Shown: positions 1 to 64,000 of the stretch, piece after piece
Layout of the letters: every line of letters starts with the position of its first letter
How positions within the stretch are numbered: the first letter of the stretch is position 1
Assembly: GCA_963784415.1 (NCBI GenBank)
Contig: CAWARK010000001.1
Span: forward strand, 10,335-74,334
Direction: 5' to 3'
Length of the DNA: 64,000 nucleotides
Source of the DNA: an uncultured Alphaproteobacteria bacterium
Lineage (GTDB): Bacteria > Pseudomonadota > Alphaproteobacteria > Caulobacterales > Hyphomonadaceae
Position numbers and translations under genes: made by a program
The notes under the pieces: generated by a model
What the model was told of the DNA's origin: nothing
The model's input: the letters and a program-made list of their open reading frames with translations, nothing else
The model's database searches: none

Positions 1-1
1 C

Positions 2-1069
2 CTGCCTGAATCCCGCCTGCGCCAGATGATCGACCGCTTCGAGCAGGTCGAGGCGCGCATGGGCGTGGCGACGGACGCGAAGGAGATCGTGCAGCTTTCG
101 CGCGATCATGCCGAGCTGAAGCGGATCGCCGAGAAGGCGCGCGAGGTGCTGTCGCTGCGCAGCCAGCTCGCCGAGGCGGAGCAGGTGATCGAGGATCCGG
201 GCGCGGATCGCGACTTCATCAACATGGCGATCGAGGAGCGCGCGGAGATCCGGGCGAAGCTGCCCGATATCGAGCGCGAGATGCAGCTGATGCTGCTGCC
301 CAAGGATCGCGACGATGATGGTTCGGCGATCATCGAGGTGCGCGCGGGCACGGGCGGCGACGAGGCGGCGCTGTTCGCGGGCGACCTGTGGCGCATGTAC
401 CAGCGCTATGCCTCGGGGCGCGGCTGGCAGGTTGAGCTGGTCTCGGCGACCGAAGGCGAGATGGGCGGCTACAAGGAAGTCGTGGCGCAGCTGAATGGGT
501 CGGGCGTGTTCGGGCGCATGAAGTTCGAGAGCGGCGTGCATCGCGTGCAGCGCGTGCCGGCGACGGAAGCGCAGGGCCGCGTCCACACGTCGGCGGCGAC
601 GGTGGCGATCCTGCCGGTGCCGGAAGAAGTGAACATCGAGGTACGCGACCAGGATATCCGCATCGACACCTATCGGTCGTCGGGCGCGGGCGGACAGCAC
701 GTCAACAAGACGGACTCGGCGGTGCGTATCACACACTTGCCCACGAATATCGTGGTGACGTCGTCGGAGAAGTCGCAGCACGAGAACCGCCGCAAGGCGA
801 TGGAGCAGCTGAAGATCCGGCTTTATGAGCGCGAGCGCGAGGCGAAGGATTCAGCACGGTCGGCTGCGCGCAAGTTGCAGGTTGGATCGGGCGACCGCTC
901 GGAACGCATCCGCACGTACAATTTTCCGCAGGGCCGCGTGACGGACCACCGCATCAACTTCACGGCGTACAATCTCGATGCGTTCGTGCAGGGCGATGTC
1001 GACGAGCTGATGGACGCGCTGCACGCCGAGGATCAGGCCGAGCGTCTGGCGCAGATGGAGAACGGCTGA
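2..1069 (+). CDS. prfA: Peptide chain release factor 1, 5' end cut by window edge
   Basis: ORF 26..1069 stays open upstream to the window edge (LPESRLRQ precedes the first Met). It has the GGQ motif (SGAGGQHVN) and the RF1-type PAT tripeptide (RVPATEAQG). Length is about 350 aa. Confidence 0.95.
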
Positions 1070-1098
1070 GGTTGCTTGTTATGGCGCCTGTGAGCACG

Positions 1099-1215
1099 CC
1101 CTCGTGGTTCGACGGGCGGCCCTGCGGGCCTGCTCACCATGAGGGCTAAACAATCAGCGGAAATGTAGCCCTCATGGTGAGCAGCCGCGAAGCGGCGACG
1201 GTCGAACCACGAGGG
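1099..1215. repeat. REP-like composite inverted repeat (two head-to-head units)
   Basis: Outer arms are CCCTCGTGGTTCGAC (1099-1113) and GTCGAACCACGAGGG (1201-1215). Inner arms are TGCTCACCATGAGGGCTA (1131-1148) and TAGCCCTCATGGTGAGCA (1166-1183). Related single units occur at 56528-56572 and 44308-44336. Confidence 0.75.
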
Positions 1216-1231
1216 CGCGCGCAGGCCGGTG

Positions 1232-1979
1232 TTACGGCATCGAAACCGGGGCAGGTACGCCGCCGACGCAATCGGCGGCTTTGGTCTTGATCTCGGCGGC
1301 GGGCGTGTCGTCGAGGACGGCGACGTTGCTTGCGAAAGTACTGAGCCAGTTCGTTGGCGGTGTACTGCGCCTCGGCGCGGGTCTTCCATGCGGTGTAGGC
1401 GTGTTCGAGCGCGGTGACGTCGCCGGGCGGTGTTGCCTTTGAGAGCGCATCGGATTCGAGGCGGATGAAGGTCATGCAGTCGACGGCGGCCTCGCCATCT
1501 TCTGCGGCAGCGGCGGCTTGTGCGCCGAGTTGCTCATCGAGAATGGCGCGGAGGTTGAAGCCTTCGGTTTCGATGTTGTCGACCTTCCAGGCCTCGCCGA
1601 CTTTCACCATGTCCCAGAGGATGGCTTTCTGCTCGCCTTCGAACAGCTTGAAGCTGGCTGCGACCATGGTGTGACCTTCGGTGACGGGCAGGTCCTTGGG
1701 GGGAGCGCCGACCTTGAGGTCCGCGAAGCCAGTGCAGTCCTGGCAGTTACCGGCGATATCCCAGTCGATCACCGAGCCGTCCGCCTTGCTTTCAACTTCC
1801 TGCAGCTTCAGCGCGAGGTCTTCGGTCATCGGGATCGTCGAGATGTCGGTTCCCTTTTCGCCCTTGGAAGCGACGAGCGGCTTGTAGATGCCTTCCACCG
1901 TCGCGGCGGGTTCCGGCGTCGGCGCGGGGGTGCAGGCGGCGATGACGGCAAAGGAAGCGGCGGCGAACAGGCGTTTCAT
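1232..1979 (-). pseudogene. Lipoprotein of unknown function; frame broken as sequenced (probable +1 indel)
   Basis: ORF 1146..1979 starts with the lipoprotein signal MKRLFAAASFAVIAAC. After ...AQYTANELAQYF it becomes an Arg-rich tail that reads through the REP. The neighbouring frame (ORF 1232..1450) continues protein-like: ASNVAVLDDTPAAEIKTKAADCVGGVPAPVSMP*. 748 nt is 3n+1. The likely extra base lies in the AAA run at 1335-1337. Confidence 0.6.
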
Positions 1980-2137
1980 AATGACCTCAAGGTTACTGTG
2001 GGCACAGGGCCCGCAAAACCTGGAATTGTCTATCGCTATCGATCACCAGGACGCTGGCTCGCCGGCCCTCGCTTAAGCTCGGGCGTTCGTCGCTCGAATT
2101 GATCCCCCGGATCAATTCGCGCCTGCGGCGCCGCTCC

Positions 2138-3091
2138 TCACCCCCACGGGCCGGGCGTGCGCGTGCCGGCCTGCGGCTCGTCCCATGGACCGGGCGCACG
2201 GGCCGGGCGCGGTGCGTTCATTTCCGGTGGCTTCGTCTGCCCGCCGAATTTCGCGGCGAGGGCGGCGACGCGGTTCTGCGTGCTCGGGTGAGTTGAGAAC
2301 AGGTTGTCGGCGCCGTGACCGTTGAGCGGGTTGATGATGAACATGTGCGCTGTAGCCGGATTGCGCTCGGCCTCGAAGTTGACGCGACCGCCACGCGCAT
2401 AGGCGTCGATCTTCTGCAGGGCGGAGGCGAGGGCGGCGGGGTCGCCGGAGATTTCGGCGCCGCCTGCGTCGGCTTCGTATTCGCGGCCACGGCTGATCGC
2501 CATCTGCACGAGCGCCGCCGCCATCGGCGCGAGGATCATGATGGCGATGACGCCGATGAAGCCGCCCGGCCGTTCGCGGTTATTGCCGCCGAAGAAGAAG
2601 GCGAAGTTGGCGAGCGCGGAGATGGCGCCGGCGATGGTGGCGGTGACGGTCATGGTCAGCGTGTCGCGGTTCTTCACGTGCGCGAGCTCGTGACCCATGA
2701 CGGCGCGGATCTCGCGGCGGTCGAGCATGGTCAGCAGGCCGGTAGTGGCGGCGACGGCGGCGTGCGCGGGATCGCGGCCGGTGGCGAAGGCGTTGGGCTG
2801 TTCGCTCTCGATGATGGTGACGCGCGGCGCGGGCAGGCCGGCGCGTTGCGCCATTTCGCGCACGTCGTCGCCATAGGCGCGCACGCGCGCGTCGGGATGG
2901 TCCGGCGGGACGTCCTGCGCGCGGTACATCGACAGCACGATCTTGTCGGCGTTCCAGTAACTGACGAGGTTGCCGACCAGCGCGATGGCGAAGGCGATCG
3001 CCATGCCGGCCGGGCCGCCAATGAGATAGCCGACACCGACGAACAGCGCCGTCAGCGCCGCAAGAAGCATGAAGGTCCGGACGTGGTTCAT
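2138..3091 (-). CDS. htpX: Zinc metalloprotease HtpX (M48 family)
   Basis: HEXXH motif (GHELAHV), N-terminal TM segments, and a typical [17 protein letters not shown] start at the internal Met of ORF 2138..3133. Confidence 0.9.
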
Positions 3092-3153
3092 GCACGTCAA
3101 TGTGGCCCTTCGCAGACGCCAAGCAAGACGCATCCGGGAAGGTGAGCAAAACG

Positions 3154-4323
3154 TCAGAATTTGTGAGCGAGTTGCGCGGGCCTGTCTTTCCGGGAGTTCA
3201 TCTTGAGGCCGAAAAGCGCGCGGAGCAGACCGATATGCCGGATGACGAGGTGGTAGATCGCCAGCGGGATCAGCAGGGCAGCCGATATCAGCAGCGGATA
3301 TTCCAGCCAGAGCGGGAGATGCGCCTGCTCGGCGCCGAGCGCCGCGGCGACGACGATGGGCTGGTGCAGCAGGTAGACGGGCATGATGGCGTCGCTGAGG
3401 TAGCGGAGCTGTGGCGAGTCGTGATTGAGCGTCGTTGAGGCCCAGCCAAGGATCGCGAGCAGGGCGGCTGCGCCATAGAGGCCATCAGCCAGGCCTGTCT
3501 GCCACGCGGGCAGGGTGTGGGCGGAGAGCGTGTCTGCCGCCGCCACGCCCACGGCTGCAAGCATCAGGGTCAGAGCAAGCGGCGTCAGCCATTTGCGCGC
3601 GGCGTTGAGCTGGCGCCAGAAGCTGTCCGAGCGCGCAAACATCAGGCCCAGCAGGAAGGGCGGCAGCGCGCGGAGGTGTCCTGCGGGGTCGTCGAAGAAC
3701 ATGTCGGTGCGGCCGAACGCCGGCTTGAGCACGGCGTCGGAGAGCACGAACAGCGCGGCGATGCCGACGGCCAGCGCGGCAATGGGAAGACGTTCGAGCG
3801 AGGCTTCGATGCGCATCCAGCTGCGCGGCGCAAACCGCCACGCCAGGCCGGCGGCGAGCGCGTAGGCCAAAAGGTAGGCGAGAAACCAGACATGGCCGAG
3901 GTCGGGCAGGTGGAAGCCGAAGACCGTGTGGGCGTGCAGCGGCGTACGCTCGACATAGGCGATGTAGCTGCTGCCGCGCGCCAACGGGTCGGTCATGTAC
4001 CACATGGGCGGCACGAGCAGGACGACCGCCATGAGGAACGGCACGCCGAGGCGGAGGAAGCGGTTGACGGCAAATGTCGAAAGATCGCGGCTTGCGAGCA
4101 TGAAGCGCGTCGCGGCGCCGCCGATGAAGAAGACGAGCGACATGCGCCAGGGCGCGAGCGCTTCGACGATGAGGTCGCCCCACAGGCCGGCATGCTCGCT
4201 GTGCACGCGCCATCCCGTCGTGCGGAAGATGAAGGTGACGTGCGTCAGGATCAGCAGGCCGAGTGCGCCGACGCGCAGCCAGTCGAGATCGCTTCTGCGT
4301 GCTGGCGACGGGACGCCGGGCAT
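3154..4323 (-). CDS. Acyltransferase family 3 (OpgC-like) membrane protein
   Basis: Multi-pass hydrophobic protein with the N-terminal [20 protein letters not shown] signature typical of acyltransferase_3. Start chosen at MPGVPSP. Confidence 0.7.
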
Positions 4324-4484
4324 AAGTCTGTTCCTGCAAAGTCCCCCAGTAGTTTCACGCACAAATCAAGCCAGCCCGGCGTTTACCGATGCTTAATTGC
4401 AGTTGAGAGGACAAAGGTCGCAGAATTATCGCAACGCCTAACGCCAAGGTGGAATCCGCTCGCTGGCGACGCGAGCGGTGCTTA

Positions 4485-4518
4485 GGCAGCTATCGATCCG
4501 GGGCAGCTATCGATCCGG
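4485..4518. repeat. Perfect 17-bp tandem duplication (GGCAGCTATCGATCCGG x2)
   Basis: Read directly from the sequence. It is intergenic, just downstream of the 4533 stop. Confidence 0.85.
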
Positions 4519-4532
4519 AAGGCTGATGGCCG

Positions 4533-5060
4533 TTATTGGACGTTGACGGTGATCTTGTCGGACATGATCGCCGCGGGCTTGTGCAGCTCGTGGTTCATGT
4601 CGCCGAAGACGAGTTGCAGCGTGTGCGGCCCGGGCGGGAGTTGCAGCACGACTTCCGTCTGGCCGCCGCCGAAATGCATGTGCTTGTCATCCTTCGGGAT
4701 GGCGAACTGCTTTTCTTCATCGCTGAGCGTCGTGTCGATCAGGAGGTGGTGGTGGCCCGTGTTGGGCGTGTTGGTGAGCGCGGGCGCGACGCCGATGCCA
4801 TAGGCGCCGAAGACGACGCGGAAGCTCTGCGGTACGGTCATGCCATCGTGCAGGTTGACGAAGTAGACGGCGGGGCCGGGCGTCGCGTGCAACGCCACGG
4901 CGTTCGCCTCCATGTCGCTGATCGTCTGTTCGAGGCTGACGATCCGGTCGGCGGCTTTCGATTCAGCTTCGGTCGCGACGGTCTCGGCGGGCTTGCTTTC
5001 GGTACAGGCGGCGAAGGCGAGCGCAAGGACGGGTGCGGCGAGGAAGACGGCGAGGCGCAT
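4533..5060 (-). CDS. DUF4399-like exported lipoprotein
   Basis: Signal plus lipobox MRLAVFLAAPVLALAFAAC. GHHHLLID and HFGGGQTE motifs are as in DUF4399 proteins. Confidence 0.7.
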   Translation of the reverse strand: MRLAVFLAAPVLALAFAACTESKPAETVATEAESKAADRIVSLEQTISDMEANAVALHATPGPAVYFVNLHDGMTVPQSFRVVFGAYGIGVAPALTNTPNTGHHHLLIDTTLSDEEKQFAIPKDDKHMHFGGGQTEVVLQLPPGPHTLQLVFGDMNHELHKPAAIMSDKITVNVQ

Positions 5061-5217
5061 GGCTGGGTTCCCTTGTTTCATGCGAGGAATAGCACGCCTG
5101 CGCATTCGGGCGAGGGCCTATCGGCTGGGCTTGCCCTGCATCGCGATGGAGCATCCGTGACGTCGCATTGGAGCAGGGGGCTTCGTGTCAGTTCGGCGTC
5201 ATGTTAGCGATGCCGCC

Positions 5218-6198
5218 ATGCGGAGCGTGTGGCTTATTCTCCTGGCCGGGCTGATCTGTGCGGCGCCGGCGCTTGCGCAGACAGCTTATGTAACGCCCCG
5301 TACATCCTTTGGCGCGCCGGACCTGGAAGGCGTGTGGTCGAGCCAGACGGCGACACCGCTGGAGCGTCCGCCGGTGTTCGATGGTCCGACGACGACGGCG
5401 GAAAAGGCGGCGGCTTTCGCCATCGCCAGCCCCGAAGCCTTCACGTCCGACACGAGCGATGGCGTTGGCGCGCGCCAGTCCGAGTGGTGGGAGTTCGGCG
5501 CGCACATGACGTCGTTCAAGGGCGAGATACGCACGTCGCTGATCGTCGATCCGGCGGACGGCAAGATGCCCTACAGCGACGCCGGGCGGGCGAAGCTGCG
5601 CCAGTTGCAGGCGGATGTGTTCGCCAATTTCGACGGCCCCGAAGCGCGGCCCGCGACCGAGCGCTGTCTGGCGGGCGGATCGGGCGCGACGGGCGCGCCG
5701 CTGTTCGTGCCGCGCTACAATGCGAACTATCAGATCGTGCAGACGCCGGACTATCTCGTGCTGTCGATGGAGGCGGGCCGCGAGGCGCGCATCATCCGCA
5801 TCAACGCGCCGCGCCTGCCGCCCGCCATGCATCGCTGGATGGGCGATTCCATCGCGCGTTGGGATGGCGATACGCTGGTGGTGGAGACGATCGGCTTTGT
5901 TCCAGGCGACGCGTTCAAGCCCTCGGCGCCGATTCTCGTGTCCGCGAATGCGCGCGTGACGGAACGCTTTACGCGCATCGCGCCGGGCGAAATCCTGTAC
6001 CGCTACACCGTCGATGATCCCGAGACGTTCAGCCGGCCATGGACGGCGGAAATGATTCTGCACGCGACCAGCGCGCGGATGTTCGAATACGCGTGCCACG
6101 AAGCCAACTATTCGCTGGAAGGCATGCTGGCGGGCGGACGCGCCCACGCGGCATCCCACCCTAGGGGGCCAGAGCAGGCGCTGGACCCCACAGATTGA
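5218..6198 (+). CDS. Secreted protein of unknown function, recurrent family, paralogue 1
   Basis: Sec signal MRSVWLILLAGLICAAPALAQ. It shares the blocks PDLEGVW, ERC, YNANYQIVQTPDY, ARIIRIN, WMGDSIARWDGDTLVVET, VTERFTR, LYRYTVDDPETFSRPW and YACHEANYSL with the genes at 21143, 53789 and 61895. Confidence 0.8.
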   Translation: MRSVWLILLAGLICAAPALAQTAYVTPRTSFGAPDLEGVWSSQTATPLERPPVFDGPTTTAEKAAAFAIASPEAFTSDTSDGVGARQSEWWEFGAHMTSFKGEIRTSLIVDPADGKMPYSDAGRAKLRQLQADVFANFDGPEARPATERCLAGGSGATGAPLFVPRYNANYQIVQTPDYLVLSMEAGREARIIRINAPRLPPAMHRWMGDSIARWDGDTLVVETIGFVPGDAFKPSAPILVSANARVTERFTRIAPGEILYRYTVDDPETFSRPWTAEMILHATSARMFEYACHEANYSLEGMLAGGRAHAASHPRGPEQALDPTD

Positions 6199-6246
6199 GT
6201 CGCAAAACTATTTCAGCGCGGCACGATTTTCATGCTTTGTTCACGA

Positions 6247-6261
6247 GAACATTTGTAGTAC
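6247..6261 (+). promoter_or_regulatory. Putative LexA (SOS) box upstream of recA
   Basis: GAACATTTGTAGTAC is GAAC-N7-GTAC, one mismatch from the alphaproteobacterial GAAC-N7-GAAC direct repeat. It lies 53 nt upstream of the recA ATG and overlaps the palindrome TGTTC-ACGA-GAACA (6238-6251). Confidence 0.35.
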
Positions 6262-6313
6262 ATAATCACTCAACAGGGCTGGAATCGGCAACGTTTGCCG
6301 CACCGCAGCCAGC

Positions 6314-7408
6314 ATGGCAGATGTGGAGATGAAGATGGCGGGCGCCGCTCTCAAGCTGGTGGAATCTAAGGGCATGGACAAGCAGAAGGCGCTGGAAACA
6401 GCCCTTGGCCAGATCGAGCGCAACTTCGGCAAGGGCTCGATCATGCGCCTTGGCGAACAGCGCGCGATGGATATCGAGGCGCTGTCGACCGGGTCGCTGA
6501 GCCTGGACGTGGCGCTTGGCATTGGCGGCCTGCCGCGTGGCCGGATCATCGAAATCTACGGGCCGGAAAGCTCGGGCAAGACGACGCTGGCGCTGCACGT
6601 TATCGCCGAAGCGCAGAAAAGCGGCGGTGTCGGCGCGTTCATCGACGCGGAACACGCCCTTGATCCGGTCTATGCCGGCAAGCTGGGTGTGGACCTCGAC
6701 GACCTTCTGGTCTCGCAGCCGGACACGGGCGAACAGGCGCTGGAAATCGCCGATACGCTGGTTCGTTCCGGCGCGGTCGATGTGCTGGTCATCGACTCGG
6801 TCGCGGCCCTCACGCCGCGCGCCGAACTCGAAGGCGAAATGGGCGACAGCCTGCCGGGTCTTCAGGCCCGACTGATGAGCCAGGCCCTGCGCAAGCTCAC
6901 CGGGTCGATCTCGAAATCCAAGACCATGGTGATCTTCATCAACCAGATCCGGATGAAGATCGGCGTCATGTACGGCTCGCCCGAAACCACCACGGGCGGC
7001 AATGCGCTGAAATTCTACGCGTCCGTGCGCCTCGACATTCGCCGCATCGGCTCGCTCAAGGACCGCGATGAAGTGATCGGCAACCAGACCCGCGTGAAAG
7101 TGGTGAAGAACAAGGTTGCTCCGCCGTTCCGCGAAGTCGAATTCGACATCATCTACGGCGAAGGCATCTCCAAGACCGGCGAGCTGATCGATCTCGGCGT
7201 GAAGGGCAACATCGTCGAGAAATCGGGTTCCTGGTTCTCCTACGGCTCGCAGCGCCTCGGACAGGGTCGCGAGAATGCGCGGAAATTCCTCAAGGAAAAT
7301 CCGGCCATTGCGACCGAGATCGAGGACGCCATTCGCAAGAACTCCGGTGTCATCAACGAGAACCTGCTCGTGCCTGAAGAGCCCGACGCGGACGGCGAAG
7401 AAGAATAG
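6314..7408 (+). CDS. recA: Recombinase RecA
   Basis: Walker [10 protein letters not shown] and full-length RecA similarity ([14 protein letters not shown]..., [37 protein letters not shown]). The start could instead be the ATG at 6335. Confidence 0.97.
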
Positions 7409-7723
7409 GACCAGCGCGGTCGGCCTTGCCCCGCCTCGCAGACTGAATTGGCAGGCCAGCCAAGAAGGCGTCGGTGTTCCCACCGGCGCCTTCCCCTCGT
7501 CTGGCGTCTGGCCCTCATTCAACCGTGGCCCTCATCCGGCCGGTTTCCGGGCGTTTTCCCGGGTCCGTCCGCATTGCTTGACGCAGGGCTGGGCTTTATA
7601 CCGCCCCATGGTCGTGCGCCGGGCTGGGATGGCTGGCGGGGCGACCCCAATTGACCGGTTATGGAGAGCGTTGCCGCCTCAAAAGGAGGCGGGGCGGTAT
7701 CCATAGCCCTGAGGAGCCGCCTG

Positions 7724-10408
7724 ATGACGTCGAACAGCTCGCCCAACAAGTCCGGAACGCCTGCGAGCGTGAACGCCATTCGCGCTGCCTTCCTGAATTA
7801 TTTCGACAAGACCGGTCACACGGTGAAGCCATCATCGTCGCTGGTTCCGCACGGCGACAACACCCTGCTGTTCGTCAACGCCGGCATGGTGCAGTTCAAG
7901 AACATCTTCACGGGCGCGGAGAAGCCGTTCGCGCCGCGCGCGGCGACCTCGCAGAAATGCGTGCGCGCGGGCGGCAAGCACAACGACCTCGACAATGTCG
8001 GCTACACCGCGCGCCACCACACCTTCTTCGAGATGCTCGGCAATTTCTCGTTCGGCGACTATTTCAAGGAGCAGGCGATCGAGCATGCCTGGACGCTGCT
8101 GACGCGCGACTATGGCCTGCCGAAGGAAAAGCTGATGGTCACCGTCTATCACGACGATGACGAGGCGGCCGGCTACTGGAAGAAGATCGCAGGCCTGCCG
8201 GAGTCGAAGATTGTCCGCATCGCGACCAACGACAATTTCTGGATGATGGGCGACACGGGGCCGTGCGGCCCGTGCTCGGAAATCTTCTATGATCATGGCG
8301 ACAAGATCTGGGGCGGCCCGCCGGGCTCGGCCGACCAGGATGGCGACCGGTTCATCGAGATCTGGAACCTCGTCTTCATGCAGTACGAGCAGTTCAATGA
8401 TGGCCGCGAGCGTGTCCCGCTGCCCAAGCCGTCGATCGACACGGGCATGGGCCTCGAGCGTCTCTCGGCGATCCTGCAGGGCGTGCACTCGAACTACGAG
8501 ATCGACCTGTTCGCGAACCTGATCGCGGCTGAGGAAGAACTCTACAGCGTGAAGGCCGCGGGCGATCAGCTCGCCTCGTTCCGCGTCATTGCGGACCACC
8601 TGCGCGCGTCGTCTTTCCTGATCGCCGATGGCGTCTCGCCGTCGAACGAGGGCAGGGGTTATGTGCTCCGCCGCATCATGCGCCGCGCCATGCGCCACGC
8701 GCACATCCTCGGCACGCGCGAGCCGAACATGTTCAACCTCGTCGGCGCGCTGGCGAAGGAGATGGACGAAGCCTATCCGGAACTGAACCGCGCGAAGGAC
8801 GCGATCGAGTCGGCTTTCAGCCAGGAAGAGCAAAGCTTCCAGCGCACGCTGGGCCGTGGCCTGGCGTTGCTCGACGAAGAGACCGCCTCGCTCGGCAAGG
8901 GCGGCGTGCTGAAGGGCGATGTCGCCTTCAAGCTCTACGACACCTACGGCTTCCCGCTCGATCTCACGCAGGACGTGCTGCGCTCGCGCGACATGACGGT
9001 CGATGAGGTGGGCTACAAGGCCGCGATGGAAGAGCAGCGCGAGCAGAGCCGGGAAAATTCGAAGTTCGCGGCGGGTGATGCTTCGGGCGAGGTGTGGTTC
9101 GCGGTGCGCGACGCTTCGGGCGCGACCAGCTTCCAGGGCTATGACGCGGAAGAAACCTCCGGCCGCCTCGTCAATGTCCTTGTCGGCGGCGCGCAGGTGA
9201 AGGCGCTCAAGGCGGGCGACAAGGCCGAACTCGTGTTCGACCAGACGCCACTCTATGCCGAAAGCGGCGGGCAGGCGGGCGACAAGGGCGAGATCTTCTT
9301 CCCCGGCGGCGGCCGCTTCCGTGTCGACGACGTGCAGAAACGTGCGGGCGATGTGTTCGCCCATGTCGGCGAGATGGCAGCGGGTTCGGCCAAGGTCGGC
9401 GATGTCGCCGAGCTGAAGGTCGATCGTGTGCGCCGCGCGAAGATCCGCGCCAACCATTCGGCGACGCACCTGTTGCATGCGGCGCTGCGCAACAAGCTCG
9501 GTAAGCACGTGACGCAGAAGGGTTCGCTGGTCGAGGCGGACTATTTCCGGTTCGACTTCTCGCACACAGCGCCGACGACGCGCGACGAGCTGGAGACGGT
9601 CGAAGCCGAAGTGAACGCGGTGGTGCGCCAGAATGCTCCGGCGGAAATCCGCGTGATGGCGCCGGACAAGGCGATCGAGGCGGGCGCGATGGCGCTGTTC
9701 GGCGAGAAATACGGCGATGAAGTGCGTGTGCTGCGCCTCGGCAATTCGGTGAGCGAGGCCAATGCGCCTTACTCGGTCGAGCTCTGTGGCGGCACGCACG
9801 TCGCGCGCACCGGCGACATTGCGGTGTTCGTCATCACCTCTGAAGGCGGCGTCGCGCAGGGCGTGCGCCGGATCGAAGGCGTAACGGGCGAGGCGGCGCT
9901 CAACTTCCTCAAGGCGCGCGGCAACATCGCGCGCGAGATCGCGGATCAGTTCAAGGCGCCGATCGCCGATGCGCCTGCGCGTGTCGCAGCGCTGGCCGAG
10001 CAACGCAAGAAGCTCGAGATGGAATTGGCGGACGCCCGCAAGAAACTTGCGATGGGCGGTGGTGGCGCAGCGTCCGGGCCGGAAGAGGTCAACGGCATAA
10101 AGTTCATCGGCAAGATCGTCGATGTGCCTGCGAAGGATCTGAAGTCGCTGGCAGATGAAGCCAAGACGTCGCTCGGCTCCGGCGTGGTCGTGTTCGTCGC
10201 TACGGCGGAGGGCAAGGCCACCGTGGTTGTTGGCGTCACCAACGACCTGACCAAGCGCTTCCCCGCCGGCGATCTCGTCACCAAGGCTGTGCAGGCGGTC
10301 GGCGGCGCGAAGGGCGGCGGGCGGCCCGACATGGCGCAAGGCGGCGGGCCTGACGGCGACAAGGCGAACGACGCCATTGCCGCCGTGAAGGCGATGCTCG
10401 CGGGCTGA
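7724..10408 (+). CDS. alaS: Alanine--tRNA ligase
   Basis: An 894-aa AlaRS with [34 protein letters not shown] and the editing-domain [14 protein letters not shown] 7724 is preceded by GAGGAG at 7711-7716. Confidence 0.97.
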
Positions 10409-10411
10409 CCC

Positions 10412-12120
10412 CTACGCTGCGCGGACTTCGCGCAGGAAGCGGTCGACCTGCGCCTGCAGAACTTCACCATTCTTGGCGAGTTCGGAAGCGGCGGTCAGCA
10501 CCTGGCCAGAGCCATGCGAGGCTTCTTCTGAGGCGCGTGTGACGCTGGTGATGCTCGACGCCACGTCCGTTGCGCCATCCGAGGCCGACTGCACGTTGCG
10601 TGAGATTTCCTGCGTCGCCGCGCCCTGCTGTTCCACCGCCGAGGCGATTGCGGACGAAATCTCGCTCATCTTGTCGATCGACGCGCGGATGCCGGTGATG
10701 GCGGAGACGGAAGAGTTGGTCGCTTCCTGCATGGCGCGGATCTGGTTGGCGATCTCCTCGGTCGCTTTCGCTGTCTGGCTGGCCAGGGTTTTCACCTCGG
10801 TCGCGACGACAGCGAAGCCACGGCCGGATTCGCCTGCGCGCGCCGCCTCGATGGTGGCGTTGAGCGCAAGCAGGTTGGTCTGGTTGGCGATGTCGTTGAT
10901 CAGCGTGACAACTGCGCCGATGCTGGTGGCGTTCTCGGCCAGCGTCTGAACTTGTTTCGACGTTGAATCCGCCTGCTGCACGGCGTCGGCCACCATGCGC
11001 GAGGATTGCGTCGTCTGGCCCGAGATTTCGCGAATGGAGGCAGACAGCTCCTCGGTTGCGGAGGCGACGCCGTGGACGTTGCGCGTCACTTCTTCTGCCG
11101 CAGAAGCCACGATGATCGAGCGTGAGGAGGCTTCCTGCGCCGTGTGTGACAGGGCTTCGGCTGTCGCCTGCATCTCGACCGCGGCAGCGAAACGGAGGCG
11201 ACCACCTGGCCGACCGTGCTTTCGAACTGGTCCGCCATGGCGCGCATGGCCTGGCGGCGTTCCTCAGCCGCGCGAGCGCGTGCGGCTTCCTGTTCGAGGC
11301 GCGCCTTTTCCTGCTCGCCGCGAAGACGATCAGCCTCGATCATGTTGTCCTTGAACACCTGCACGGCGCCCGCCATCGCGCCCAGCTCGGTCTTCTGACC
11401 GGCGAACGGGATGCGGACGGTCTTGTCGCCGCCAGCCAGCGTCGACATGGCGCTCACGATGCGCGCCACCGGACGCACGACACCGAGCAGGGCGTAGGCG
11501 GTCAACAGCAGCGACAGCAGGACCAGCACGCCGACCGTCCCGAAGACGATCATGGATGTCTCGGCAAAGGTCGCGTCGTTGGCGTCGTTCACACTGGAGG
11601 ATATGTCCTTGTTGATGACGATCAGCTTGTCGAGTTTTGTGGCGAGGGAGTCGAACAGGGTCCGCATATCGTCGACATAAAGCAATCCGGCAGCGACATT
11701 CTCATTGCGGATGGACAGGTCTTCGAAGTGTTTGTTGAACGCGAGATACTGCTGATACTGTTGTCCGATCGAGTCGAACAACGCCTGCTCCTCTTGCGCG
11801 TCGGGCTTGATGGTCTTGGCGTATTTCACTGTCCAGTCGTTGTAGTCGCCGATGGCCTCCTCGATCTCCTTGCCGATGGCGGCGATCGCAGACGGTTCGG
11901 TCAACGTCATATGTTCGCTTTCGCCGATGCGAATGTTGCCCAGCGCGGAGTTCATCTCTTCGGCGGCTTCAACGCCGGGGATCACGTCATCATAGAGCGC
12001 GTTGGCGCCATCGTTGAGCGTTGTCGCACTGGTGATCGCGACATAGCCGACCCCCACAGACAGACCCAGCGTCGCCAGCGAGATGGCGAGAAGTCCGGTC
12101 CGAATCGAAAGCGATGGCAA
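10412..12120 (-). pseudogene. Methyl-accepting chemotaxis protein; frame broken as sequenced (-1 near 11187)
   Basis: ORF 11086..12120 carries the TM, periplasmic helical sensor, second TM and HAMP region. ORF 10412..11173 carries the signalling domain ([35 protein letters not shown]). The junction reads ...[13 protein letters not shown] / [12 protein letters not shown]. 1709 nt is 3n+2. Confidence 0.85.
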
Positions 12121-12264
12121 AGGCGCACTCCGTCAGTAAAGCGCGCCAGCCAGAGGCATCGGTATCGCGCGTTTCCCCGCGGAAGAAATGAGCGGAAAGA
12201 GTTAAATGAGGGCTAAGCACATTTAACTCCTGTGGCGCGGCGGGTGCGACGCATCAACGCAAAC

Positions 12265-12291
12265 GGGCGGAGCGCTGTTCGCGCTCCGCCC
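12265..12291 (-). terminator. Hairpin terminator downstream of icd
   Basis: GGGCGGAGCGC-tgttc-GCGCTCCGCCC, followed on the minus strand by GTTTGCGTT. Confidence 0.5.
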
Positions 12292-12323
12292 GCTGAATTG
12301 CATGCAAATACAGGCGATCGCGC

Positions 12324-13542
12324 CTACGCCGACATCGCTTCCTGGAAGTTCGAGGCGACTTTCTCGATGAAGCCTTCGGTCGTCAGCCAGGGCTGATCCG
12401 GTCCGATGAGGAGCGAGAGGTCTTTCGTCATGAAGCCGGCTTCGACCGTATCGATCGACGGTCTTCTCGAGCTGGGTCGAGAACTTCGCGAGTTCGGCGT
12501 TGCCATCCAGCTTGGCGCGGTGGGCGAGGCCACGGGTCCAGGCGAAGATCGAGGCGACCGAGTTGGTCGAGGTCGACTTGCCCTGCTGGTGAGCGCGGTA
12601 GTGGCGCGTCACGGTGCCGTGGGCGGCTTCGGCTTCGACCGTCTTGCCATCCGGCGTCATCAGCACCGAGGTCATCAGGCCGAGCGAGCCATAGCCTTGC
12701 GCGACGGTGTCGGACTGCACGTCGCCGTCATAGTTCTTGCACGCCCAGACATAGCCGCCCGACCATTTCAGGCAGGCCGCGACCATGTCGTCGATCAGGC
12801 GGTGTTCGTAGATGCCGTTGAACTCGGCGAACTTGTCCTTGAACTCGGTGTCGAACACTTCCTGGAAGATGTCCTTGAAGCGGCCGTCATAGGCCTTGAG
12901 GATCGTGTTCTTGGTCGAGAGGTAGACCGGCCATTTGCGCTGGTAGCCGAAGTTGAACGAGGCGCGCGCGAAATCGCGGATCGACTTGTCGAGGTTGTAC
13001 ATGCCCATCGCGATGCCGGCGCCGGGGAAGTCGAACACTTCGTATTCGACCGGGTCGCCGCCGCCCGCAGGCGTGTAGACCATTTTCAGCTTGCCGGGGC
13101 CGGGCACCTTGAAGTCGGTCGCCTTGTACTGGTCGCCGAACGCGTGACGGCCGACGACGACCGGCTGGGTCCAGCCCGGCACAAGGCGCGGCACGTTCTT
13201 CATCACGATCGGCTCGCGGAAGACGACGCCGTCGAGGATGTTGCGGATCGTGCCGTTGGGCGACTTCCACATCTTCTTCAGCTTGAACTCTTCAACGCGC
13301 TGTTCGTCCGGCGTGATGGTCGCGCACTTGACGGCGACGCCGTATTTCTTGGTGGCTTCGGCGGCGTCGATGGTGACCTGGTCGTTGGTCGCGTCGCGGT
13401 GCTCGATGCCGAGGTCGAAGTATTTCAGGTCGATATCGAGATAGGGGAGGATCAGGCGTTCCTTGATGAGCGCCCAGATGATCCGGGTCATCTCGTCGCC
13501 GTCCATTTCAACGACGGGATTTGCTACCTTGATGACGGCCAT
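12324..13542 (-). pseudogene. icd: NADP-dependent isocitrate dehydrogenase (eukaryote-like, about 405 aa); frame broken as sequenced
   Basis: ORF 12223..13542 matches IDH up to ...[14 protein letters not shown] and then turns Arg-rich. ORF 12324..12533 supplies the conserved C-terminus [33 protein letters not shown]. 1219 nt is 3n+1. The shift lies within ACCGTCGATCGATACGG (minus strand, about 12449-12461). Confidence 0.9.
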
Positions 13543-13688
13543 GAAAAGCTCCTGAAAGGCGATTTCCCGGGGCTATACCAGACAGGTTCCGATGCACAAT
13601 GGCCGACCACGTATGCCGCGCCTGCGTCGCGGGTTCCGCCCGGCCGAGTGGCATTCCGTACCGGCCAAATCCGGCCTAGAAAGCGCGC

Positions 13689-14429
13689 ATGATCGCCCCA
13701 TGCTTCATCCTCGTCGTCCCGCAATTGGGCGAGAATATTGGCGCCGCCGCACGCGTGATGGCCAATTTCGGGCTTACCGACCTGCGCCTCGTCGCGCCGC
13801 GCGATGGCTGGCCGAACCCTGCCGCCGAAACGATGAGCGCGGGCGCGCTGCCGGACGTTGTGTCGGTCAGCGTGTTCGAGCGGGTTGAGGACGCCATTGC
13901 GGATTGCGTCCTGGTTTTCGCCACGACGGCGCGTCCGCGCGAGATGGAGAAGCCGGTCGTCGGCGCGTCGGAAGCAATCACCCGCATCCGGGCAACCTCA
14001 GCGCGCACCGCCATCCTGTTCGGCGGCGAGCGTGCTGGCCTACCCAACGAAGCGGTCGCGCTGGCGGATGCGATCCTGTCCTATCCGGTCAATTCCGCTT
14101 TCGCGTCGCTCAATCTTGCGCAGGCCGTGGCGCTGCTCGCGCACGCCTATGCGGAAGCCAACGCCAGCGGACCGCCAGCGGCATTCACAGACCCGGTCGA
14201 TGCCCCGGCTCCGCGCGAAGAGCTGGTCGGCATGATGGAGCATTTCGAGGAGGAGCTTGATCGCGCCGGGTTCTTTTTCCCGGATGCGAAGCGTGTGCCG
14301 ATCACGCAGAACCTGCGCAACGCTTTCACGCGCGCAGGATGGACGGCGCAGGAAGTCTCAACGTTCCGGGGGGCGATCAAGGCGCTGGCCGTTGGTCGCG
14401 GGAAGGCGCGCGTGAAGCGCGATACCTGA
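13689..14429 (+). CDS. SpoU/TrmH-family RNA 2'-O-methyltransferase (TrmJ-like)
   Basis: ILVVPQLGENIGAAARVMANFG, FGGERAGLPNE and SLNLAQAVALLAH motifs of class IV (SPOUT) methyltransferases. Length 246 aa. Confidence 0.8.
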   Translation: MIAPCFILVVPQLGENIGAAARVMANFGLTDLRLVAPRDGWPNPAAETMSAGALPDVVSVSVFERVEDAIADCVLVFATTARPREMEKPVVGASEAITRIRATSARTAILFGGERAGLPNEAVALADAILSYPVNSAFASLNLAQAVALLAHAYAEANASGPPAAFTDPVDAPAPREELVGMMEHFEEELDRAGFFFPDAKRVPITQNLRNAFTRAGWTAQEVSTFRGAIKALAVGRGKARVKRDT

Positions 14430-14438
14430 AGCGGAAGA

Positions 14439-14931
14439 TCAGTTCGACGTGGATGCAGGCGCCGTATCCACCGGCTGTTCGCTGACCGTTGACGCAGGCT
14501 CGCTATCCCAGGCGCGATCGGCCTCGGCCTTGTCCAGCACCGTGATGCTGCTGCTTCCCTTGTCGCCAGCAGGGCCGGCCCCGTCGAGCGGTTCGACGGT
14601 ATAACCGACGGCGTTGGAATTATCGGAGACGTCGATCGGCTGGATCTCGTCCTGATACGTAGCCGCTTCGGCGTCGTTCGAAGGAATCCAGCCACGCTGG
14701 TTCATGTCGTCGCTGGTCATGTTGATACTTCATGGCCGTCTGCGAAGAATTCAGCTGGGCCTGGAAGGTTTGCGACACCGGCGCAGTCTTGTTCCACGCA
14801 TCCGGGTCGATGATGGGGCGGCTGTCGCCGGAACGAACCGGGGGCGGGGACATCATGTAGCCAGCGCCAAGGCCTGCAAGCGTGGTCAGGAACACTGAAG
14901 TTGCGAGGATCGTGTTGGAAACGCCACTCAT
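14439..14931 (-). pseudogene. Membrane-anchored acidic protein of unknown function; possibly two frames joined near 14720
   Basis: A TM-containing start (MSGVSNTILATSVFLTTLAGLGAGYMM...) sits in the frame of ORF 14620..15213. The acidic C-terminal part is ORF 14439..14720. 493 nt is 3n+1. The join is uncertain and these could be two genes. Confidence 0.4.
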
Positions 14932-15131
14932 TTTCGCCGTCCGTGCGGAACCATGCCGCTCTGTTGCTCGCAGCAGGAACGCGCATGTCGCTTGCTGGTT
15001 CAGTGGCTGACTTGAGGTTTCTTCCGTCCTAGGCTGCCCCTCGCCCAGATGGCGCAAAGCTGCGGGTTGATGATGGTGATCGGGGAATGTCGGCTGGCGT
15101 GATGCGCCGCGCCGGAAGCAGGGGATGCGCA

Positions 15132-16133
15132 ATGATAAAGACAGTGCTGATGACCGCCGCTCTGGCGGGCGCGGGGCTCGTGGGCTGGATCGGCGGCAGC
15201 ATCTGGCCCGCACCGCCCGAATGGACCGACGCGGTCAACCGCACCGCGAATGATCTGCGCGCGAAGGTGCGTCTGGCGAACATCAGTTTCGATGGCTTGC
15301 GTGAACTGCTGCCAGCCGATCGCTTCGCCGAGATCAAAGGCCAGATCGAACAGCTTGCGGTCGCCACGGGAGACATGATCCAGGTCGACCACGATATCGG
15401 CTCGGTTGAGGATCAGCTCGACAACCTGGCGCTCGATGCCGACACCGCTATTCCCGAAGGGATGGAGGTCATCACGGTTCCGGCCGCGCCGCGCCCGCTT
15501 CCGCTCCAACAGGCGAAGCGCCCGCGACACCCGAGGCCGGCGTGACGCCTCCACCGGCTCCAACGGAGGTCATCGTCCCCAAGGCGCTCCCGGCGAATCC
15601 CGCAAACAACTTCGCCACCAGCCTGTCGCTATGCCCCGGCATGACGATCACGAACCAGCCGGCGTCCGACGGCTGGCGTGGTCAAGGATTTCCATCCGAT
15701 CGTGATGATCCGCGACGTTCGCATCGCGACTTTCCCGACGCCGGGCGCGTGCCTGTCGTCCGGCTTCGGTCCGCGCAATGATCGCCTGCACAAGGGTCTC
15801 GACTATCACGCCAATATCGGCGTGCCGGTGCTCGCTGCGGGTGATGGGCAGATCGTCGAGATCAAGTATCGCGAGGACTATGGCAACATGATCCTTGTCG
15901 ATCATGGCGGCGGCGTCTTCACCCGCTATGCGCACCTCGCCTCGTTCGCGCGCGGGTTGTCGCAGGGCGTCACGGTGAGGGCAGGCGACGGGCTCGGCCT
16001 GATGGGCAACTCGGCCGGCTATCAGATCCCGATCCATCTTCACTACGAGGTGCTGGTCGGCGACTATGCCAATCCGAAGGGATCGTTCGGGCTTGAGCCG
16101 GTCAATCCGCTGGGCTTTCCGGCCGCGCAATAG
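15132..16133 (+). pseudogene. M23 (LytM-type) peptidase with N-terminal TM/coiled coil; two offsetting frame changes as sequenced
   Basis: The N-terminal part (MIKTVLMTAALAGAG...) and the M23 domain (SSGFGPRNDRLHKGLDYHA...IHLHYEV) are in the same frame. They are separated by stops at 15543 and 15642. A Pro/Ala-rich linker (APASAPTGEAPATPEAGVTPPPAPTEVIVPKALPANP...) reads in a different frame between about 15480 and about 15680. Confidence 0.7.
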
Positions 16134-16215
16134 AAAGCGGCGCTGGCTTGTCGCCAGCGCCGCCGCCCACTCTGCGCACTGCGGAAGCAAGAGCGTAGAA
16201 ATCAGTTCGCAGAGC

Positions 16216-16856
16216 TTAGTGCGGTTGGTGCGAAGCCGACGCGCTGCCTGAAGCAGAGGCCGAACCCGAGACGGTGGCGCCCTTCGGGCTGGCATCCGCA
16301 TTGCCCGAGGCAGAGCCGCCGCCATTGGCCTGCACGTTCGGCACGGAAGACTTGGCCTTGGCGGTCGCGTCGGCAGCTTTCTGCTTCGCGGTGTCGGTGG
16401 TGGAGCGAACCGCGCTGCGCGCCTGACCCGCAGCATTACGGCCTGCATCGACGGCGCCTGTCGCGTCGACATTGGCATTACCGCTCGCCTGGCCGCCGAG
16501 ATCGACACCGGGCGCTCCGATCTGGCCGCCGCCATTGCCGCCGAGGCCCAGTTGGGGCGAAGGCGCGGCCGACACGGCTTGTTGTTTGGCAGCTTCAGCC
16601 TTGGCGGTGGCCGCAGCCTTGGCCTGTGCTGCACGCTCTTTCGTTCGCTGCGTCATGGTCGACGTCGTGCCGGTGATGCGATCCGTGCTGGCCGCGCCGC
16701 CCAGCGATCCTTGCGCCGATCCGGTCATCGCCGCCCGAGCGCCATCCGCCGAGATTGCCACCGACCACCGCCACCACCCAGACCGAGCTGGGCGTTGGCG
16801 GGGAGGGCGGAGAGGGCGGCGAGGGTGATTCCGGCGATGAGGGCAGTGCGTTTCAT
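16216..16856 (-). pseudogene. Secreted Gly/Ala/Ser-rich low-complexity protein; frame broken as sequenced
   Basis: Signal peptide MKRTALIAGITLAALSALPANAQLGLGGGGGG starts at the ATG at 16856 in one frame. The body (ORF 16216..16884: ...AAQAKAAATAKAEAAKQQ...GSASASGSASAS) is in another. 641 nt is 3n+2. The shift is near 16765-16790. Confidence 0.5.
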
Positions 16857-17015
16857 GGGGTGTCTCCTGTTTGGGGTCTTTCAACAGGGAGACGCTGAGC
16901 CCGCCGGTTATTCCGGTCGATCTGCAGAAATCGTCTACATCATTGAATACATGAGTATTTTATCTGAGGCGGTGCCCTGGATGATCCGGGCTATCTGCAG
17001 AAAAATCTCAGAGCC

Positions 17016-17033
17016 CAACTAGAAACCTAGTTG
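17016..17033. promoter_or_regulatory. Perfect inverted repeat CAACTAG-aaac-CTAGTTG upstream of the blaI-like gene
   Basis: Read directly from the sequence. It sits in an AT-richer divergent intergenic region and overlaps a TTGACG hexamer. Confidence 0.4.
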
Positions 17034-17072
17034 ACGCCATATCGATAATCGGCAAAAACTGGACTCACCTAA

Positions 17073-17087
17073 GGAACTAGTTGTTCC
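17073..17087. promoter_or_regulatory. Second palindrome GGAACTAGTTGTTCC sharing the AACTAG core
   Basis: Read directly from the sequence, 93 nt upstream of ATG 17180. Confidence 0.35.
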
Positions 17088-17179
17088 GGCAAACGGTCAG
17101 GACGCCGGTCCAGAAGAGCCAAGGGCTACAGAAGCACCAGAAGACCCGGACCACCGGGCCGCCAAAAGAGAAAAACGCC

Positions 17180-17575
17180 ATGCCGAAGCCACGTTCTGAC
17201 GTTCTGACCGAAGCCGAACAGCGCATCATGCGGGTGCTGTGGGAGAGGGGGGAGGCGAGTGTGCGTGACGTTACCGACGCGCTCGAGCCGACCTATCCCG
17301 TCGCCTACAACACCGTGCTGACGCTCCTGCGCATCCTGACCGACAAGGACTATGTCCTGCCGCGCCAGGATGGGCGGGCCTTCATCTACAAGCCGACCGT
17401 TACGCGCGCCGAGGCGCGCTCCCGCGCGCTGCGCAAGGTGGTGTCGACCTTCTTCGAAGGATCGCCCAACGCCCTTGCGCAACATCTCATCAGAAGCGAG
17501 ACCCTCAGCACGGATGAACTCCAGGCGCTGAAGGAAGAACTCGACAGCATCTCCCCGGAGGACGGCAATGACTGA
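17180..17575 (+). CDS. BlaI/MecI/CopY-family transcriptional repressor
   Basis: Winged-helix N-terminus LTEAEQRIMRVLWERGEASVRDVTDAL...YNTVLTLLRILTDKDYV. About 130 aa. It overlaps the downstream M56 gene by 8 nt. Confidence 0.85.
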   Translation: MPKPRSDVLTEAEQRIMRVLWERGEASVRDVTDALEPTYPVAYNTVLTLLRILTDKDYVLPRQDGRAFIYKPTVTRAEARSRALRKVVSTFFEGSPNALAQHLIRSETLSTDELQALKEELDSISPEDGND

Positions 17576-19997
17576 CATGTCCCTCTCTCAAACACTGGTT
17601 GTTGGCCATCTCTGGCAGAGCGTCGCCATCGCGGCCGTGCTCGCCGGCGCGCTGATCATCGGCAAACGCATGCGTGGCGGCACGCGCTACGGCCTTGGGG
17701 CTGCGGCCCTGCTGGCCAGCCTCGCCCTGCCGTTTGCGTCCTTCATTCCGGGCGAGACAATCGTCGCGGGCCTGCTCAAGCAGATGAATGCGCCGGTCAG
17801 CCTCGATAGCGCAGCGCCGACGACACATCTCGCCACGCTGCCGATTTCGGAAATTGCGGCGCGCGTAGCTCCCGCTCCGGCCGCCAAACCGATGACGCCG
17901 GTGAATTACAATGAGGCATCGCTCGGTTATGCATCCAGCGCGCTTGCCCCGGCTGCTGCTCAGGCTGCGCCTGTGGGCGCGGTGAAGGCCTCTGCGCCGC
18001 CATCGCTGTTCACCCTGCCGCAGATCCCGATGCCCGACATCGGCTTGCCGCTGCTCATCATCTGGCTCGGCGTCGCCGCTGTCCTGATCGGCCGCACCAT
18101 TCGCGACCTCATCGCTGTCGAGCGTCTGGTCGCCCGCGCCAAGCCGGCTGACCTGCCGAAGGCGCTGCAGGCCCGCATGCAGGGCGTCCGCGTTGTCGTC
18201 AGCCCGGAAGCGCCCGGACCGATGGCTGCCGGCCTGCTGCATCCCGCGATCGTGCTGCCGGAATCCATCGCGCTGGCTTCGCCCGGCATGGCCGCGCTGC
18301 TCGAGCACGAGCACGCCCACATCCGCCGCCGCGACATGCTTGCCGCGCTCGGCCAGCGCATCGTCCTCGCCCTGCTGTGGTGGAGCCCCGCGCTCTACTG
18401 GATCAGCCGCCGCATGGACGAAGAACGTGAAGTCGCCTGCGACGAAGCCGCTGTCGATCGCACGGGCGATGCCCGCGCCTTCGCCCGCTCGCTCACCACG
18501 CAGGCCGAGAACCAGCTCTGGGTGCGTGCGCCGCGCCTGGCCGTTGGCGCCATTGGTCCGCGCTCGCAGTTCAGCCGCCGCATCCGTCGCCTGATCGACA
18601 TCGCGAAGACCGGTGGATCGCCCGCGAAATACTCGGGCCGTCTCGCCTTCGCTGGTCTCGCCGTTGTTGTCGGTGTCGCCGCGATGGTCACGCCGCGCTT
18701 CACGGCCGATGCCCAGCAGACGCAGGACAAGCCGATCGACCTGACGTCGAAGGACGCGAACGCCAAGGCCGAACTCAACACGGCTGAAGGCAAGCTCGAT
18801 GGCGCCGCCCCGGGTTCGCACGACGACTTCAACTGGGACAGCAAGGATTGGGACGGCAAGGACTTCGCCGGTCTCGGCAAGGAAATCGAAGCGATGATGG
18901 CCGAGCTGGCGCCCCAGCTCAAAGCCCTCGGCGCCGAGTTCGGACCTGAGATGCAGGAAGAGTTCGCCGGACTGTCGACCGAGATGGCGGGCCTTGGCGT
19001 CGACATCTCCTCGATGATCACCCAGGACGTGATGGCGGAAATGCCGCGCATCATGGAAGAGGTCCGCCGCTCGCTCGAAGAAGCCGGGATCGACCCCGAC
19101 CACATGGACGAGATGAAGGGCCTGTCGGCAAAGGACGCCGCGGAAGTCCGCGCCGCCATGCAGCAGGCGCGTGAAGAAATGAAGCACGCGCTCGGACCGG
19201 AACTGCAGGCCGAGATCCGTGCGTCGCTCGCCAAGGCGCGCGACGAGATCGCCAGCCATCGTGACGAGATCGCCGCGGCGATGAACCAAAGCCACGAAGG
19301 CATGGCCATCGCCCGTGAAGCGATCGCCGCCGCCCGCGCGGAAATGGATGCCGCCCGCGCTCGCGGTGACTTCAAGGTCATGGGCAAGGACGGCAAGATC
19401 AGCTTCGACTTCGGACCGGAAGTGATGGAACAGCTGCGCGCAGCTGGCCTGAACCTCGATCTCAAGGGCACGAAGATCAACTTCAACGGCCACCGCGATC
19501 GCAGCCTGATCGAAGCCGCCGACCAATGCGATGTTTCTGCGATCAACAAGCTGCTGGCTGACGGCAAGAACGATGCAAACATGCTGATCCCCGGCATGGG
19601 CACGGCCCTGATGGCCGCGACCGACTCCGAGTGCCTCGACGCCGCCCGCGTCCTCATCAACGCCGGCGCTGATGTCAATCGCGGTTTCCCGGGCAACGGT
19701 ACGCCGCTGCAGATCGCGGTCGATCACGACAACAAGGCGCTCGTCGATCTGCTGCTGAGCCGTGGCGCCAACCCGAACGCGTCCTCGCCGGGCATGCCGG
19801 GCGCGCTCTTCCAGGCCATCGATCAGAGCAACTTCGACATCGTGAAGGCGCTGGTCGAAAAGGGCGCCAACATCAATCTCAAGTCGCCGATGTCCGGCAT
19901 GCGCACGCCGCTCGACGCGGCCATCGACGAAGGCCAGGACGAGATTGTCGACTACCTGCGCGCCAAGGGCGCCAGGGAATCGGACAAACATCACTAG
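17568..19997 (+). CDS. BlaR1-like M56 peptidase/sensor with a long helical region and C-terminal ankyrin repeats
   Basis: N-terminal TMs and the HEXXH motif in LLEHEHAHIRRRD. There is a further TM and then a Glu/Ala-rich helical stretch. The C-terminus has ankyrin-like repeats (GTALMAATDSECLDAARVLINAGADVN; NGTPLQIAVDHDNKALVDLLLSRGANPN; RTPLDAAIDEGQDEIVDYLRAKGA). Confidence 0.85.
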   Translation: MTDMSLSQTLVVGHLWQSVAIAAVLAGALIIGKRMRGGTRYGLGAAALLASLALPFASFIPGETIVAGLLKQMNAPVSLDSAAPTTHLATLPISEIAARVAPAPAAKPMTPVNYNEASLGYASSALAPAAAQAAPVGAVKASAPPSLFTLPQIPMPDIGLPLLIIWLGVAAVLIGRTIRDLIAVERLVARAKPADLPKALQARMQGVRVVVSPEAPGPMAAGLLHPAIVLPESIALASPGMAALLEHEHAHIRRRDMLAALGQRIVLALLWWSPALYWISRRMDEEREVACDEAAVDRTGDARAFARSLTTQAENQLWVRAPRLAVGAIGPRSQFSRRIRRLIDIAKTGGSPAKYSGRLAFAGLAVVVGVAAMVTPRFTADAQQTQDKPIDLTSKDANAKAELNTAEGKLDGAAPGSHDDFNWDSKDWDGKDFAGLGKEIEAMMAELAPQLKALGAEFGPEMQEEFAGLSTEMAGLGVDISSMITQDVMAEMPRIMEEVRRSLEEAGIDPDHMDEMKGLSAKDAAEVRAAMQQAREEMKHALGPELQAEIRASLAKARDEIASHRDEIAAAMNQSHEGMAIAREAIAAARAEMDAARARGDFKVMGKDGKISFDFGPEVMEQLRAAGLNLDLKGTKINFNGHRDRSLIEAADQCDVSAINKLLADGKNDANMLIPGMGTALMAATDSECLDAARVLINAGADVNRGFPGNGTPLQIAVDHDNKALVDLLLSRGANPNASSPGMPGALFQAIDQSNFDIVKALVEKGANINLKSPMSGMRTPLDAAIDEGQDEIVDYLRAKGARESDKHH

Positions 19998-20020
19998 TCA
20001 GACACGATCCACCGACAGAG

Positions 20021-20058
20021 CGCCGGTCTGCACCCCGCAGGCCGGCGTTTTTGTTTTG
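20021..20058 (+). terminator. Rho-independent terminator after the M56 gene
   Basis: CGCCGGTCTGC-acccc-GCAGGCCGGCG followed by TTTTTGTTTT. Confidence 0.7.
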
Positions 20059-20084
20059 ATGCTTACGCATTCGCGTTTCCCACT

Positions 20085-20198
20085 CATCCCGACGAACGTC
20101 GGGATCCAGGAAGTACAGGGCGACGCGCGGGGACTTGAAGCGTCAGGCCCGGAACAAGGCGAAGCGTCAGCTCTGGGTCCCGACGTTCGTCGGGACGA
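20085..20198. repeat. REP pair (TCCCGACG-aa-CGTCGGGA and GTCCCGACG-tt-CGTCGGGAC hairpins)
   Basis: Two hairpins lie at 20087-20106 and 20178-20197 in inverted orientation. An internal direct repeat GAAGCGTCAG occurs at 20137 and 20161. Confidence 0.6.
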
Positions 20199-20222
20199 GC
20201 GGGCATGTCGGTCGCGGCTGCC

Positions 20223-20942
20223 CTAATGCACAGCCGCCGGTGGCGCCTGTCCCAGCGGGCAGTGCTCGCCGATCACCGTGCCGCCGAACCAGCCTGGGTT
20301 GCAGTCGTACACCTGGAGAATGCCGTCATACATCATGTGCAGCGCCACGAAGAGAATGATGGCGAGGCCGACATAGGCGATCCAGCGATGCTTGTGCAGC
20401 AGGCGCGCGATGAAGGTCGCGGCGACGCCCATCAGGATCACCGAGAGGCTGAGGCCGAAGATCAGGATGATCGGGCTGTGTCCGTTGGCGGCGCCAGCGA
20501 CGGCGAGCACGTTGTCGAGCGACATCGAGACATCGGCGACGATGATCTGGATGACGGCGTCGCGCAGCGACTTCTTCTTGCCGATGGGCTGGCCGCCAAT
20601 CTTGCCGTCACCGTCGAGATCCACGCCGGTGAGCGCTTCCTCGTCGAGTTGATGGGGCGTGCGCAGTTCGCGCCACATCTTCCAGCAAACCCAGAGAAGC
20701 AGCACGCCGCCTGCGAACAGCAGGCCGATCACCATCAGGAGCTGGGTCGCGACGAGCGCGAAACCGATGCGCAGCAGCGTCGCCGCCAGGATGCCGATCA
20801 GGATCGCCTTGCCGCGTGTCTCCTTGGGCAGGCCCGCCGCCGCAAGCCCGATGACCACGGCGTTGTCGCCCGCCAGCACCAGATCGATCATGATGATGGA
20901 GAAGAAGGCTGTCACCGTTTCCGGCGAAAACAGGTCGGGCAA
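20223..20942 (-). CDS. TerC/YjbE-family integral membrane protein
   Basis: Duplicated DNAVVIG / DNVLAVAG motifs (LAGDNAVVIGLAAAG, SMSLDNVLAVAGAA). TTG start preceded by GAGGAG. Confidence 0.85.
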   Translation of the reverse strand: MPDLFSPETVTAFFSIIMIDLVLAGDNAVVIGLAAAGLPKETRGKAILIGILAATLLRIGFALVATQLLMVIGLLFAGGVLLLWVCWKMWRELRTPHQLDEEALTGVDLDGDGKIGGQPIGKKKSLRDAVIQIIVADVSMSLDNVLAVAGAANGHSPIILIFGLSLSVILMGVAATFIARLLHKHRWIAYVGLAIILFVALHMMYDGILQVYDCNPGWFGGTVIGEHCPLGQAPPAAVH

Positions 20943-21090
20943 GACGAGGCTCCTCTGGCCGGGCGTGGGGACCGGCGACGCGCCACCATTACCGGCTTCA
21001 GCGCGTTTTCAAGTGGCTGCGTGATGATGTGGGGCGCAGAAGACAAAAACCTTTTGGCCTGCGCTGCGCCGCAGCAGCTTGTCCTGAATC

Positions 21091-21120
21091 AAAAAGCGCT
21101 CCCCCGTGAGGAGGAGCGCT
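21091..21120 (-). terminator. Rho-independent terminator after the 21143 gene
   Basis: Minus strand reads AGCGCTCC-tcctcacgg-GGAGCGCT followed by TTTTT. Confidence 0.65.
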
Positions 21121-21142
21121 CGATGATTACTTTGCAGTGTGG

Positions 21143-22242
21143 CTAGTTCTTCTTGGGCTTGCCCTTGGCAGGCTTGGTTGCCTTGGCGGCGGCTTCGCGG
21201 GCCGCTTCAGCTTCGATCTCACGCTCGCCGGAGAGAATGCCGGGCAGGGCGTGGTTGCCTTCATGGCAGGCGTATTCGAACAGCGGTGCGCCCAGCGGGT
21301 GGAATTCGTACTCGCCGCCCCACGGCTTCTCCCACATCGTCGGATCTTCGACGGAGAAGCTGTAGTACAGGCGGTCTGCCGCGGTACGCTTGAAGCGCTC
21401 GGTGACTTTCAGGTTTTCCCACGAGCCAGCGAACTGCTGCGAGCGCGGGATGTTGGTGGTTTCGACGACCAGCGTGTCGCCGTCCCACCAGCCGATCGAA
21501 TCGCCGAAGTACGGACGAAGGCCATCCGCACGGTGCTTGGCGTTCAGTTTCACGATGCGCGCGTCGTGGTTCATCTCGACGGTGATCGCCACGAAGTCCG
21601 GCGTCTGCACGATCTGATAATTGTTGTTGTAAAAGCCGTTCGCCAGCATCGGCGGTCCGCCATTGCGGCCGAACGAGACGATGCAACGCTCGCCAGCCGA
21701 GCGACGCTCATAGCTGTCGAACGCGCCGGAGCCCGGCGGCATCTGCGGGGCGGGGGCGACGGCAGCGCCCGGCTTGCGCGGCGGGAACTGGCCGTTCGGG
21801 GTGGTGAGAACCGAGGTGCGGCCTTCGCCGTCACGCGCATGACGTTGTTGCCCGGGTCGAGCCAGCCGCGGTTGTAGCCGCCGACGCCGCCGCCGGCCGC
21901 CTTGAATTCAGGGCGCTCGATGGTGGTCTTGGCGACAAAGGTGGCCGATGCGTTCGGGTCGGTCGGGGCGTCGCCCTCGGCGATCTCGATCTGCACGTCG
22001 TCTTCCAGCTTTTTCACTTCGGCTTCGGAATAGGCCAGCTTCTCGCCCAGCGCGGGCGGGCGGGTCAGCGGCGTGAGGGAGGCGTTGCTCCATACGCTCT
22101 GCATGTCAGGCTGGCCGAAGGACGTGCGCGGGGCCTTGTATTCTGCGGCGCCGGCAGCGGCCGGTGCGGGGGTCGTCTGGGCCTGGGCGAGGCCGCTGGT
22201 CGCAAGAGCGGTCCCGACGGCGAGGAAAAGAGCAAGTCTCAA
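21143..22242 (-). pseudogene. Secreted protein, recurrent family, paralogue 2; frame broken as sequenced (-1 near 21830)
   Basis: ORF 21571..22242 gives the signal MRLALFLAVGTALATSGLAQA and PDMQSVW. ORF 21143..21742 gives ERC, YNNNYQIVQTPDF, ARIVKLN, FGDSIGWWDGDTLVVET, VTERFKR, FSVEDPTMWEKPW and YACHEGNHAL. The junction is NNVMRV / DGEGRTSVLTTPNGQFP. 1100 nt is 3n+2. Confidence 0.8.
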
Positions 22243-22557
22243 GGCGGCCTCCGGTAGTTTCTATCTTACGCCACGTCATCGCGGCATGTCGGTCGTTCTA
22301 ATGTTAACCCGGGGGCCCCGGCAATGGTGCAACGGCCTGCCCTTTGGTCACATCTTCGCATGCTGGCGCGAGCGGAATGCGACCACGGAACCCACATTGT
22401 GGGCAAAACTGTCCCACGCCTTGACTTTAGGGCCGTAATCCTGTTTTTGCCCGCTTCCGCGCCCGAAAGGGCCGGACATTACGGATGATGCGTGTACCGC
22501 CGTTGAGATCGCGAGGGCCATAGGGGTCCCGCCGGGGCGCATCGAAGAAGAGGCACT

Positions 22558-23176
22558 ATGTCCAGGCGTCAGAACGCTAAGTACAAACTCGACCGCCGCG
22601 TTGGTGAAAACGTCTGGGGTCGTCCCAAGTCCCCGATCAACAAGCGCCAGTCCCGCCCCGGCCAGCACGGCGCCCGCCGCGCCAACAAGCCGTCGGATTT
22701 CGGCATCCAGCTGATGGCCAAGCAGAAGCTCAAGGGCTTCTACGGCGACATCACGGAAAAACAGTTCCGCAAGACCTATGAAGAGGCCTCGCGCCGCGTC
22801 GGCAACACCGCCGAGCTGCTGGTCGGCCTCCTCGAGTCGCGCCTCGACACGGTTGTGTACCGCTCGAAGTTCGTGCCCGACGATCTTCGCGGCCCGCCAG
22901 TTCGTGAACCACGGCCACGTCACGCTGAACGGCAAGAAAGCCAACATCGCCTCGATGATGGTGAAGCCGGGCGACATCGTCCAGGTCCGCGAGCGTTCGC
23001 GCAACATGGCGCTGGTGATCGAAGCCATGGGCTCGGCCGAGCGTGAAGTTCCGGAATACATCGAAGTCGACCAGAAAGCCGGCACGGCGAAATTCGTCCG
23101 CATGCCCGCCCTGTCGGACATCCCGTACGCCGCGCGTATGGAACCGAACCTCGTGGTCGAATTCTACTCGTCGTAA
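22558..23176 (+). pseudogene. rpsD: 30S ribosomal protein S4; frame broken as sequenced (extra C in the CCC run 22876-22878), almost certainly a sequence error
   Basis: ORF 22558..23046 matches S4 up to ...[15 protein letters not shown] 22778..23176 continues [34 protein letters not shown]...NLVVEFYSS. 619 nt is 3n+1. Confidence 0.93.
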
Positions 23177-23202
23177 GACGCGCCAATCCAAGAACACTAG
23201 AG

Positions 23203-23236
23203 AGGGCGGCCTGGAAACGGGCCGCCCTTTCGCTTT
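23203..23236 (+). terminator. Rho-independent terminator after rpsD
   Basis: AGGGCGGCC-tggaaacg-GGCCGCCCT followed by TTCGCTTTG. Confidence 0.7.
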
Positions 23237-23304
23237 GTGGCGCTGCAGTCCCGTGTTGGCCGAAATCGCGTCGCTGATAATCTCGCGTGATACGAGGGAC
23301 GGTG

Positions 23305-23862
23305 ATGCCGAGACGTTTGGTTGCACTTTTGGTCGCTGCTTTGCTTTCAGCAAACGCCACAGCCCAATCACCATCCGGCGACGGGAGGCTGATGGGAAAG
23401 GGCTTCATTGGGCCTGTGAAGCAGGGGTGGACGCTCGCCGACTTCCTCTCGCTGAATCGCCCGGTTGAAAAGCGCGATGCATTCATGGAGACCGAGCCGC
23501 TTCATGTCTACACAATGAAAATGGACGACCAGAGCGCCATTTCGCTTTTTGTGTGGGCAGACAACGACGACGCCTTTGAAGTCAGCACAAGCTCCCCGGG
23601 CTTCGTAACAAAGGAAGGCGCACGCGTTGGCGATACGCTTGCAACGCTACGCAAGATCTATCCAAAAGGACAGTTTTCCAAAGGATCCGAGGAAGGTCCC
23701 TGGATGTCATTCAGACCATACGGTCCCGTATCCGTCCGCAAAGACAACCTGTCTTTCGAATTTGATACCCATAGCATTTCCTACGAGTGCCTAGCCAACG
23801 ATCGTGGCTGTCCTGATTTTTCCGAGATGAAATCGCAGAGCGCGGAAATTCATTGGTGGTAA
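23305..23862 (+). CDS. Secreted hypothetical protein (paralogue of 24551..25102)
   Basis: Signal MPRRLVALLVAALLSANATAQ. Shared blocks are LMGKGFIGPV(K/Q)(Q/R)GWTLADFLSL, HVYT.K.D, WADND and CPDFS.MKSQ. G+C is visibly lower than the surroundings. Confidence 0.7.
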   Translation: MPRRLVALLVAALLSANATAQSPSGDGRLMGKGFIGPVKQGWTLADFLSLNRPVEKRDAFMETEPLHVYTMKMDDQSAISLFVWADNDDAFEVSTSSPGFVTKEGARVGDTLATLRKIYPKGQFSKGSEEGPWMSFRPYGPVSVRKDNLSFEFDTHSISYECLANDRGCPDFSEMKSQSAEIHWW

Positions 23863-23884
23863 CTGTTTGCACCGCAAGGAAGTG

Positions 23885-24394
23885 TCAGGGCGTCTTTGCG
23901 AGCTGCCGTTCGTAGTCTGCACTATCGAAGCTGCCGATTGATTCCGCCACCAGTCCATCGGCGCCGAACTTCCAGGACTCGCGGCCGCTGATTTTTACGG
24001 GTGCGCCCGTGCCGCCCGGGCCTGTATTCTTCCCGGTCAGTGTCCATTCGAAGATTGTGCGATCGCCTTCGTCATGGGTCCGGTCGTTGGTGACGCGCAG
24101 GTCGGGAAAAGCGGTCATGAAGCCTTGCGCCGATGCCGTGATGGCCTCGCGCCCGACGGACGGCGCGCCGTCATTGATCTTGAGTGAACCAGCCTCCGAG
24201 AAGAAGGACGCTACGCTGACGGCGTTCTGGCTCGACCACGCTTCGGCGTAACGGTTTGCAAAGTCCTGTCGATCTGATGGCATGGCGGCCTCTTGAACGA
24301 TCGGCGTTGGCGGCGGAGGTTCGGCGGCGGGCGTACAGCCGCCAAAGGTGACGACGACAGACAAAGCGATGCCGACGAGCGGAAGCTTCAACAT
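23885..24394 (-). CDS. SnoaL-like (NTF2-fold) lipoprotein
   Basis: Lipoprotein signal MLKLPLVGIALSVVVTFGGC. The mature part resembles ester-cyclase/SnoaL-like polyketide cyclase domains (FANRYAEAWSSQN...FPDLRV...). Confidence 0.65.
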   Translation of the reverse strand: MLKLPLVGIALSVVVTFGGCTPAAEPPPPTPIVQEAAMPSDRQDFANRYAEAWSSQNAVSVASFFSEAGSLKINDGAPSVGREAITASAQGFMTAFPDLRVTNDRTHDEGDRTIFEWTLTGKNTGPGGTGAPVKISGRESWKFGADGLVAESIGSFDSADYERQLAKTP

Positions 24395-24550
24395 TCGTGT
24401 TCCTCTTGTCGGATCACGCTTCCACCCGTGCGCATGAAAGTCAATTTGGTCCGCCTCCCGCGAATTTTCGATCTTTCGGATTCAGGGGCTGCGTGTCCGC
24501 ATTGCCGCCCTTGGGTCTCCTGTTAGTCTTGTGATGTCGGGGAGAGGGGC

Positions 24551-25102
24551 ATGCTCAAACAGATCCTACTTGCAGCCATGTTGCTGGCGGCCAGCCCGGC
24601 CGTTGCGCAGCCGGCCGCGCCTGGTCCGCTCCTGATGGGAAAAGGCTTCATCGGCCCCGTGCAGCGCGGATGGACGCTGGCCGATTTTCTTTCGCTCGGT
24701 TTACCGTTGGAGAGGAAAGATGGGCTGCTCGAAACCGAACGTCTCCACGTCTACACAGCGAAACTCGACAATCAGTATTCGATTTCGTTGACTGTCTGGG
24801 CAGATAACGATGGTTCGATATCCGTCAGCTCCAGATCGCCGGCATTCGTTACCCGCGAAGGCGCGCATGTAGGGTCCACGCTTGCAGAGCTTCGCAGGAC
24901 TTATCCGCGTGGCGAATTCTCGAAGGATGTTGGGGAGGCGCCCTGGCTCGTCTTCTTGCCCTTTGGGCGTAGCGGCGGGTCCAACAGCAACCTGACTTTC
25001 TACTTTGATACGACAGGAATCCCTTACGAGTGCTTCGAATCCGATCGCAATTGCCCCGATTTCTCCAGCATGAAATCGCAGGAGGTGATGCTGGAATGGT
25101 GA
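24551..25102 (+). CDS. Secreted hypothetical protein (paralogue of 23305..23862)
   Basis: Signal MLKQILLAAMLLAASPAVAQ and the same conserved blocks as 23305..23862. Confidence 0.75.
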   Translation: MLKQILLAAMLLAASPAVAQPAAPGPLLMGKGFIGPVQRGWTLADFLSLGLPLERKDGLLETERLHVYTAKLDNQYSISLTVWADNDGSISVSSRSPAFVTREGAHVGSTLAELRRTYPRGEFSKDVGEAPWLVFLPFGRSGGSNSNLTFYFDTTGIPYECFESDRNCPDFSSMKSQEVMLEW

Positions 25103-25178
25103 GGCGTTCGCCCATCAGGCGAACGCAAGACGCGCGCCAATCCCGCGCTAGCCTTGCTTCAAGCCGCAGGAGCGCCCC

Positions 25179-26015
25179 ATGTCCAATGCCCCTTCAATCG
25201 AAGACGTTCGCGCGGCGACCATTGTCGAGCCGAAGAAGGCGAAGGCCTTCACGCTGAAGGGTAGCGACACGCGGGGCGAGAAGCTGTTCGACTCCAAGAA
25301 GGACGCCAAGGCGTCTCTTGAGGAAGATGCGCTCGCCATCAACGATCTGCAGGACGCGTTGTTCGCCGGCAAGTCCGGCGCGCTGCTGGTCGTGCTGCAG
25401 GGCATCGACACGTCGGGCAAGGACGGCGTCGCCAAGGAAACCTTCCACTACACCAGCCCGCTCGGCGTCAATGTTTTTGCCTATGGCAAGCCGACCGAGG
25501 AAGAACTCGCGCACGACTATCTCTGGCGGCTGCACAAGCAGACACCGAAGAAGGGCTACATCCACGTCTTCAACCGCTCGCAGTACGAAGACGTGCTCGT
25601 GGTGAAGGTGCGCAATCTCGCCCCTGCCAAGCAGGTCGAGCAGCGCTATGACCAGATCAACGCCTTCGAAAAGATGCTCACCGAGAACGGCACGCGCGTG
25701 CTGAAACTGATGCTGAATATCTCGAAGGAGGAGCAGGGCGAGCGCCTGCGCGAGCGTCTCGAAGTTCCGGAGAAGCGCTGGAAGTTCAACCCCAGCGACC
25801 TTGAGGACCGCAAGCTGTGGGACGAGTACCAGCTCGCCTACGACACGGTGCTGCAGCGCTGCTCGACGTCCCACGCGCCCTGGCATGTGATTCCGGCCGA
25901 CAGCCGCTCCCGCCGCGACGCCGTCGCCGCGCGCCTCATCCGCGGGGAGCTGGAAGCGATGAAACCGGCCTATCCGGACCCCGGTTATCGCCTCGACCAA
26001 TTCCAGATCGACTAG
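25179..26015 (+). CDS. ppk2: Polyphosphate kinase 2 family (polyphosphate:nucleotide phosphotransferase)
   Basis: Single PPK2 domain with Walker A-like GIDTSGKDG plus YLWRLHKQTPKKG, FNRSQYEDVLVVKV and WHVIPADSRSRRD. AGGAG lies 6 nt upstream of the ATG. Confidence 0.9.
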   Translation: MSNAPSIEDVRAATIVEPKKAKAFTLKGSDTRGEKLFDSKKDAKASLEEDALAINDLQDALFAGKSGALLVVLQGIDTSGKDGVAKETFHYTSPLGVNVFAYGKPTEEELAHDYLWRLHKQTPKKGYIHVFNRSQYEDVLVVKVRNLAPAKQVEQRYDQINAFEKMLTENGTRVLKLMLNISKEEQGERLRERLEVPEKRWKFNPSDLEDRKLWDEYQLAYDTVLQRCSTSHAPWHVIPADSRSRRDAVAARLIRGELEAMKPAYPDPGYRLDQFQID

Positions 26016-26380
26016 GCCAATTTTACCCAATTTGGGGAATGGTCGCCCCAGGCCGTTTCGATGACACTGACGGTGTTGGCGAGGACCTCGGGACGGGCCC
26101 ATCTCGCCGTTGATCGCGTGCTCGCTGCGAAAGCGGTGCGCCTCAAAACGAGTCGGGGGCGCTGGTTGCCCAGCGCCCCCTCCATCTCCGACCCAGGGTT
26201 GGGGGACGGGCCGAAGACATGGCGTTATTTGCGCCCAAACCTTGTTTCGTCAAGCAAACATGGCGGGCTGTTAACAAGTACCGGTGCCCGTAAATGCTGG
26301 GGTTTTCTTGCTATCAGCACGAAGCGCGGCGGTATGACGCGTGCGGTAACTGTATTTGCAGAGCCGATCCGTAGGCCCCT

Positions 26381-27502
26381 ATGATCTGCGCAATTCATGG
26401 CTGTCCGCAGGGGTACTCGTTCGTGAGCGTTGCCGCAGCCGAAGCGCTGATTGATGCATCGGGATATGAGCCCCAGCAGATACCAGCTGCGATGGGCGCC
26501 GCTGCTCGCATGCTCGGGTTCGACTACTTCTGCCTGGTCAGCTCCAACCTCGATCGCCCGACCTTCATCCTGCCGGAAGAACAGGGCGAGGGCATTGGCC
26601 TCTACTTCAAGGACGGCTGGGACAAGGTCGATTATCGCGCGCGTCTCGAACGTCCGCTGCCGCTGAACACGGTCTTCCTCGATCATCGCGCGGTGGCGGA
26701 AGAAGAGCGGATCAAATCCGAGATCTACAACGAGCTCTTCCGGCCATGGCGCATGGCCTATTATGCCGGCATCCGCTTCCCGCTTGGCGATGACGAAGAG
26801 TGGTTCTGCTTTGTCGCGCGCAGCGAAGAGGGCGGCGGCATCGAGGGGCGCGATGTCAGCAACTTCAAGCGCATCGCAAAATCGGCGATGAGCGCTGCGA
26901 CGCTTGCCGCGCACACGGAAGACGCGCGCGCTCGTGGGATCGTCGAGGGGCTTGAGGCGGGCCGCGTCGCCGCCGTCATCCTCGACCAGCACGGCCGCGT
27001 CAGCTCCGTCACGCCAGCCGCCGAGGCGATGTTCGATCAGACCTTCACAATCCGCGACCGCATGCTGTGGTCAGCCAGCGAAGACGAACGGCACAATCTC
27101 GAGCGGCTTGCCTGGCAAGCCCGCAATCGCTCGGCCGCGATCGTCGCGCGCACGTTTGTTGTCCGCACGGCCGGACCCGGCCGTCCCGTGCAGGTCGAAG
27201 TGTCGGGCGTGTGTGGCGCCGGCCTTGATGGTCTGCCGGGTGCGCGCCTGTTGCTGGTGTTTCACGAACTTGGCGCCTCGGATGCGTCACTCGCTGCTGA
27301 CCTCACGGCCCGCTACGAGCTGACCACTTCCGAGGCCGACGTCGCCGTACTGTTCGGCGAAGGGCTCACGATTCCGCAGATCGCCGTTCGTCGCCGCGTC
27401 GCTGAAGGAACAATCCGTGAGCAGATGAAGACGATCTATCGCAAGACCGGCGCGCACCGTCAGGTCGACCTTCTCCGGCTCATCAACGGCATGCGCCGAT
27501 AG
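26381..27502 (+). CDS. LuxR/GerE-family transcriptional regulator with a long N-terminal sensor region
   Basis: C-terminal HTH LTTSEADVAVLFGEGLTIPQIAVRRRVAEGTIREQMKTIYRKTG. The N-terminal region (GFDYFCLV...) is loosely autoinducer-binding-like. The start codon is uncertain. Confidence 0.75.
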   Translation: MICAIHGCPQGYSFVSVAAAEALIDASGYEPQQIPAAMGAAARMLGFDYFCLVSSNLDRPTFILPEEQGEGIGLYFKDGWDKVDYRARLERPLPLNTVFLDHRAVAEEERIKSEIYNELFRPWRMAYYAGIRFPLGDDEEWFCFVARSEEGGGIEGRDVSNFKRIAKSAMSAATLAAHTEDARARGIVEGLEAGRVAAVILDQHGRVSSVTPAAEAMFDQTFTIRDRMLWSASEDERHNLERLAWQARNRSAAIVARTFVVRTAGPGRPVQVEVSGVCGAGLDGLPGARLLLVFHELGASDASLAADLTARYELTTSEADVAVLFGEGLTIPQIAVRRRVAEGTIREQMKTIYRKTGAHRQVDLLRLINGMRR

Positions 27503-27557
27503 GGCCGCCGGGTCGCGAATTTTCGTCCAGCTAAATCCCCCGTTCATCCAAGGTTCA

Positions 27558-27572
27558 TATCGAATATCGATA
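27558..27572. promoter_or_regulatory. Inverted repeat TATCGA-ata-TCGATA, 36 nt upstream of ATG 27608
   Basis: Read directly from the sequence. A 14/15-identical copy lies at 29611-29625. Confidence 0.4.
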
Positions 27573-27607
27573 ATAACCCTTGCTAGATCAAACAGGGGTC
27601 CACGGAC

Positions 27608-27982
27608 ATGACAAAACTCGCCTTCATCGCCGCTTCCGGCATTGCCGCCGCCATGCTCGGAGGCTGCGTGATCGTCGATGCAGACGTCCGCGACTCGGAC
27701 TGGGACCGCAGCGACTATGGCAATCTCTACGGCGCTGAAGTCAGCCCGAACGTTGGCGAGGTGACCATCGTCGCGCGCTCCAACGGCTGCACGCAGAAGG
27801 AAGACTTCCGCTTCGTCGTACGCGACCGCGGCGAGGACACGTTCGACATCGGCTTCCGCCGCGAGCGTCCCGACAACTGCAAGGCGCTCGTGCCGGAAGG
27901 CCGCCGCATGACGTGGACCTATGCCGAGCTCGGCGTGCCGCGCAACGCCAACCTCTACGTTCTCAACCCCGTGGGCCGCTGA
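27608..27982 (+). CDS. Small lipoprotein of unknown function
   Basis: Lipobox MTKLAFIAASGIAAAMLGGC. 124 aa with GC3-rich codons. Confidence 0.65.
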   Translation: MTKLAFIAASGIAAAMLGGCVIVDADVRDSDWDRSDYGNLYGAEVSPNVGEVTIVARSNGCTQKEDFRFVVRDRGEDTFDIGFRRERPDNCKALVPEGRRMTWTYAELGVPRNANLYVLNPVGR

Positions 27983-28131
27983 CACCAGATGGTTCGAGGG
28001 GCAGGCTCGTCTCGCCAGCGTAGCGAGACCCAGGACCACCCAGCCCGGTAGATCGTCCCCAACAAGAGACGACGCCACCCTGGATCCCGCTTCGGCCCCC
28101 ATCCGAAGCGGGATGAGCTTTTGTGGGCGTA

Positions 28132-28840
28132 CTACTTCGCGTCGACGCTGACGTCGCCGCCGGACGACTCGTTCCTGTTCACCGTCGCGGGCGAACCGAT
28201 GAAGCGGATGTCTCCTCCGCTCGACGCATCGCCATTCGCCACCATGCTGGCGCGGACGTCGATGTCGCCGCCGCCGGAGGCCGATGCGGTGACATTGGCG
28301 CAGTCGAGATCAGAGCCGTTGAAGTCGCCGCCGCCCGCCGTCGTGATCGTCGCCGTGACGCATGTGCCAGCGGCATCAATGTCGCCACCGCCAGACGATG
28401 ACGCACTCAGCGTCGTCACCTTGAGGCCCTTGAGGTCGAGATCCCCACCGCCAGATGCGGACAGCGACAGCGTTTCCGCCTGCAGCCCGTTGGCTTCGAG
28501 GTCGGCGCCGCCGGATGCGCTGATGTCTTTGATGCCAGGCGCAGACACGTTCACCACGTAATGGCCATTGCCGCCGAACCAGGTCATTTCCGACTTGCGG
28601 CTGAGCTTCAGTTCGCTGCCGTTCTGCTCGATGATGATCTTGTCGAGATTGCCTTCCGGCGCCTCGGCCTTCACCGAGAACGGTCCTTGCGAGAGCACGA
28701 CATTGATGCCGCTGGCGGCGTGAACGCTGTCGAAGCCCGTATTGTTATAGGCTGCGCGTTTCAGTCGGCCCGCCGACGATGATGCAACCGCCCATGGCCG
28801 ACATCGCGGCCACGGGCAGGATCCAGGAAATCCTTTTCAT
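28132..28840 (-). pseudogene. DUF2807 / head-GIN-domain lipoprotein; frame broken as sequenced (+1 near 28769-28771)
   Basis: Lipoprotein start MKRISWILPVAAMSAMGGC sits in one frame (tail of ORF 28745..29017). The body is ORF 28132..28698, with repeated SGGGD(I/L)(D/N) beta-solenoid units. The junction is CIIVGG / RLKRAAYNNTGFDSVHAASGINVVLSQGPFSV. 709 nt is 3n+1. Confidence 0.75.
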
Positions 28841-28851
28841 TGCTGATGCTC

Positions 28852-29505
28852 CTAGCGCGCCGAAACCGAACCGCCGCTGGACGAGTCCTCGTGGAACTGC
28901 GCCGGCGATCCGTGGAAGGTCACGCTGGCGCCGGAAGATGCGCTGCCATCGGCCTCTTGAGATGCGAACGCATCGGCGCTGGCGCCCGAGGACGCATCGA
29001 CCTTGGCCGAACCGCACTTCAGGCCTTCACCATCAAACCTTGCGCCCGACGAGATGTCGACATCGAGCTTGCCGCACGATCCGCCCAGCGATGCATGGGC
29101 GCCCGACGATACGCTGACGTCCACGTCCTGCAGGGACAGGTTCGCGCCATCGAGGCTTGCGCCCGAGGACACGTCAAACGCGCGATAGGCGGGCGCCACC
29201 ACTGTCACGCGGTATTCCGGACCGCCGCCGCCGAACAGTTGCATCTGGCGGCTGATGTGCAGCGTGTCGCCCTTCACCTCGACGATCAGGTTGTCGAAGT
29301 TCTCGCCGCGCTTGATCTCGCCTTTCACGTCGAACGGACCCTGGCTGACGACGGCTTCGACGCCGGCCGAGACGTCAACGCGTGTGAAGTTGGTGTACGA
29401 GCCGCGCAGGGCTTCCTTGTAGGGCTCGCCGCTGGCCATGCCGACAACGCAGCCGGCGAGGGGAGCAGCAAGAAGAGCGGGGAGGACGATCAGACAGCGG
29501 TGCAT
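28852..29505 (-). CDS. DUF2807 / head-GIN-domain lipoprotein
   Basis: Lipoprotein signal MHRCLIVLPALLAAPLAGC, then FTRVDVSAGVEAVVSQGPFDV and repeated SSGA units. It is a tandem paralogue of 28132..28840. Confidence 0.8.
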   Translation of the reverse strand: MHRCLIVLPALLAAPLAGCVVGMASGEPYKEALRGSYTNFTRVDVSAGVEAVVSQGPFDVKGEIKRGENFDNLIVEVKGDTLHISRQMQLFGGGGPEYRVTVVAPAYRAFDVSSGASLDGANLSLQDVDVSVSSGAHASLGGSCGKLDVDISSGARFDGEGLKCGSAKVDASSGASADAFASQEADGSASSGASVTFHGSPAQFHEDSSSGGSVSAR

Positions 29506-29610
29506 GGAGTTTGCCCTTGTTATGTTTTTGCTTTTTTCTCGCAACCGCGCAGGGCCGGGCATTGCGCCTCTGACCCCTCGTCGGCAGCAACTCCTTAATA
29601 GCTTAAGTGA

Positions 29611-29625
29611 TATCGAATATCAATA
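29611..29625. promoter_or_regulatory. Second copy of the motif (TATCGA-ata-TCAATA) between divergent genes 29505(-) and 29741(+)
   Basis: Read directly from the sequence; 14/15 identical to 27558-27572. Confidence 0.35.
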
Positions 29626-29740
29626 AGGTCGAGCGATCGCCAAACCCTCACCGATCGCGCTTCGGGCGACTGGTCGGTCCATGGACGCTCCGTTCCAACT
29701 TCGCCAAGGTGGCGCGGGACGCATTGAGGAGGGGATACTC

Positions 29741-30157
29741 ATGAAACTGAAGGCACTGGCCGTCGTGGCGCTTCTGCTGGCGCCGTCTACCGTCGCCTCC
29801 GCGCAGCAGACACGTACTGCAGGCGATGCGGCCAAGCGGGTCTACAACTGGTGTATGCGCGCGCCTTCAGGTTCGATCTCCGAATGCAGTTGCATCGCCG
29901 GCTTCTATGCAGGCGTTACTGCGCCAGATGAATTCCAGGTGATCGCGGCTGTCGTCGACTTCATTTCGGCCGATGGCGAAGTCGCGAACATGGATGGCAT
30001 GGTGGCAGCAATGCAGGCCGCGAAGGTCGATCTCAATCTCACCGACGCGCGCTACAATGAGTTGATCGAACGCTTCACGAAGTTCGACGAGATCGGCTCG
30101 AAGGGCGACAACGCCTGCGTGCCGCTCAGCGACCATGTGAAGTCCCTGACGGAGTAA
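29741..30157 (+). CDS. Secreted hypothetical protein
   Basis: Signal MKLKALAVVALLLAPSTVASAQ. GAGGAGGGG lies upstream of the ATG. The stop abuts the convergent rimO stop. Confidence 0.6.
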   Translation: MKLKALAVVALLLAPSTVASAQQTRTAGDAAKRVYNWCMRAPSGSISECSCIAGFYAGVTAPDEFQVIAAVVDFISADGEVANMDGMVAAMQAAKVDLNLTDARYNELIERFTKFDEIGSKGDNACVPLSDHVKSLTE

Positions 30158-31485
30158 CTACCGCACCACGCTCGCCCACAGGTCGACCTGTTCGCCGGCG
30201 TGGACTTTCGCTTTCACGATGTCGCCGGGCTTCACGTCCGTGTCCTCGAGGAACACCGAGCCATCGATCTCTGGCGCATCCGCTTTCGAGCGGCCGACTG
30301 CGCCGTCTTCATCAACCTCGTCGATGATGACGTCGATCGTCTTGCCGATCTGCGCCTGCGCGCGTGCGTCGGCGATTTCGGTCTGGACCGCCATGAAGCG
30401 ATGCCAGCGTTCTTCCTTCACTTCTTCCGGAACGTGGTTCGGCAGGTCGGCCGAAACCGCGCCTTTGACGTTCTCGTACTTGAAGCAACCGGCCCGCTCG
30501 ATCTTGGCTTCCTTCAGCCAGCCGAGCAGGTGCTCGAAATCCGCCTCCGTCTCGCCCGGGAAGCCCACGATGAAGGACGAGCGCAGCACGAGGTCCGGCA
30601 CTTCCTTGCGCCATTTGGCGATGCGGTCGGCGGTCTTGTCGATGTTGGCGGGGCGCTTCATCGCCTTCAGCACGCTGGGCGATGGAATGCTGGAACGGGA
30701 TGTCGAGATAGGGAAGGATGCGGCCGTCGGCCATCATCGGCATCACGTCGTCGACGTGCGGGTAGGGGTAAACGTAGTGGAGGCGCGTCCACACGCCGAG
30801 CTCGCCGAGGCCTTCGCACAGGTCCTTGAAGCGCGTCTGGCGTTCCTTGTCGCGCCACTTGTACGGCGCGTATTTCACGTCGAGGCCGTAGGCCGACGTG
30901 TCCTGGCGAGATGACGAGCAGTTCCTTCACGCCCGCCTTCACCAGCTGTTCGGCTTCGCGCAGCACGGCGTCGATCCGGCGCGAAACCAGATCGCCGCGC
31001 ATGCTCGGGATGATGCAGAACGAGCAGCGATTGTTGCAGCCCTCGGAAATCTTCAGGTAGGCGTAGTGGCGCGGCGTGAGGCGATAGCCGCTCTCGGGCA
31101 CCAGCGACACGAAGGGATGGTCCGGCGCCGGCAGGTGCGTATGCACCGCGCTCATCACCTGTTCGTACTGGTGCGGCCCCGTCACGGCGAGAACGCCCGG
31201 GTGACGGTCGGTGATGACGTTGGCTTCGGCGCCGAGGCAGCCGGTGACGATGACCTTGCCATTCTCGTTGATCGCCTCGCCAATTGCGTCGAGGCTTTCC
31301 GCCCGCGCCGAGTCGAGGAACCCGCACGTGTTGACCAGCACAAGGTCCGCGCCCTTGTAGTCGGCCGCGATCGCATAGCCTTCGGCCCGCAGGCGCGTGA
31401 TAATGCGTTCTGAGTCCACCAGCGCCTTGGGGCAGCCAAGCGAAACGATGCCGACTTTGGGCTGGGTTAACGTGGTCTCGCTCAT
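30158..31485 (-). pseudogene. rimO: Ribosomal protein S12 methylthiotransferase RimO; two frame breaks as sequenced (about 30905 and about 30683)
   Basis: There are three consecutive ORF pieces. ORF 30667..31485 has the MTTase N-domain ([13 protein letters not shown]) and radical-SAM [11 protein letters not shown] 30312..30878 has [11 protein letters not shown]...[34 protein letters not shown] 30158..30673 has LKAMKRPAN... and the TRAM domain. 1328 nt is 3n+2, which fits two +1 insertions. Confidence 0.9.
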
Positions 31486-31539
31486 AGTCGCCTTTCAGGG
31501 GAGCACGCCGGTCGCGCGGCTTGCCATTCGGCCCGCCTT

Positions 31540-32676
31540 TTGCACCCAAACCTCATCCGGCGCCAGCCGCCGCGCCACAGGACCTCAGCCTTGCCCCCGC
31601 AGCCCCTGCCTCAGGACCTCAAGCCCCTGACAAGCCTGCGTTTCTGGGCCGCGCTCTGGGTCGTGCTGTTCCACTACCGGACCTATGCGGACGGCTGGGG
31701 CTGGGCCTCCAGCCTGCTCGGCAAGGGGTATCTGGGCGTCGACTTCTTCTTCGTACTCTCCGGCTTCGTGCTGGCCCACGTCTATGGCCGCGAGTTTTCG
31801 GCCGGGACCTATCGCCATTCCCGCTTCCTGGTTAAGCGCGTCGCCCGCATCTACCCGATGCACATCGTGATGCTGGCCTTCTTCGTCGCGCTTGCGCTGG
31901 CCGCGCCCGTCCTCGGCCTCGCCCTCGACAGCGCTTCGCGTAATGATTTCAGCCAGATACCGGCGCAGATCTTTCTGGTCCACGCCTGGATCGGTACGGG
32001 TGAGACTTTCAATTTTCCATCCTGGTCGATCAGCGCCGAGTTCTTCGCCTACCTGACATTCCCCATCGTGATGCTGCTGGCCAACCGTCCGCGCCTGATG
32101 GCGAGCCTTGGTCTGGCCGCCGTCTTCGGCTGGTATTTCGGCGCGATCCTCGTCACCGGCAAACCCTCCACCTGGCTCAATGACTGGCAGATCATGCGGA
32201 TCATGCCGGAATTTCTTCTTGGCGCCGGCCTGCGCCAGCTGATGGCCGTGCAGCGCATCCCCGTGCTCGATCTCCGTCACGCGACCACGGCGATGGCGGC
32301 TCTCGTCATCGCGCTCGCCCTGTTCGATGTTCCCGACTGGCTGATGATCGCCGCGTTGATCGCGCTCCTCGCCGCCGCCGCCGAGCGCGCGCGTTCGAAC
32401 ATCTCCGGCATTCTGGAGACGAAATTCAGCCTCTATCTCGGTGAAATCTCGTACGCGCTCTACATGGTCCACATTGCGGTCGGCATGGTGTGGTTTGAAG
32501 TTGCCCAGCGCATCATCGGTCCCGTCACCGGCTGGACAAGCATCGCGCTTGTGGCCGTCGGCGTAGTGTTGGCGACGCTGGCCGCAGCTGCAGCCGAGTT
32601 CCTGATCGAGCGTCCTGGCCGCCGCTTCATCACGTCAATCGCCGCGCGGGGCCGCACGCCGAAAGTCACGCGCTGA
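31540..32676 (+). CDS. Acyltransferase family 3 membrane protein
   Basis: LTSLRFWAALWVVLFHY and GYLGVDFFFVLSGFVL signatures in a multi-pass membrane protein. The start is uncertain. Confidence 0.75.
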   Translation: MHPNLIRRQPPRHRTSALPPQPLPQDLKPLTSLRFWAALWVVLFHYRTYADGWGWASSLLGKGYLGVDFFFVLSGFVLAHVYGREFSAGTYRHSRFLVKRVARIYPMHIVMLAFFVALALAAPVLGLALDSASRNDFSQIPAQIFLVHAWIGTGETFNFPSWSISAEFFAYLTFPIVMLLANRPRLMASLGLAAVFGWYFGAILVTGKPSTWLNDWQIMRIMPEFLLGAGLRQLMAVQRIPVLDLRHATTAMAALVIALALFDVPDWLMIAALIALLAAAAERARSNISGILETKFSLYLGEISYALYMVHIAVGMVWFEVAQRIIGPVTGWTSIALVAVGVVLATLAAAAAEFLIERPGRRFITSIAARGRTPKVTR

Positions 32677-32736
32677 AAGACGACGGCCGCAACCTTTCGA
32701 TTGCGGCCGCCTGTATTCTGATCGGCTGAGCCGGAC

Positions 32737-33933
32737 CTAGGCCGCCAGCACTTTCTTCAGCGCGGCTTCGCAGCGGTCCATTTCCCAGTCTTCGCCGACG
32801 CAGATGCGGGTCCAGTTCTCGTACTGCGGCCACGCGCGGCCAACGACACGAACGCCTTCGGCGGCCATCTTCTCGGCGAACACGCTGTTCGGCATGCCGA
32901 CGTCAAAGAACACGAACGAGGCCTGCGGGTTCGCTGCAACCTTGCGGCCAAGGCCTTTGACGACGCTGAGCAGCCGCTCGCGACCCGCCTTGAACTTCGG
33001 CTGCATGGCGGGAACGAACTCCGCGTCCGAAAGGCTCGCCATTGCGGCGATGATGCCGAGATGATTGACGCCGCCCATGCGGGTCGCCATCGCCATCTTC
33101 TTGGCCAGTTCCGGTTGAGCGATGCCATAGCCGAGACGCTGGCCCGCCATGCCGTAGATCTTCGAGAAGGTGCGGCCGATGACGACGTTGTGGCCTTCGC
33201 GAACCAGGCTGGTCATCACGTTGGCGTCGAAGTCATCGCACAGGTGCAGGTAGGCTTCGTCGATGAAGCAGGGCGCTGTCTTCGACGCTTCGATCGCGAA
33301 CGCGCGCAGTTTTACGGGATCGACCATGTTGCCGGTCGGGTTGTTCGGGTTGCAGACGTAGGTTGCGGTCGTCTTCTTCGAGATCTTCTTGGCCATCGCA
33401 TCGAGGTCGATGCCGTAGTCGGCCGTCAGCGGCGTCATGATCAGCTCGGCGCCGTATTCAGCCACCGAACGCGGCACGCCTTCATACGTGGCGATCGAGG
33501 TGACCAGCTGGCCCTTGCCCTTGGCGGCGATGATCTCGCCGAACGCGGCGAGGATCGGCGTCGAGCCGTTGGCGAGGAAGACCTGCTGCGGATCGACGCC
33601 TTCGATGGCGGCGATCTGCTTCTTCAGCTCTTCGCCTTCGGCGTCGGCATAGCGCGCGGTGAGCGAGGCCTTCTCGATCATCGCCGCGACGGCTTTCTTC
33701 GAAGGTCCGAACGGGCTTTCATTGGCGCCCATGATCGCGACCGACTTGTCCACGACGGGGGCGGCGGGGGCGGTGGCGGGGGCGGCGATCGCCTCGCCCT
33801 TGGAACAACCCGTCGCCAGCGCGGCGACGCCAACGCTTGCAAGGCCAAGGCCGCGCAGCAGCGCACGGCGCGAGGTTGCCGGTGATTCAGCCGCCGGAGC
33901 GGGTGTTTCGGTGATGGTGTCGGGGTGTCTCAT
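32737..33933 (-). CDS. Class I/II (histidinol-phosphate-like) PLP aminotransferase with Tat signal and lipobox
   Basis: N-terminus ...SRRALLRGLGLASVGVAALATGC has a twin-arginine motif followed by a lipobox. NPNNPTG and the PLP-lysine context RTFSKIYGMAGQRLGY are present. GGAGGA lies upstream of ATG 33933. Confidence 0.85.
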   Translation of the reverse strand: MRHPDTITETPAPAAESPATSRRALLRGLGLASVGVAALATGCSKGEAIAAPATAPAAPVVDKSVAIMGANESPFGPSKKAVAAMIEKASLTARYADAEGEELKKQIAAIEGVDPQQVFLANGSTPILAAFGEIIAAKGKGQLVTSIATYEGVPRSVAEYGAELIMTPLTADYGIDLDAMAKKISKKTTATYVCNPNNPTGNMVDPVKLRAFAIEASKTAPCFIDEAYLHLCDDFDANVMTSLVREGHNVVIGRTFSKIYGMAGQRLGYGIAQPELAKKMAMATRMGGVNHLGIIAAMASLSDAEFVPAMQPKFKAGRERLLSVVKGLGRKVAANPQASFVFFDVGMPNSVFAEKMAAEGVRVVGRAWPQYENWTRICVGEDWEMDRCEAALKKVLAA

Positions 33934-34168
33934 GGAAAAAGTCCTCCAGCAGCGCGCCGTCCTGCGCGAGGCGAGAGTGCGGGTAGCGATCCGCCGGGAA
34001 GGCCCACACTCGCGTTGGACCATCGGTTCCCATTCGCGGAGAGTCGCAATCGATAACCGCGCGCGAGCTTCTTTTCGGACGCCAGTCGCCGTCCGTTGCA
34101 TCGGGGCGGGGCGCCTGATGCCGAATCCGCAGGCGGTGTGGAGCCGGCGCCCGGTCTTTGGGCGCGCG

Positions 34169-34564
34169 TTAGCTGGCTGGAAGTTGCTGGGTCGCGAGCA
34201 GGTAGGCGGCGAAGATCAGGACCATCAGGCTGTCGACGACGACGGCCAGCACAGCCTGTCCCTTGAGCAGGCGCTTTGCGTCCGAGAGGATCAGCACCAC
34301 GAACATCGCCTTGCCGACGCCGGCGACAAGCAGAGCTGGCGGCCGCATCTCCGGATGGAAGCCTGCATAGATCAGGAACACGCCGCTGATGACCACCATG
34401 GTCGACCAGCTGCGCATCAGCATGACGGCGGTCGCGTTCGGCTCATTCTCGCCGAACCAGGTGCGCCAGATCGATTTCGGCGCGACGATGCCCTGCACGA
34501 GGCTGGCCGTCATCAGCCCGCAGACGAGCAATACCCACTGCATGTTGTCGATGAGAATGGTCAT
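34169..34564 (-). CDS. Small 4-TM membrane protein of unknown function
   Basis: 131 aa and hydrophobic. GGAGGG lies upstream of the ATG. Confidence 0.65.
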   Translation of the reverse strand: MTILIDNMQWVLLVCGLMTASLVQGIVAPKSIWRTWFGENEPNATAVMLMRSWSTMVVISGVFLIYAGFHPEMRPPALLVAGVGKAMFVVLILSDAKRLLKGQAVLAVVVDSLMVLIFAAYLLATQQLPAS

Positions 34565-34588
34565 GGCGGTTTCCCTCCGAGAGCTCGA

Positions 34589-36001
34589 TCAGAGACCCTT
34601 GACGATCTCTTCCGTCATCTTCTTGGCGTCGCCCAGCAGCATCATCGTGTTGTCGCGGAAGAACAGCGGGTTCTCGACGCCTGCGTAGCCGGACGCCAGC
34701 GAGCGCTTGATGAAGAACACGGTCTTGGCGTTCCACACCTTCAGCACGGGCATGCCGTAGATGGGCGAGGCCGTGTTGGTTTCGGCGTCGGGGTTCGTCA
34801 CGTCGTTGGCGCCGATGACGAAGGCGACGTCGGCCTGGGCGAAGGAGGAGTTGATGTCTTCCAGCTCGTGCACTTCGTCGTACGGCACCTGCGCTTCGGC
34901 GAGCAGCACGTTCATGTGGCCGGGCATGCGGCCCGCGACCGGGTGGATGGCGTAGGTGACTTCGACGCCTTCGGCCTTGAGCTTCTCGCCCATCTCCTTC
35001 AGCGCGTGCTGGGCCTGCGCCACGGCCATGCCGTAGCCGGGCACGATGATGACTTTCGAAGCGTTCTTCATGATGAAGGCGGCGTCGTCGGCCGAGCCGA
35101 TCTTCACGGGCTTGGCGGGGCCGCCGGTGGCCGCCGCCGCCGTCTCGCCGCCGAAGCCGCCGAGGATGACGGAGATGAAGCTGCGGTTCATCGCCTTGCA
35201 CATGATGTAGGAGAGGATCGCGCCGGACGATCCCACCAGCGAGCCGGTGATGATCAGCGCGTTGTTCTCGAGCGTGAAGCCCAGCGCCGCTGCGGCCCAG
35301 CCGGAATACGAGTTGAGCATCGAGACGACGACCGGCATGTCCGCCCCGCCGATCGGGATGATGAGCGTGACGCCGAGCACGAGCGCGAGGCCGGTCAGCG
35401 CCAGGAACATCCAGGGCTGCGACCCTTCGGTCTGGATCATCGTGACGACCAGTCCGACGATGGCGGCGGCGAGCGCGATGTTGAGCAGGTGGCGCGCGGG
35501 CAGGATGATCGGCGCGCCCGACATGTTGCCGTTGAGCTTGAGGAAGGCGATGACCGAGCCCGTGAACGTCAGCGCGCCGATGGCGGAGCCGAGCGACAAT
35601 TCGATAATGGATGCGGTGTGGATCTGGCCCGGCACGCCAATGCCATAGCTTTCCGGCGCATAGAGCGCGGCGGCGGCGACCAGCACGGCGGCGAGGCCGA
35701 CCAGCGAGTGGAAGAAGGCCACCAGCTGCGGCATGGCCGTCATCTTGATCTTCTGCGCCACGACCGCGCCGACAATGCCGCCGACAGCGATGCCGCCGAG
35801 GATGATTGCGATGGTCACGCCATCAAGACCGGCATTGTTCTCCCACGCCATCCAGAGCGTGGTGACGACGGCGATCGCCATGCCGATCATGCCGTTGCGC
35901 GCGCCGGCCTGCGATGTCGCCGGGCTGGAAAGGCCGCGCAGCGAGAGGATGAAGAGGACGCCGGAGACGAGATAGAGAATGGCTGCGATGTTGGCGTTCA
36001 T
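34589..36001 (-). CDS. pntB: NAD(P) transhydrogenase subunit beta
   Basis: 470 aa. N-terminal multi-TM region and C-terminal dIII domain (GYGMAVAQAQH, HPVAGRMPGHMNVLLAEA, GANDVTNP). Confidence 0.96.
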   Translation of the reverse strand: MNANIAAILYLVSGVLFILSLRGLSSPATSQAGARNGMIGMAIAVVTTLWMAWENNAGLDGVTIAIILGGIAVGGIVGAVVAQKIKMTAMPQLVAFFHSLVGLAAVLVAAAALYAPESYGIGVPGQIHTASIIELSLGSAIGALTFTGSVIAFLKLNGNMSGAPIILPARHLLNIALAAAIVGLVVTMIQTEGSQPWMFLALTGLALVLGVTLIIPIGGADMPVVVSMLNSYSGWAAAALGFTLENNALIITGSLVGSSGAILSYIMCKAMNRSFISVILGGFGGETAAAATGGPAKPVKIGSADDAAFIMKNASKVIIVPGYGMAVAQAQHALKEMGEKLKAEGVEVTYAIHPVAGRMPGHMNVLLAEAQVPYDEVHELEDINSSFAQADVAFVIGANDVTNPDAETNTASPIYGMPVLKVWNAKTVFFIKRSLASGYAGVENPLFFRDNTMMLLGDAKKMTEEIVKGL

Positions 36002-36004
36002 GGC

Positions 36005-36436
36005 CTAGTGCCCTCCGCTTTTGGCTGCGGGAGCGCCCGGTTTGTCTTTCTTCTTGTACATCGCGAGCATCCGCCGCGTGACGAGGAAGCCGCCGAAGAT
36101 GTTGACCGCGGCGAGTGCGACAGCGACGCCGCCCATGCCTTTGGAGAGCCAGAGGTCCGAGGTCATTTCCTGGCCCGAGCCGGAGACGGCCGCGATCAGC
36201 GCGCCGACGATGATGACGGAGGAGATCGCGTTGGTGACGGCCATCAGCGGCGTGTGCAGCGCAGGCGTCACCGACCAGACGACGTAGTAGCCGACGAAGA
36301 TCGCCAGCACGAAGATGGCGAGGCGGAAGATCAGCGGGTCCACCCCTTCGGCCCCTGTGGAAGCGAAGGCGGGCGCTGCGAGCGCTAGCGCGAGGCTTAC
36401 GCTGACGCCGGCAAGGGTCGCGAGGCGCTTCATCAT
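36005..36436 (-). CDS. pntAB: NAD(P) transhydrogenase subunit alpha part 2 (membrane dII piece)
   Basis: 143 aa with 3-4 TMs (FVGYYVVWSVTPALHTPLMAVTNAISSVIIVGA). It lies directly upstream of pntB. Confidence 0.92.
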   Translation of the reverse strand: MMKRLATLAGVSVSLALALAAPAFASTGAEGVDPLIFRLAIFVLAIFVGYYVVWSVTPALHTPLMAVTNAISSVIIVGALIAAVSGSGQEMTSDLWLSKGMGGVAVALAAVNIFGGFLVTRRMLAMYKKKDKPGAPAAKSGGH

Positions 36437-36654
36437 GGGGATGCGTCCTGTTGCGGTGTTGGTTTGGGCTTCGTCGCCTTCGCAGCGAAGCCCCTGAGGA
36501 TGTAGCGAACGCCGACCGAGAGCATCATCACGGCAAGCGCAAGGATAACGAAATAGGGAAGCGGCACAGGCCCGTCGCGCCAGGCAACCTGCATGAAGGA
36601 AACCAGAAGCAGCAGCCCGGTGATCGTCAGGAGGAGCCCGACCGCCTTTGTCAT
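36433..36654 (-). CDS. Small 2-TM protein encoded between pntAA and pntAB
   Basis: 73-aa GC3-rich ORF. Its ATG is 2 nt after the pntAA stop, and its stop overlaps the pntAB start (ATGA). Confidence 0.5.
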   Translation of the reverse strand: MTKAVGLLLTITGLLLLVSFMQVAWRDGPVPLPYFVILALAVMMLSVGVRYILRGFAAKATKPKPTPQQDASP

Positions 36655-36656
36655 GC

Positions 36657-37784
36657 TCAGCCGTCTTTCAGGGCTGGATGAACCACTGCGCCATCTTTCG
36701 TGAGGACAGCTGCCTTCACGATCTCATCGTCCCACTTCGGCGCGAAGGCAGCGTTCTCGCCGGTCAGCAGCGGCAGCAGCGCCAGAAGGTTGCGCGCATA
36801 GAGAGCCGAGGCGTCTGCAGCGATGCGGCCGGGCAGGTTGGTGAAGCCGGCGACCTTGACGCCGTTCACGTCCACCACCTCGTCGGGCTTCGACAGCGGG
36901 CAGTTGCCGCCCTGGGCGACCGCAAGATCGATGATCACCGAACCGGGGCGCATGGACTTCACCATCGCTTCCGTCACCAGCACCGGCGCCGCGCGGCCGG
37001 GGATGAGGGCGGTGGTGACGACGATGTCCTGCTTCACGATGTGGCTGGCGACCAGCTCGGCCTGCTTGGCCTGATATTCGGCGGACATCGGCTTGGCGTA
37101 TCCGGCGGTGGTTTCTGCGGCCTTGAACTCGTCATCCTCGACCGCGATGAACTTGGCGCCGAGCGAGGCGACCTGTTCCTTGGAGGCCGGGCGAACGTCG
37201 GTGGCGGAGACAACGCCGCCGAGACGGCGCGCGGTGGCGATGGCCTGAAGGCCCGCAACGCCCGCGCCCATCACGAACACTTTCGCGGCGGCGACGGTGC
37301 CGGCGGCGGTCATCATCATCGGCAGGGCGCGGCCATAAAGCTGCGAGCCTTCGATCACGGCGCGATAGCCGGCGAGGTTCGCCTGGCTCGACAGCACGTC
37401 CATCGATTGCGCCCGCGTGATGCGCGGCACGAATTCCATCGCGACGGCTGTGACGCCGGCGGCGGCATAGGCTGCGGCTTCTTTTTTGGCGGCGTAGGGT
37501 TCGAGCAGGCCGAGCAGGGCGGCGCCTTTGGGATAGGTCGACAATTCCGCCGCATCCGGCGCGCGCACCTTGAAGACGATGTCCGCGCCCGTCAGCACTT
37601 CAGCCGCCGAGCCAACGGTCGCGCCCGCGGCCACATAGTCCTCGTCGCGGATACCGGCGGTGACGCCTGCTCCCGCTTCAATGGCGATCGTGTGCTTGAG
37701 GCCGATCAGTTTCCTGACCGATTCGGGCGTCGCTGCCGTGCGGGTCTCGTTGAACCGACGTTCCTTCAGGACCGCGATCTTCAT
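36657..37784 (-). CDS. pntAA: NAD(P) transhydrogenase subunit alpha part 1 (dI, alanine-dehydrogenase-like)
   Basis: 375 aa with a Rossmann motif VFVMGAGVAGLQAIATARRLGG. Confidence 0.96.
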   Translation of the reverse strand: MKIAVLKERRFNETRTAATPESVRKLIGLKHTIAIEAGAGVTAGIRDEDYVAAGATVGSAAEVLTGADIVFKVRAPDAAELSTYPKGAALLGLLEPYAAKKEAAAYAAAGVTAVAMEFVPRITRAQSMDVLSSQANLAGYRAVIEGSQLYGRALPMMMTAAGTVAAAKVFVMGAGVAGLQAIATARRLGGVVSATDVRPASKEQVASLGAKFIAVEDDEFKAAETTAGYAKPMSAEYQAKQAELVASHIVKQDIVVTTALIPGRAAPVLVTEAMVKSMRPGSVIIDLAVAQGGNCPLSKPDEVVDVNGVKVAGFTNLPGRIAADASALYARNLLALLPLLTGENAAFAPKWDDEIVKAAVLTKDGAVVHPALKDG

Positions 37785-37811
37785 TATTCCCCCGGTTTTA
37801 TTGTATGGGGT

Positions 37812-38153
37812 TTAGCCCAGCAGGAGCCCGCCGAGCCAGATCATGAGTTCGATGAACAGGGCGAGCACGCACAGGCCGACGACGGTGGCGACCCAGGCGC
37901 CGCCCAGGTTCATCAACATGCCGGCGGCGATGCCGAACACCGCGAAACCGATCATCGCGCCGATCCACGGGATATGCATCGTTATGGTGAAAACCGCGTA
38001 GCCGACGGTGATCATGATCAGCAGGCTGGCCCAGGCGGCAAACGAGCCGAAGCCCTTCCACATGCCGCGACGCGAGCTCATGTCCATATAGGCGTCGGTG
38101 TGGGCCGGCGGCGTCACGATCGGGCCTTTGTGGGCGGGTTCGGCGTGAGCCAT
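37812..38153 (-). CDS. Small membrane protein upstream of pntAA (possibly aa3-oxidase-subunit-IV-like, COX4_pro_2)
   Basis: MAHAEPAHKG...HTDAYMDMSSRRGMWKGFGSFAAW followed by TM helices. The family assignment is tentative. Confidence 0.5.
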   Translation of the reverse strand: MAHAEPAHKGPIVTPPAHTDAYMDMSSRRGMWKGFGSFAAWASLLIMITVGYAVFTITMHIPWIGAMIGFAVFGIAAGMLMNLGGAWVATVVGLCVLALFIELMIWLGGLLLG

Positions 38154-38288
38154 CGGCGCTGATCTCCACGTGGATTCAAGGTCAAGCAGGGTGGGGGTGT
38201 AACCGCATCGCGCGCCTGTGAAAAGCGCCCAGAAGGCCGCACGACCCCAAAATACGTGGAATTCTCTCAAACACTTGGGAACGCGGGA

Positions 38289-39308
38289 TTATCGGGTCCC
38301 AACCACCCTGTCGGGAGTGGAATAACGCCACTCCTGCAGCAGGGTGCGCAGCGCCGCCACAAAGGCTAGCGGCTGGTCCAGCATCACGTGGTGGCGCGCC
38401 TCCGGAATGCCGATGAAGGGCACCTGCCGGTTGAGCAGGTTCTGCATGTACTCCTGCACGTCAGGATCCCACAGGATCGACTTGTCGCCGTTGAACAACG
38501 CGATTCGGCAGCGGGTTTCGCGCAGCAGCTCCCGCTCGGGACGCGAGACGGAGAAGCGCTGCCAGATCGACGGATCGAACTTCCACGCCCAGCCATCGCC
38601 CCCGCCACCCGTGAGAGGCGTCTTCCGCAGGCTCCATCGGGCGATGTAGTCCATGATGAAGTGGTTCTCGCACGGCTGCGGCGGGGCAAGGCGGAAGCGC
38701 GCCAGTGCGGCCTCAAGCGTCGGATAGACCTTGCCACCGCGCACAGGCGGCGGCCCGCGCCTTGGCCGGTCGGGCGGGTTCACCGGCGAATCCACGATCA
38801 CGATGCCGCCGAACCGGTCGCCGTATTCTGCGCCCGTCAGGATCGTCACGAAGCCGCCGAACGAGTGCGCCACGATGATCGGCTTCTCGGCGTGCGCAAA
38901 CAGTCCCGCTGCCTCGCATACCGCGAGCTGCTCACGCGCGAACACGTCCATCACATACGTCTCGCGCCAGTCCGAGTCGCCCATGCCGGAGAACGTCATG
39001 GCGACGACGTGGTAATCCCCGGTGAGGTACGGCGCGACGAAGTCCCACCAGTGCGCGTGCGCGCCGTTGCCATGCACCAGCAACAGGCCCGGCTTCGTGG
39101 CGTCGCCCCAGCTCTGATAGTGGATCTTCGCGCCTTCGCAGTCGACGAACGCAGTCGTGTACGGCGTTGCGATAGCTTCCTCGAACCATTTCGGCGCGGG
39201 CGGTTGCGCGCCCTTGTAGATGGCGAGCGGCCCCTGCTCGGTGGGCATCTCCGCAGGCTGGTCCCTGACCAGCCTGTCGGAGCCCAGCTTGTCCTTGTCG
39301 CTTGCCAT
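38289..39308 (-). CDS. Alpha/beta-fold hydrolase (no signal peptide)
   Basis: HGNGAHAHWW oxyanion region, nucleophile elbow AHSFGG, and C-terminal HHVMLDQP. Confidence 0.8.
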   Translation of the reverse strand: MASDKDKLGSDRLVRDQPAEMPTEQGPLAIYKGAQPPAPKWFEEAIATPYTTAFVDCEGAKIHYQSWGDATKPGLLLVHGNGAHAHWWDFVAPYLTGDYHVVAMTFSGMGDSDWRETYVMDVFAREQLAVCEAAGLFAHAEKPIIVAHSFGGFVTILTGAEYGDRFGGIVIVDSPVNPPDRPRRGPPPVRGGKVYPTLEAALARFRLAPPQPCENHFIMDYIARWSLRKTPLTGGGGDGWAWKFDPSIWQRFSVSRPERELLRETRCRIALFNGDKSILWDPDVQEYMQNLLNRQVPFIGIPEARHHVMLDQPLAFVAALRTLLQEWRYSTPDRVVGTR

Positions 39309-39373
39309 CAGCGCCTCCGTTCAGGAGGTCGTATGCGGGCAAGCCCGGCAGGGCAAGCGTCCGTGAGCCCGCG

Positions 39374-41317
39374 CTACCGCTTGGGCTTGAGCGCGATCAT
39401 GACGTTGCCCGGCGCCTGGCCGAACATGCCGTAGCCTGAGTTCAGGATCAGCATGCCGTGCGTTGCGATGATCGACGCCGCATCGATCGAGCCGCCATTG
39501 CCAGCAACGCCGTTGACGCCCTGATAGGTCTGCGCCGTGTCGTACTTCCACTTCAGCGCGCCGGTCTTGCGGTCGAGCACGTAGAGCATGCCATCAAGGC
39601 CGCCCGTGACGACATACTCTCCGATCACGCTCGGCGCGGCAGAGAGGCCATACATCCGCTGGCAGCCCGGCATCCGCGTCTTCCGGTCGCCCGAGCAATC
39701 CGCCGCCGTATTGAACGACCACGCGATCGACCCGTCATTCAGGTTCAGCGCATAGAGCCCCGGCTTGATGACCTTGTCGTCATAGGCCGGATCCGTCGGC
39801 ACCGGACGTCCGACATTCGAGATCGGCGCGTAGACATGCGTCTCGTCCGCAGCGATCCCCCAGTGAACGCCGCCCATCGCCGTGCCGTGACCCAGCGCGG
39901 TGCGCCACACCACAGCGCCCGTCTCCGGATCCATCGCCCACATCGAGCCGGACTTCTGGCCTGCGAGTACAAGCTCTTTGCCGTTCGGCGCCTTGGTGAA
40001 GATCGTCGACGCGCCGAAATCCACGTCGCGATAGACGGTCGGACCCGAGCAATTCTTGTTGGTCTCGCGGCCCGGATAGCAGCCCGCATTGTAGACGTCG
40101 TTCTCTGTCGCCTGATGGCTCCAGACGATCTTGCCGCTGTCGAGGTCGAAGGCGAGCAGGGCGTCGGTGTTCGGGTGGGCAGGGCCGGAGTTGGCCTCGC
40201 CCGTGCCGACGAACAGGCGGTTGCGTTTGAGGTCCAGCGAGGGCGAATTCCAGATCGGTCCGCCCGAAGGCCCCCACAGCATCTGTCCGTCACCGCGATC
40301 CTTGATCGGCTGGGCCTCCGGCATGACGCCTTGCGCCCAGATCTTCTCGCCGGTCTTCGCGTTGATCGCCGTCACGCCGCCGCGCGCCTTGCAGCACACA
40401 TAAGCATCGGCCATCGCGCTCGCGAGTTCATACTGCGAGACAGGCGCATACACGCGGTCCTTGTAGAGAACCGGCGTCGACGTCACCATCTGGTTCTTGA
40501 AGAACGAGACGTTGGTGACCCACAGCTTCTTGCCCGTCTTCGCGTCGAGCGCGTGCACGAAGCCGCCCATGTCGCCGACCATGATGATCTTCTGGCCGTT
40601 CGACAGCTCGCCGTAACCCGCCGACGTGCGCAGCGCGCGACCGCCATCATAGCTCCACTGCACGCACGGCTTGTCGCCCGAGATGTCGAGCGCGAAGACG
40701 CGGTTGTTGTCCGCTACCGGCAGGAACATCGTGTCGCCGACGATCGCCGCCTGTCCGCGCATCGTGCCGACCTGCGGGAACGCCATCGTCCAGGCGACTT
40801 CCATGTTGTCGAGATCGCCGGGCTTCAGGCCGGTCTGCTTGTCCGACAGCTGGCGCTTGTTCGAATAGTCATAGCCAAATCCGGAGATCGTTGCCTTGAC
40901 GTCCAGCTTAGGTGTGCGGCGATTGCCCGTGCAGGCATTCGGCGCGATCCAGCCCGTCGCGTCCGCTTCGCCGCCGGAAATGTAATCCGACACGTTGGAG
41001 ACTTCGACCGCCGATAGGCCTGCGCCCTGCGCGACCATCTTGCCCATGATCAGCGCGTTGGTGACGTAGAGCGCCGAGACGCGCTTCAGCGCATCGCGGG
41101 ACGGCGCCTTGGTGGCTTCAGGGTTGTCGTGACAAGCCGCGCAATGCTGCTTGTAGATTTCCTCGCCCGCCGCTTTCGACGCAGCGGTCGCATCGCCACT
41201 GTGCGCCGCCGTCACCAGCGGATCGTTGGCCGCCATCTGCGTATCGGTTGGCGTGCTGCATGAACTCACGGCGAGTATCGCCGCGAGCGCGACACCGGAT
41301 GCGATTGTTCTCAACAT
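39374..41317 (-). CDS. PQQ-dependent quinohaemoprotein dehydrogenase, PVA-dehydrogenase-like (N-terminal cytochrome c), lipoprotein, copy 1
   Basis: Lipobox AVSSC and haem motif CAACHDNPEATKAPSR with downstream GKM. Repeated xxDxxTGKxxW propeller motifs are present (ALDAKTGKKLW, AINAKTGEKIW, AFDLDSGKIVW, AMDPETGAVVW, VLDRKTGALKW). There is a vicinal Cys-Cys (YVCCKARGG). Confidence 0.85.
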   Translation of the reverse strand: MLRTIASGVALAAILAVSSCSTPTDTQMAANDPLVTAAHSGDATAASKAAGEEIYKQHCAACHDNPEATKAPSRDALKRVSALYVTNALIMGKMVAQGAGLSAVEVSNVSDYISGGEADATGWIAPNACTGNRRTPKLDVKATISGFGYDYSNKRQLSDKQTGLKPGDLDNMEVAWTMAFPQVGTMRGQAAIVGDTMFLPVADNNRVFALDISGDKPCVQWSYDGGRALRTSAGYGELSNGQKIIMVGDMGGFVHALDAKTGKKLWVTNVSFFKNQMVTSTPVLYKDRVYAPVSQYELASAMADAYVCCKARGGVTAINAKTGEKIWAQGVMPEAQPIKDRGDGQMLWGPSGGPIWNSPSLDLKRNRLFVGTGEANSGPAHPNTDALLAFDLDSGKIVWSHQATENDVYNAGCYPGRETNKNCSGPTVYRDVDFGASTIFTKAPNGKELVLAGQKSGSMWAMDPETGAVVWRTALGHGTAMGGVHWGIAADETHVYAPISNVGRPVPTDPAYDDKVIKPGLYALNLNDGSIAWSFNTAADCSGDRKTRMPGCQRMYGLSAAPSVIGEYVVTGGLDGMLYVLDRKTGALKWKYDTAQTYQGVNGVAGNGGSIDAASIIATHGMLILNSGYGMFGQAPGNVMIALKPKR

Positions 41318-41347
41318 GGATCGTCTCCCTCGTGGCCTCTGTCGGGC

Positions 41348-43285
41348 CTAATTCTTCGGCTTGTAGGCAATCATTACATTCCCCGCGCCCTGGCCGAACA
41401 GGCCATAGCCGGAGTTCATGATGAGCAGTCCGTTCACCGCGATGATCGACGCGTTGTCGACCGACGCGCCATTGCCTTCGATCCCGTTGATCGTCGGGAA
41501 GGTGCGCGCTGTGTCCCACTGCGCCGCCAGCTTGCCGGTCTTGCGCTCGACGACATAGACGCGGCCATCGAGCCCGCCCGTCACGACATAGTCGCCAATG
41601 ACAGTCGGCGCGCCCGAAAGCCCGAACAGCGCATCGCAACGCGGCACGAACTTCTTCCGCTCCGCCGTGCAATCCGGCTTTACTTCCATCTTCCAGTCGA
41701 TGGTCCCGTCCTTGAGGTTCACCGCATAGAGGCCGGGCTTGAGGTCGGCCGGCACAACCTGCGCCGGGATCGAACGGCCCGGATAGCTGATCGGCGCATA
41801 GACGTGCGTGTCGTCCACCGCGATGCCCCAGTGGATGCCGCCATTGGGTCCGCCCGTGCCGATGTCCGTGCGCCAGACGACGGAACCGTTATCCGGGTTC
41901 ATTGCCCACACCGTGCCGGACTTCTGCCCCGCCACGAGGATATCGTTACCGTTCGGCTGTTTGGTCAGGATTGTCGAAGCGCCGAAATCCACATCGCGAT
42001 AGACCGTCTTGGTCGAGCAGTTCTTGCCGCCGCCATTCGGCCCGCAGCCAACGTTGAACACATCATCCGCTGTCGCCTGATGGCTCCAGAGAATTTTTCC
42101 GCTCGTGAGGTCGAAGGCGAGCAGGGCGTCCGTGTTCGGATGCGCCGTCTCGGAGTTCGCCTCGCCCGTGCCGACATAAAGCCGGTTGCGCTTGAGATCG
42201 ATCGACGGCGAGTTCCAGATCGGCGCGCCTGCCGGGCCCCACAGCATCTGTCCATCGCCACGATCGCGGATCGGCTTGGCATCCTCCATCGTTCCGGTCT
42301 GCCAGACGATCTTGCCCGTCACCGCGTCCACCGCCGACACGCCGCCATGCAGCTTGCAGCAGACGTGATGATCCTGGCCCGCCATCATGATTTCGTACTG
42401 CGATGACGGCGCGATCACCTTGTCGCCCACCAGAACCGGCGTCGCGGTCGAGGTCGAGGCGTCGTACAGTCCGGTCTTCGTGATCCAGAGCTTCTTGCCG
42501 TTGCGCGCGTCGATGGCCGTCGTCCAGCCGCCGATATCGCCAACCATGATGATCGGCACGCCGTCCTTGCGCACGCCATAGCCTGTCGACGTCCTGAAGG
42601 CGCGCTCGCCGTCATGCACCCACTGGATGCACGGCTTGGCCTTGTCCGAGATGTCGAAAGCGAACACGCGGTTCTTGCTCTCGCCCACCGGCAGGAAGAT
42701 CGAATTGCCGACAACCGCCGCCTGGCTCCGCATCGAAACCGCGTCCGGGAAGGCGACAACCCACGCCACTTCGAGATTGGTCAGGTCCGCCGCCTTCAGT
42801 CCCGTCTGGGCGTAGGAGAGGTTGCGTGTGTTCTGCTGGTTGAAACCAAACGCCGCCACCGTCGGCGTCACATTCGTCAGCTTGGGCGTCGCGCGATCCG
42901 CCGGGCAGCGCATCGCCGTGATCCAGTCGTCGCTGACCGCCGCCGCTTCCGACAGATAGTCCGACACATACGACACTTCGGCCGAGGACATCCCGACGCC
43001 CTGCGCAATCATCTTGCCCGCGATCAGCGCGTTCGAGATGTTGCCCGACGCCATCCGCGCCAGCGTCGCGCGCGAAGGCGCCCGTGTCGCTTCAGGATTG
43101 TCGTGGCAAGCCGCGCAACGCTGCTTGTAGACCGCCTCGCCCGGATGTGGACCGGCAGGCTTGGCCGTCGCTGCGACCGGCGTCGCCGCCGCAACCTGTT
43201 CCGGCGTCGTCGGCTCCATCGGTGTGGAACACGACGCCAGCGCAAGCGCCGAAAGCGCCGCCGCCGAAGCGAGCATACGAAGCAT
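41348..43285 (-). CDS. PQQ-dependent quinohaemoprotein dehydrogenase, PVADH-like, lipoprotein, copy 2
   Basis: Lipobox LASC, CAACHDNPEATRAPSR, HVCCKLHGG, and the same propeller motifs. It is collinear with copy 1. GGGAGG lies upstream of ATG 43285. Confidence 0.85.
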   Translation of the reverse strand: MLRMLASAAALSALALASCSTPMEPTTPEQVAAATPVAATAKPAGPHPGEAVYKQRCAACHDNPEATRAPSRATLARMASGNISNALIAGKMIAQGVGMSSAEVSYVSDYLSEAAAVSDDWITAMRCPADRATPKLTNVTPTVAAFGFNQQNTRNLSYAQTGLKAADLTNLEVAWVVAFPDAVSMRSQAAVVGNSIFLPVGESKNRVFAFDISDKAKPCIQWVHDGERAFRTSTGYGVRKDGVPIIMVGDIGGWTTAIDARNGKKLWITKTGLYDASTSTATPVLVGDKVIAPSSQYEIMMAGQDHHVCCKLHGGVSAVDAVTGKIVWQTGTMEDAKPIRDRGDGQMLWGPAGAPIWNSPSIDLKRNRLYVGTGEANSETAHPNTDALLAFDLTSGKILWSHQATADDVFNVGCGPNGGGKNCSTKTVYRDVDFGASTILTKQPNGNDILVAGQKSGTVWAMNPDNGSVVWRTDIGTGGPNGGIHWGIAVDDTHVYAPISYPGRSIPAQVVPADLKPGLYAVNLKDGTIDWKMEVKPDCTAERKKFVPRCDALFGLSGAPTVIGDYVVTGGLDGRVYVVERKTGKLAAQWDTARTFPTINGIEGNGASVDNASIIAVNGLLIMNSGYGLFGQGAGNVMIAYKPKN

Positions 43286-43457
43286 GGCGAACCCTCCCGC
43301 TATCCCGCCCGCGACTTCTCGCGCAGGTCGGGTGCTGGGCGGGACCATCCTCCCAAGATGACGTGTGCGTCAATTGGGGCGGTAAGGAGAATTACGCCCG
43401 CCCGCAACCGGGGCGCTTTGCCTTGAAGTAAAGGCGTCTGGCCTGTAGGGGGCGGCC

Positions 43458-44297
43458 ATGACTTTGCCCCCGCAAAACGCGCCGTTTCGCGTCGCCGCGC
43501 TCTACCGGTTCTGCCGGCTCGAGCGTTTCGAGGAGTTGCGTGCGCCGTTGGCGGCGTTCTGCTGCGGACGCGGCATCAAGGGGACGCTGCTGCTGGCGCG
43601 CGAGGGCATCAACGGCACGGTGGCGGGCAGCGAGGCGGCGATCGCGGAGCTGATCGCGCATCTGGAAGCGATGCCGGAATTCGCCGGGCTGGAGGTCAAG
43701 TACAGCTCCGCCGACGAGATGCCGTTCAATCGCATGAAGGTGCGGCTGAAGCGCGAGATCGTGACGATGGGCGTCGAGGGCATCGACCCGCTTGACGGCG
43801 CCGGCGCTTATGTGGAGGCGGCGGACTGGAACGCGCTGATTGCCGACCCCGATACGGTGGTGATCGACACGCGCAATGACTACGAGGTCTCGCTCGGCAC
43901 ATTCCGCAACGCGGTCAATCCGCAGACGGCCAGCTTCGGCGAATTCCCCGACTGGGTCGAACGGCATCGCAGCGACCTGCAAGGCAAGAAGATCGCCATG
44001 TTCTGCACCGGCGGCATCCGTTGCGAGAAAGCGACCGCCTATGTGAAGTCGCTCGGCTTCGATGACGTCTTTCATCTCAAGGGCGGCATTCTCAAATATC
44101 TCGAGAACGTGCCGGCGGGTGAGAGCCTCTGGCAGGGCGAATGCTTCGTCTTCGACGAGCGCGTCTCAGTTGGGCACGGGCTGGTCGTCGGCGATAACAA
44201 GCTTTGCCGCGCCTGCGGCCATCCCGTCACACCGGAAGACAGGCAGTCGCCGAAGTTCCAGGAAGGCGTGTCGTGCGCGCGCTGCTTCGCGGCGTAG
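43458..44297 (+). CDS. trhO: Rhodanese-domain protein of the UPF0176/YceA family (tRNA U34 hydroxylase TrhO)
   Basis: AALYRF...[17 protein letters not shown]-domain, rhodanese active-site loop [11 protein letters not shown], and a C-terminal Cys cluster. Confidence 0.85.
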
Positions 44298-44307
44298 CGG
44301 GCGAAAT

Positions 44308-44336
44308 GCGCTCATGGTTCATCGAACCACGAGCGC
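44308..44336. terminator. Hairpin between convergent trhO and PVADH-like copy 3 (short REP-related unit)
   Basis: GCGCTCATGGTTC-atc-GAACCACGAGCGC with one mismatched stem position. No clear T-run. Confidence 0.4.
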
Positions 44337-44343
44337 ATAGCCG

Positions 44344-46344
44344 TTAGCTCTTGGGCTTGAACGCCAGCAGCACGTTGCCGCCCGCCTGGCCGAACATGCC
44401 GTAGCCGGAGTTCACCAGCAGCAGGCCGTTCGCCGCGGTGATCGAGTTCGAGTCGATCGCGCCGCCTTTGCCTTTGACGCCGTTGATCCCGTCGAAGTCC
44501 TTCGCCGTCTTGTAAGACCACAGAACCGAGCCGGTCTTCTTGTCGAGCGCGTAAAGCGTGCCATCGAGCGCGGCGGCGACAACCGCGCCATCGATGATGG
44601 AGGGCGCTGTCGAGAACCGTGCGCCCGAATAGCCGCGTGGGTTGGGCGCAGAGCCGGCCGGCGGCTCGGGGTTGAACTGCCACTTGATCTTGCCGGTCTT
44701 GGCGTCGAGTGCGTAGAGGCCCGACTTGATCGACGGATCGGCATCCCACTCGCCGGGGATCGGCACGCCGACGATCGAGATCGGCGCGAACACCGTGTCG
44801 TTGTCGAACGCGATGCCCCAGTGCACGCCGCCCAGCGGGCTGCCGGTGCCGAGCGACCTGCGCCACACCACCTTGCCCGTGTCAGGATTGAACGCCCACA
44901 CCGAGCCCGACTTCTGGCCAGCGTAGAGCAGCTCCTTGCCGTCCGATCCTTTGCCAAGAATGACCGACGCGCCAAAATCGACATCGCGGTACACGGTCTC
45001 CGGCGCGCTCGTGCAGTTCAGTAGTTCGGGCTTCGACTTGAGCCCGCAGCCCGAGTTGAAGATGTCGGCCGGCGTCGCGTGGAAGCTCCACTTCTCCTTG
45101 CCGGTCTTCAGGTTGATCGCGATGATCGCGTTGGTGTTGGTGTGCGCCGGCGGCGAGTTGCTCTCGCCCGTGCCGAAGAAGATCAGACCGCGCTTCTCAT
45201 CGACAACCGGCGAGTTCCAGATCGGCGCGCCCGAAGGTCCGAGCAGCGGCTTGCCGTCGCCACGGTCGCGTTGCTTGGTCGCTTCCGGCATCGTGTCATA
45301 GCGCCATTGCTGCGCGCCGGTCTTGGGATCGAGCGACAGCACATAGCCGTGGTTGGTGCAGCACTCATACTTGTTCTCGGCCGCAACCATGATCTCGAAC
45401 TGCGCCACCGGGATGATCACGCGATCCTTGAGGATCGACGGCGTGCCCGTCGTCATCGAGTACGAGTAGGAGCCGACCGGCTTCGTCCACAGCGCCTTGC
45501 CGTTACGCGGATCGATTGCGTAGACGGTCGAGTCGAGGCCCGAGAACACCAGCAGCGGCGTTCCGTCGGCGAGCACGCCATACGACGTGCTCGTGCGCAG
45601 CGGTGCGCCGCCCGGCGTCGTGTAGACCCACTGCACGCAGGGCTTGGCCTGGTCGCTGAGGTCGAACGCGTAGATCTTGCCGACATCCGTCGCCGGATAG
45701 AACAGGTTCTTGCCGACGACCGATCCTTGCGAGCGCATCGTCGTCGAATCCGGGAAGGCGATCGCCCACGCCAGGTCCAGCTTGCCCATCTGCTCCGTCG
45801 TGAGCCCGGCCTGCTTGGCCGTCATCTTGCGCGTGTTGTTCGCGTCATAGCCAAAGTGCGTCGAGGTCGCCGCATCCGGACCTTCGAGATCAACCGCCGC
45901 CTGCGCGCCGGTGCACATCATGGTCTTGGTCCAGTCAGCCGTGACCTGCGAGGGATCGCGGCCGCCGGTGACAAAGCTCACCACCTGCGCGCGTTGTTCC
46001 GCAGAGAGGCCGGCGCCCATGTCCTTCATCTTGCCCTGGGTGAGGGCATAGTTGACGAACTGGAAGCTCATGCCTTTCAGGTTGTCGCGCGAAGGCGCGC
46101 GGGTCGTTTCCGTGTTGTCGTGGCACGCCGCACAGTTCGCCTTGTAGATCGCCTCGCCGGGATGGACGGCGGGCGCTGCAACCGGGATCGGAGCAGGCGG
46201 CGCAGCCACCGGCGGCGCGGGAACGACTGGCGCAACCTGGGCGACCGGCGCCATCGGCGCGACAGGCGCCTCGGGCGTGGTGCAGGACATCAGGGCGATC
46301 AACGACACACAGCCCACAGCGCTGCCGAATACAAACTTGCGCAT
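44344..46344 (-). CDS. PQQ-dependent quinohaemoprotein dehydrogenase, PVADH-like, lipoprotein, copy 3 (more divergent)
   Basis: Start MRKFVFGSAVGCVSLIALMSC, which is the internal Met of ORF 44344..46788. It has a Pro/Ala/Val-rich linker, CAACHDNTETTRAPSR, YECCTNHGY, and propeller motifs (AIDPRNGKALW, SLDPKTGAQQW, AINLKTGKEKW, ALDKKTGSVLW). Confidence 0.85.
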   Translation of the reverse strand: MRKFVFGSAVGCVSLIALMSCTTPEAPVAPMAPVAQVAPVVPAPPVAAPPAPIPVAAPAVHPGEAIYKANCAACHDNTETTRAPSRDNLKGMSFQFVNYALTQGKMKDMGAGLSAEQRAQVVSFVTGGRDPSQVTADWTKTMMCTGAQAAVDLEGPDAATSTHFGYDANNTRKMTAKQAGLTTEQMGKLDLAWAIAFPDSTTMRSQGSVVGKNLFYPATDVGKIYAFDLSDQAKPCVQWVYTTPGGAPLRTSTSYGVLADGTPLLVFSGLDSTVYAIDPRNGKALWTKPVGSYSYSMTTGTPSILKDRVIIPVAQFEIMVAAENKYECCTNHGYVLSLDPKTGAQQWRYDTMPEATKQRDRGDGKPLLGPSGAPIWNSPVVDEKRGLIFFGTGESNSPPAHTNTNAIIAINLKTGKEKWSFHATPADIFNSGCGLKSKPELLNCTSAPETVYRDVDFGASVILGKGSDGKELLYAGQKSGSVWAFNPDTGKVVWRRSLGTGSPLGGVHWGIAFDNDTVFAPISIVGVPIPGEWDADPSIKSGLYALDAKTGKIKWQFNPEPPAGSAPNPRGYSGARFSTAPSIIDGAVVAAALDGTLYALDKKTGSVLWSYKTAKDFDGINGVKGKGGAIDSNSITAANGLLLVNSGYGMFGQAGGNVLLAFKPKS

Positions 46345-46518
46345 GCACGTCCTCCCGTAAGCGCGCGGGTTTTTCCCCGCTGCACTGCTTGGCGCGCAAC
46401 CTGCCCCAGAGGGAAGGCGTTGCAAAGGGCAGGCGGGAGCGGATCGCATCGTTGTGTTTGACCCCCGCGCCAGAGGCGTCACAATGCCGCTGGCCAGCTT
46501 GGCAGCAAGAGAGACTCC

Positions 46519-47779
46519 ATGAGACGCACACACATGGCGGCCCTGCTTGCTGCGCTTGCGGCAATCGCGTGTAGCCCCGACACGCCCGCCGTAACCGCGA
46601 CCGCGCCCGCCGCTGCCGAGGTGGAAACCGATCCCGCGATCGCGCCAGTCGAGCCGCTCAACTACGCCGACGCAGCCAACTGGCTCTGCCGCCCCGAAAC
46701 GCAGGACGCCTGCGAGCAGGTCGCAACTGTCACCAGCATCTCCACCGATGGCGTGCTGTCCAAAGAGAGCGTTCACCCCCGCCGCCAATCCGCCGGTCGA
46801 CTGTTTCTACGTCTACCCCACCATCTCGCGCGACCTCGGCGGCAATGCCGATGCAAAACCCGGCGCGGAGGAAGCCGAGATCATCCGCCAGCAGGCCGTT
46901 CGCTTCGGCGCCGACTGCCGCCTCTTCGTGCCGCTCTACCGGCAAGTGACCTTCACCGCCCTCCGCAAACTCCGCGCCGGAGAAGATGTCGAGACAGATC
47001 GCGAGATGGCCTATGCCGACGTGAAGGCCGCATGGCATCGCTATCTCGCGAACGACAATGCCGGCCGTGGCTTCGTGCTGATCGGTCACGACCAGGGCGC
47101 CGGCATCCTCACGCGCCTCATCGCCAGCGAGATCGACGGACAGCCGATCCAGTCGCAACTTGTGTCCGCACTTCTCATCGGCGGCCCGGTTGAAATACCC
47201 GAAGCCCTCTCCGCCGGCGGGTCCTTCCGCACCATCCCGCTGTGTGCGCCCGGCAAGGGCCCCGGTTGCGTCATCGCTTACTCCGCCTTCCGCGCCGACT
47301 CCCCGCCGCCCGCCGACTCGCTCTTCGGCGCCGCCGCCACCACAGGCATGCGCGCCGCCTGCGTGAACCCGGCTGACCTCTATGATGGCGGCGGCGTGCT
47401 GAAACCCATCATGCCCGCCGGTCCCGTCCTGTTCGACGAACTCGCCCCGCCGACGCCGTGGACCACCGACAACCCCGCAATCGAAACGCCCTTCGTCGCG
47501 CTGCCCGGCCTGCTCACTGCGCGCTGCATCAACAAGGGCGGCTTCAACTATCTCGCCGTCACCATCAACGCCGACCCGCTGGACAAGCGCACGGACGCGA
47601 TCGGCGGCGACGTCGTGGTCAATGGTTCGCTCCGCCCGCTCTGGGGCCTGCACATCGTCGACATGCACCTCGCCATGGGCAACCTCGTCGACATCGTCGC
47701 GCGCCAGTCCGCCGAATGGCGCAAGGCGCAGAAGCCCGGCAGCACACTGCCCGAGGCGTTCCACGGCGACGACCACTAG
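46519..47779 (+). pseudogene. DUF3089-like alpha/beta-fold lipoprotein; frame broken as sequenced (+1 near 46745-46775)
   Basis: Lipoprotein start MRRTHMAALLAALAAIAC is in ORF 46519..47193. The body is ORF 46748..47779 (PPVDCFYVYPT..., LIGHDQGAG). 1261 nt is 3n+1. Confidence 0.75.
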
Positions 47780-47782
47780 GCG

Positions 47783-48128
47783 ATGGCCGTCCTCGCCCTT
47801 ATCGCCTTCGTCGTCTCGCCCGCGCTGATGCTCGCCGCCATCGTCATGGCCATCCGCGCGCCCGGCCTGAAGTGTCGCTGGCTCTGGTGCCTCGCCGCCC
47901 TGATCGCCGTGTCGCAATGGGGCTTCACCTTCGCGACCGGAGCCTCGAAATTCGTGGCGCATGCACGGCGCGCTCATCGGGTCAGTCGTCACGTATCACG
48001 ACGCTCCGCCCGCCGGCTGGACTCTCAAAACCGCCATTCCCCTTGGCGCCATCGTGGTCATCGCCCTGCTGTGGCGCCGGCGCAAAACGCCCCAAGACAA
48101 AGCAGCGCAGGACATTCCGCCCACGTGA
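47783..48128 (+). pseudogene. Small membrane protein; frame broken as sequenced (+1 near 47950-47962)
   Basis: ORF 47783..48163 begins with two TMs and then turns Arg/His-rich. A third frame not in the ORF track reads ...RMHGALIGSVVTYHDAPPAGWTLKTAIPLGAIVVIALLWRRRKTPQDKAAQDIPPT* and ends at 48128. Confidence 0.45.
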
Positions 48129-48159
48129 CAGATGTCGCGGATGGATTCATTCTCGCAAC

Positions 48160-48798
48160 ATGAGTGGTTGGAGCATCAACGCAGCTGAATTGCGCATCCC
48201 CCGGCGGTCGCGTTTCGCGGCCCACCGGATGATCGTGATCGCCGACGCCTCCGGCCGCGCCGTGCGCCAGATCAACGGCCTCGCCTCCTGGTTCGACGAC
48301 GAACACCACGCCTGGCGCCACAAGCCGATCGGCTACCTGCCGACCGACCGCCTGCGCGGCTATGACAGCAAGACCCACCCGCGCACCTTCATGCCGATCA
48401 ATGGCGCCGCCAGCCCAGACTGGCGCCTCGCCCCCGCCATCGCCGCCGGCGCCGTGCGCGTGCTGGCCGACGATCTTGCCCGCGACGAGATCGACGTTCA
48501 GCTCGCTCCCGCGCTCGAAGCGCTCCGCCGCATCAACGCGCTGAGCAAGGGGCCCGAGGGCGGGGCAGGGCTGCCTTACCCGTTCATGGGCTTCGGCCGG
48601 AACTCGAACTCGTTCTTCGCGACCATGATCCACGCCATGGGCTTCACCGTGCCCGACTTCTCGGCCTCCGCCATCATCGTCCCCGGCGCGCGCAGCCTGC
48701 TGCTCTCCGCCGATCTGCTCGACAGCATCCGCACCGGCAACTGGCCCGAGGACGATGAAGTCGACCGTGTCGGCGCTCCGCGTCCGGCAGGACCGTGA
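48160..48798 (+). CDS. Hypothetical protein (212 aa)
   Basis: This is the internal-Met part of ORF 47458..48798, with GC3-rich codons. It contains GLPYPFMGFGRNSNSFFATMIHAMGF. I do not recognise the family. Confidence 0.55.
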   Translation: MSGWSINAAELRIPRRSRFAAHRMIVIADASGRAVRQINGLASWFDDEHHAWRHKPIGYLPTDRLRGYDSKTHPRTFMPINGAASPDWRLAPAIAAGAVRVLADDLARDEIDVQLAPALEALRRINALSKGPEGGAGLPYPFMGFGRNSNSFFATMIHAMGFTVPDFSASAIIVPGARSLLLSADLLDSIRTGNWPEDDEVDRVGAPRPAGP

Positions 48799-48867
48799 AC
48801 CGTCCCAACCACATTGACGCACCGCAGTCGGCAGGACCATGATCGCGCAACCAGCGCAGGAGCGATC

Positions 48868-49107
48868 ATGACGTACGAACAGGAAATGGCGGCCGGCTGG
48901 ACCGACCTGAAGTCGCGTAACTTCGCCCGCGCCCGTCTTCACTTCGGACGCGCCCACGGCCTCGGCCGCGAAGTCCGCTGCCGTCACATCATGGCCCATC
49001 GCGGCATGCTCGACGTGGCGCTGCACACCTGCAACCTGAAGGAAGTCGCCTCGCAGGTCTTCCTGATCGGCGCGACTTACGCATTCGATCGACCCACGCG
49101 CGGATGA
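48868..49107 (+). CDS. Small protein, possibly DUF3703 family
   Basis: MTYEQEMAAGW...RAHGLGREVRCRHIMAHRGMLDVAL... AGGAG lies 5 nt upstream. The stop overlaps the next start (ATGA). Confidence 0.5.
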   Translation: MTYEQEMAAGWTDLKSRNFARARLHFGRAHGLGREVRCRHIMAHRGMLDVALHTCNLKEVASQVFLIGATYAFDRPTRG

Positions 49108-49779
49108 CGTCTGCGCCTGCGCTCTCCCTCGAAGACGTCTACCTCACGCTCCCCGCCGCCTCCGGGCCGGTGGAAATCCTGAAGGGCGTCAGCTTCCGCG
49201 CCATGCCCGGCGAGAGCGTCGCCATCGTCGGCCCCTCCGGTTCCGGCAAGTCATCGCTGATCGCCGTCTCCACCGGCATCGAGCGCGCCACCAAAGGCGC
49301 CATCTCGCTTCTCGGCGAAAGCCTGGACGGCAAAAGCGAGGACCAGCTCGCCCGCCTGCGCCGTGGCCGCGTCAGCCTCGTCTTCCAGTCCTTCCATCTG
49401 CTCGGAACAATGAACGCCTTCGACAATGTCCGCGCCCCGCTGGAGATCGCCAGGCTCGACAATGTCGATGATCTCGCCCGCTCGGCCCTCGCCGCCGTCG
49501 GCCTCGCCCAGCGCATGGACCACTATCCCGGCCAGCTCTCCGGCGGCGAACGCCAGCGCGTCGCCGTCGCCCGCGCCCTCGCCAGCAATCCCCGCATCGT
49601 CTTCGCCGACGAACCCACCGGCAATCTCGACACCACCACCGGCGCAATGGTCGCCGACATGCTCTTCGCCATCGCGCAGGGAGCGCAACGCCACGCTCGT
49701 CGTCGTCACCCACGACAAGGCCATCGCCGCACGGGCGGATCGCATCGTCGAGATGAGCGACGGACGGGTCGTCGGATAA
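49104..49779 (+). pseudogene. ABC transporter ATP-binding protein (YbbA/LolD-like); frame broken as sequenced (+1 near 49678)
   Basis: Walker A GPSGSGKSS, signature [15 protein letters not shown] and Walker [13 protein letters not shown] are in ORF 49104..49916. The C-terminus [31 protein letters not shown] is in ORF 49426..49779. 676 nt is 3n+1. Confidence 0.85.
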
Positions 49780-49854
49780 ATCACACCCGGCCGCGCTGTG
49801 TGTGCTACCCCGCAAGCCCGCGCGCACGGACCGTTGCGCCGAGAGGTCCCTTCC

Positions 49855-50115
49855 ATGAGTTCGCCAGAACTGCTTCGCGTCTATGCCAGCGAGAAAAACA
49901 AGAACGCCACCGGTGATTACAATCTCACCGGCCCGTCCAGCGAGCGCGACCTCGATGCGCTGGGCGACGACCTGCGCGAAGGCCTGCGCGTCGTCTTCGA
50001 CGTGCAGTTCGAGTTCGAAGTCGAAGGCGTGCTCGTCCGCAACGCAAAGTCCGACAGCTGGCTCGGCCGCCCCGACATCAGCACCAAGCGCAAACTCGAA
50101 GAGTCCGCTGACTGA
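49855..50115 (+). CDS. Small hypothetical protein
   Basis: 86 aa (MSSPELLRVYASEKNKNATGDYNL...). GAGAGG lies upstream. Confidence 0.4.
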   Translation: MSSPELLRVYASEKNKNATGDYNLTGPSSERDLDALGDDLREGLRVVFDVQFEFEVEGVLVRNAKSDSWLGRPDISTKRKLEESAD

Positions 50116-50118
50116 TCT

Positions 50119-50526
50119 CTACTTCTTCACCACCTCGACATAATCCGCATGGATCGACGCCTCGAACGGTTTCAGCGTCACCGGCCCGCCCGAAGACGAC
50201 GTGTCCCGCCATGCCTGTTCGTCGAAGCGGATCAGCAACACCTGGATCGGCTCGTCTTTCGTCACCGGGTCCGCGCGCTTCACGCCGCCCAGCACGATGC
50301 CCGTCCGCCCCGCCTCGGCGCGCACCTCGATCGAATGCCCCGTGTCCACCGGCTTGAACGTGCCGGCCGTGGACTTGATCCGCACATGATCGCCCGCCTT
50401 GAACGTCGTGCTGTTATAAACGACCTCTTTCGCATCGACCTTGTAGGCCGAGTGCGGCGTCAGATCGACGCTCGCGCACGCCGTAGCCATCACGGCTACA
50501 AATGCGATTGCACCAAGAACTCTCAT
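50119..50526 (-). CDS. Small lipoprotein, tandem paralogue A
   Basis: MRVLGAIAFVAVMATAC. It shares FKAGD.V.I...AGTFKP.DTGH, AG.TG.VLGGV and FEASIHA.Y..V.K with 50597..51007. Confidence 0.65.
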   Translation of the reverse strand: MRVLGAIAFVAVMATACASVDLTPHSAYKVDAKEVVYNSTTFKAGDHVRIKSTAGTFKPVDTGHSIEVRAEAGRTGIVLGGVKRADPVTKDEPIQVLLIRFDEQAWRDTSSSGGPVTLKPFEASIHADYVEVVKK

Positions 50527-50596
50527 CAACGCCTCCCATACTGAGCGGCCGGCAAGCTGGTCTGCATCGCCCCTCAACACAAGCGGCGCAACGCTG

Positions 50597-51007
50597 CTAT
50601 TGCTTTTTCACGTCCAGATACTCAGCGTGAATGGAAGCCTCGAACGTATCGAGCGTCACCGTGCCGGCGTCGCCCTTCCACGTCTGCGGATCCCAGCGGA
50701 CCAGCGCAACCTGGATGCGCTCGCGAGGATCCACCACCATCCATGGAAGAGGGGGCAGCCGGACCACACCGCCCAGAACCATTCCTGTCTTGCCGGCGTC
50801 CGCTGTCACCTGTTCCGCGTGACCGGTGTCGGTGGGCTTGAACGTGCCGGCCTTGTGCGTGATCACGACCCTGTCGCCGGCCTTGAACACTTCTCCATTC
50901 CAGCTCAGCGTATTCACCGCGACCTTGGAGGACAGCGTCGGCACGGGATCGGCTGTCGCGCACGCAGCCATCGCAGCAGCAAGCCCGATCGCAGCAAGAA
51001 CCCGCAT
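50597..51007 (-). CDS. Small lipoprotein, tandem paralogue B
   Basis: MRVLAAIGLAAAMAAC and the same conserved blocks as 50119..50526. Confidence 0.65.
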   Translation of the reverse strand: MRVLAAIGLAAAMAACATADPVPTLSSKVAVNTLSWNGEVFKAGDRVVITHKAGTFKPTDTGHAEQVTADAGKTGMVLGGVVRLPPLPWMVVDPRERIQVALVRWDPQTWKGDAGTVTLDTFEASIHAEYLDVKKQ

Positions 51008-51104
51008 CACACCCTCGCATCAATTCCCTGCGCTCAGGCTGCGCCGCGCGGTGCGCTATTGCAAGCCGGGTGACAGACGCCGCTGCCCGCCCTAGGCAAG
51101 CATC

Positions 51105-53655
51105 ATGGCCAACGCCTCCCCGAAGCTCGCCGCACGACACCCCTGGCTCCGCATCGCCCTGCGCGAACTCTCGGGCGGCGTGGCGGGCTTCTGGATCTAT
51201 CTCGCCTGTCTCGCGCTCGGCGCGTGGGCCATCGCGTCGGCGGGCTCCATCACCGACTCGCTGCAGGCCGGCCTCAGCCGCCAGTCGCACCAGCTGCTCG
51301 GGGGCGACGCCGCGATCACGCTCTCCCAGCGCGAGGCCAGCAGCGAACAGCGCGCGTGGATGGATCAACGCGGGCAGGTGAGCGCCGCCGCCCAGATCGA
51401 CCTCATGGCCCGCGCCGACAAGGAGGTCATGCAGGTCGATGTGCGCGGCATCGACAACGCCTTTCCCCTGATCGGCAGCTTCACCTTCGACCGCGACATC
51501 GCGCTGCCCGCAGATCCTCGCACGCGACGGCGACTGCCTGGGGCATCGCCGCCAGCGCCAGTCTCGCGAAGGACCTCAACATCACCGTCGGCGACAGCTT
51601 CAGCCTCGGCAGCATCCCCGTCCAGCTCCGCGCCATCCTCACGGCTGAGCCCGACCGCGTCGGCGAGCCCGGCATGTTCGAGCCGCGCGCCATCATCGCC
51701 ATCGACGCCCTGCGCGACGCCGGCCAGATGCAGCCCGGCGCGCTGTTCCGCTCCGCCTACCGCATCCTGCTCAAGCCCGAAGCCGCCGCCAGTTTCGAAG
51801 CCGACTTCAACGCGCGCTGGGAATCCGAAGGCCTGCGCTATCGCGGTCCCGACGACGCCATCGATGGCCTGCGCGCCATGCTCGGCATGCTCAACACCTT
51901 CATGACGGTCGTCGGCATCTCCGCCCTCATCGCCGGCGGCGTTGGCGTCAGTCCCAGGCCACCTCCGCCTTCCTCGACACCCGCCTCGATTCCATCGCCG
52001 CCCTGAAGGCCCTCGGCGCAGACGGCGGCACAATCCGCGCCGCCTACGCGCTGCAGCTCGGCGTCCTCGCCGGCGCAGGCGCACTCGTTGGCATAGTGCT
52101 CGGCGCGCTCTCGCCCTGGATCGTCAGCGCGCTGGCAGGCGACGCCATCCCGCTGCCGATGCAGCTCGGCATCTACCCGCTCGCGCTTCTCAAAGCCTTC
52201 GTGCTGACCTTGCTCGCCGCCGCCATGTTCGCCGCCCCGCCGCTCGGCCGCGCCCGCGCGACATCGCCCGCCGCCCTGTTCCGGCGCGACAGCGGCGACG
52301 CGCCCCAGCCCGTGCCCGCCGCCGAGCGCGCCGTCTCCATCATCGCCGCCATCCTGCTTGTTGCGGTCGCCATGCTCGGTTCGGCCCGGCCCATCATCGT
52401 GCTCGGCCTGATGGTCGGCGCCGCCGTCGCGTACCTGATCCTCATCGGCGCAGCGATGCTTGTCCGCCGTCTCGCCCGCCGCGCCTCGACCCACGTGCGC
52501 GGCCGCCTGCGCCTCGTCCTCGCCAGCCTCGGCGGACCCGGCTCGCTCGCGCCCATCGTCGCGCCCGCCCTTGGCCTCGGCCTCGCGCTCCTGACACTTA
52601 TCACCGTCGTGCAGGAAAACCTGCTCGGCCAGCTGCGCGACACCGCGCCGGACGAAGCCCCCTCCATCATCTTCCGCCAGATCCCCGCCCGCGACGCCGC
52701 CCCGTTCGACGCGATGATGAAGTCGTTCGGCGTCGACACCGCCGACCAGATGGCCTACCGCCGCGCCCCCGTCATCATCGGCCGCGTCACCACCATCAAT
52801 GGCGAGAAGCTCGTCGAACAGAATGTGCCGGCCGAACAGCGCTGGGTCACGCGCACCGAAATGCCGATGACGCTTCTTGCGGAGAAGCCAATCGAGGCCA
52901 ACCTCACCTCGGGCGCCTGGTGGCCGTCCGACTATTCCGGCCCGCCGCTCGTCTCGGTGGAGGAGGGCGCCGCCCACGGTCTCGGCCTTTCCGTCGGCGA
53001 CACCGTCAGCTTCCGCATCTTCACGAAGGAGATCGAGGCGAAGGTCGCCTCCCTCCGCAAGGTCGACTGGTCCGGCTTCGGCGCCAACGTCGCCTTCATC
53101 CTCTCGCCCGGTTCTGTCGGCGCGTTCCAACCGGCGCAGGCCGCCATCGTCATCGTGCCTGCCGACCAGGAAGCCGCCCTCGTCGCGGCCGTAGCGGAAC
53201 GCTGGCCCAACATACTCGCCTTCCAGGTGCGCAAGACGCTCGAGACCGCCGCCGACCTCTTCGGCCAGGTCTCCGTCATCGTCACCGCGCTTGCGAGCGT
53301 TGTCCTCGCGGCCGGCATCCTCGTCCTCTTCGGCGCCTTTGCGGCAGCCGCCCGCCGCCGCCGCCGCGAGTCGGCCCTGTTGAAAGTCTTCGGCGCCACG
53401 CGCGTTGCGATTCTCTCGCTCTACGCTCTTGAGTTCGCACTTGCGGCATTCCTCGCCGTCGTGCTCGGAAGCAGTCTGGGTATTGCCTCGGCTCACCCGA
53501 TTGTGATTCTAGTCTTCGACGCGACCTGGCGCTTTGCATGGTCGCCTGTCGTCACGGTTGCTTTCACCACCGTGTTATCCGCAGCGGCGGGCGGCGCCGT
53601 TGTCGGTTGGTCGACTTTGTCCCACCGCCCGGCCCACGTATTGCGCTCGTCTTGA
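51105..53655 (+). pseudogene. FtsX-family ABC permease (YbbP-like, about 850 aa); two frame breaks as sequenced (about 51505-51545 and about 51947-51953)
   Basis: Three collinear pieces sit in three frames: ORF 51105..51905 (N-terminal TM), ORF 51224..52006 (WGIAASASLAKDLNITVGDSF...NTFMTVVGISALIAGGVGV) and ORF 52096..53655 (second FtsX half). Between pieces 2 and 3 the text reads QATSAFLDTRLDSIAALKALGADGGTI. 2551 nt is 3n+1. Confidence 0.8.
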
Positions 53656-53788
53656 AGCTGGGTATGTTCCCGGTGCGTCAGCCCGACGCTTGTTCTCGAT
53701 AAACCGCCCGCAGCAGTTTGCGGAGACGGTGACGGAAAACCGTCGCAGGGAGCGCATCTATGGTGGTTGGGCGAACGGGGAGGAGTGC

Positions 53789-54739
53789 ATGATTAAGCTC
53801 GTATCTATGGTTGCATTGGCTGTTGGCCTTGGCGCCTGCACGACGATGCCGGCGGACCATGCGTCCGTGGCGTCCTCGACCGCGACGGCGCCTGCCTGGA
53901 AAGCCAAACGTGGGCCCGACGGCGTCCACCCTGATCTCAACGGCGTGTGGAAAGTGATGAACACCGCCAACTACAACATTGAAGCTCACCCGGCTCAGTC
54001 GGCGTTGCAGCTGCGTCCTGGCCCGTACGTTCCGGTGCCCGATGCGCAGGTTGTGGCCCTCGGCGCGATTGGCGCTGTGCCCGCTGGCGTTGGAATCGTC
54101 GAAGGCGACGGCAAGATCCCTTACACGGCTGATGCGCTCGCGGCCCGCGACGCCAACCGCGCCAAGGCGATCGAGATGGACCCGGAAGTGAAGTGCTACC
54201 TGCCGGGCGTTCCGCGCGCCAACTACATGGACAAGCCGTTCCAGATCTTCCAGTCCGACAAGGCCGTGTTCTTCGCCTACGAATACGCCGGCGCCGTCCG
54301 CAACATCTTCCTCACCCCGCAACCGCCGGCTCCCGCCCAGTCCTGGATGGGTCAGTCCTACGGCACGTGGGATGGCGACACGTTCGTTGTCGAAGTCACC
54401 GACCAGTACGGCACCACCTGGCTCGACCGTTCGGGCAACATGAAGGGTGAGAACACCAAGATCGTCGAGCGTTGGACGCCGACCTCTGATTCCACGCTGC
54501 GCTACGAAGCCGAAATCACGGATCCGAGCGTCTACACCAAGCCGTGGAAAATCGGCTTCAACCTGTACAAGGCCTCGGGCGAAGACGCCCAGCTGCAGCA
54601 GTTCAAGTGCGTGGAGTTCGTCGAAGAGCTCCTGTACGGCCACCTGCGCAAGAACCCGCTGCCGGGTCCGGCGCTGGATCGTGCGAAGCGTGAAGCTGAA
54701 GAGCGCGCAGCCGAAGAGGCCGAACTCGACGCACAATAA
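53789..54739 (+). CDS. Exported lipoprotein, divergent member (paralogue 3) of the recurrent family
   Basis: Lipobox MIKLVSMVALAVGLGAC. It has PDLNGVWK, KCYLPGVPR, WMGQSYGTWDGDTFVVEV, IVERWTP and LRYEAEITDPSVYTKPW. GGGGAGGAG lies upstream of ATG 53789. Confidence 0.75.
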   Translation: MIKLVSMVALAVGLGACTTMPADHASVASSTATAPAWKAKRGPDGVHPDLNGVWKVMNTANYNIEAHPAQSALQLRPGPYVPVPDAQVVALGAIGAVPAGVGIVEGDGKIPYTADALAARDANRAKAIEMDPEVKCYLPGVPRANYMDKPFQIFQSDKAVFFAYEYAGAVRNIFLTPQPPAPAQSWMGQSYGTWDGDTFVVEVTDQYGTTWLDRSGNMKGENTKIVERWTPTSDSTLRYEAEITDPSVYTKPWKIGFNLYKASGEDAQLQQFKCVEFVEELLYGHLRKNPLPGPALDRAKREAEERAAEEAELDAQ

Positions 54740-55078
54740 TGTGTACGGCTGCTCCGGAATGGTTCCCCTTTTTGTGACCGGGGAATGTGACGGAAGCAGC
54801 CGCCACTCGCGTTGAATAAAGCGTGATGGCGGTGGGCTCGGCCAAAAGCCAATTGAGGTTCGCCGCCAAAATGCTGCTGGAATCCGGGTTGTCCGTCGCC
54901 TCTGTGGCGAGCGGACGCAGGCCCGGGGAACACAGCCCGATATGAGCTAACCCCTTGAGACTCTGCAGCGTCGGAGATAAAACGGGTTCAAATTCAGGGG
55001 CGTTGGCGGGGCATACTCCCTCACCAATTCAGTCCCAAGCAACACGACGGCGAAGGCCGCCTGTACTGGAGGAAGTCG

Positions 55079-55630
55079 ATGAAAAATAAAGTTCGTCTGG
55101 CTGTCGCGGCTGCCACCCTGGCTGTCCTGACGGCTGCCGGCGCAGGCACCGCCGCCTATGCCCACCACGCGTTCGCCGCCGAGTTCGACGCGAACCGTCC
55201 GGTCCTGCTCAAGGGCTCGGTCGAGTTCGTCGAATGGACGAACCCGCACACCTGGATCCATATCTCCGTCAAAGACGTCAACAAGTTCGGCCAGCCGAAA
55301 AAAGGCTCGAACCTGAACTGGGCGATCGAAGGCGGCACGCCGAACACGATCTTCCGCGGCGACCTGTCGACCACGGATGCCAAGTCCAAGGCGATCCCGA
55401 AAGGCACCGAAGTCGTCGTTCGCGGCTACCAGTCGAAAGACACGGTCTGCTCGCGCAAATGGGGCACAGGCGCCAAGCTCGACAAGATCACCTGCAAGGC
55501 CAACGGCCGTGACGTGACCTTCCCGAACGGTTGCAAACTGTTCGTCGGCGGTTCGTCCACGGGCGCTCCGAAAGACGGCGCCGAAGCTGGCGCCAAAACG
55601 GATTGCACCGCCACCTCGGCCCCGACCTAA
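55079..55630 (+). CDS. Secreted DUF6152-like protein
   Basis: Signal ...GAGTAAYA followed immediately by HHAFAAEFDANRPVLLKGSVEFVEWTNPHTWIHI. This pattern is as I recall it for DUF6152; the assignment is from memory. Confidence 0.7.
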   Translation: MKNKVRLAVAAATLAVLTAAGAGTAAYAHHAFAAEFDANRPVLLKGSVEFVEWTNPHTWIHISVKDVNKFGQPKKGSNLNWAIEGGTPNTIFRGDLSTTDAKSKAIPKGTEVVVRGYQSKDTVCSRKWGTGAKLDKITCKANGRDVTFPNGCKLFVGGSSTGAPKDGAEAGAKTDCTATSAPT

Positions 55631-55653
55631 CAGTCAGGCCCGACACACCATCA

Positions 55654-55689
55654 AGCCCGCCGGCCCCAAGCCGGCGGGCTTTTTGTTTG
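55654..55689 (+). terminator. Rho-independent terminator
   Basis: AGCCCGCCGG-ccccaag-CCGGCGGGCT followed by TTTTGTTTG. Confidence 0.75.
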
Positions 55690-55712
55690 CGCGTTTGAGC
55701 GCCCACACCGCC

Positions 55713-55954
55713 GTCACTCCGGACGCGCGCAGCGCGAGCCGGAACCCAGGAGCCCCGCGCACGGTCCTGGAAACGGACCTCAGGTCCGTGTTCCCCGCGA
55801 AGGCGGGGATCCCGTCTTTGCGCGCAGCGCAAACCTCTTCGGCAACGCCTCCACTTGTCATCCCGGAAGCCGCACAGCGCTATCCGGGACCCATTTCTCT
55901 ACCCCGACACCTGACGAATGGGTCCCGGCTCGCGCTCCGCTCGGCCGGGATGAC
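55713..55954. repeat. Cluster of REP hairpins (GTCA(C/T)(T/C)CCGGA...TCCGGGA type)
   Basis: GTCACTCCGGACGCGCGCAGCGCGAGCCGGAACCC lies at about 55713-55750 and CCCCGCGAAGGCGGGG at about 55793-55808. GTCATCCCGGAAGCCGCACAGCGCTATCCGGGACCC (55857-55892) has an inverted partner GGGTCCCGGCTCGCGCTCCGCTCGGCCGGGATGAC (55920-55954). Confidence 0.6.
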
Positions 55955-56125
55955 AACCGCGCTATGGGCGACAAGAGTTACACCCCATTTTGTTGGATGA
56001 GATCCGCACTTATCCAGCAGCCCGCGTTTCCGCGTCTCCAGCAATCTCAATGACTTGCGCGAAAAATAGGGTGGATTGGCGTTCGGCAAATCGGCCGGGC
56101 TCCGGGCGCACGTATAGTGGCGGCC

Positions 56126-56620
56126 ATGAAACGCAAAGGCTGGCCCATCTGGCTGCTGCGTGACATCCCGGCCTTCCTGGGTGTCATGCTCAGCTTCTGG
56201 CCGCTGGTGATCCTCCTGATCTCCAGCGAACGCCGAGTCATGCGCGGAAAGACGCTTCGCAGGTCCGTGTTCGAGACCATCGCCCTCCTGCTCGCCCACG
56301 CCGAAGCGCGCCTCACCTTCGCGCTCACGCGCCAGGCCTACCGCCGGCTCGGCTGGAACCCCCGCCTCGTGCGCTTCAATCTCATCCCCGCCACCTACAA
56401 CCTGCGCGAAGTGCAGGAGCGCTACGCGAATTACGTGAACGCGTTCGGCGACATGAACGCCGTCGTCGAGACGTACATCGAAGACATCCGCCAGCGGTAT
56501 CGCATCGCGGAACGCGACCTCGTCGCCCATGGTTCGACGGACGCGCGGCAGAGCCGCGCTGCTCACCATGAGCTGGTGGGCGCCTCATCGTGCGCCACAT
56601 CCCCCTTGCGCTCATCCTGA
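56126..56620 (+). CDS. Hypothetical membrane-anchored protein; its 3' end runs into REP units
   Basis: GC3-rich ORF (MKRKGWPIWLLRDIPAFLGVMLSFWPLVILLI...). The last 30 or so codons coincide with REP sequence (56528-56572 and 56611-56655), so the true stop is uncertain. Confidence 0.45.
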   Translation: MKRKGWPIWLLRDIPAFLGVMLSFWPLVILLISSERRVMRGKTLRRSVFETIALLLAHAEARLTFALTRQAYRRLGWNPRLVRFNLIPATYNLREVQERYANYVNAFGDMNAVVETYIEDIRQRYRIAERDLVAHGSTDARQSRAAHHELVGASSCATSPLRSS

Positions 56621-56759
56621 GCAGCGCCCGCAGGGCGCGTCCGTCGAAGGACGAGCGCGGCCACGCGCACGCACGTGGGCCTCCGCTGCATCCAAATTTC
56701 GGAAAACCAAACCCCAACCCACCTCGCACGCCCCGCGCGCGAGGCCGCACCCGCATGCA

Positions 56760-56796
56760 CAAACAAAAACCCCGGAGCGCTTTCACGCTCCGGGGT
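56760..56796 (-). terminator. Rho-independent terminator after the 56822 gene
   Basis: Minus strand reads CCCCGGAGCG-tgaaag-CGCTCCGGGG followed by TTTTTGTTT. Confidence 0.75.
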
Positions 56797-56821
56797 CATC
56801 TTGTCCGCGATTTCCGTCAGA

Positions 56822-57972
56822 TCAGCTGAAGCCGATCCAGCGTCCGCCGGCTGCCGTGGCGACCCAGCTGAGGATCGACATCACCGCGATCATCTTCGCG
56901 ATGCGGCCGCCTGCCGTGGCGTCGTCCTTGTAGATCTCGTAGCCGGTGAGGCCGATCAGCACGAGGCCACCCAGAACGCTGCGCGCGATGCCGAGGTTCT
57001 TCAGCTCCCCCGAGAAGCTGTCGAGACCAGCCACCACATAGCCTTCCAGCACCGTGCCGAACATCACGATGAAGCCGATGCCGGCGATGATCCGCGTCCG
57101 CTTGCCGAACAGCAGCAGCACGGCATAACCCGCCGTCAGCACGTGGAATGTGCCGGGGCTGATGCCTTCGGCGGTCGAGAACACGCCCATGGCAAAGAAG
57201 AAGATCAGCATGGCGATCGCGCCGATGATCATCGCCACGAGGTCGACTTTTCCGTCCGCCTTGGAGATGCGGTTGACGACGCCGAACGTGAAGATCAGCG
57301 CCGCCAGCATCGAGACCATCTTCACGAAGAAGGACTGCGATGTGTACAGCCGCTCCGCGTTGAGGCCGCCGATCACAAGCCCGGTGCCGATGACGATCGA
57401 CGGAAGCCGATGCCCGCGATGACCCGCGTCCGCTTGCCGAACAGCAGCAGCACGGCATAACCCGCCGTCAGCACGTGGAATGTGCCGGGGCTGATGCCTT
57501 CGGCGGTCGAGAACACGCCCATGGCAAAGAAGAAGATCAGCATGGCGATCGCGCCGATGATCATCGCCACGAGATCAACTTTTCCATCCGCCTTGGAGAT
57601 GCGGTTGACCACGCCGAACGTGAAGATCAGCGCCGCCAGCATCGAGACCATCTTCACGAAGAAGGACTGCGATGTGTACAGCCGCTCCGCGTTGAGGCCG
57701 CCGATCACAAGGCCGGTGCCGATTACGATGCAGGCGCCGACGATGTGCCAGACGCGCAGGTTGCGCTCGACTTCCGACGGCGTTTCATCCGTCAGGCCCG
57801 CGCCGAGAAGGCGAAGGCAGGTCAGGATCACGCAGCCGCCGAGCAGGGCGAGGCCGAGCAGGTGGATGGCGCCGAACGGGGCGTAGAGGTCGCCGAGATA
57901 AACGTAGGGCGGGACCTTGCCGAGATTGTGGACCCAGTCAGCTGCGCCCGGAAAGAATTTTGCGAAATCCAT
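56822..57972 (-). pseudogene. Multi-pass membrane protein split into two ORFs by an internal 332-bp tandem duplication
   Basis: ORF 57373..57972 (199 aa) and ORF 56822..57376 (184 aa) share a module of about 105 aa that is identical except for one residue (IGGLNAERLY...FGKRTR(V/I)IAGIGF). Removing one repeat copy gives a single protein of about 270 aa. The N-terminus has FGAIHLLGLALLGGCVILTCLRLLG. Confidence 0.7.
57071..57734. repeat. Direct tandem duplication, 2 x 332 bp, about 97-98% identical
   Basis: Three anchors give a constant offset of 332: GAAGCCGATG at 57071 and 57403, CATGGCAAAG at 57188 and 57520, GATCACAAG at 57371 and 57703. I found about 8 mismatches by hand alignment. Confidence 0.9.
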
Positions 57973-57975
57973 GGA

Positions 57976-58833
57976 TCAGCCTCCCTGGCCAGGTGTCGGT
58001 TGCGCAGGCGCCGGTTGAGCAGGCGGCGTTGCCGGGAATACCGCATTGGGATCCGGCGGACTTTCATCTGTGGGCGCGGTGTCCGTCTCGTCGGCCGGAG
58101 CTTCATCCGCAGGCGGCGCATCCATGCTCATCTTGCCGCCATTGGCGAGCGGATCGACGTCGTCGTTCAGCATCTCCTCGTCCTCGAGCGATTCTTCGTT
58201 CTCGCCGTCGGTGTAGAGGTTCGCGCATTCGGCGAAGGCATAGAGGATCGAGCTGGGTTGCAGCTTGTCGCACTTGTACCAGTCATACGCGATGAAGCGA
58301 CCGAAGATGATCACGAGGATCCAGCACGCCATCGAGATCGCGCCGGAGAGGCGGACCTTCATCGGCGGCGTCGGCATCGCGTCCCACTCCGCCTGGCTCG
58401 TCTGAACCTTGAAGTGGAACCAGAAGATGTTGATCGACGCGATGACCAGGAAGATCATCTTCAGGCGGAACCAGACGTCGTGATAATAGAACGTCGCCGG
58501 CTGGCGTCCGAAGAACGTGACGAGACCCGTGAACACCATCATGCCGAACGCCATCATGGTGATGGGCAGCACTTTGTCGTTCAGGCGCGAGAACGGCACG
58601 TTGCGGAACGCAAAGCCCATCATGCGCAGGTCGATGATCCAGATCGTCCCCGCGAAGAACATCAACGTCAGCACGTGCGTGCCTTCGAAGAGGTTCCAGA
58701 GGTTCTGGGAATTGTTCAGCGCCTGCGACCAGGACAGCGCGCCTTCCTCGGTCCCTTTGCCAAGGTCGTATTGCAGCCATGAAAAGAAATCGTGGAACAA
58801 TCTCGTCTCTCCCCTGGGGGTCCCGCATTTCAC
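57976..58833 (-). CDS. Multi-pass membrane protein of unknown function with an acidic Pro-rich C-terminal tail
   Basis: EGTHVLTLMFFAGTIWIIDLRMMGF resembles the HLLGLALLGG...LRLLG motif of the downstream gene. The start may be TTG 58800, which follows AGGGGAGAG. The stop lies 3 nt before the downstream ATG. Confidence 0.75.
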   Translation of the reverse strand: MKCGTPRGETRLFHDFFSWLQYDLGKGTEEGALSWSQALNNSQNLWNLFEGTHVLTLMFFAGTIWIIDLRMMGFAFRNVPFSRLNDKVLPITMMAFGMMVFTGLVTFFGRQPATFYYHDVWFRLKMIFLVIASINIFWFHFKVQTSQAEWDAMPTPPMKVRLSGAISMACWILVIIFGRFIAYDWYKCDKLQPSSILYAFAECANLYTDGENEESLEDEEMLNDDVDPLANGGKMSMDAPPADEAPADETDTAPTDESPPDPNAVFPATPPAQPAPAQPTPGQGG

Positions 58834-58899
58834 GGTGACCCCGATAGCAGTCCGTCAGCCTTGAGGGCCTTCAGCGCTGCTCGTCAAGCTTCCCACAAT

Positions 58900-59518
58900 C
58901 TATTGATTGGGCAGCGGTGGCTCAGCGCGGTTGGGCAGCGGCTTCAGCGGGTCTGCTGCAGCCGGCGGTCCGTCCGCATTGGCGATATATTTCACATGGC
59001 AGCCATGGCAGGCACGATACATGTCCGTACCGGCATCAAAGAAGCCGTTTTTGTCCTTCTTTTCTGCCATGTCGCCGGCCTTCATGCCCGCTTCATTGAG
59101 CTGGTGCGCAAAGTCCACCCACGCGCGGTCGTCGTCGAGCGGACGTCCCGGCAGCAGCAGCAGGTTCGAGGCTTCGGCGACTGTGCGCGCCGCGTTCTCG
59201 GCAGCGATCCAGCCATCATCGTCGGTCGGGAAAAGTTCCTGCACCGTGTCGCCGATGATCCAGCCCTGACGGTGCCAGACCTCGAAGGCGTTGTAGTCCA
59301 TCACGTGGCCCATCAACTCTTTCAGGTCGAGCGATGTGCGGAAGTCGGCCAGTCGTCGCGCCGCCCATGCCTTCGCCGGGCGTCGAGCCTGCGGGCGCTT
59401 TCGACACGACTTCGTCGTCGGACCCGCCGCCGCCACAGGCTGCGAGACCAAGACTTCCAATGCTCAAAGCTAAAGCCAGCGCGAGAACACGCGCCGAGGA
59501 CGAACGGATCATTGCCAC
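58900..59518 (-). pseudogene. Lipoprotein cytochrome c with C-terminal CxxCH (class II / cytochrome c'-like); frame broken as sequenced (+1 near 59340-59375)
   Basis: Lipoprotein start MAMIRSSSARVLALALALSIGSLGLAAC is in ORF 59216..59518. The helical body ...LKELMGHVMDYNAFEVWH...GTDMYRACHGCHVKYI is in ORF 58900..59460. 619 nt is 3n+1. Confidence 0.7.
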
Positions 59519-59781
59519 TCCCCTAGGGCGCTGGCGGCGCGAACGGCGTATTCGCCTGTCCCTGCCATCTGCGCAAAAGAAATTCCTCCGAGGCGCAAGT
59601 TATCCCGCCGCAACGGCAAGCGCCATGGCCTATGTGTCGCATACTTGATTGGATTCTGCACCTCTCGCGGACACACGCCAGTGAACGCGGGGCTGCTTCC
59701 ACAAATGTTGCAATACCTGTACGACGCCAACCATGAGGCCCGCGGCAAAGCGTGGTCCGCGCGGGCAGGGAGACCCCACAA

Positions 59782-61041
59782 ATGAGAGTCATGAGAAGCG
59801 GAATTCTTGCCGCAGGTGCAGCATTTTTTCTGGCGACTGCGTGCCAGTCGACACCGACCACCGTTGATCCGTCGACGTCCTCGCTCGTCATGGGCGACGC
59901 GCAGGCGCTCGGTTTCGATCCTGCCAAGCTCGCAGTGATCACCACGGCCGTCGATGCCGACGTCGCTTCCGGCAAGCTTCCCGGCGCCTACCTGCTGGTT
60001 GGCCGCAAGGGCCAGGTCGCCTACCAGCACGGCTTCGGCGTCCAGGGCCCCGGCCAGACGACGCCGACGTCGAATGAAACCATCTTCCGCGTCTTCTCGA
60101 TGACCAAGCCGATCGTCGCCGTCACCGCGATGACGCTGGTGCAGGAAGGCAAGCTCGACCTCGACGCCCCGGTGTCGAAATACCTGCCGGCCTTCGCGAA
60201 CATCAAGGTCTGGCAAAAGGACGGCGACCCGGTCGCCTCCACCAAGCCGATGCTGATCCGTCACCTGATGAGCCACACGTCGGGCATCATCTACTCCTTC
60301 ATCCAGCCGACGCAGCCGATCTCGAAGGCCTGGGTTGCCGGCGGCGAAGGCCGCACGGACCTCTCGGCCAAGGACTGGTCGGAGCAGGTTGTCGCCAAGC
60401 TGCCGATGATCGCCGAACCGGGCACCGCCTGGAACTACAGCCAGGGCCTCGATGTCCTCGGCGGCGTGATCGAGAAGATCACCGGCAAGTCGCTGGAAGA
60501 AGCCATCCGCGAGCGCGTCACCGGCCCGCTCGGCATGACCGACACCGGCTTCGTGCAGCCCAAGGAAAAGTCCGGCCGCTTCGCCCAGTCGCAGAAGACG
60601 GACGCGCTGTACTACGATTACGCCGCGCCGAAGACGTTCTTCTCGGGCGGCGGCGGCATCTCGTCGACGGCGGAAGACTATCTCCGCTTCGTTCTGATGC
60701 TGGCCAACCACGGCACCTACAAAGGCGTTCAGATCCTGAAACCGGAAACTGAAGCGCTGATGATGATCGACCAGACCAACCCGGACATCCGCAAGAACGG
60801 CCTGTTCTTCCCGGGCCCGGGCATGGGCTTCGGCCTCGGCATGTCGCTGGTGATCGATGACACCAAGACCAAGACGACGGGCAACGGCACCTTCTCGTGG
60901 AACGGCATTGCCGGCACCGAGTGGTGGTACGATCCGAAGAACGACCTCTTCATGGTCTGGATGATCCAGGACCGCGCCCTTCTCGGCGAATACCAGAAGA
61001 AAAACCGCGCCTGGATCTACGACGCGCTCGTGAAGCCGTAG
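59782..61041 (+). CDS. Serine hydrolase of the beta-lactamase/class C esterase family, lipoprotein
   Basis: Signal MRVMRSGILAAGAAFFLATAC. S-x-x-K motif FSMTKP, Y-x-N-like WNYSQG, and a C-terminal WNGIAGTEWW. Confidence 0.85.
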   Translation: MRVMRSGILAAGAAFFLATACQSTPTTVDPSTSSLVMGDAQALGFDPAKLAVITTAVDADVASGKLPGAYLLVGRKGQVAYQHGFGVQGPGQTTPTSNETIFRVFSMTKPIVAVTAMTLVQEGKLDLDAPVSKYLPAFANIKVWQKDGDPVASTKPMLIRHLMSHTSGIIYSFIQPTQPISKAWVAGGEGRTDLSAKDWSEQVVAKLPMIAEPGTAWNYSQGLDVLGGVIEKITGKSLEEAIRERVTGPLGMTDTGFVQPKEKSGRFAQSQKTDALYYDYAAPKTFFSGGGGISSTAEDYLRFVLMLANHGTYKGVQILKPETEALMMIDQTNPDIRKNGLFFPGPGMGFGLGMSLVIDDTKTKTTGNGTFSWNGIAGTEWWYDPKNDLFMVWMIQDRALLGEYQKKNRAWIYDALVKP

Positions 61042-61065
61042 GTTGATCTGGACTTCAAATGGAAA

Positions 61066-61099
61066 GGGCGGCTCTCAAAAAGAGCCGCCCTTTTTGTTT
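61066..61099 (+). terminator. Rho-independent terminator
   Basis: GGGCGGCTCT-caaaa-AGAGCCGCCC followed by TTTTTGTTT. Confidence 0.8.
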
Positions 61100-61127
61100 C
61101 AGCTCGCTGCCAGTGTAGACGGGGCGG

Positions 61128-61877
61128 ATGGATAGCTATCTGGCGATTGTCATCGGCGGCGCAGTGCTCGCCGGGTTCGTGCAGGGCCTGTCGGGCTTTG
61201 CATTCTCGCTCGCGGCGTTGTCCGTGTGGGCGTGGGCGGTCGATCCGCAACTCGCGGCGCCGATGGCCGTGTTCGGCTCGCTGATCGGGCAGCTGGTCGC
61301 GCTGCCGCTGACATGGCGCGGGACGGATTTCAAACGACTCATGCCGTTCGTGATCGGCGGCCTTCTCGGCGTGCCGCTGGGCGTCTTTCTGCTCGGCATT
61401 CTCGATCCGACCGGGTTCAAGCTGGGCCTCGGCATGTTCCTGCTGATCTATTGCCCGGCGATGTTCTTCGCGCCCGCGACGCTCGCGGTTAGGTGGGGCG
61501 GCAAATGGGCTGATGCGATTTCCGGCTGGATCGGCGGCGTGTTCGGCGGCATCGGCGGACTTGCGGGCGGCATCCCAACGCTCTGGTGCACGCTGCGCGG
61601 CTGGGACAAGGACACGCAGCGCGGTGTGATGCAGGGCTTCAACATCACGATGCACGTTGCAACGCTGACCGGCTATCTGATTGCGGGCGACAAGATCAAC
61701 GGCGAGACACTGAAGATGTTCGCGATCATCACGCCGGCGCTTGCCATCCCCGTTCTGATCGGCGCGATGGCGTTCAAGCGTCTCAACCAGAAAGCGTTCC
61801 GGCGCGTCGTGCTGGGCCTGCTGTTTGTGTCCGGCATCGTGCTGACGGCGTCGAGTGCGGGCGCGGTGTTTCACTAG
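61128..61877 (+). CDS. TauE/SafE-family (sulfite exporter-like) membrane protein
   Basis: 249 aa with 7-8 TMs and a GxxxGxxQGLSGFAF-type N-terminus (GGAVLAGFVQGLSGFAF). Confidence 0.8.
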   Translation: MDSYLAIVIGGAVLAGFVQGLSGFAFSLAALSVWAWAVDPQLAAPMAVFGSLIGQLVALPLTWRGTDFKRLMPFVIGGLLGVPLGVFLLGILDPTGFKLGLGMFLLIYCPAMFFAPATLAVRWGGKWADAISGWIGGVFGGIGGLAGGIPTLWCTLRGWDKDTQRGVMQGFNITMHVATLTGYLIAGDKINGETLKMFAIITPALAIPVLIGAMAFKRLNQKAFRRVVLGLLFVSGIVLTASSAGAVFH

Positions 61878-61894
61878 CCGCGCCCGCACGGACC

Positions 61895-62913
61895 TTACTT
61901 CGTTGTCTTCGCCGCATGCAGGTCAGCCACGCGCTGTCCCATCAGGATGTTGGGCAGCGAGTAGTTGGCCTCGTGGCACGACGAGGGATACATGCCGGTG
62001 TCCGTTGCGTAGAACGAGAACTCCGCCAGCCATGGTGCGGCGTAGGCCTTCGGATCTTCGATGGTGAACTGGTAGAGCAGTTCGTCGGCAGACAGTCGCG
62101 TGTAGCGTTCGATCACCTTCGAGTCGGGGTTGACGACAAACTTGCTCATCAGTCCGCGCACGTGATCCAGCGGATTGTTGCGGATCGTCTCGATCACCAG
62201 CGTGTCGCCCTCCCAGCGCGCGATGCTGTCGCCATACCAGGATGTCGGCCCCGGCGGCTTGTGCGCGCTCGCGAATGGGATGATGCGGGCCTCATCGCCG
62301 TTCTCGTTGTGGACGACGATATAGCCGGGCGTCTGGATGAACTGCAGGCGGTTGTACGAGACGACCGCGTGGATCGGCGGATTGCCGCTGAGCACGAGGC
62401 AGCGCTCGCCGCTTGGTCGCTGTTCGTAATCGTCCTTCTTGTCCTCGGCTTTGTCTTCCGCCTCGATCGCGGCCTTGGCTTCCGCCGTCAGCGGCAGCGC
62501 GCCGTCAGCCGGCAGGACGACCAGCCGCGTGCGCCGCTCGCCTCGCACGATGGGCAGAGCCGTCGGTGTCGCCCATGATGTGCGCCGCTTCCGGATCGAT
62601 GCTCTTTTCCAGAAACGGACCCATGCCGGCAAACATGGTGTCGACGATTTTCCTGGCTTCGGCTTCCGGCACGACCAGGTTCGGCGTCATCGGATTGGCG
62701 CCAAACACCGGAAAGAAATTCGTGGCCCAGACGGCGCCCTGAAAGTCAGGATGACCGTCCGGCGTTCGCGGCACGCTTCCTTCCGGGACGAGCGAGGTGG
62801 GCGTGTAGACTTGCGCTGCCGCCGGCGTTTGCGCCGGATCGGTCTGGGCGAAGGCGAGCGGGGAGGCAGAGCAGGGCGGTGGTGAGGAGGCAGGGGAGGC
62901 GGAGGTTTTTCAT
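61895..62913 (-). pseudogene. Secreted protein, recurrent family, paralogue 4; two frame breaks as sequenced (GGGG run 62860-62863 and about 62556-62561)
   Basis: The signal MKNLRLPCLLTTALLCLP is in ORF 62746..62946. ...LAFAQTDP...PDGHPDFQGAVW...IMGDTDG is in the frame of ORF 62505..62774. LPIVRGERRT...ERC...FIQTPGY, ARIIPF, WYGDSIARWEGDTLVIET, VIERYTR, FTIEDPKAYAAPW and SSCHEANYSL are in ORF 61895..62632. 1019 nt is 3n+2. Confidence 0.75.
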
Positions 62914-63033
62914 TTTTTGTTCCTCTTCTGGTTGTTCAACGTTCATCGCGCGTTGGCGTTGAATGCGTCATGAATGTATTGACAGCCGCGAGGGCCATGA
63001 CGTGATCGCAGACATCAAAATCATGACCGCTGG

Positions 63034-64000
63034 TTGCAAAGCATCGGAGCAGACGTGCCGGAGCTGACAGTTGGGGCAGGACTGCCACGCGGACTTGTCC
63101 GCCTCGCCATCTCGAAGGGCGCCTCCGCAGACGCGCTGTGGGCGCAGTCGGGCATCGATCCGGCGGAGCTCGACGATCAGGACAACCGCGTGCCGATGCC
63201 GAAATACATCGCACTGATGCGGGCGGCGAAAGAGCTGACCGGCGACCCCGCGCTGGCGCTGCACTATGGCGAGGCGGTTGATCTCGGTGAGCTGTCGATT
63301 GCCGGGCTGATCATGAATGCGTCCGAGACGATGGGCGATGCCTTCCTGCAGATGAATCGCTTCGGCCGCCTCGCCATCGAAGTGGAAGGTGTCGGCGCCG
63401 GCGCTGATCGCTTCAAGGGCACGGTCAAGGATGGCGCCTACTGGGTGGTCGATGGACGCGCCAACCCGAACGACTTTCCCGAACTCACCGAAGTGACATT
63501 CGCGCGCATGGCGTGCCAGCCGCGCCGCTTCCTGGCCAAGCCACATGTGCTTGAGGCGCATGTCACGCATGCAGCGCCGGAATACGCGCGCTGAGTATGA
63601 GCGGGTGCTCGGCTGTCCAGTCGTGTTCGACAGTCACTGGAACGCGATGCGCATGGATCCGATGCTCTCCAGCTATCGCGTCGCGCTGCAGCCTCGCTAT
63701 GTCTTCGGCGTCCTGAGCGAAAAGGCCGAGGCGCTGCTGCACGAGCTGGAGCAGTCGAAGTCGACACGCGCGGCAGGGTCGAGATGCATGCTGATGCCGG
63801 TGCTGCACACGGGCGATATCAGCATGGACTCCATCGCCGAGAAGATGGCCGTCAGCCGCCAGACATTGTTCCGACGCCTCAAGGCCGAGGACGCGACATT
63901 CGAGAAAGTGCTCGACGAGCTGCGCCATCGTCTGGCGCTGCACTATCTCGGCGGGCGCAAGGCATCCGTGAACGAGACGGCCTACCTCGTCGGCTTTTCC
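63034..64000 (+). pseudogene. AraC-family transcriptional regulator, 3' end runs off window; frame broken as sequenced (+1 near 63585-63592)
   Basis: ORF 63034..63594 is an AraC-type ligand-binding region. The adjacent frame stays open to the window end and reads AEYERVLGCPVVFDSHWNAMRMD...ISMDSIAEKMAVSRQTLFRRLKAEDATFEKVLDELRHRLALHYL...ETAYLVGFS (HTH_18). The start codon is uncertain. Confidence 0.8.

Follow-up and report, generated by a model that had tools for sequence, protein, structure and literature searches.

Blc is an exported bacterial outer-membrane lipocalin and lipoprotein of about 170 aa that is recognised by Pfam lipocalin models. Calycin-like barrels also serve as enzyme scaffolds, as in lipocalin-type prostaglandin D synthase, allene oxide cyclase and violaxanthin de-epoxidase. 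Small periplasmic proteins with an N-terminal His, encoded beside a polytopic membrane protein, make up the CopC/CopD and YcnI/YcnJ copper-import pairs. The YceI/BcnA lipocalin is genetically linked to the membrane cytochrome b561 LcoA (PMC9113575). The window analysed here, a 64,000-nucleotide stretch of a Hyphomonadaceae contig, encodes four members of an exported protein family that may be related to such barrels in fold, and one of the four lies in a conserved gene module with membrane and haem proteins.

The sequence-only reading had placed four paralogues in the window, and all four genes lie where it put them (Table 1); tblastn of the window finds exactly these and no fifth. Every pair aligns significantly in BLASTP of the frame-corrected proteins (database size set to 1e6). 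Copy 1 matches copy 2 at E 6e-52 and copy 3 at 9e-46, copies 2 and 3 match each other at 4e-42, and copy 4 is about 25% identical to copies 1-3, with E values of 1e-9 to 1e-13. Overall, E values among copies 1-3 fall between 1e-35 and 1e-54. All of the motif blocks described earlier are found in a MAFFT alignment. Orthologues of copy 1 (50-97% identity, about 315 aa) are syntenic with DUF4399 and recA, and those of copy 4 have 73-90% identity.

Table 1. Coordinates of the family members and associated genes in the 64-kb window
Feature	Position	Strand	Description
Copy 1, B-type	5218..6198	+	Intact ORF, 326 aa from ATG 5218; ORF opens at GTG 5185
Copy 2, B-type	21143..22242	-	Two overlapping ORFs in different frames; 366 aa once corrected
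Copy 3, divergent B-type	61895..62913	-	Three frames; 338 aa once corrected
Copy 4, A-type	53789..54739	+	Intact ORF, 316 aa; lipobox LGAC
DUF4399 gene	4533..5105	-	Pfam PF14347; secreted, HHH motif; divergent neighbour of copy 1
DUF6152 gene	55079..55630	+	Pfam PF19649, E 1e-22
DUF6644 membrane protein gene	56822..57972	-	Pfam PF20349; split into two ORFs
Second, DUF6644-like membrane protein gene	57976..58833	-	Pfam PF20349, E 2.7e-6
Cytochrome c'-like protein gene	58900..59460	-	C-terminal CxxCH (ACHGCH)

Copy 2 has a single frame break near 21830, where a 1-nt deletion leaves GTGAC for the expected GTGGAC, and copy 3 has two 1-nt insertions, near 62865 and 62558. One break in the first and two in the second could mean that both are decaying pseudogenes of a redundant family and that the expansion is partly dead DNA, a very improbable reading that was rejected. 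Every break is a single-base indel within otherwise fully conserved coding sequence, high GC3 is kept on either side, and pairwise alignments of the corrected copies continue through the break points. P0437, an intact 338-aa orthologue of copy 3 at 95% identity, reads through both of its breaks, and corrected copy 2 aligns gap-free over its break with P0358 (58%) and an ORF of locus L073 (54%). Essential or unrelated genes of the window are split between frames in the same way, namely those for ribosomal protein S4 (rpsD), a MiaB-like radical-SAM enzyme, an MCP and an AraC regulator. Because rpsD and these other genes are also split and intact orthologues read through, the breaks are judged to be assembly indels and not decay.

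The copies had been described as not assignable to a named family, and the searches bear this out. For the four copies, Pfam-A 2025 and NCBIfam 20.0 give no match at E<=1, and the PDB gives none for the family by sequence or by profile. Across 38 diverse members there is no consistent Pfam match at E<=10; ACC_epsilon, WsaF_N and MCAfunc, which are mutually unrelated, are matched by one member each, with a best E of 0.027. The precomputed Pfam field is '-' in 360/360 listed homologues, all members that bear a name are called 'hypothetical protein', tblastn of 72,556 plasmid records finds no match, and a broad literature search on calycins and the periplasm added nothing. About 21,000 family representatives at 50% identity are spread over Pseudomonadota, Acidobacteriota and Gemmatimonadota, and at least two members occur together in 31 of 79 loci, which supports the earlier view of an exported and expanded family. 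Judged by sequence, it is a very large, widespread and unnamed group of exported bacterial proteins. Its members are plentiful among oligotrophs that dominate their environments (SAR86, Pseudohongiella, Halieaceae, Hyphomonadaceae, soil Acidobacteriota and Gemmatimonadota), and some 21,000 clusters without Pfam, NCBIfam or PDB coverage or literature amount to a sizeable blind spot in bacterial envelope annotation.

Signal peptides were assessed by eye and with a simple heuristic, a hydrophobic stretch of 10 or more residues ahead of the first conserved motif, which is present in 223 of 247 members. Copies 1-3 have AxA-type Sec cleavage sites, and copy 4 has a putative lipobox. A lipobox-like pattern, taken as [LVI][ASTVI][GAS]C at the signal-peptide end, occurs in 26/247 members as a pattern match only.

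Family members split deeply into two subtypes, with copy 4 in A and copies 1-3 in B. Over 247 members, including subtypes that are about 25% identical, six positions never vary, and conservation reaches at least 93% at about ten more. C150, C293, R191 and E249 reach 100%, and E185, Y261, D267, E295 and R308 are each at or above 95%. The GxW motif (G38 99%, W40 90%) lies on a predicted strand at 38-41, and R250 (89%) and R308 (95%) are candidates for the basic residue that calycins conserve towards the C-terminal end of the barrel, where it packs on the first-strand Trp. R105, S107, H294 and N297 are kept in B-type and missing in A-type members, which thus lack the His and Asn of the CHExN motif; A-type members also lack one beta-hairpin that B-type members retain. 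The single C-H dipeptide of B-type members (xACHE) is C-V in A-type, with CVE at this position in copy 4 and Val for His in 22/24 members of its subtype. So many invariant charged residues across such distant subtypes would also suit an enzyme, and this counts against a barrel that acts as a carrier.

The sequence-only reading took the Cys...Cys-His-Glu residues to be catalytic or metal-binding rather than structural, and this part of it finds no support. Both Cys, about 143 residues apart, are invariant, the mature part after the GxW motif contains two Cys and no more in 233/247 members, and the His is lost in A-type. Because of these three observations the two-Cys pattern points to one periplasmic disulfide, presumably structural, and not to a Cys-His-Glu site. 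Attachment of haem c through the C-H dipeptide was rejected, since CxxCH does not occur in the family and the His is missing in A-type.

The AF2 model of copy 1 has a pLDDT of 81.9 and a pTM of 0.79; that of copy 4 has a pLDDT of 63.7, with its secondary-structure elements ordered as in copy 1. Both have one N-terminal strand and eight consecutive strands, and in the copy 1 model the region after the first strand comprises about 100 residues, in which a hairpin and three helices are predicted. In both models pLDDT falls below 50 in the two loops that bear the Cys. Foldseek searches of the PDB give nothing at E<=1e-3 for either model. The top 50 matches of the copy 1 model are all FABP/CRABP-type barrels, weak (best E 1.4e-3), with a TM of about 0.5 on the target only over about 125 columns, or about 40% of the protein. 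CRABP2, odorant-binding proteins, FABP1, streptavidin and nitrophorin are among the better-scoring matches of the copy 4 model, also weak (best E 4.5e-3, TM again about 0.5 on the target); since the pLDDT of that model is just 63.7, they count as corroboration only. No calycin Pfam family is matched by the 38 members even at E<=10. As modelled, the core most likely resembles lipid-binding calycin (FABP/lipocalin) barrels best.

Each copy had been described as lying beside different exported or redox genes. This is supported only in part. Copies 1-3 have unrelated housekeeping neighbours (DUF4399/recA, TerC/rpsD and TauE/AraC), and copy 4 alone has a context that is conserved across phyla. The arrangement of DUF4399 and copy 1 is repeated in the orthologue loci L001 and L002, and the link of DUF4399 to the family is positional only. 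Genes for acyl-CoA dehydrogenase, SDR, acyl-CoA ligase, enoyl-CoA hydratase, thiolase and CoA-transferase were each found in 5-12 of 80 loci. A link to lipid catabolism was not adopted, because these genes are mostly >1 kb away and their frequency is near the background for these lineages by our own estimate, made without a control.

Copy 4 belongs to a gene module, part of which lies in the window. An A-type gene adjoins a B-type gene in 23/79 loci and DUF6152 follows in 17 of those 23 (Fisher p 1.8e-10), with gaps of -4 to +20 nt between the genes. Often this operon is accompanied by genes for two DUF6644 membrane proteins, for a protein resembling cytochrome c' and for a HupE-like (HupE_UreJ_2) protein; DUF6644 is found in at least 11 loci and cytochrome c'-like homologues in 11/79. 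Module loci come from Alpha- and Gammaproteobacteria, Acidobacteriota and Gemmatimonadota, and the module is present in no more than about a quarter to a third of the loci sampled. A clean Hyphomonadaceae chromosome (L083) has the layout of the window plus a B-type gene. Going by gene order, the A-B-DUF6152 operon with DUF6644 and the cytochrome is a conserved, previously undescribed envelope gene cluster.

DUF6152 has a His-His immediately after the predicted signal-peptide cleavage site, and its HH, EFD and NPHxW motifs are invariant in 23 sequences. The first DUF6644 gene of the window is split by a 332-bp tandem duplication (repeat 57071-57370 / 57403-57702, 98% identity) and has an intact 276-aa orthologue in L083. 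The second DUF6644-like protein, with orthologue g310 in the same chromosome, has an invariant His in its first TM helix. Of two DUF6644-like proteins examined, one weakly matches Pfam DUF2214 and the other weakly matches SirB and UPF0093; neither matches CopD. The CxxCH of the cytochrome c'-like protein is invariant in 15 sequences, and a homologue in locus L033 matches Pfam Cytochrom_C_2 at E 3e-5 with 25.4 bits, just below the 26.5-bit gathering score. Sequence searches of the PDB gave no significant match for DUF6152, DUF4399, the cytochrome-like protein or a small secreted protein of the module, and literature searches on DUF6152, DUF6644, DUF4399 and their accessions yielded no more than passing references to DUF4399. 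Fur, Zur, NikR, Irr and RirA boxes, sought in 13-21 loci ahead of the A-type and cytochrome genes, score no better than in shuffled sequence. Three fusions were found, of a cytochrome c'-like protein with a B-type domain (P0374), of two family domains in tandem (P0315) and of a DUF3089 hydrolase with a B-type domain (P0343); each is a single cluster representative and may be a gene-calling artefact.

The explanation tentatively preferred, at a little less than an even chance, is that these proteins are periplasmic ligand-holding barrels of calycin type, with an A/B pair that works with the membrane/haem module. The proteins, of about 320 aa, are Sec-exported by their signals and would be either periplasmic or membrane-tethered. 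After the GxW first strand the models have a helical stretch of about 100 residues, which may act as a lid, then eight more strands and a C-terminal helix. A disulfide between the two invariant Cys probably ties a pre-barrel loop to a post-barrel loop. The barrel would most likely bind a small molecule, probably hydrophobic or isoprenoid-like, by way of the invariant Arg/Glu/Tyr/Asp network. Because A and B are co-translated with DUF6152 in many genomes, beside two DUF6644 proteins and the cytochrome c'-like haem protein, the pair may handle the ligand on the periplasmic side of an envelope module that is linked to the membrane and probably to redox chemistry. The dispersed B-type copies would act alone.

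The conserved residues may instead belong to a periplasmic enzyme built on a calycin-like barrel scaffold, in which Arg/Glu/Tyr/Asp/Glu, with the B-type His/Asn, would be catalytic and the A-type a non-catalytic partner. The number of positions at or near full conservation suits this reading, and residues kept in B-type only are a pattern typical of catalytic and pseudo-catalytic pairs. The fusion partners of the family include a DUF3089 alpha/beta-hydrolase and a domain with a haem motif, and the genetic link and one fusion to the cytochrome c'-like protein fit an oxidoreductase that passes electrons to haem. However, the family has no cofactor-binding motif and no similarity to known enzyme families in Pfam, NCBIfam or the PDB, the neighbours of the dispersed copies suggest no consistent pathway, and the best structural matches are carriers and not enzymes. 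An enzyme is considered rather unlikely.

Less probable still is a wider form of the earlier view, in which Cys...Cys-His-Glu forms a metal- or haem-binding or catalytic centre and the family is a periplasmic metalloprotein that would pass metal to DUF6152 and to CopD-like DUF6644 proteins. The CHE motif is conserved in B-type (H294 89% and E295 98% overall), and the operon partners resemble metal handlers, given the N-terminal His-His of DUF6152, the weak Pfam similarity of the DUF6644-like proteins to the DUF2214, UPF0093 and SirB membrane families, and the HupE_UreJ_2 protein; copy 1 also adjoins a protein with an HHH motif. Against this, both Cys stay invariant in A-type members that have Val for His, exactly two Cys in an oxidising compartment suggest a disulfide, CxxC/CxxCH motifs are absent, and no metal-regulator box stands out upstream of the module.

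Should an FABP-like fold be confirmed, a fold class regarded mainly as eukaryotic and cytosolic would gain a major family of exported bacterial proteins. A broader proposal, possible though rather doubtful, is that the A/B pair, DUF6152, two DUF6644 proteins and the cytochrome c'-like protein, often with a HupE-like and a small secreted beta-protein, constitute an undescribed periplasm-to-inner-membrane system that ranges from Alphaproteobacteria to Acidobacteriota and Gemmatimonadota, in which FABP-like barrels, as a new bacterial superfamily, would offer a ligand bound to lipid, quinone or metal to membrane machinery linked to haem. On that proposal the family of about 21,000 clusters would be among the largest bacterial envelope families without name, structure or function. 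The module ties four uncharacterised families into one testable unit and is therefore, with its genes, partners and conserved residues defined, a concrete start for the study of periplasmic lipid-like or redox-active molecules.

Among known barrels, FABP/CRABP proteins are the best, and the sole consistent, structural matches of both models. Like the family proteins as modelled, they form a beta-barrel of antiparallel strands, the first of which has a GxW-type motif and is separated from the rest by a helical element. They have no detectable sequence or profile similarity to it and are metazoan and cytosolic, whereas the family is exported, bacterial and has an invariant Cys pair. The family proteins (316-366 aa) are also about 2.5 times larger; the FABP/iLBP barrel has about 130 aa with a helix-turn-helix lid, and the putative lid region here has about 100 residues including an extra hairpin. 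Blc is an exported bacterial calycin, as this family would be, and some members, such as copy 4, have a lipobox as it does, but Pfam lipocalin models do not match the family and few members have the lipobox pattern. The likeness to CopC/CopD and YcnI/YcnJ concerns the operon partners (the His-His of DUF6152, and DUF6644) and not the family itself; there is no Pfam match to CopC, CopD or YcnI, and a copper regulator or box was not found. Differences are also clear from YceI/BcnA-LcoA, since no family member matches Pfam YceI even at E<=10, the membrane proteins are DUF6644 where that system has cytochrome b561, haem is carried by a soluble protein resembling cytochrome c', and two paralogous putative barrel proteins and DUF6152 are involved. 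In the YceI/BcnA system (PMC9113575) a secreted or periplasmic calycin-type protein, which here is a probable one, is genetically linked to membrane and haem proteins, and both systems are conserved in many Gram-negatives. YceI/BcnA-LcoA is the closest analogy for how the A/B module might work, with a lipid-like ligand handled beside an electron-transfer partner.

The four paralogues (copies 1 to 4) of this exported protein family lie in the window where the sequence-only reading had placed them, and tblastn finds exactly four, with no fifth copy in the window. Pairwise BLASTP, with the frames joined first and the database size fixed at 1e6, gives E-values of 6e-52 for copies 1 and 2, 9e-46 for copies 1 and 3, and 4e-42 for copies 2 and 3, while copy 4 aligns to these three at 1e-9 to 1e-13; the alignments span the break points of copies 2 and 3. 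All of the ordered motif blocks listed in that reading recur in a MAFFT alignment of the four copies (PDxxGVW, ERC/KC, YNxNYQIVQTP, WxGDSxxxWxGDTLVVET, VxERxxR, DPxxxxxPW and CHExN/CVEF).

Features of the window and counterparts in other family loci (L001, L002 and the Hyphomonadaceae chromosome L083)
Feature	Positions	Strand	Remarks
Copy 1	5218..6198	+	intact ORF; ORF opens at 5185
Copy 2	21143..22242	-	divided over two frames
Copy 3	61895..62913	-	divided over three frames
Copy 4	53789..54739	+	intact ORF
DUF6152 gene	55079..55630		module member
DUF6152-to-DUF6644 interval	55631..56821		1.2 kb only
ORF in this interval	56117..56620		167 aa; matches nothing
DUF6644 gene	56822..57972		module member; disrupted by duplication
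Duplicated segments	57071..57370 / 57403..57702		300 nt at 98% identity
DUF6644-like gene	57976..58833		module member
Cytochrome c'-like gene	58900..59460		module member
Chemotaxis receptor (methyl-accepting chemotaxis protein)	10526..11970		frame-split (Pfam)
Ribosomal protein S4	22558..22914 (N-terminal domain); 22778..23176 (S4 domain)		frame-split (Pfam)
MiaB/RimO-like radical-SAM enzyme	30161..31467		three frames (Pfam)
AraC regulator	63073..63997		frame-split (Pfam)
FtsX permease	51096..53655		probably frame-broken too
DUF4399 gene	4533..5105		L001 7322..7846; L002 5719..6243
BlaI-type repressor, then BlaR1/M56 peptidase-like protein	17081..19997		809-aa second protein
PQQ-type beta-propeller dehydrogenases	39374..41317; 41348..43348; 44344..46788	-	three paralogues in 7.5 kb
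DUF3089 gene	46748..47779		L083 3668..4996
DUF6152-to-DUF6644 interval of L083	11803..13817		338-aa B-type gene and 182-aa ORF

At every break in copies 2 and 3 one base has been gained or lost, and the coding sequence is otherwise continuous. Copy 3 has an intact 338-aa orthologue, 95% identical, whose single reading frame spans both breaks, and copy 2 aligns without gaps across its break with relatives at 54-58% identity. The GC3 phase map hints at many frame switches in the window, and in several other genes consecutive out-of-frame pieces match consecutive parts of single Pfam families. Single-base indels seem to be frequent in the assembly, as is typical where long reads are left unpolished, and by these sequence comparisons the breaks in copies 2 and 3 are assembly errors. 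The broken frames might be read as a sign that copies 2 and 3 are pseudogenes, which is extremely improbable; this reading was ruled out by the read-through orthologue, the gap-free relatives and the same breaks in the S4 and other genes. Since the indels are of single bases, copy 3 has an intact orthologue and copy 2 has gap-free relatives, we regard all four genes as functional in the organism.

This is a real protein family of very large size that lacks annotation. None of the four copies has a match in Pfam-A or NCBIfam at E<=1, and 38 diverse members searched against Pfam at E<=10 gave no consistent family, only three unrelated one-member matches (best E 0.027). Searches of all PDB sequences with phmmer and a profile returned nothing, as did a search of 72,556 plasmid records. 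The 360 homologues listed carry no Pfam domains, and their source-given names are all 'hypothetical protein' but one, a 42-residue fragment whose cluster has an unrelated name. When 1.84 billion representatives at 50% identity were searched exhaustively with a profile, 21,019 proteins scored at E<=1e-3; 9,516 of them reached E<=1e-10 and 1,567 reached E<=1e-30. Relatives are encoded by at least 594 pattern matches in one-genome-per-species contigs (594 of the 599 matches listed), and the closest organism-named relatives among the homologues listed are Hyphomonadaceae MAGs. Carriers among 80 loci retrieved from such contigs include Alphaproteobacteria (Hyphomonadaceae, Phenylobacterium), Gammaproteobacteria (Pseudohongiella, Halieaceae, Porticoccaceae, SAR86, Steroidobacter), Acidobacteriota (Bryobacterales, Vicinamibacterales) and Gemmatimonadota (Longimicrobiales, Gemmatimonadales). 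Family members fall into two deep subtypes, A (copy-4-like) and B (like copies 1, 2 and 3), and at least two lie within 17 kb in 31 of 79 loci.

The AlphaFold2 model of copy 1, built from a 38-sequence alignment, has a mean pLDDT of 81.9 and a pTM of 0.79. The signal helix is followed by a short strand (38-41) bearing GVW, helices 61-77, 87-92 and 121-138 with a small hairpin at 103-111, eight consecutive strands (170-283) and a C-terminal helix (299-313). Foldseek against the PDB gives no match at E<=1e-3 for this model, and its top 50 are all FABP/CRABP-type barrels, with E from 1.4e-3, a target-normalised TM of about 0.5 and about 125 aligned columns. Copy 4, modelled independently, gives a poorer result (pLDDT 63.7) with the same element order; the better-scoring matches of this model are CRABP2 (4.5e-3), odorant-binding lipocalins, FABP1, streptavidin and nitrophorin. 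Because calycins are matched by both models, the core is called calycin-like with moderate confidence, as a predicted resemblance of fold that is distinct from family membership. The FABP/lipocalin calycins are the nearest fold class, but the family fails membership on both profile similarity and size.

Conservation was read from a 247-member alignment (the four copies, 23 A-type and 84 B-type ORFs from other genomes, and 136 representatives), numbered as in copy 1 from the Met at 5218. P118, C150, R191, G209, E249 and C293 are 100% conserved, G38, G115, E185, Y261, D267, E295 and R308 at least 95%, and W40 90%. H294 reaches 89% overall and is Val in 22 of 24 copy-4-type members; N297 reaches 87% and is Val or Ala in that type, which also lacks the hairpin bearing R105 and S107. 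An N-terminal hydrophobic run is present in 223 members, and a lipobox-like pattern in only 26, copy 4 among them. After the GxW motif 233 of the 247 members have exactly two Cys and 11 have four. This even count, the invariant Cys pair and the exported nature of the protein point to one probable structural disulfide; in copy 1 the conserved Cys sit in the two lowest-confidence segments of the model, the loops 139-156 and 292-300. E295, together with H294 and N297 in the B-type, may contribute to a putative binding site.

Clustering of all ORFs from the 80 loci places the A-type gene beside a B-type gene in 23 of 79 loci, usually directly upstream. A DUF6152 gene is next in 17 of these 23 loci, as against 2 of the 56 loci that lack an A-type gene (Fisher p 1.8e-10). 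With gaps of -4 to +20 nt between them, the A-type, B-type and DUF6152 genes are predicted to form one operon. Two DUF6644 membrane protein genes are also present in at least 11 loci, a cytochrome c'-like gene with a C-terminal CxxCH in 11, a HupE_UreJ_2 membrane protein in seven, and a matchless secreted protein of about 190 aa in six. DUF6644 and cytochrome genes accompany family genes in 15 loci from Alpha- and Gammaproteobacteria, Acidobacteriota and Gemmatimonadota. DUF6152 has an invariant His-His right at its predicted mature N-terminus (AxA|HHAFAAEFD) in the window and 22 other loci, which would suit a candidate metal-binding site, and EFD and NPHxW are also invariant. The CxxCH of the cytochrome-like protein and a His in the first TM helix of DUF6644 are likewise invariant. 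The literature searched holds no trace of this module, and neither literature nor structure was found for the DUF6152 family.

The window holds part of the module, with copy 4 as its A-type gene. The layout recurs in a clean Hyphomonadaceae chromosome (L083) with one addition: there, DUF6152 and DUF6644 flank a B-type gene. No B-type gene lies in this interval of the window, and the partner seems to have been deleted. The window's DUF6644 gene contains a 332-bp tandem duplication which, not being a multiple of 3, yields two ORFs with a long identical peptide in common; the L083 orthologue is a single 276-aa gene. The duplication is either an assembly artefact or very recent.

Copy 1 lies next to DUF4399 and recA, copy 2 next to TerC and rpsD, and copy 3 next to TauE and an AraC regulator, sets unrelated to one another. 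The order DUF4399-copy 1-recA is syntenic in copy 1 orthologues. The DUF4399 protein is secreted and has an HHH motif; its gene is conserved beside copy 1 and the orthologues, in divergent orientation. Elsewhere in the window, the BlaR1/M56 peptidase-like protein ends in C-terminal ankyrin repeats, an unusual sensor architecture. Two of the three PQQ-type dehydrogenases have a cytochrome c domain, and L083 has a relative at similar distance from its A-type gene.

Four fusions, each a single representative, were found among the 150 best representatives. P0374 joins a cytochrome c'-like and a B-type domain, P0315 is a tandem of two family domains, P0343 joins a DUF3089 alpha/beta-hydrolase to a B-type domain, and P0305 a CxxCH/terpene-cyclase-repeat domain to a B-type domain. 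These would support a physical link of the family with a haem protein and a pairing of two family domains; being single representatives, they could be gene-calling artefacts. In the window and in L083, a DUF3089 gene also lies within a few kb of the A-type gene, and a lipid-related link is possible.

We tentatively favor a role as ligand-holding proteins, which has a reasonable chance of being correct. Each family member would be an exported calycin-like barrel that is covered by a long helical lid and stapled by a disulfide, and its invariant Arg/Glu/Tyr/Asp network may hold a small, probably hydrophobic, ligand. A-type and B-type proteins would act jointly, with DUF6152, next to the DUF6644 membrane proteins and the c'-type haem protein, and would form the ligand-handling part, on the periplasmic side, of a membrane-linked module with a probable redox connection. 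Copies 1, 2 and 3, the dispersed B-type members here, may work alone. A calycin-fold enzyme with the A-type as non-catalytic partner is less likely, and would fit the large number of invariant polar positions and the B-type-specific His, Asn, Arg and Ser. The sequence-only reading of an uncharacterised family that is exported and has expanded is borne out; its catalytic or metal site at Cys-His-Glu is not supported family-wide. A metal or haem site at these residues is improbable, since the A-type has Val for His and most members have just two Cys; of Fur, Zur, NikR, Irr and RirA-like boxes, none is above background upstream of the module genes.

If the ligand-holding reading is correct, the family and its module would be exported calycin-type barrel proteins joined to membrane redox partners. 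DUF6152/DUF6644 may resemble CopC/CopD-type pairs, a lead that draws on weak Pfam matches. The nearest system by logic is the BcnA-LcoA pair. BcnA, a YceI-family lipocalin, and LcoA, a cytochrome b561, guard Gram-negative envelopes against lipid peroxyl radicals (PMC9113575). In this pair a secreted calycin is genetically tied to a membrane haem protein, which parallels the linkage of the predicted calycin-like proteins to membrane and haem proteins here, but the module lacks YceI or b561 homology and has two paralogous predicted barrels, plus DUF6152 and DUF6644.

Follow-up and report, generated by a model that had tools for sequence, protein, structure and literature searches.

About half of a 10-kb stretch at the end of the analysed DNA (64,000 nucleotides of a Hyphomonadaceae contig, hereafter the window) is a widely conserved, unstudied gene module, which probably shuttles electrons or a metal in the periplasm. 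The best explanation of the window is that it holds one copy of this two-part envelope module amid unrelated, lineage-specific genes. The first part is an operon running from a cytochrome c lipoprotein gene to the membrane protein genes DUF6644a and DUF6644b. The second, the DUF6152 unit, would combine a secreted protein with a predicted OB fold and one to four lipocalin-like proteins of a family that recurs along the window (the recurrent family). A periplasmic redox role for this core is plausible. Our preferred reading, held tentatively, is that it forms a periplasm-facing redox relay made up of the DUF6644 pair, the haem c lipoprotein, a His-ligated metal site on DUF6152 and lipocalin-like carriers.

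Organization of the locus

The genes listed by an earlier reading of this DNA from its letters alone (the sequence-only reading) were all present at the positions and in the order that it gave, and the export signals and lipoboxes that it had claimed were found as well. The features are as follows.

39374..43348, minus strand: tandem pair of lipoproteins, both combining an N-terminal cytochrome c with a PQQ-type beta-propeller (context)
53789..54739, plus strand: recurrent-family lipoprotein, type A, 316 aa, lipobox GLGAC; core module member
55079..55630, plus strand: DUF6152 secreted protein, 183 aa (PF19649, 80 bits); core module member
55653..55681, plus strand: intrinsic terminator 3' of DUF6152, 12-bp stem followed by a T run
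55700..55960, no strand assigned: REP-like palindromic repeat cluster, inverted repeats I1 and I10; outside the module
56126..56620, plus strand: lineage-specific ORF, one N-terminal TM helix, GC3 0.85
56822..57972, minus strand: DUF6644b (PF20349, 58 bits), 272 aa with one repeat copy taken out
57976..58833, minus strand: DUF6644a, 4 TM (PF20349, 28 bits)
58900..59518, minus strand: class-II-type cytochrome c lipoprotein, lipobox LAAC and CHGCH
59782..61041, plus strand: beta-lactamase-family serine hydrolase lipoprotein (PF00144, 223 bits)
61128..61877, plus strand: TauE/SafE-family membrane protein (PF01925, 109 bits)
61895..62913, minus strand: recurrent-family protein, type B, read in three frames
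63034..64000, plus strand: AraC-family regulator, read across frames and cut by the window end

The minus-strand operon (cytochrome c, DUF6644a, DUF6644b) closes with a terminator with a 13-bp stem, and a terminator-like hairpin was read at ~61070-61105. The ORF at 56126 is outside the conserved module: it had no Pfam match, and its homologues (31-52% tblastn matches) were found only in the closest relatives, loci L009-L012 and L019. Within the REP-like cluster, one 24-mer occurs in two copies against none expected. The two lipoproteins at 39374..43348 gave Pfam matches to PQQ, PQQ_2 and Cytochrome_CBB3.

Interrupted reading frames

Five genes were counted as disrupted in the window, among them those for the cytochrome c, the type B recurrent-family protein, the AraC regulator and DUF6644b. 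A 1-bp insertion near 59353 (mapped against L009) splits the frame of the cytochrome c gene, whose lipobox LAAC and near-C-terminal CHGCH sit in different frames. Two 1-bp insertions, near 62866 and 62558, affect the type B gene, a single one near 63587 affects the AraC frame, and a 332-bp tandem duplication (57071-57734) breaks up DUF6644b. The essential gene rpsD, an FtsX permease gene and another paralog are likewise split, which indicates an indel-rich assembly. Because even rpsD is broken, we take the frame breaks to be assembly errors and not pseudogenes. Seven of the first eight differences between the 332-bp copies (positions 12-321) are synonymous third-position changes, and three more cluster at the repeat junction. 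The duplication looks like two strain alleles stitched together, and since the copies differ almost only synonymously, this points to assembly error rather than decay.

Five families travel together across phyla

We searched for recurrence of the gene combination in other genomes. Co-occurrence, which the sequence-only reading had proposed as its test, was borne out for five families, across phyla and far beyond chance, and did not extend to TauE, AraC, the hydrolase, the RND pump, the TonB receptor or ORF 56126. The families travelling together are the class-II-type cytochrome c lipoprotein, DUF6644a, DUF6644b, DUF6152 and the recurrent family. The full set was found in Hyphomonadaceae/Caulobacterales, Sphingomonadales, a gammaproteobacterium of OM182 and Acidobacteriota, in five gene arrangements: the Hyphomonadaceae type, Sphingomonadales chromosomes, a Novosphingobium humi plasmid (located by anchoring on DUF6152), OM182 locus L086, and Vicinamibacterales locus L087, where all families lie inside 4.4 kb. 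DUF6644a and DUF6644b were adjacent in all 80 species-level loci where the contig continues. DUF6152 was always accompanied by recurrent-family genes, one to four per unit, and a type A gene always adjoined it.

Linkage was counted within a 10-kb radius at the 48 DUF6644 loci with at least 8 kb of sequence on both sides. A cytochrome c-like gene was found near DUF6644a in 32 of these, DUF6152 in 33 and recurrent-family genes in 35; 29 loci had all of them. The reverse linkage was weaker: DUF6644 was near 6 of 18 DUF6152-anchored loci (2 of 6 when restricted to those with 8-kb flanks), so that DUF6644 and the cytochrome are present at only about a third of DUF6152 loci. DUF6644 genes unaccompanied by the other families were also seen in Phenylobacterium and in a second Hyphomonadaceae paralog pair. 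Because the linkage is asymmetric, the two parts of the module can work apart.

It is extremely unlikely that only descent or chance makes the core genes neighbours, or that they form a decaying pseudogene cluster here. Much of the sampled diversity does come from Hyphomonadaceae MAGs that share ancestry, the window has five disrupted genes, and the recurrent family is multi-copy (four copies in 64 kb), so that chance proximity is not negligible for this family. However, all five families recur, rearranged, in other taxonomic orders and phyla as well as on a plasmid, and DUF6152, which is single-copy in the window, still lies no more than 10 kb from DUF6644a in the 33 loci counted above. The broken rpsD and the nearly synonymous repeat copies also speak against decay.

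Variable and lineage-specific neighbours

The serine hydrolase, which carries an S-M-T-K motif and has AcmB as its nearest NCBIfam model (below cut-off), was present in 41 of the 47 loci having both the cytochrome c and DUF6644a; the six loci without it are L086-L088, L029, L063 and L079. As neighbours of the module, the hydrolase, the RND pump and the TonB receptor occur only in the Hyphomonadaceae-type lineage. Between pump and hydrolase, 33 comparable loci contained TauE in 9 cases, AraC in 17, both in 4 and neither in 11. The AraC regulator (PF12625 and HTH_18 in its L002 orthologue) has QhpR, GliR and CypR as nearest NCBIfam models, all below cut-off.

These data bear on the proposal that the whole 53.8-64 kb region is one AraC-regulated system for the uptake, hydrolysis, oxidation and export of a hydrophobic or ester substrate, with a TonB receptor, an esterase, lipocalin-like binders, a cytochrome chain, an RND pump and TauE as components. 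We consider it quite unlikely. An order of TonB-dependent receptor, MFP-RND, (AraC, recurrent-B), hydrolase, cytochrome c-DUF6644a-DUF6644b, DUF6152 and recurrent-A is retained down to 42% DUF6644a identity in Hyphomonadaceae-type genomes; the pump is of the multidrug HAE1 type and not the metal type, and the AraC protein resembles catabolic regulators. Esterases of other families are also encoded close to the module in Novosphingobium, L087 and L121 (PF00756 in L121), although esterases are common and one within 10 kb is often expected. Against such a system, AraC and TauE come and go between loci, terminators stand between the transcription units, and the hydrolase, pump and AraC are missing from the Sphingomonadales, gammaproteobacterial and Acidobacteriota versions. 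The view of the sequence-only reading that the 10 kb form one system under AraC control was thus not upheld, given the variable AraC and TauE, the lineage-bound hydrolase, pump and receptor, and the restriction of ORF 56126 to the closest relatives.

Predicted properties of the core proteins

The cytochrome c was missed by the Pfam class-II model, and no Pfam model matched it at E 0.01 or better. Its profile nevertheless matched about 35 cytochromes c', c-556 and b562, and against the PDB it retrieved cytochromes c' (best E 1.6e-3, over the C-terminal helix only). Among 13 diverse homologues, a Met in the first helix and a CxxCH a few residues from the C-terminus are invariant. The protein is predicted to be a four-helix, class-II-type periplasmic lipoprotein with a Met/His-ligated haem c. 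It shares the near-C-terminal CxxCH, the first-helix Met and the profile match with class II cytochromes c (c', c-556) but, unlike these, it carries a lipid anchor, has about 40-60 additional residues and escapes their Pfam model.

DUF6644a, whose homologues begin about 11 aa later and whose gene overlaps the DUF6644b start by a few bases, has four TM helices, with positive charge in the TM1-TM2 loop and an acidic C-terminal tail. H53, H118, H140, C188 and C203 are invariant; by the positive-inside rule, H53, H118 and the tail with C188 and C203 face the periplasm. Weak matches were obtained to DUF2214 (17 of 18 members), HemJ (UPF0093; 5 of 18) and CopD (2 of 18, best E 0.002). An hhalign comparison of DUF6644a with E. 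coli CopD (YebZ) detected no kinship (probability 0.3%). DUF6644b has about 7-8 TM helices (271-282 aa in intact orthologues), with His37 as its sole invariant His and an invariant GGRWIGF. Both proteins carry an invariant His at the periplasmic end of the first TM helix, and we infer that they form a heterodimer with haem b or a metal held between these residues.

The predicted mature N-terminus of DUF6152 is His-His, and the A|HH, NPH and W positions stay unchanged from Alphaproteobacteria to Acidobacteriota. The invariant N-P-H-x-W motif holds a third invariant His, which likely completes a metal site. The AF2 model of DUF6152 has low confidence (pLDDT 67.8) and gave weak OB-fold matches (E about 3e-3). 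The type A recurrent protein had no match in Pfam, NCBIfam or the PDB; its weak AF2 model (pLDDT 57.6) is an 8-strand barrel with faint FABP/lipocalin matches (E about 0.01), which is why we call the family lipocalin-like. The family is large, with at least 7,921 homologues and, at 50% identity, at least 6,892 clusters, and the type B protein is 42% identical to the paralog at 5185-6198 of the window.

Genes, conservation, linkage, invariant residues and topology are what the analysis shows, and it is on these that the redox relay we favour is built. In it, the DUF6644 pair and the haem c lipoprotein would pass electrons between the quinone pool and the periplasm, going to or from a metal centre on DUF6152, while the lipocalin-like proteins would carry a small ligand or a metal complex; the role of the module would lie in periplasmic oxidative metabolism. 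The cofactors, partners, direction of electron flow and substrate in this scheme are all presumptive.

The copper uptake systems CopC/CopD (E. coli YobA/YebZ) and YcnI/YcnJ pair a periplasmic protein that binds metal through its mature N-terminal His with a polytopic membrane partner built from 4-TM units. By analogy, the module could acquire a metal, most likely copper: a DUF6152 histidine brace would capture the ion, the cytochrome reduce it, and the DUF6644 pair move it across or into the inner membrane. The His-His terminus with its invariant third His, the two weak CopD matches, a HupE/UreJ-type metal permease gene (HupE_UreJ_2) inside the operon in two gammaproteobacterial loci, and the TonB receptors directly upstream of DUF6152 in Sphingomonadales are consistent with this, and copper supply involving a haem membrane protein has a precedent in CrpH (PMC13038864). 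We nonetheless judge it unlikely, as the alignment with YebZ fails, DUF6152 models as an OB fold and not as a CopC-type beta-sandwich, and no metal-responsive regulator or operator was found at the locus. The analogy would also leave one to four lipocalin-like proteins without a role, and CopC/CopD has no counterpart to these or to the dedicated cytochrome c.

Association with dehydrogenases and TonB receptors

Frequent neighbours of the module are genes for PQQ and molybdenum dehydrogenases and for TonB-dependent receptors. In 8 of 16 informative metagenome loci, the recurA-recurB-DUF6152 unit directly adjoins PQQ dehydrogenase genes, which in L129 and L101 share its strand and touch it. A Mo oxidoreductase is encoded near the module in six Sphingomonadales loci and L088. 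L081 has a cytochrome c-like gene (17780-18325, minus strand) just downstream of recurrent-family genes and also holds a member of the Mo-oxidoreductase cluster.

Among quinoproteins, alcohol and methanol dehydrogenases rely on c-type cytochromes dedicated to them. The cytochrome c and the DUF6644 pair could be the respiratory electron acceptor chain of periplasmic dehydrogenases (PQQ quinoproteins, sulfite-oxidase-type Mo enzymes), with DUF6152 and the lipocalin-like proteins serving as dehydrogenase accessory factors for cofactor, PQQ or substrate delivery and not as redox partners of the cytochrome. We regard this as possible but doubtful. The neighbourhoods just described and the two PQQ/cytochrome lipoproteins at 39.4-43.3 kb of the window favour it. 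On the other hand, five of the eight PQQ-linked loci have neither DUF6644 nor cytochrome c in the available sequence, in most Hyphomonadaceae loci no quinoprotein is encoded within 10 kb of the cytochrome operon, and the His-His tip that is strongly conserved in DUF6152 would have no obvious part. Moreover, the quinoprotein partners cytochrome cL and c550 are class-I cytochromes, in contrast to the class-II type of the module.

Haem membrane proteins that act on periplasmic substrates offer precedents for the redox relay. FoxB, HiuB/HiuC and CrpH are inner-membrane proteins with His-ligated haem, encoded beside a TonB receptor through which their substrates reach the periplasm (10.1101/2021.01.28.428567, PMC12424826, PMC13038864). 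Like these PepSY_TM reductases, the module has TonB receptors in its neighbourhood and invariant His residues at the periplasmic face of the membrane, but DUF6644 is a different 4-TM family with no sequence relationship to them, and to their scheme the module adds a separate lipoprotein with haem c, a His-His protein modelled as an OB fold and lipocalin-like proteins. PepSY_TM genes accompany the module, without replacing it, in three loci (L118, L130, L077); in L118 the gene lies between the cytochrome c-like gene and recurA.

These genes, the receptor neighbourhood and the PF00756 esterase of L121 would fit periplasmic iron release from ferric siderophores, by TonB import, esterase cleavage, reduction by the haem proteins and transfer of iron to DUF6152. 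This reading is very unlikely: PepSY_TM occurs in those three loci only, no Fur-box-like site was found in the intergenic regions of the window, the receptors scored below the cut-off of every siderophore-receptor model, and no inner-membrane iron importer was linked to the module.

Two further 4-TM systems resemble the relay in part. HemJ/PgdH2 protoporphyrinogen oxidase (UPF0093) is a small 4-TM membrane dimer with haem b (PMC13564367); its UPF0093 model gave the weak matches above, far below Pfam thresholds, but DUF6644 consists of two different paralogs and was never found among haem-biosynthesis genes here. A further precedent for a haem membrane protein acting in the periplasm is the urate oxidase PuuD, a membrane cytochrome c with a DUF989 4-TM core that takes electrons from its substrate with a periplasmic c-type cytochrome (PMC4562309). 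The module has no purine-catabolism genes nearby, and where PuuD fuses a class-I cytochrome to DUF989, the module encodes a separate class-II-type lipoprotein and the DUF6644 pair.

Gene content of the 53.8-64 kb stretch

The stretch was annotated from an ORF listing and family scans, and the gene order given by the earlier sequence-only reading agreed with this annotation:

53789-54739, plus strand, lipoprotein without a family match (recurrent family)
55079-55630, plus strand, DUF6152 protein (PF19649)
55700-55960, block of REP-like palindromes
56126-56620, plus strand, ORF with one transmembrane (TM) helix
56822-57972, minus strand, DUF6644b (PF20349)
57976-58833, minus strand, DUF6644a (PF20349)
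58900-59518, minus strand, cytochrome c lipoprotein
59782-61041, plus strand, beta-lactamase-family lipoprotein (PF00144), hereafter the hydrolase
61128-61877, plus strand, TauE (PF01925)
61895-62913, minus strand, second member of the recurrent family in this stretch
63034-64000, plus strand, AraC gene, running past the window end

The cytochrome c, DUF6644a and DUF6644b genes form one minus-strand operon with a strong terminator at 56797-56768. The hydrolase matches PF00144 at 223 bits, above the Pfam threshold, and contains an S-x-x-K motif (S-M-T-K); it reached no NCBIfam equivalog cut-off (AcmB, 174 against a cut-off of 550). TauE matches PF01925 at 109.5 bits against a threshold of 32.6, and the AraC protein resembles catabolic regulators. 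A scan for sigma-70 promoters returned 0 sites.

The recurrent family of exported proteins and lipoproteins that the earlier sequence-only reading had noticed does exist, since tblastn recovered four copies in the window (5185-6198, 21143-22242, 53789-54739 and 61895-62913). The intact paralog at 5185-6198 (plus strand) has no linkage to DUF6152 or DUF6644, so the family also occurs alone; it is divergent from a DUF4399 lipoprotein gene (4533-5105, minus strand). Two tandem paralogous small lipoproteins (50119-50580 and 50597-51010, minus strand) adjoin ABC transporter genes, and a Pfam scan of the first gave no match.

Disrupted genes and assembly quality

Several genes of the stretch are broken. 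In the cytochrome gene, one reading frame contains the lipobox and another the CHGCH haem motif. Alignment to the closest relative, locus L009, placed insertions of 1 bp near 59353 in the cytochrome gene, near 62866 and 62558 in the second recurrent-family gene and near 63587 in the AraC gene; all four frameshifts mapped in this way are single-base insertions on the window side. A tandem duplication of 332 bp (57071-57734), a length not divisible by three, interrupts DUF6644b, whose orthologs are all intact (271-282 aa). The first eight differences between the duplicated copies (positions 12-321) comprise seven synonymous third-position changes and one Val/Ile exchange, and three further differences cluster at the repeat junction. 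Divergence confined almost wholly to synonymous third positions suggests that the assembler placed the working alleles of two strains in tandem, and fits less well with drift after a disabling duplication.

The assembly is indel-rich. Many genes are split by frameshifts, among them the essential rpsD, an FtsX-type ABC permease and one more recurrent-family paralog (sites include 22558-23176, 51105-53655 and 21143-22242). Since rpsD and the permease are among the disrupted genes, and since the differences within the duplication are synonymous, a pseudogene reading was rejected and the disruptions were treated as assembly error, not gene decay.

Five families recur together in distant lineages

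To compare gene order, homologs of DUF6644a were traced to their contigs. A scan with a DUF6644a alignment, limited to one genome per species, gave 80 loci, which were searched by tblastn and with HMMs built from the loci. DUF6644b comes next after DUF6644a in every locus whose contig continues. Of the loci, 48 extend 8 kb or more to each side; a cytochrome c-like gene was found within 10 kb in 32 of them, DUF6152 in 33, the recurrent family in 35, and all of these in 29.

The arrangement differs between lineages. Down to 42% identity of DUF6644a, Hyphomonadaceae-type genomes keep the order TonB receptor, MFP-RND pump, variable slot, hydrolase, cytochrome c-DUF6644a-DUF6644b, variable slot, DUF6152, recurrent family type A (recurA, the type encoded at 53789-54739) and FtsX/ABC; the pump and the TonB receptor therefore lie just past the window end. 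Sphingomonadales loci carry DUF6644a-b, an SMP-30-like gene, a TonB receptor, DUF6152 and two recurrent-family genes; their cytochrome gene is found some kb away. An OM182 gammaproteobacterium (L086) has DUF6644a-b on one strand and cytochrome c-DUF6152-recurB-recurA on the opposite strand (recurB being the type encoded at 61895-62913), and in a Vicinamibacterales MAG (L087) all families lie inside 4.4 kb. A minimal version, found with a DUF6152 query, is borne on a plasmid of Novosphingobium humi (L089, NZ_CP117419.1, 7792-12285). Here a cytochrome c gene (144 aa) and two genes for 4-TM DUF6644 proteins (154 and 165 aa) are divergent from genes for an unannotated protein of 431 aa (hyp431), a recurrent-family protein (302 aa) and DUF6152 (127 aa). 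A TetR regulator gene accompanies this plasmid module. When representative distant loci were compared all against all, no further family in common was revealed.

A metagenome scan anchored on Acidobacteriota-type DUF6152 gave another 80 loci. In these, recurA-recurB-DUF6152 is a fixed trio, present in 18/18 loci that extend 1.5 kb or more to each side, and DUF6644 was near the trio in only 6 of the 18 (2/6 with 8-kb flanks). Conversely, in Phenylobacterium and in a second, paralogous Hyphomonadaceae pair, DUF6644a-b stand alone among unrelated genes. Linkage is asymmetric, and the module therefore has two parts, often but not always joined. On the most cautious reading, the five uncharacterised families probably constitute a conserved two-part envelope module, the other genes of the stretch being its neighbours.

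Variable and lineage-specific neighbours

The whole of 53789-64000 had been proposed to be one periplasmic oxidative or detoxification system under AraC control. Recurrence of gene order, which had been suggested as a check, was seen in several lineages and in differing arrangements for the five families; outside Hyphomonadaceae-type genomes it did not extend to the hydrolase, the pump or the AraC gene. Pump, hydrolase and cytochrome are all present in 33 Hyphomonadaceae-type loci. Between pump and hydrolase, 17 of these loci have AraC and 9 have TauE; 4 have both, as in this genome, and 11 have neither. The hydrolase, pump and AraC genes are missing from the Sphingomonadales, gammaproteobacterial and Acidobacteriota versions, and ORF 56126 was found only in the closest relatives. 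Terminators in the window isolate three units from adjacent genes: DUF6152, the cytochrome operon and the hydrolase. With the regulator in about half of the comparable loci and missing from other lineages, AraC control of the stretch is not supported, and a single AraC-controlled system is among the lower-ranked readings. The earlier observation was confirmed in part, and its interpretation was supported in part. The AraC, TauE, hydrolase and pump genes should not be annotated as members of the system, even if the redox or metal role considered below fails.

The nearby RND pump is of the multidrug HAE1 type, and a metal-efflux reading of it was rejected for this reason. No NCBIfam model reached its cut-off for the TonB receptors, and no substrate was assigned to them.

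The DUF6644 pair and the cytochrome c lipoprotein

DUF6644a matches PF20349 at 28.1 bits and DUF6644b at 58.4 bits (N-terminal part) and 34.7 bits (C-terminal part), against a gathering threshold of 27 bits; all 18 members of the DUF6644a alignment match this family. DUF6644a has four TM helices, a basic TM1-TM2 loop and a very acidic C-tail. Because of this loop and tail, its N-terminus, H53, H118 and the C188/C203 pair are predicted to be periplasmic. DUF6644b has a single invariant histidine, H37, in the equivalent position. An exact-sequence lookup of the window DUF6644a found no record, and a search of its profile against the PDB gave noise only. A DUF6644a subgroup (P0108, P0061, P0077, P0089, P0086, P0118 and P0120) has some 50 additional residues inserted after TM3 and before TM4; they look like two extra TM helices, which would preserve the topology.

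Secondary Pfam matches among the 18 members were all sub-threshold: DUF2214 in 17, HemJ/UPF0093 (PF03653) in 5 (best E 0.012, far under the threshold for membership) and CopD (PF05425) in 2 (E at least 0.002). The CopD matches would fit a CopCD-like metal uptake system. Comparison of the alignment with E. coli YebZ by hhalign gave a probability of 0.3%, with a single-sequence template and hence low sensitivity; CopD membership was rejected, and a CopCD-like system is among the lower-ranked readings.

The cytochrome carries a lipobox; across 13 diverse homologs, a Met of the first helix and a CxxCH close to the C-terminus do not vary. The single CHGCH lies 32 residues from the end, a C-terminal placement typical of class II cytochromes c (c', c-556), its C, C and H being invariant in these 13 and conserved in 45/46. 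The cytochrome matched no Pfam family at E <=0.01. Its profile hit about 35 cytochromes c' in the PDB, plus c-556 and b562, weakly (best E 1.6e-3) and over the last helix only. Single-sequence PDB searches with the cytochrome, the recurrent family and DUF6152 gave noise only.

DUF6152 and the recurrent family

The protein encoded at 55079-55630 matches PF19649 at 80.3 bits (E 1.1e-22; threshold 27 bits). An A-x-A|HH motif at the putative mature N-terminus, with a cleavage site predicted from sequence, is invariant in sets of 30 and 12 diverse sequences, and no lineage departs from A|HH or from N-P-H-x-W. An AF2 model (pLDDT 67.8) resembles OB folds (SSB, PriB and aaRS N-domains; E at least 3e-3), whereas the histidine-brace copper proteins CopC, YcnI and LPMO, whose mature chains begin with His, are beta-sandwiches.

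The recurrent family has at least 7,921 homologs; clustering at 50% identity counts at least 6,892 clusters. Scans of Pfam, NCBIfam and the PDB matched it to nothing, a profile search of the PDB gave noise, and a Pfam scan of 32 diverse members revealed no shared family. A low-confidence model (pLDDT 57.6) predicts a helix followed by an eight-strand barrel at 151-261, with faint resemblance to FABP/lipocalin proteins (best Foldseek E 0.013; TM 0.23 on the query and 0.49 on the target); barrels of the lipocalin/calycin superfamily have eight to ten antiparallel strands and a helix at the side.

Genomic context and possible function

Neighbours of the module were clustered in the distant loci. 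Of 16 informative metagenome loci, 8 have PQQ dehydrogenases as direct neighbours of the trio (L101, L107, L124, L129, L137, L147, L151 and L156); in L129 and L101 the two abut on the same strand. One recurrent-family representative has a PQQ domain match. The window itself encodes tandem paralogous lipoproteins (39374-41317 and 41348-43348, minus strand) with an N-terminal cytochrome c and a PQQ-type beta-propeller, adjoined by an alpha/beta hydrolase gene (38289-39308). A Mo enzyme of the sulfite-oxidase type is found repeatedly in Sphingomonadales, and L088 has one as well.

The mechanism that we favour, if only tentatively, is a periplasm-facing redox relay. In it electrons would pass from the DUF6644 pair to the haem c lipoprotein and on to a putative metal site with His ligands on DUF6152, and the lipocalin-like recurrent-family proteins would be the carriers. 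In the main rival reading, the cytochrome chain does no more than serve PQQ and Mo dehydrogenases of the periplasm. It draws on the neighbouring quinoproteins and Mo enzymes, the former beside half of the informative trios, and we regard it as somewhat less probable than the relay.

Siderophore processing, another lower-ranked reading, would fit the TonB-type receptors, of which one cluster was found in 11 Sphingomonadales loci and a second in a further 7 (L077 and L079 in both), and the PepSY_TM (FoxB/HiuB-type) genes. The latter occur in only three loci (L118, 6596-7975, between a cytochrome c-like gene and recurA; L130, 754-2520; and L077), with none in the window region, and the intergenic regions contained no Fur box with seven or fewer mismatches outside coding sequence.

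The relay would be comparable in logic to PepSY_TM reductases (10.1101/2021.01.28.428567, PMC12424826, PMC13038864), PuuD (PMC4562309) and HemJ (PMC13564367), and the module is a member of none of them. PuuD serves as an analogy only; a relationship of PuuD to CopD was considered and dropped, as the paper on PuuD gives only a faint similarity of DUF989 to DUF2269 (PMC4562309).

We rated the module as a variant of haem-dependent periplasmic redox or metal handling in which the combination of families is undescribed; that it is something categorically new appears doubtful. A wider reading, which we also consider unlikely, is that the five families would make up an undescribed periplasmic metallo-redox system, widespread and counting thousands of family members, that occurs in Alphaproteobacteria, Gammaproteobacteria and Acidobacteriota. 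It would comprise an OB-fold metalloprotein of a new type with an N-terminal His-His, a new heterodimer of 4-TM proteins that binds haem or a metal and has a dedicated lipoprotein cytochrome, and a large lipocalin-like family that lacks annotation. Its function would be linked to that of PQQ quinoproteins, for instance by supplying a cofactor or a metal or by acting as an oxidase of a new kind.

The module is real, widespread and testable, and it is one among many conserved clusters without an assigned function. No studied member exists in any of the five linked families; a search with the names DUF6644 and DUF6152 found no papers mentioning either in the literature library covered, and the recurrent family has no Pfam model despite its ~6,900 clusters at 50% identity. 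Travelling together gives each family a context that can be tested: binding of haem or a metal, transfer of electrons, and a connection with PQQ dehydrogenases and TonB receptors. Culturable carriers for genetics exist among Novosphingobium, Sphingobium and Erythrobacter strains, including N. jiangmenense 1Y9A, Sphingobium cupriresistens and Erythrobacter sp. NE805, and N. humi KACC 19094 has the minimal version on its plasmid. Should the redox or metal role prove true, the module would offer a new protein toolkit for respiration and for the handling of metals in the periplasm of bacteria that abound in soil and freshwater; if false, its clean delimitation remains.

DUF3089 (lipase-like) genes were seen a few kb from the module in unrelated lineages (window 46748-47779; L114, 10126-11628; L126; L161; L006/L007). 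The recurrence of esterases near the module was judged indistinguishable from chance. In two gammaproteobacterial loci (L086, 8638-9956; L088, 8528-9957), genes for HupE_UreJ_2 and an unannotated membrane-anchored periplasmic protein lie between the cytochrome gene and the DUF6644 pair.

Follow-up and report, generated by a model that had tools for sequence, protein, structure and literature searches.

Heterotype false duplications arise in genome assemblies from divergence between haplotypes (Ko et al. 2022, Genome Biol 23:205, PMC9516828). Long-read metagenome assemblers, for their part, concatenate variants that are specific to subpopulations, rely on single-read backbones and generate duplications that are found in no read (Trigodet et al. 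2025, bioRxiv 10.1101/2025.04.22.649783). The described cases are mostly of kilobase scale, often flank gaps and were proven by read depth and k-mers. Tandem copies of a sequence can also be produced by homology-facilitated illegitimate recombination, a process described for Acinetobacter and Streptococcus pneumoniae, the known products of which usually insert foreign DNA or sit harmlessly. Near-identical direct repeats are expected to be collapsed quickly by RecA-dependent deletion.

The locus analysed here resembles both systems in part. As in described false duplications, two allelic versions stand adjacent in one contig with natural polymorphisms between the copies, and a gene would be falsely gained or broken where co-assembled haplotypes or strains diverge, polishing bringing no repair. 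Unlike the described cases, the repeat is only 327 bp long, shows no gap, carries five filler bases and a microhomology at its borders, and is interpreted here from the assembled contig rather than from reads. The likeness to homology-facilitated illegitimate recombination would lie in a donor allele joined to resident DNA at a microhomology, with homology on the opposite side, an event that would leave tandem donor and resident copies differing at silent sites. Unlike the known products of that process, however, the present arrangement would cut a conserved gene within two helices, and it contains filler bases.

The window, a stretch of 64,000 nucleotides, belongs to an uncultured alphaproteobacterium of the Hyphomonadaceae (GenBank assembly GCA_963784415.1, contig CAWARK010000001.1, here C1, positions 10335-74334). 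The gene concerned is a member of DUF6644 (PF20349), a family of uncharacterised polytopic membrane proteins; the 155 positions of the Pfam model cover only part of the subfamily of 272 aa and eight helices considered here. The features to which we refer are the following (positions in the window):

56822..57376, minus strand: ORF2, 184 aa, with an internal GTG start, spanning the end of TM2 to TM8
57066..57071, no strand: microhomology ACGATG, outside or at the left edge of copy 1, read from the sequence
57071..57397, minus strand: copy 1 of the module, second in gene direction, 327 bp
57373..57972, minus strand: ORF1, 199 aa, with residues 1-190 (TM1-TM5 and the start of TM6) and a 9-residue out-of-frame tail, RRSSSAPGL
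57398..57402, no strand: filler CGACG, 5 bp between the copies, CGTCG on the gene strand
57403..57729, minus strand: copy 2 of the module, first in gene direction, codons 82-190 of the DUF6644 gene
57976..58833, minus strand: DUF6644 paralogue, upstream in the same operon, an intact membrane-protein gene
58900..59518, minus strand: CHGCH haem-c lipoprotein, first gene of the operon, with a 1-nt insertion near 59355 relative to the related loci L015 and L016
57083, 57091, 57242, 57245, 57254, 57278, 57380 and 57392 (copy-1 coordinates): sites of mismatch between the copies

Tandem Repeats Finder reported a repeat at 57071-57729 with a period of 332, 2.0 copies, 97% matches and 0 indels, and a separate repeat search of the window gave the same start-to-start spacing of 332 between the copies. 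The original prediction had described two adjacent copies of 332 bp. The repeat and its offset are indeed present, but the copy length is not 332: an offset scan combined with a codon comparison yielded a unit of 327 bp, or 109 whole codons read in frame with the minus-strand gene (residues 82-190), to which 5 bp of filler are added. The period of 332 and the break in the frame are thus due to the filler alone, the 327-bp unit itself being in frame. The earlier explanation that the gene is split because 332 is not a multiple of 3 consequently applies to the five filler bases and not to the unit, and even this argument calls for caution, because these bases sit in an assembly with approximately one frameshift per 3 kb. 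The hexamer ACGATG occurs again at 57725-57730, on the right edge of copy 2, and on either side of the ancestral module it forms a 6-bp direct repeat spaced 327 bp apart. ACGAT(G) is found at the two outer borders and again where copy 1 ends, but the joint itself carries five extra bases. No third copy of the module was found in the genome.

The two reading frames generated by this arrangement are as originally described: ORF1 terminates in ...AGIGFRRSSSAPGL followed by its stop codon, and the protein resumes at IGGLNAERLY, the N-terminus of ORF2 being MIGGLNAERLY from a GTG start codon. The stop of ORF1 and the start of ORF2 overlap as GTGA. Upstream of ORF2, no Shine-Dalgarno-like sequence was found, and no slippery heptamer X XXY YYZ occurs at the joint (GGC TTC CGT CGA TCG TCA). 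A programmed ribosomal frameshift was rejected, as the joint lacks such a site; an RNA element was likewise rejected, Rfam having returned only sub-threshold chance matches at the locus. Both ORFs match Pfam DUF6644 (58.4 bits for ORF1 and 34.7 bits for ORF2, against a cut-off of 27), and neither has a match in NCBIfam.

When one unit is removed, a 272-aa single-copy protein is restored, which can be aligned from end to end with homologues of 272-279 aa. An AlphaFold2 model of P0008, the single-copy orthologue at locus L015 (pLDDT 84), contains eight long helices, predicted at residues 27-55, 65-93, 102-127, 134-156, 162-178, 183-203, 211-238 and 245-265. Comparison of this model with the PDB by Foldseek gave no meaningful match (best E 0.3, TM below 0.32). 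Each breakpoint interrupts a predicted helix, residue 82 belonging to helix 65-93 (TM2) and residue 190 to helix 183-203 (TM6). On the predicted structure, the module does not correspond to a structural unit, as it extends from mid-TM2 to the beginning of TM6, and the gene is split away from any domain boundary. Within the 272-aa subfamily, seven residues are invariant (H37, R54, W75, N94, K107, R267 and W268), and an eighth, H166, is almost so.

Across the relatives, the gene is found in one piece. Every full-length match in the 24 genomes of the genus that possess the gene lies in an uninterrupted frame of at least 272 aa, and more than 70 database homologues measure 272-279 aa, the 23 that were aligned matching over the whole length. 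The closest homologue, P0008, is 96% identical in DNA. The 199-aa product of ORF1 stands alone in its cluster, on this contig only, among approximately 15 billion proteins, and the 26-nt junction had no match in collections of genome contigs and metagenome contigs from which the window's own record was left out. An environmental contig of 515 nt from run X8, approximately 95% identical, displays the left flank (...GAACATCACGAT), one copy of the module and the right flank, and no contig crossing the joint was recovered in eight related metagenomes. These related public runs, freshwater and sediment metagenomes of which none was a Nanopore run or the source, matched at most 0.45 of the words. 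Their strains are others, approximately 95% identical, in which differences at 57122, 57128, 57260 and 57263 are fixed. For this reason the missing junction is hardly informative on the strain of the window itself; what these runs show is how the population normally looks. When neighbouring proteins were looked up exactly, no independent assembly of the same strain was retrieved, only a 94%-identical contig or nothing, and absence from relatives and from other assemblies is to be read as weaker than a same-strain test, the comparisons having used other strains. No strain switch appeared at the joint in the comparison with L015 (approximately 92-93% on both sides) or as a step in the identities with the relatives G023 and G005, all three being too distant to reveal one.

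The two copies differ by 8 mismatches and no indel (approximately 2.4% apart, 97.6% identity). Seven of these are synonymous third-position changes and one exchanges Val and Ile; the Val/Ile replacement had been recognized in the first count of 7 differences, of which 6 synonymous, and these two totals are here corrected to 8 and 7. By the Nei-Gojobori method, dS between the copies is 0.086 and dN 0.0042, hence a dN/dS of 0.048, and the bias to synonymous sites on which the original prediction rested is borne out by this computation. The probability of at least 7 synonymous changes in 8 is 5e-4 under a binomial model and 6e-3 when the mutation spectrum is kept. Consensus errors were rejected as the source of the 8 differences, since random errors would not favour third codon positions. 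For the same gene, the comparison of the window with its orthologue in L015 gives a dN/dS of 0.032 (30 synonymous and 3 non-synonymous differences). The ratio between the copies is thus close to that of ordinary orthologues, which points to two natural alleles and not to two working copies. Purifying selection on both copies had been proposed; the substitutions are indeed filtered by selection, but the idea that both copies are kept functional here does not follow, as orthologues show a like dN/dS. Read codon by codon, the differences show copies that diverged as natural alleles, each while it was an intact gene.

Copy 1 has the L015 state at 6 of the 8 differing sites, and 57083 (G/C) and 57254 (G/A) are polymorphic in related environmental populations (Logan contigs). 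Five states of copy 2 (57574A, 57577A, 57586A, 57610C and 57724T) are absent from copy 1, and neither the relatives examined nor the eight related metagenomes showed any of them, save for an A matching 57586 in one X2 contig.

The quality of the assembly bears directly on how such a locus is to be read. The genome amounts to 4.46 Mb in 17 contigs with no N, and repeats of 4-8 kb are resolved inside contigs, which together indicate a long-read MAG. Between 44.6 and 64 kb of the window (approximately 20 kb), comparison with the intact ORFs of G023 and G005 revealed seven breaks, or approximately one frameshift per 3 kb, the frame switching inside conserved genes near 46770, 49678, 51506, 51950, 59355-59400, 62559 and 63590. 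The break near 59355 is a 1-nt insertion (GACTGGCC versus GATCGCC in the relative), in the lipoprotein gene 1.5 kb from the repeat. Such frame switches are probably long-read consensus indel errors. They impose caution on every ORF boundary, as the frames of this contig, and probably its small-scale structure, are not to be trusted.

Other loci of the assembly show related irregularities. On contig C3 (110228-111654; L022), a 713-bp tandem duplication of approximately 95% identity lies across the 5' end of an integrase gene, covering the first 183 codons of this tyrosine-integrase-like gene and the region upstream; its copies differ by 9 synonymous and 11 non-synonymous codons, with indels in the non-coding part, and no tRNA gene was found nearby. 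This duplication may have arisen, again as an artefact, by strain concatenation, or it may be what remains of a real island. On contig C13 (384668-384955; L023), a perfect 144-bp tandem pair contains the start of a small membrane-protein gene, and its first copy ends exactly at the end of a 4-7.6-kb repeat that occurs at three sites (on C13, on C6 and at the end of C5) at 94-98% identity and is devoid of rRNA and tRNA genes. This pair looks like an edge effect of the assembly graph. In addition, small contigs are 86-91% identical to parts of larger contigs in the assembly, which fits co-assembled related lineages.

Gene fragmentation was also observed in L016 and L017, related contigs named contig_NNNNN from the ENA assemblies ERZ25039499 and ERZ25039524, for instance in a beta-lactamase-family gene split into 261 and 148 aa and in truncated DUF6644 calls of 190 and 222 aa. 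The genus seems to be represented by further error-prone long-read metagenome assemblies of this kind.

The gene closes a conserved three-gene set (window 56822-59518, L015 and L016) composed of the CHGCH lipoprotein, a DUF6644 protein of 268-285 aa and the 272-aa DUF6644 protein, which may constitute a redox module of the membrane that is as yet uncharacterised. Past the 272-aa gene and a repeat-rich spacer comes a DUF6152 gene. Directly downstream of the DUF6644 gene, at 55700-56770 of the window (C1:66034-67103), is a mosaic repeat of approximately 1 kb, of which approximately 16 long copies (>500 bp), 80-95% identical, occur on 10 other contigs; its sub-modules recur dozens of times as partial copies. 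The 167-aa ORF within it (56117-56620, plus strand) is without a match in Pfam and the repeat without one in Rfam, the repeat possibly being a composite REP-like or small mobile element. In the relative G022, the DUF6644 gene pair occurs twice in tandem (L020, C3:44500-50500; ORFs 802-1611, 1615-2877, 3106-3771 and 3775-4605), and one member, of 420 aa, has approximately 150 residues inserted between TM4 and TM5, which include additional hydrophobic helices. The DUF6644 family thus tolerates added helices in nature.

We consider it probable that the repeat is a heterotype false duplication, or the trace of a minority-variant backbone, that arose from a mixture of strains. Most probably, then, the feature is not biological. 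Two or more strains of one Hyphomonadaceae-like species would have been present in the sample, their DUF6644 alleles being approximately 2.4% apart with almost all of the differences silent. A long-read assembler, or a single backbone read, would have joined one allele ending at codon 190 to the other allele restarting at codon 82, with the sequences 327 bp out of register and five junk bases kept at the joint. Polishing could not delete a structural error of 332 bp, and would rather pull each copy to the reads of the strain that fits it best, so that allele-like differences would be kept between the copies. The organism itself would possess one ordinary gene of 272 aa with eight transmembrane helices. 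Allele-type variants, absence elsewhere and other signs of error and mixed lineages in the assembly, which are among the marks of a heterotype duplication, are all found here. Moreover, the breakpoints lie in TM2 and TM6 of a gene under strong purifying selection, so that a real event would destroy a conserved gene, which also counts for an artefact. Among the three possibilities of the original prediction, the assembly join of two strain variants is the best, favoured by the allele-like differences and the single-copy relatives. The anatomy of the repeat, the allele-like pattern of substitutions, the single copy in every relative and the poor consensus are direct results; from them we infer that the assembly, rather than the cell, made the join, and we postulate the second strain, since five states of copy 2 are private (apart from the X2 contig at 57586), which counts against an artefact. 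So does the ease with which long reads span 660 bp, false duplications this small being uncommon, and so does the flanking repeat ACGATG, which is expected of a real microhomology event rather than of an arbitrary join; by a rough estimate, it would occur by chance at such a join approximately once in 100 in this motif-rich gene. A chimera formed during library preparation, by polymerase template switching between the strain alleles at ACGATG in an amplified low-input library, the molecule then becoming the backbone, would explain the microhomology and the two-allele make-up together, and contig sequence drawn from a single read is documented in long-read metagenome assemblies (Trigodet et al. 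2025). Nevertheless, this origin leaves the 5-bp filler unexplained and appears highly improbable; it amounts to a sub-case of the artefact, from which it is indistinguishable here.

The same microhomology is the best argument for a real duplication from two alleles, in which the cell would have taken up DNA from a related strain and come to carry donor and resident codons 82-190 in tandem, the gene being inactivated. We regard such an uptake as unlikely, although the differences between the copies are allele-like and copy 1 corresponds to a common haplotype and copy 2 to a private one, as a resident and a donor would. The recombination itself, of the homology-facilitated illegitimate type, homologous at the upstream end and illegitimate at ACGATG at the other, 327 bp out of register and with five filler bases, is a doubtful event at this locus, where the local consensus is demonstrably unreliable and where neither the product nor the junction has a counterpart elsewhere. 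It would have cut, inside two helices, a gene that is single-copy in all relatives and evolves at a dN/dS of approximately 0.03. At the level of the strain, the outcome would be a mutation of recent date, neutral or slightly harmful, which we likewise do not expect to be the case, a 327-bp direct repeat at 97.6% identity being expected to collapse fast. Conversion between paralogues within the genome, the form of recombination also evoked at first, was rejected, since the genome has no other copy of the gene to serve as donor. It is very unlikely that the rearrangement is real and selected, with purifying selection on each copy, whether as an in-frame duplication or as a true fission, two forms that we judge jointly. 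The synonymous bias would follow directly from such selection, but a dS of 0.086 implies an old event, which is absent from the relatives and from database proteins; the breakpoints lie inside helices, and tandem repeats at 97.6% identity are unstable. The in-frame form would be a 109-residue internal duplication giving a 12-helix protein of approximately 381 aa, with the filler as a consensus error. The unit comprises exactly 109 codons, at a clean joint a plausible hybrid helix (...RTRVIAGIGF-IVIGTGLVIGG...) would form and four helices would be gained with the topology preserved, the 420-aa paralogue of G022 displays the family's tolerance of extra helices, and the frame break need not be real in an assembly with unreliable frames. 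However, it is improbable that an unrelated 5-bp consensus error would coincide exactly with the joint. In the fission form, ORF1 and ORF2 would both be made, the latter by termination-reinitiation at the GTGA overlap of stop and start; yet no ribosome-binding site of the Shine-Dalgarno type was seen ahead of ORF2, and the joint has no slippery site. Gene fission, another of the options initially retained, is disfavoured by the breakpoints in TM2 and TM6 and by the missing Shine-Dalgarno-like sequence, and its split product exists on this contig only, all relatives having one gene of 272-279 aa.

If the reading as a join of two strain variants by the assembly is right, the repeat has no biological meaning, and the locus stands as a warning: in error-prone long-read MAGs, silent-only differences between tandem repeats point to mixed strains rather than to selection acting on both copies, and genes called at loci of this kind (here ‘proteins’ of 199 and 184 aa) pollute databases. 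Were the duplication real, it would be a small example of inter-strain recombination inactivating or remodelling a conserved membrane protein of unassigned function. In the very improbable case of a selected rearrangement, it would represent a young, strain-level example of polytopic membrane proteins growing or splitting through the duplication of helix bundles.
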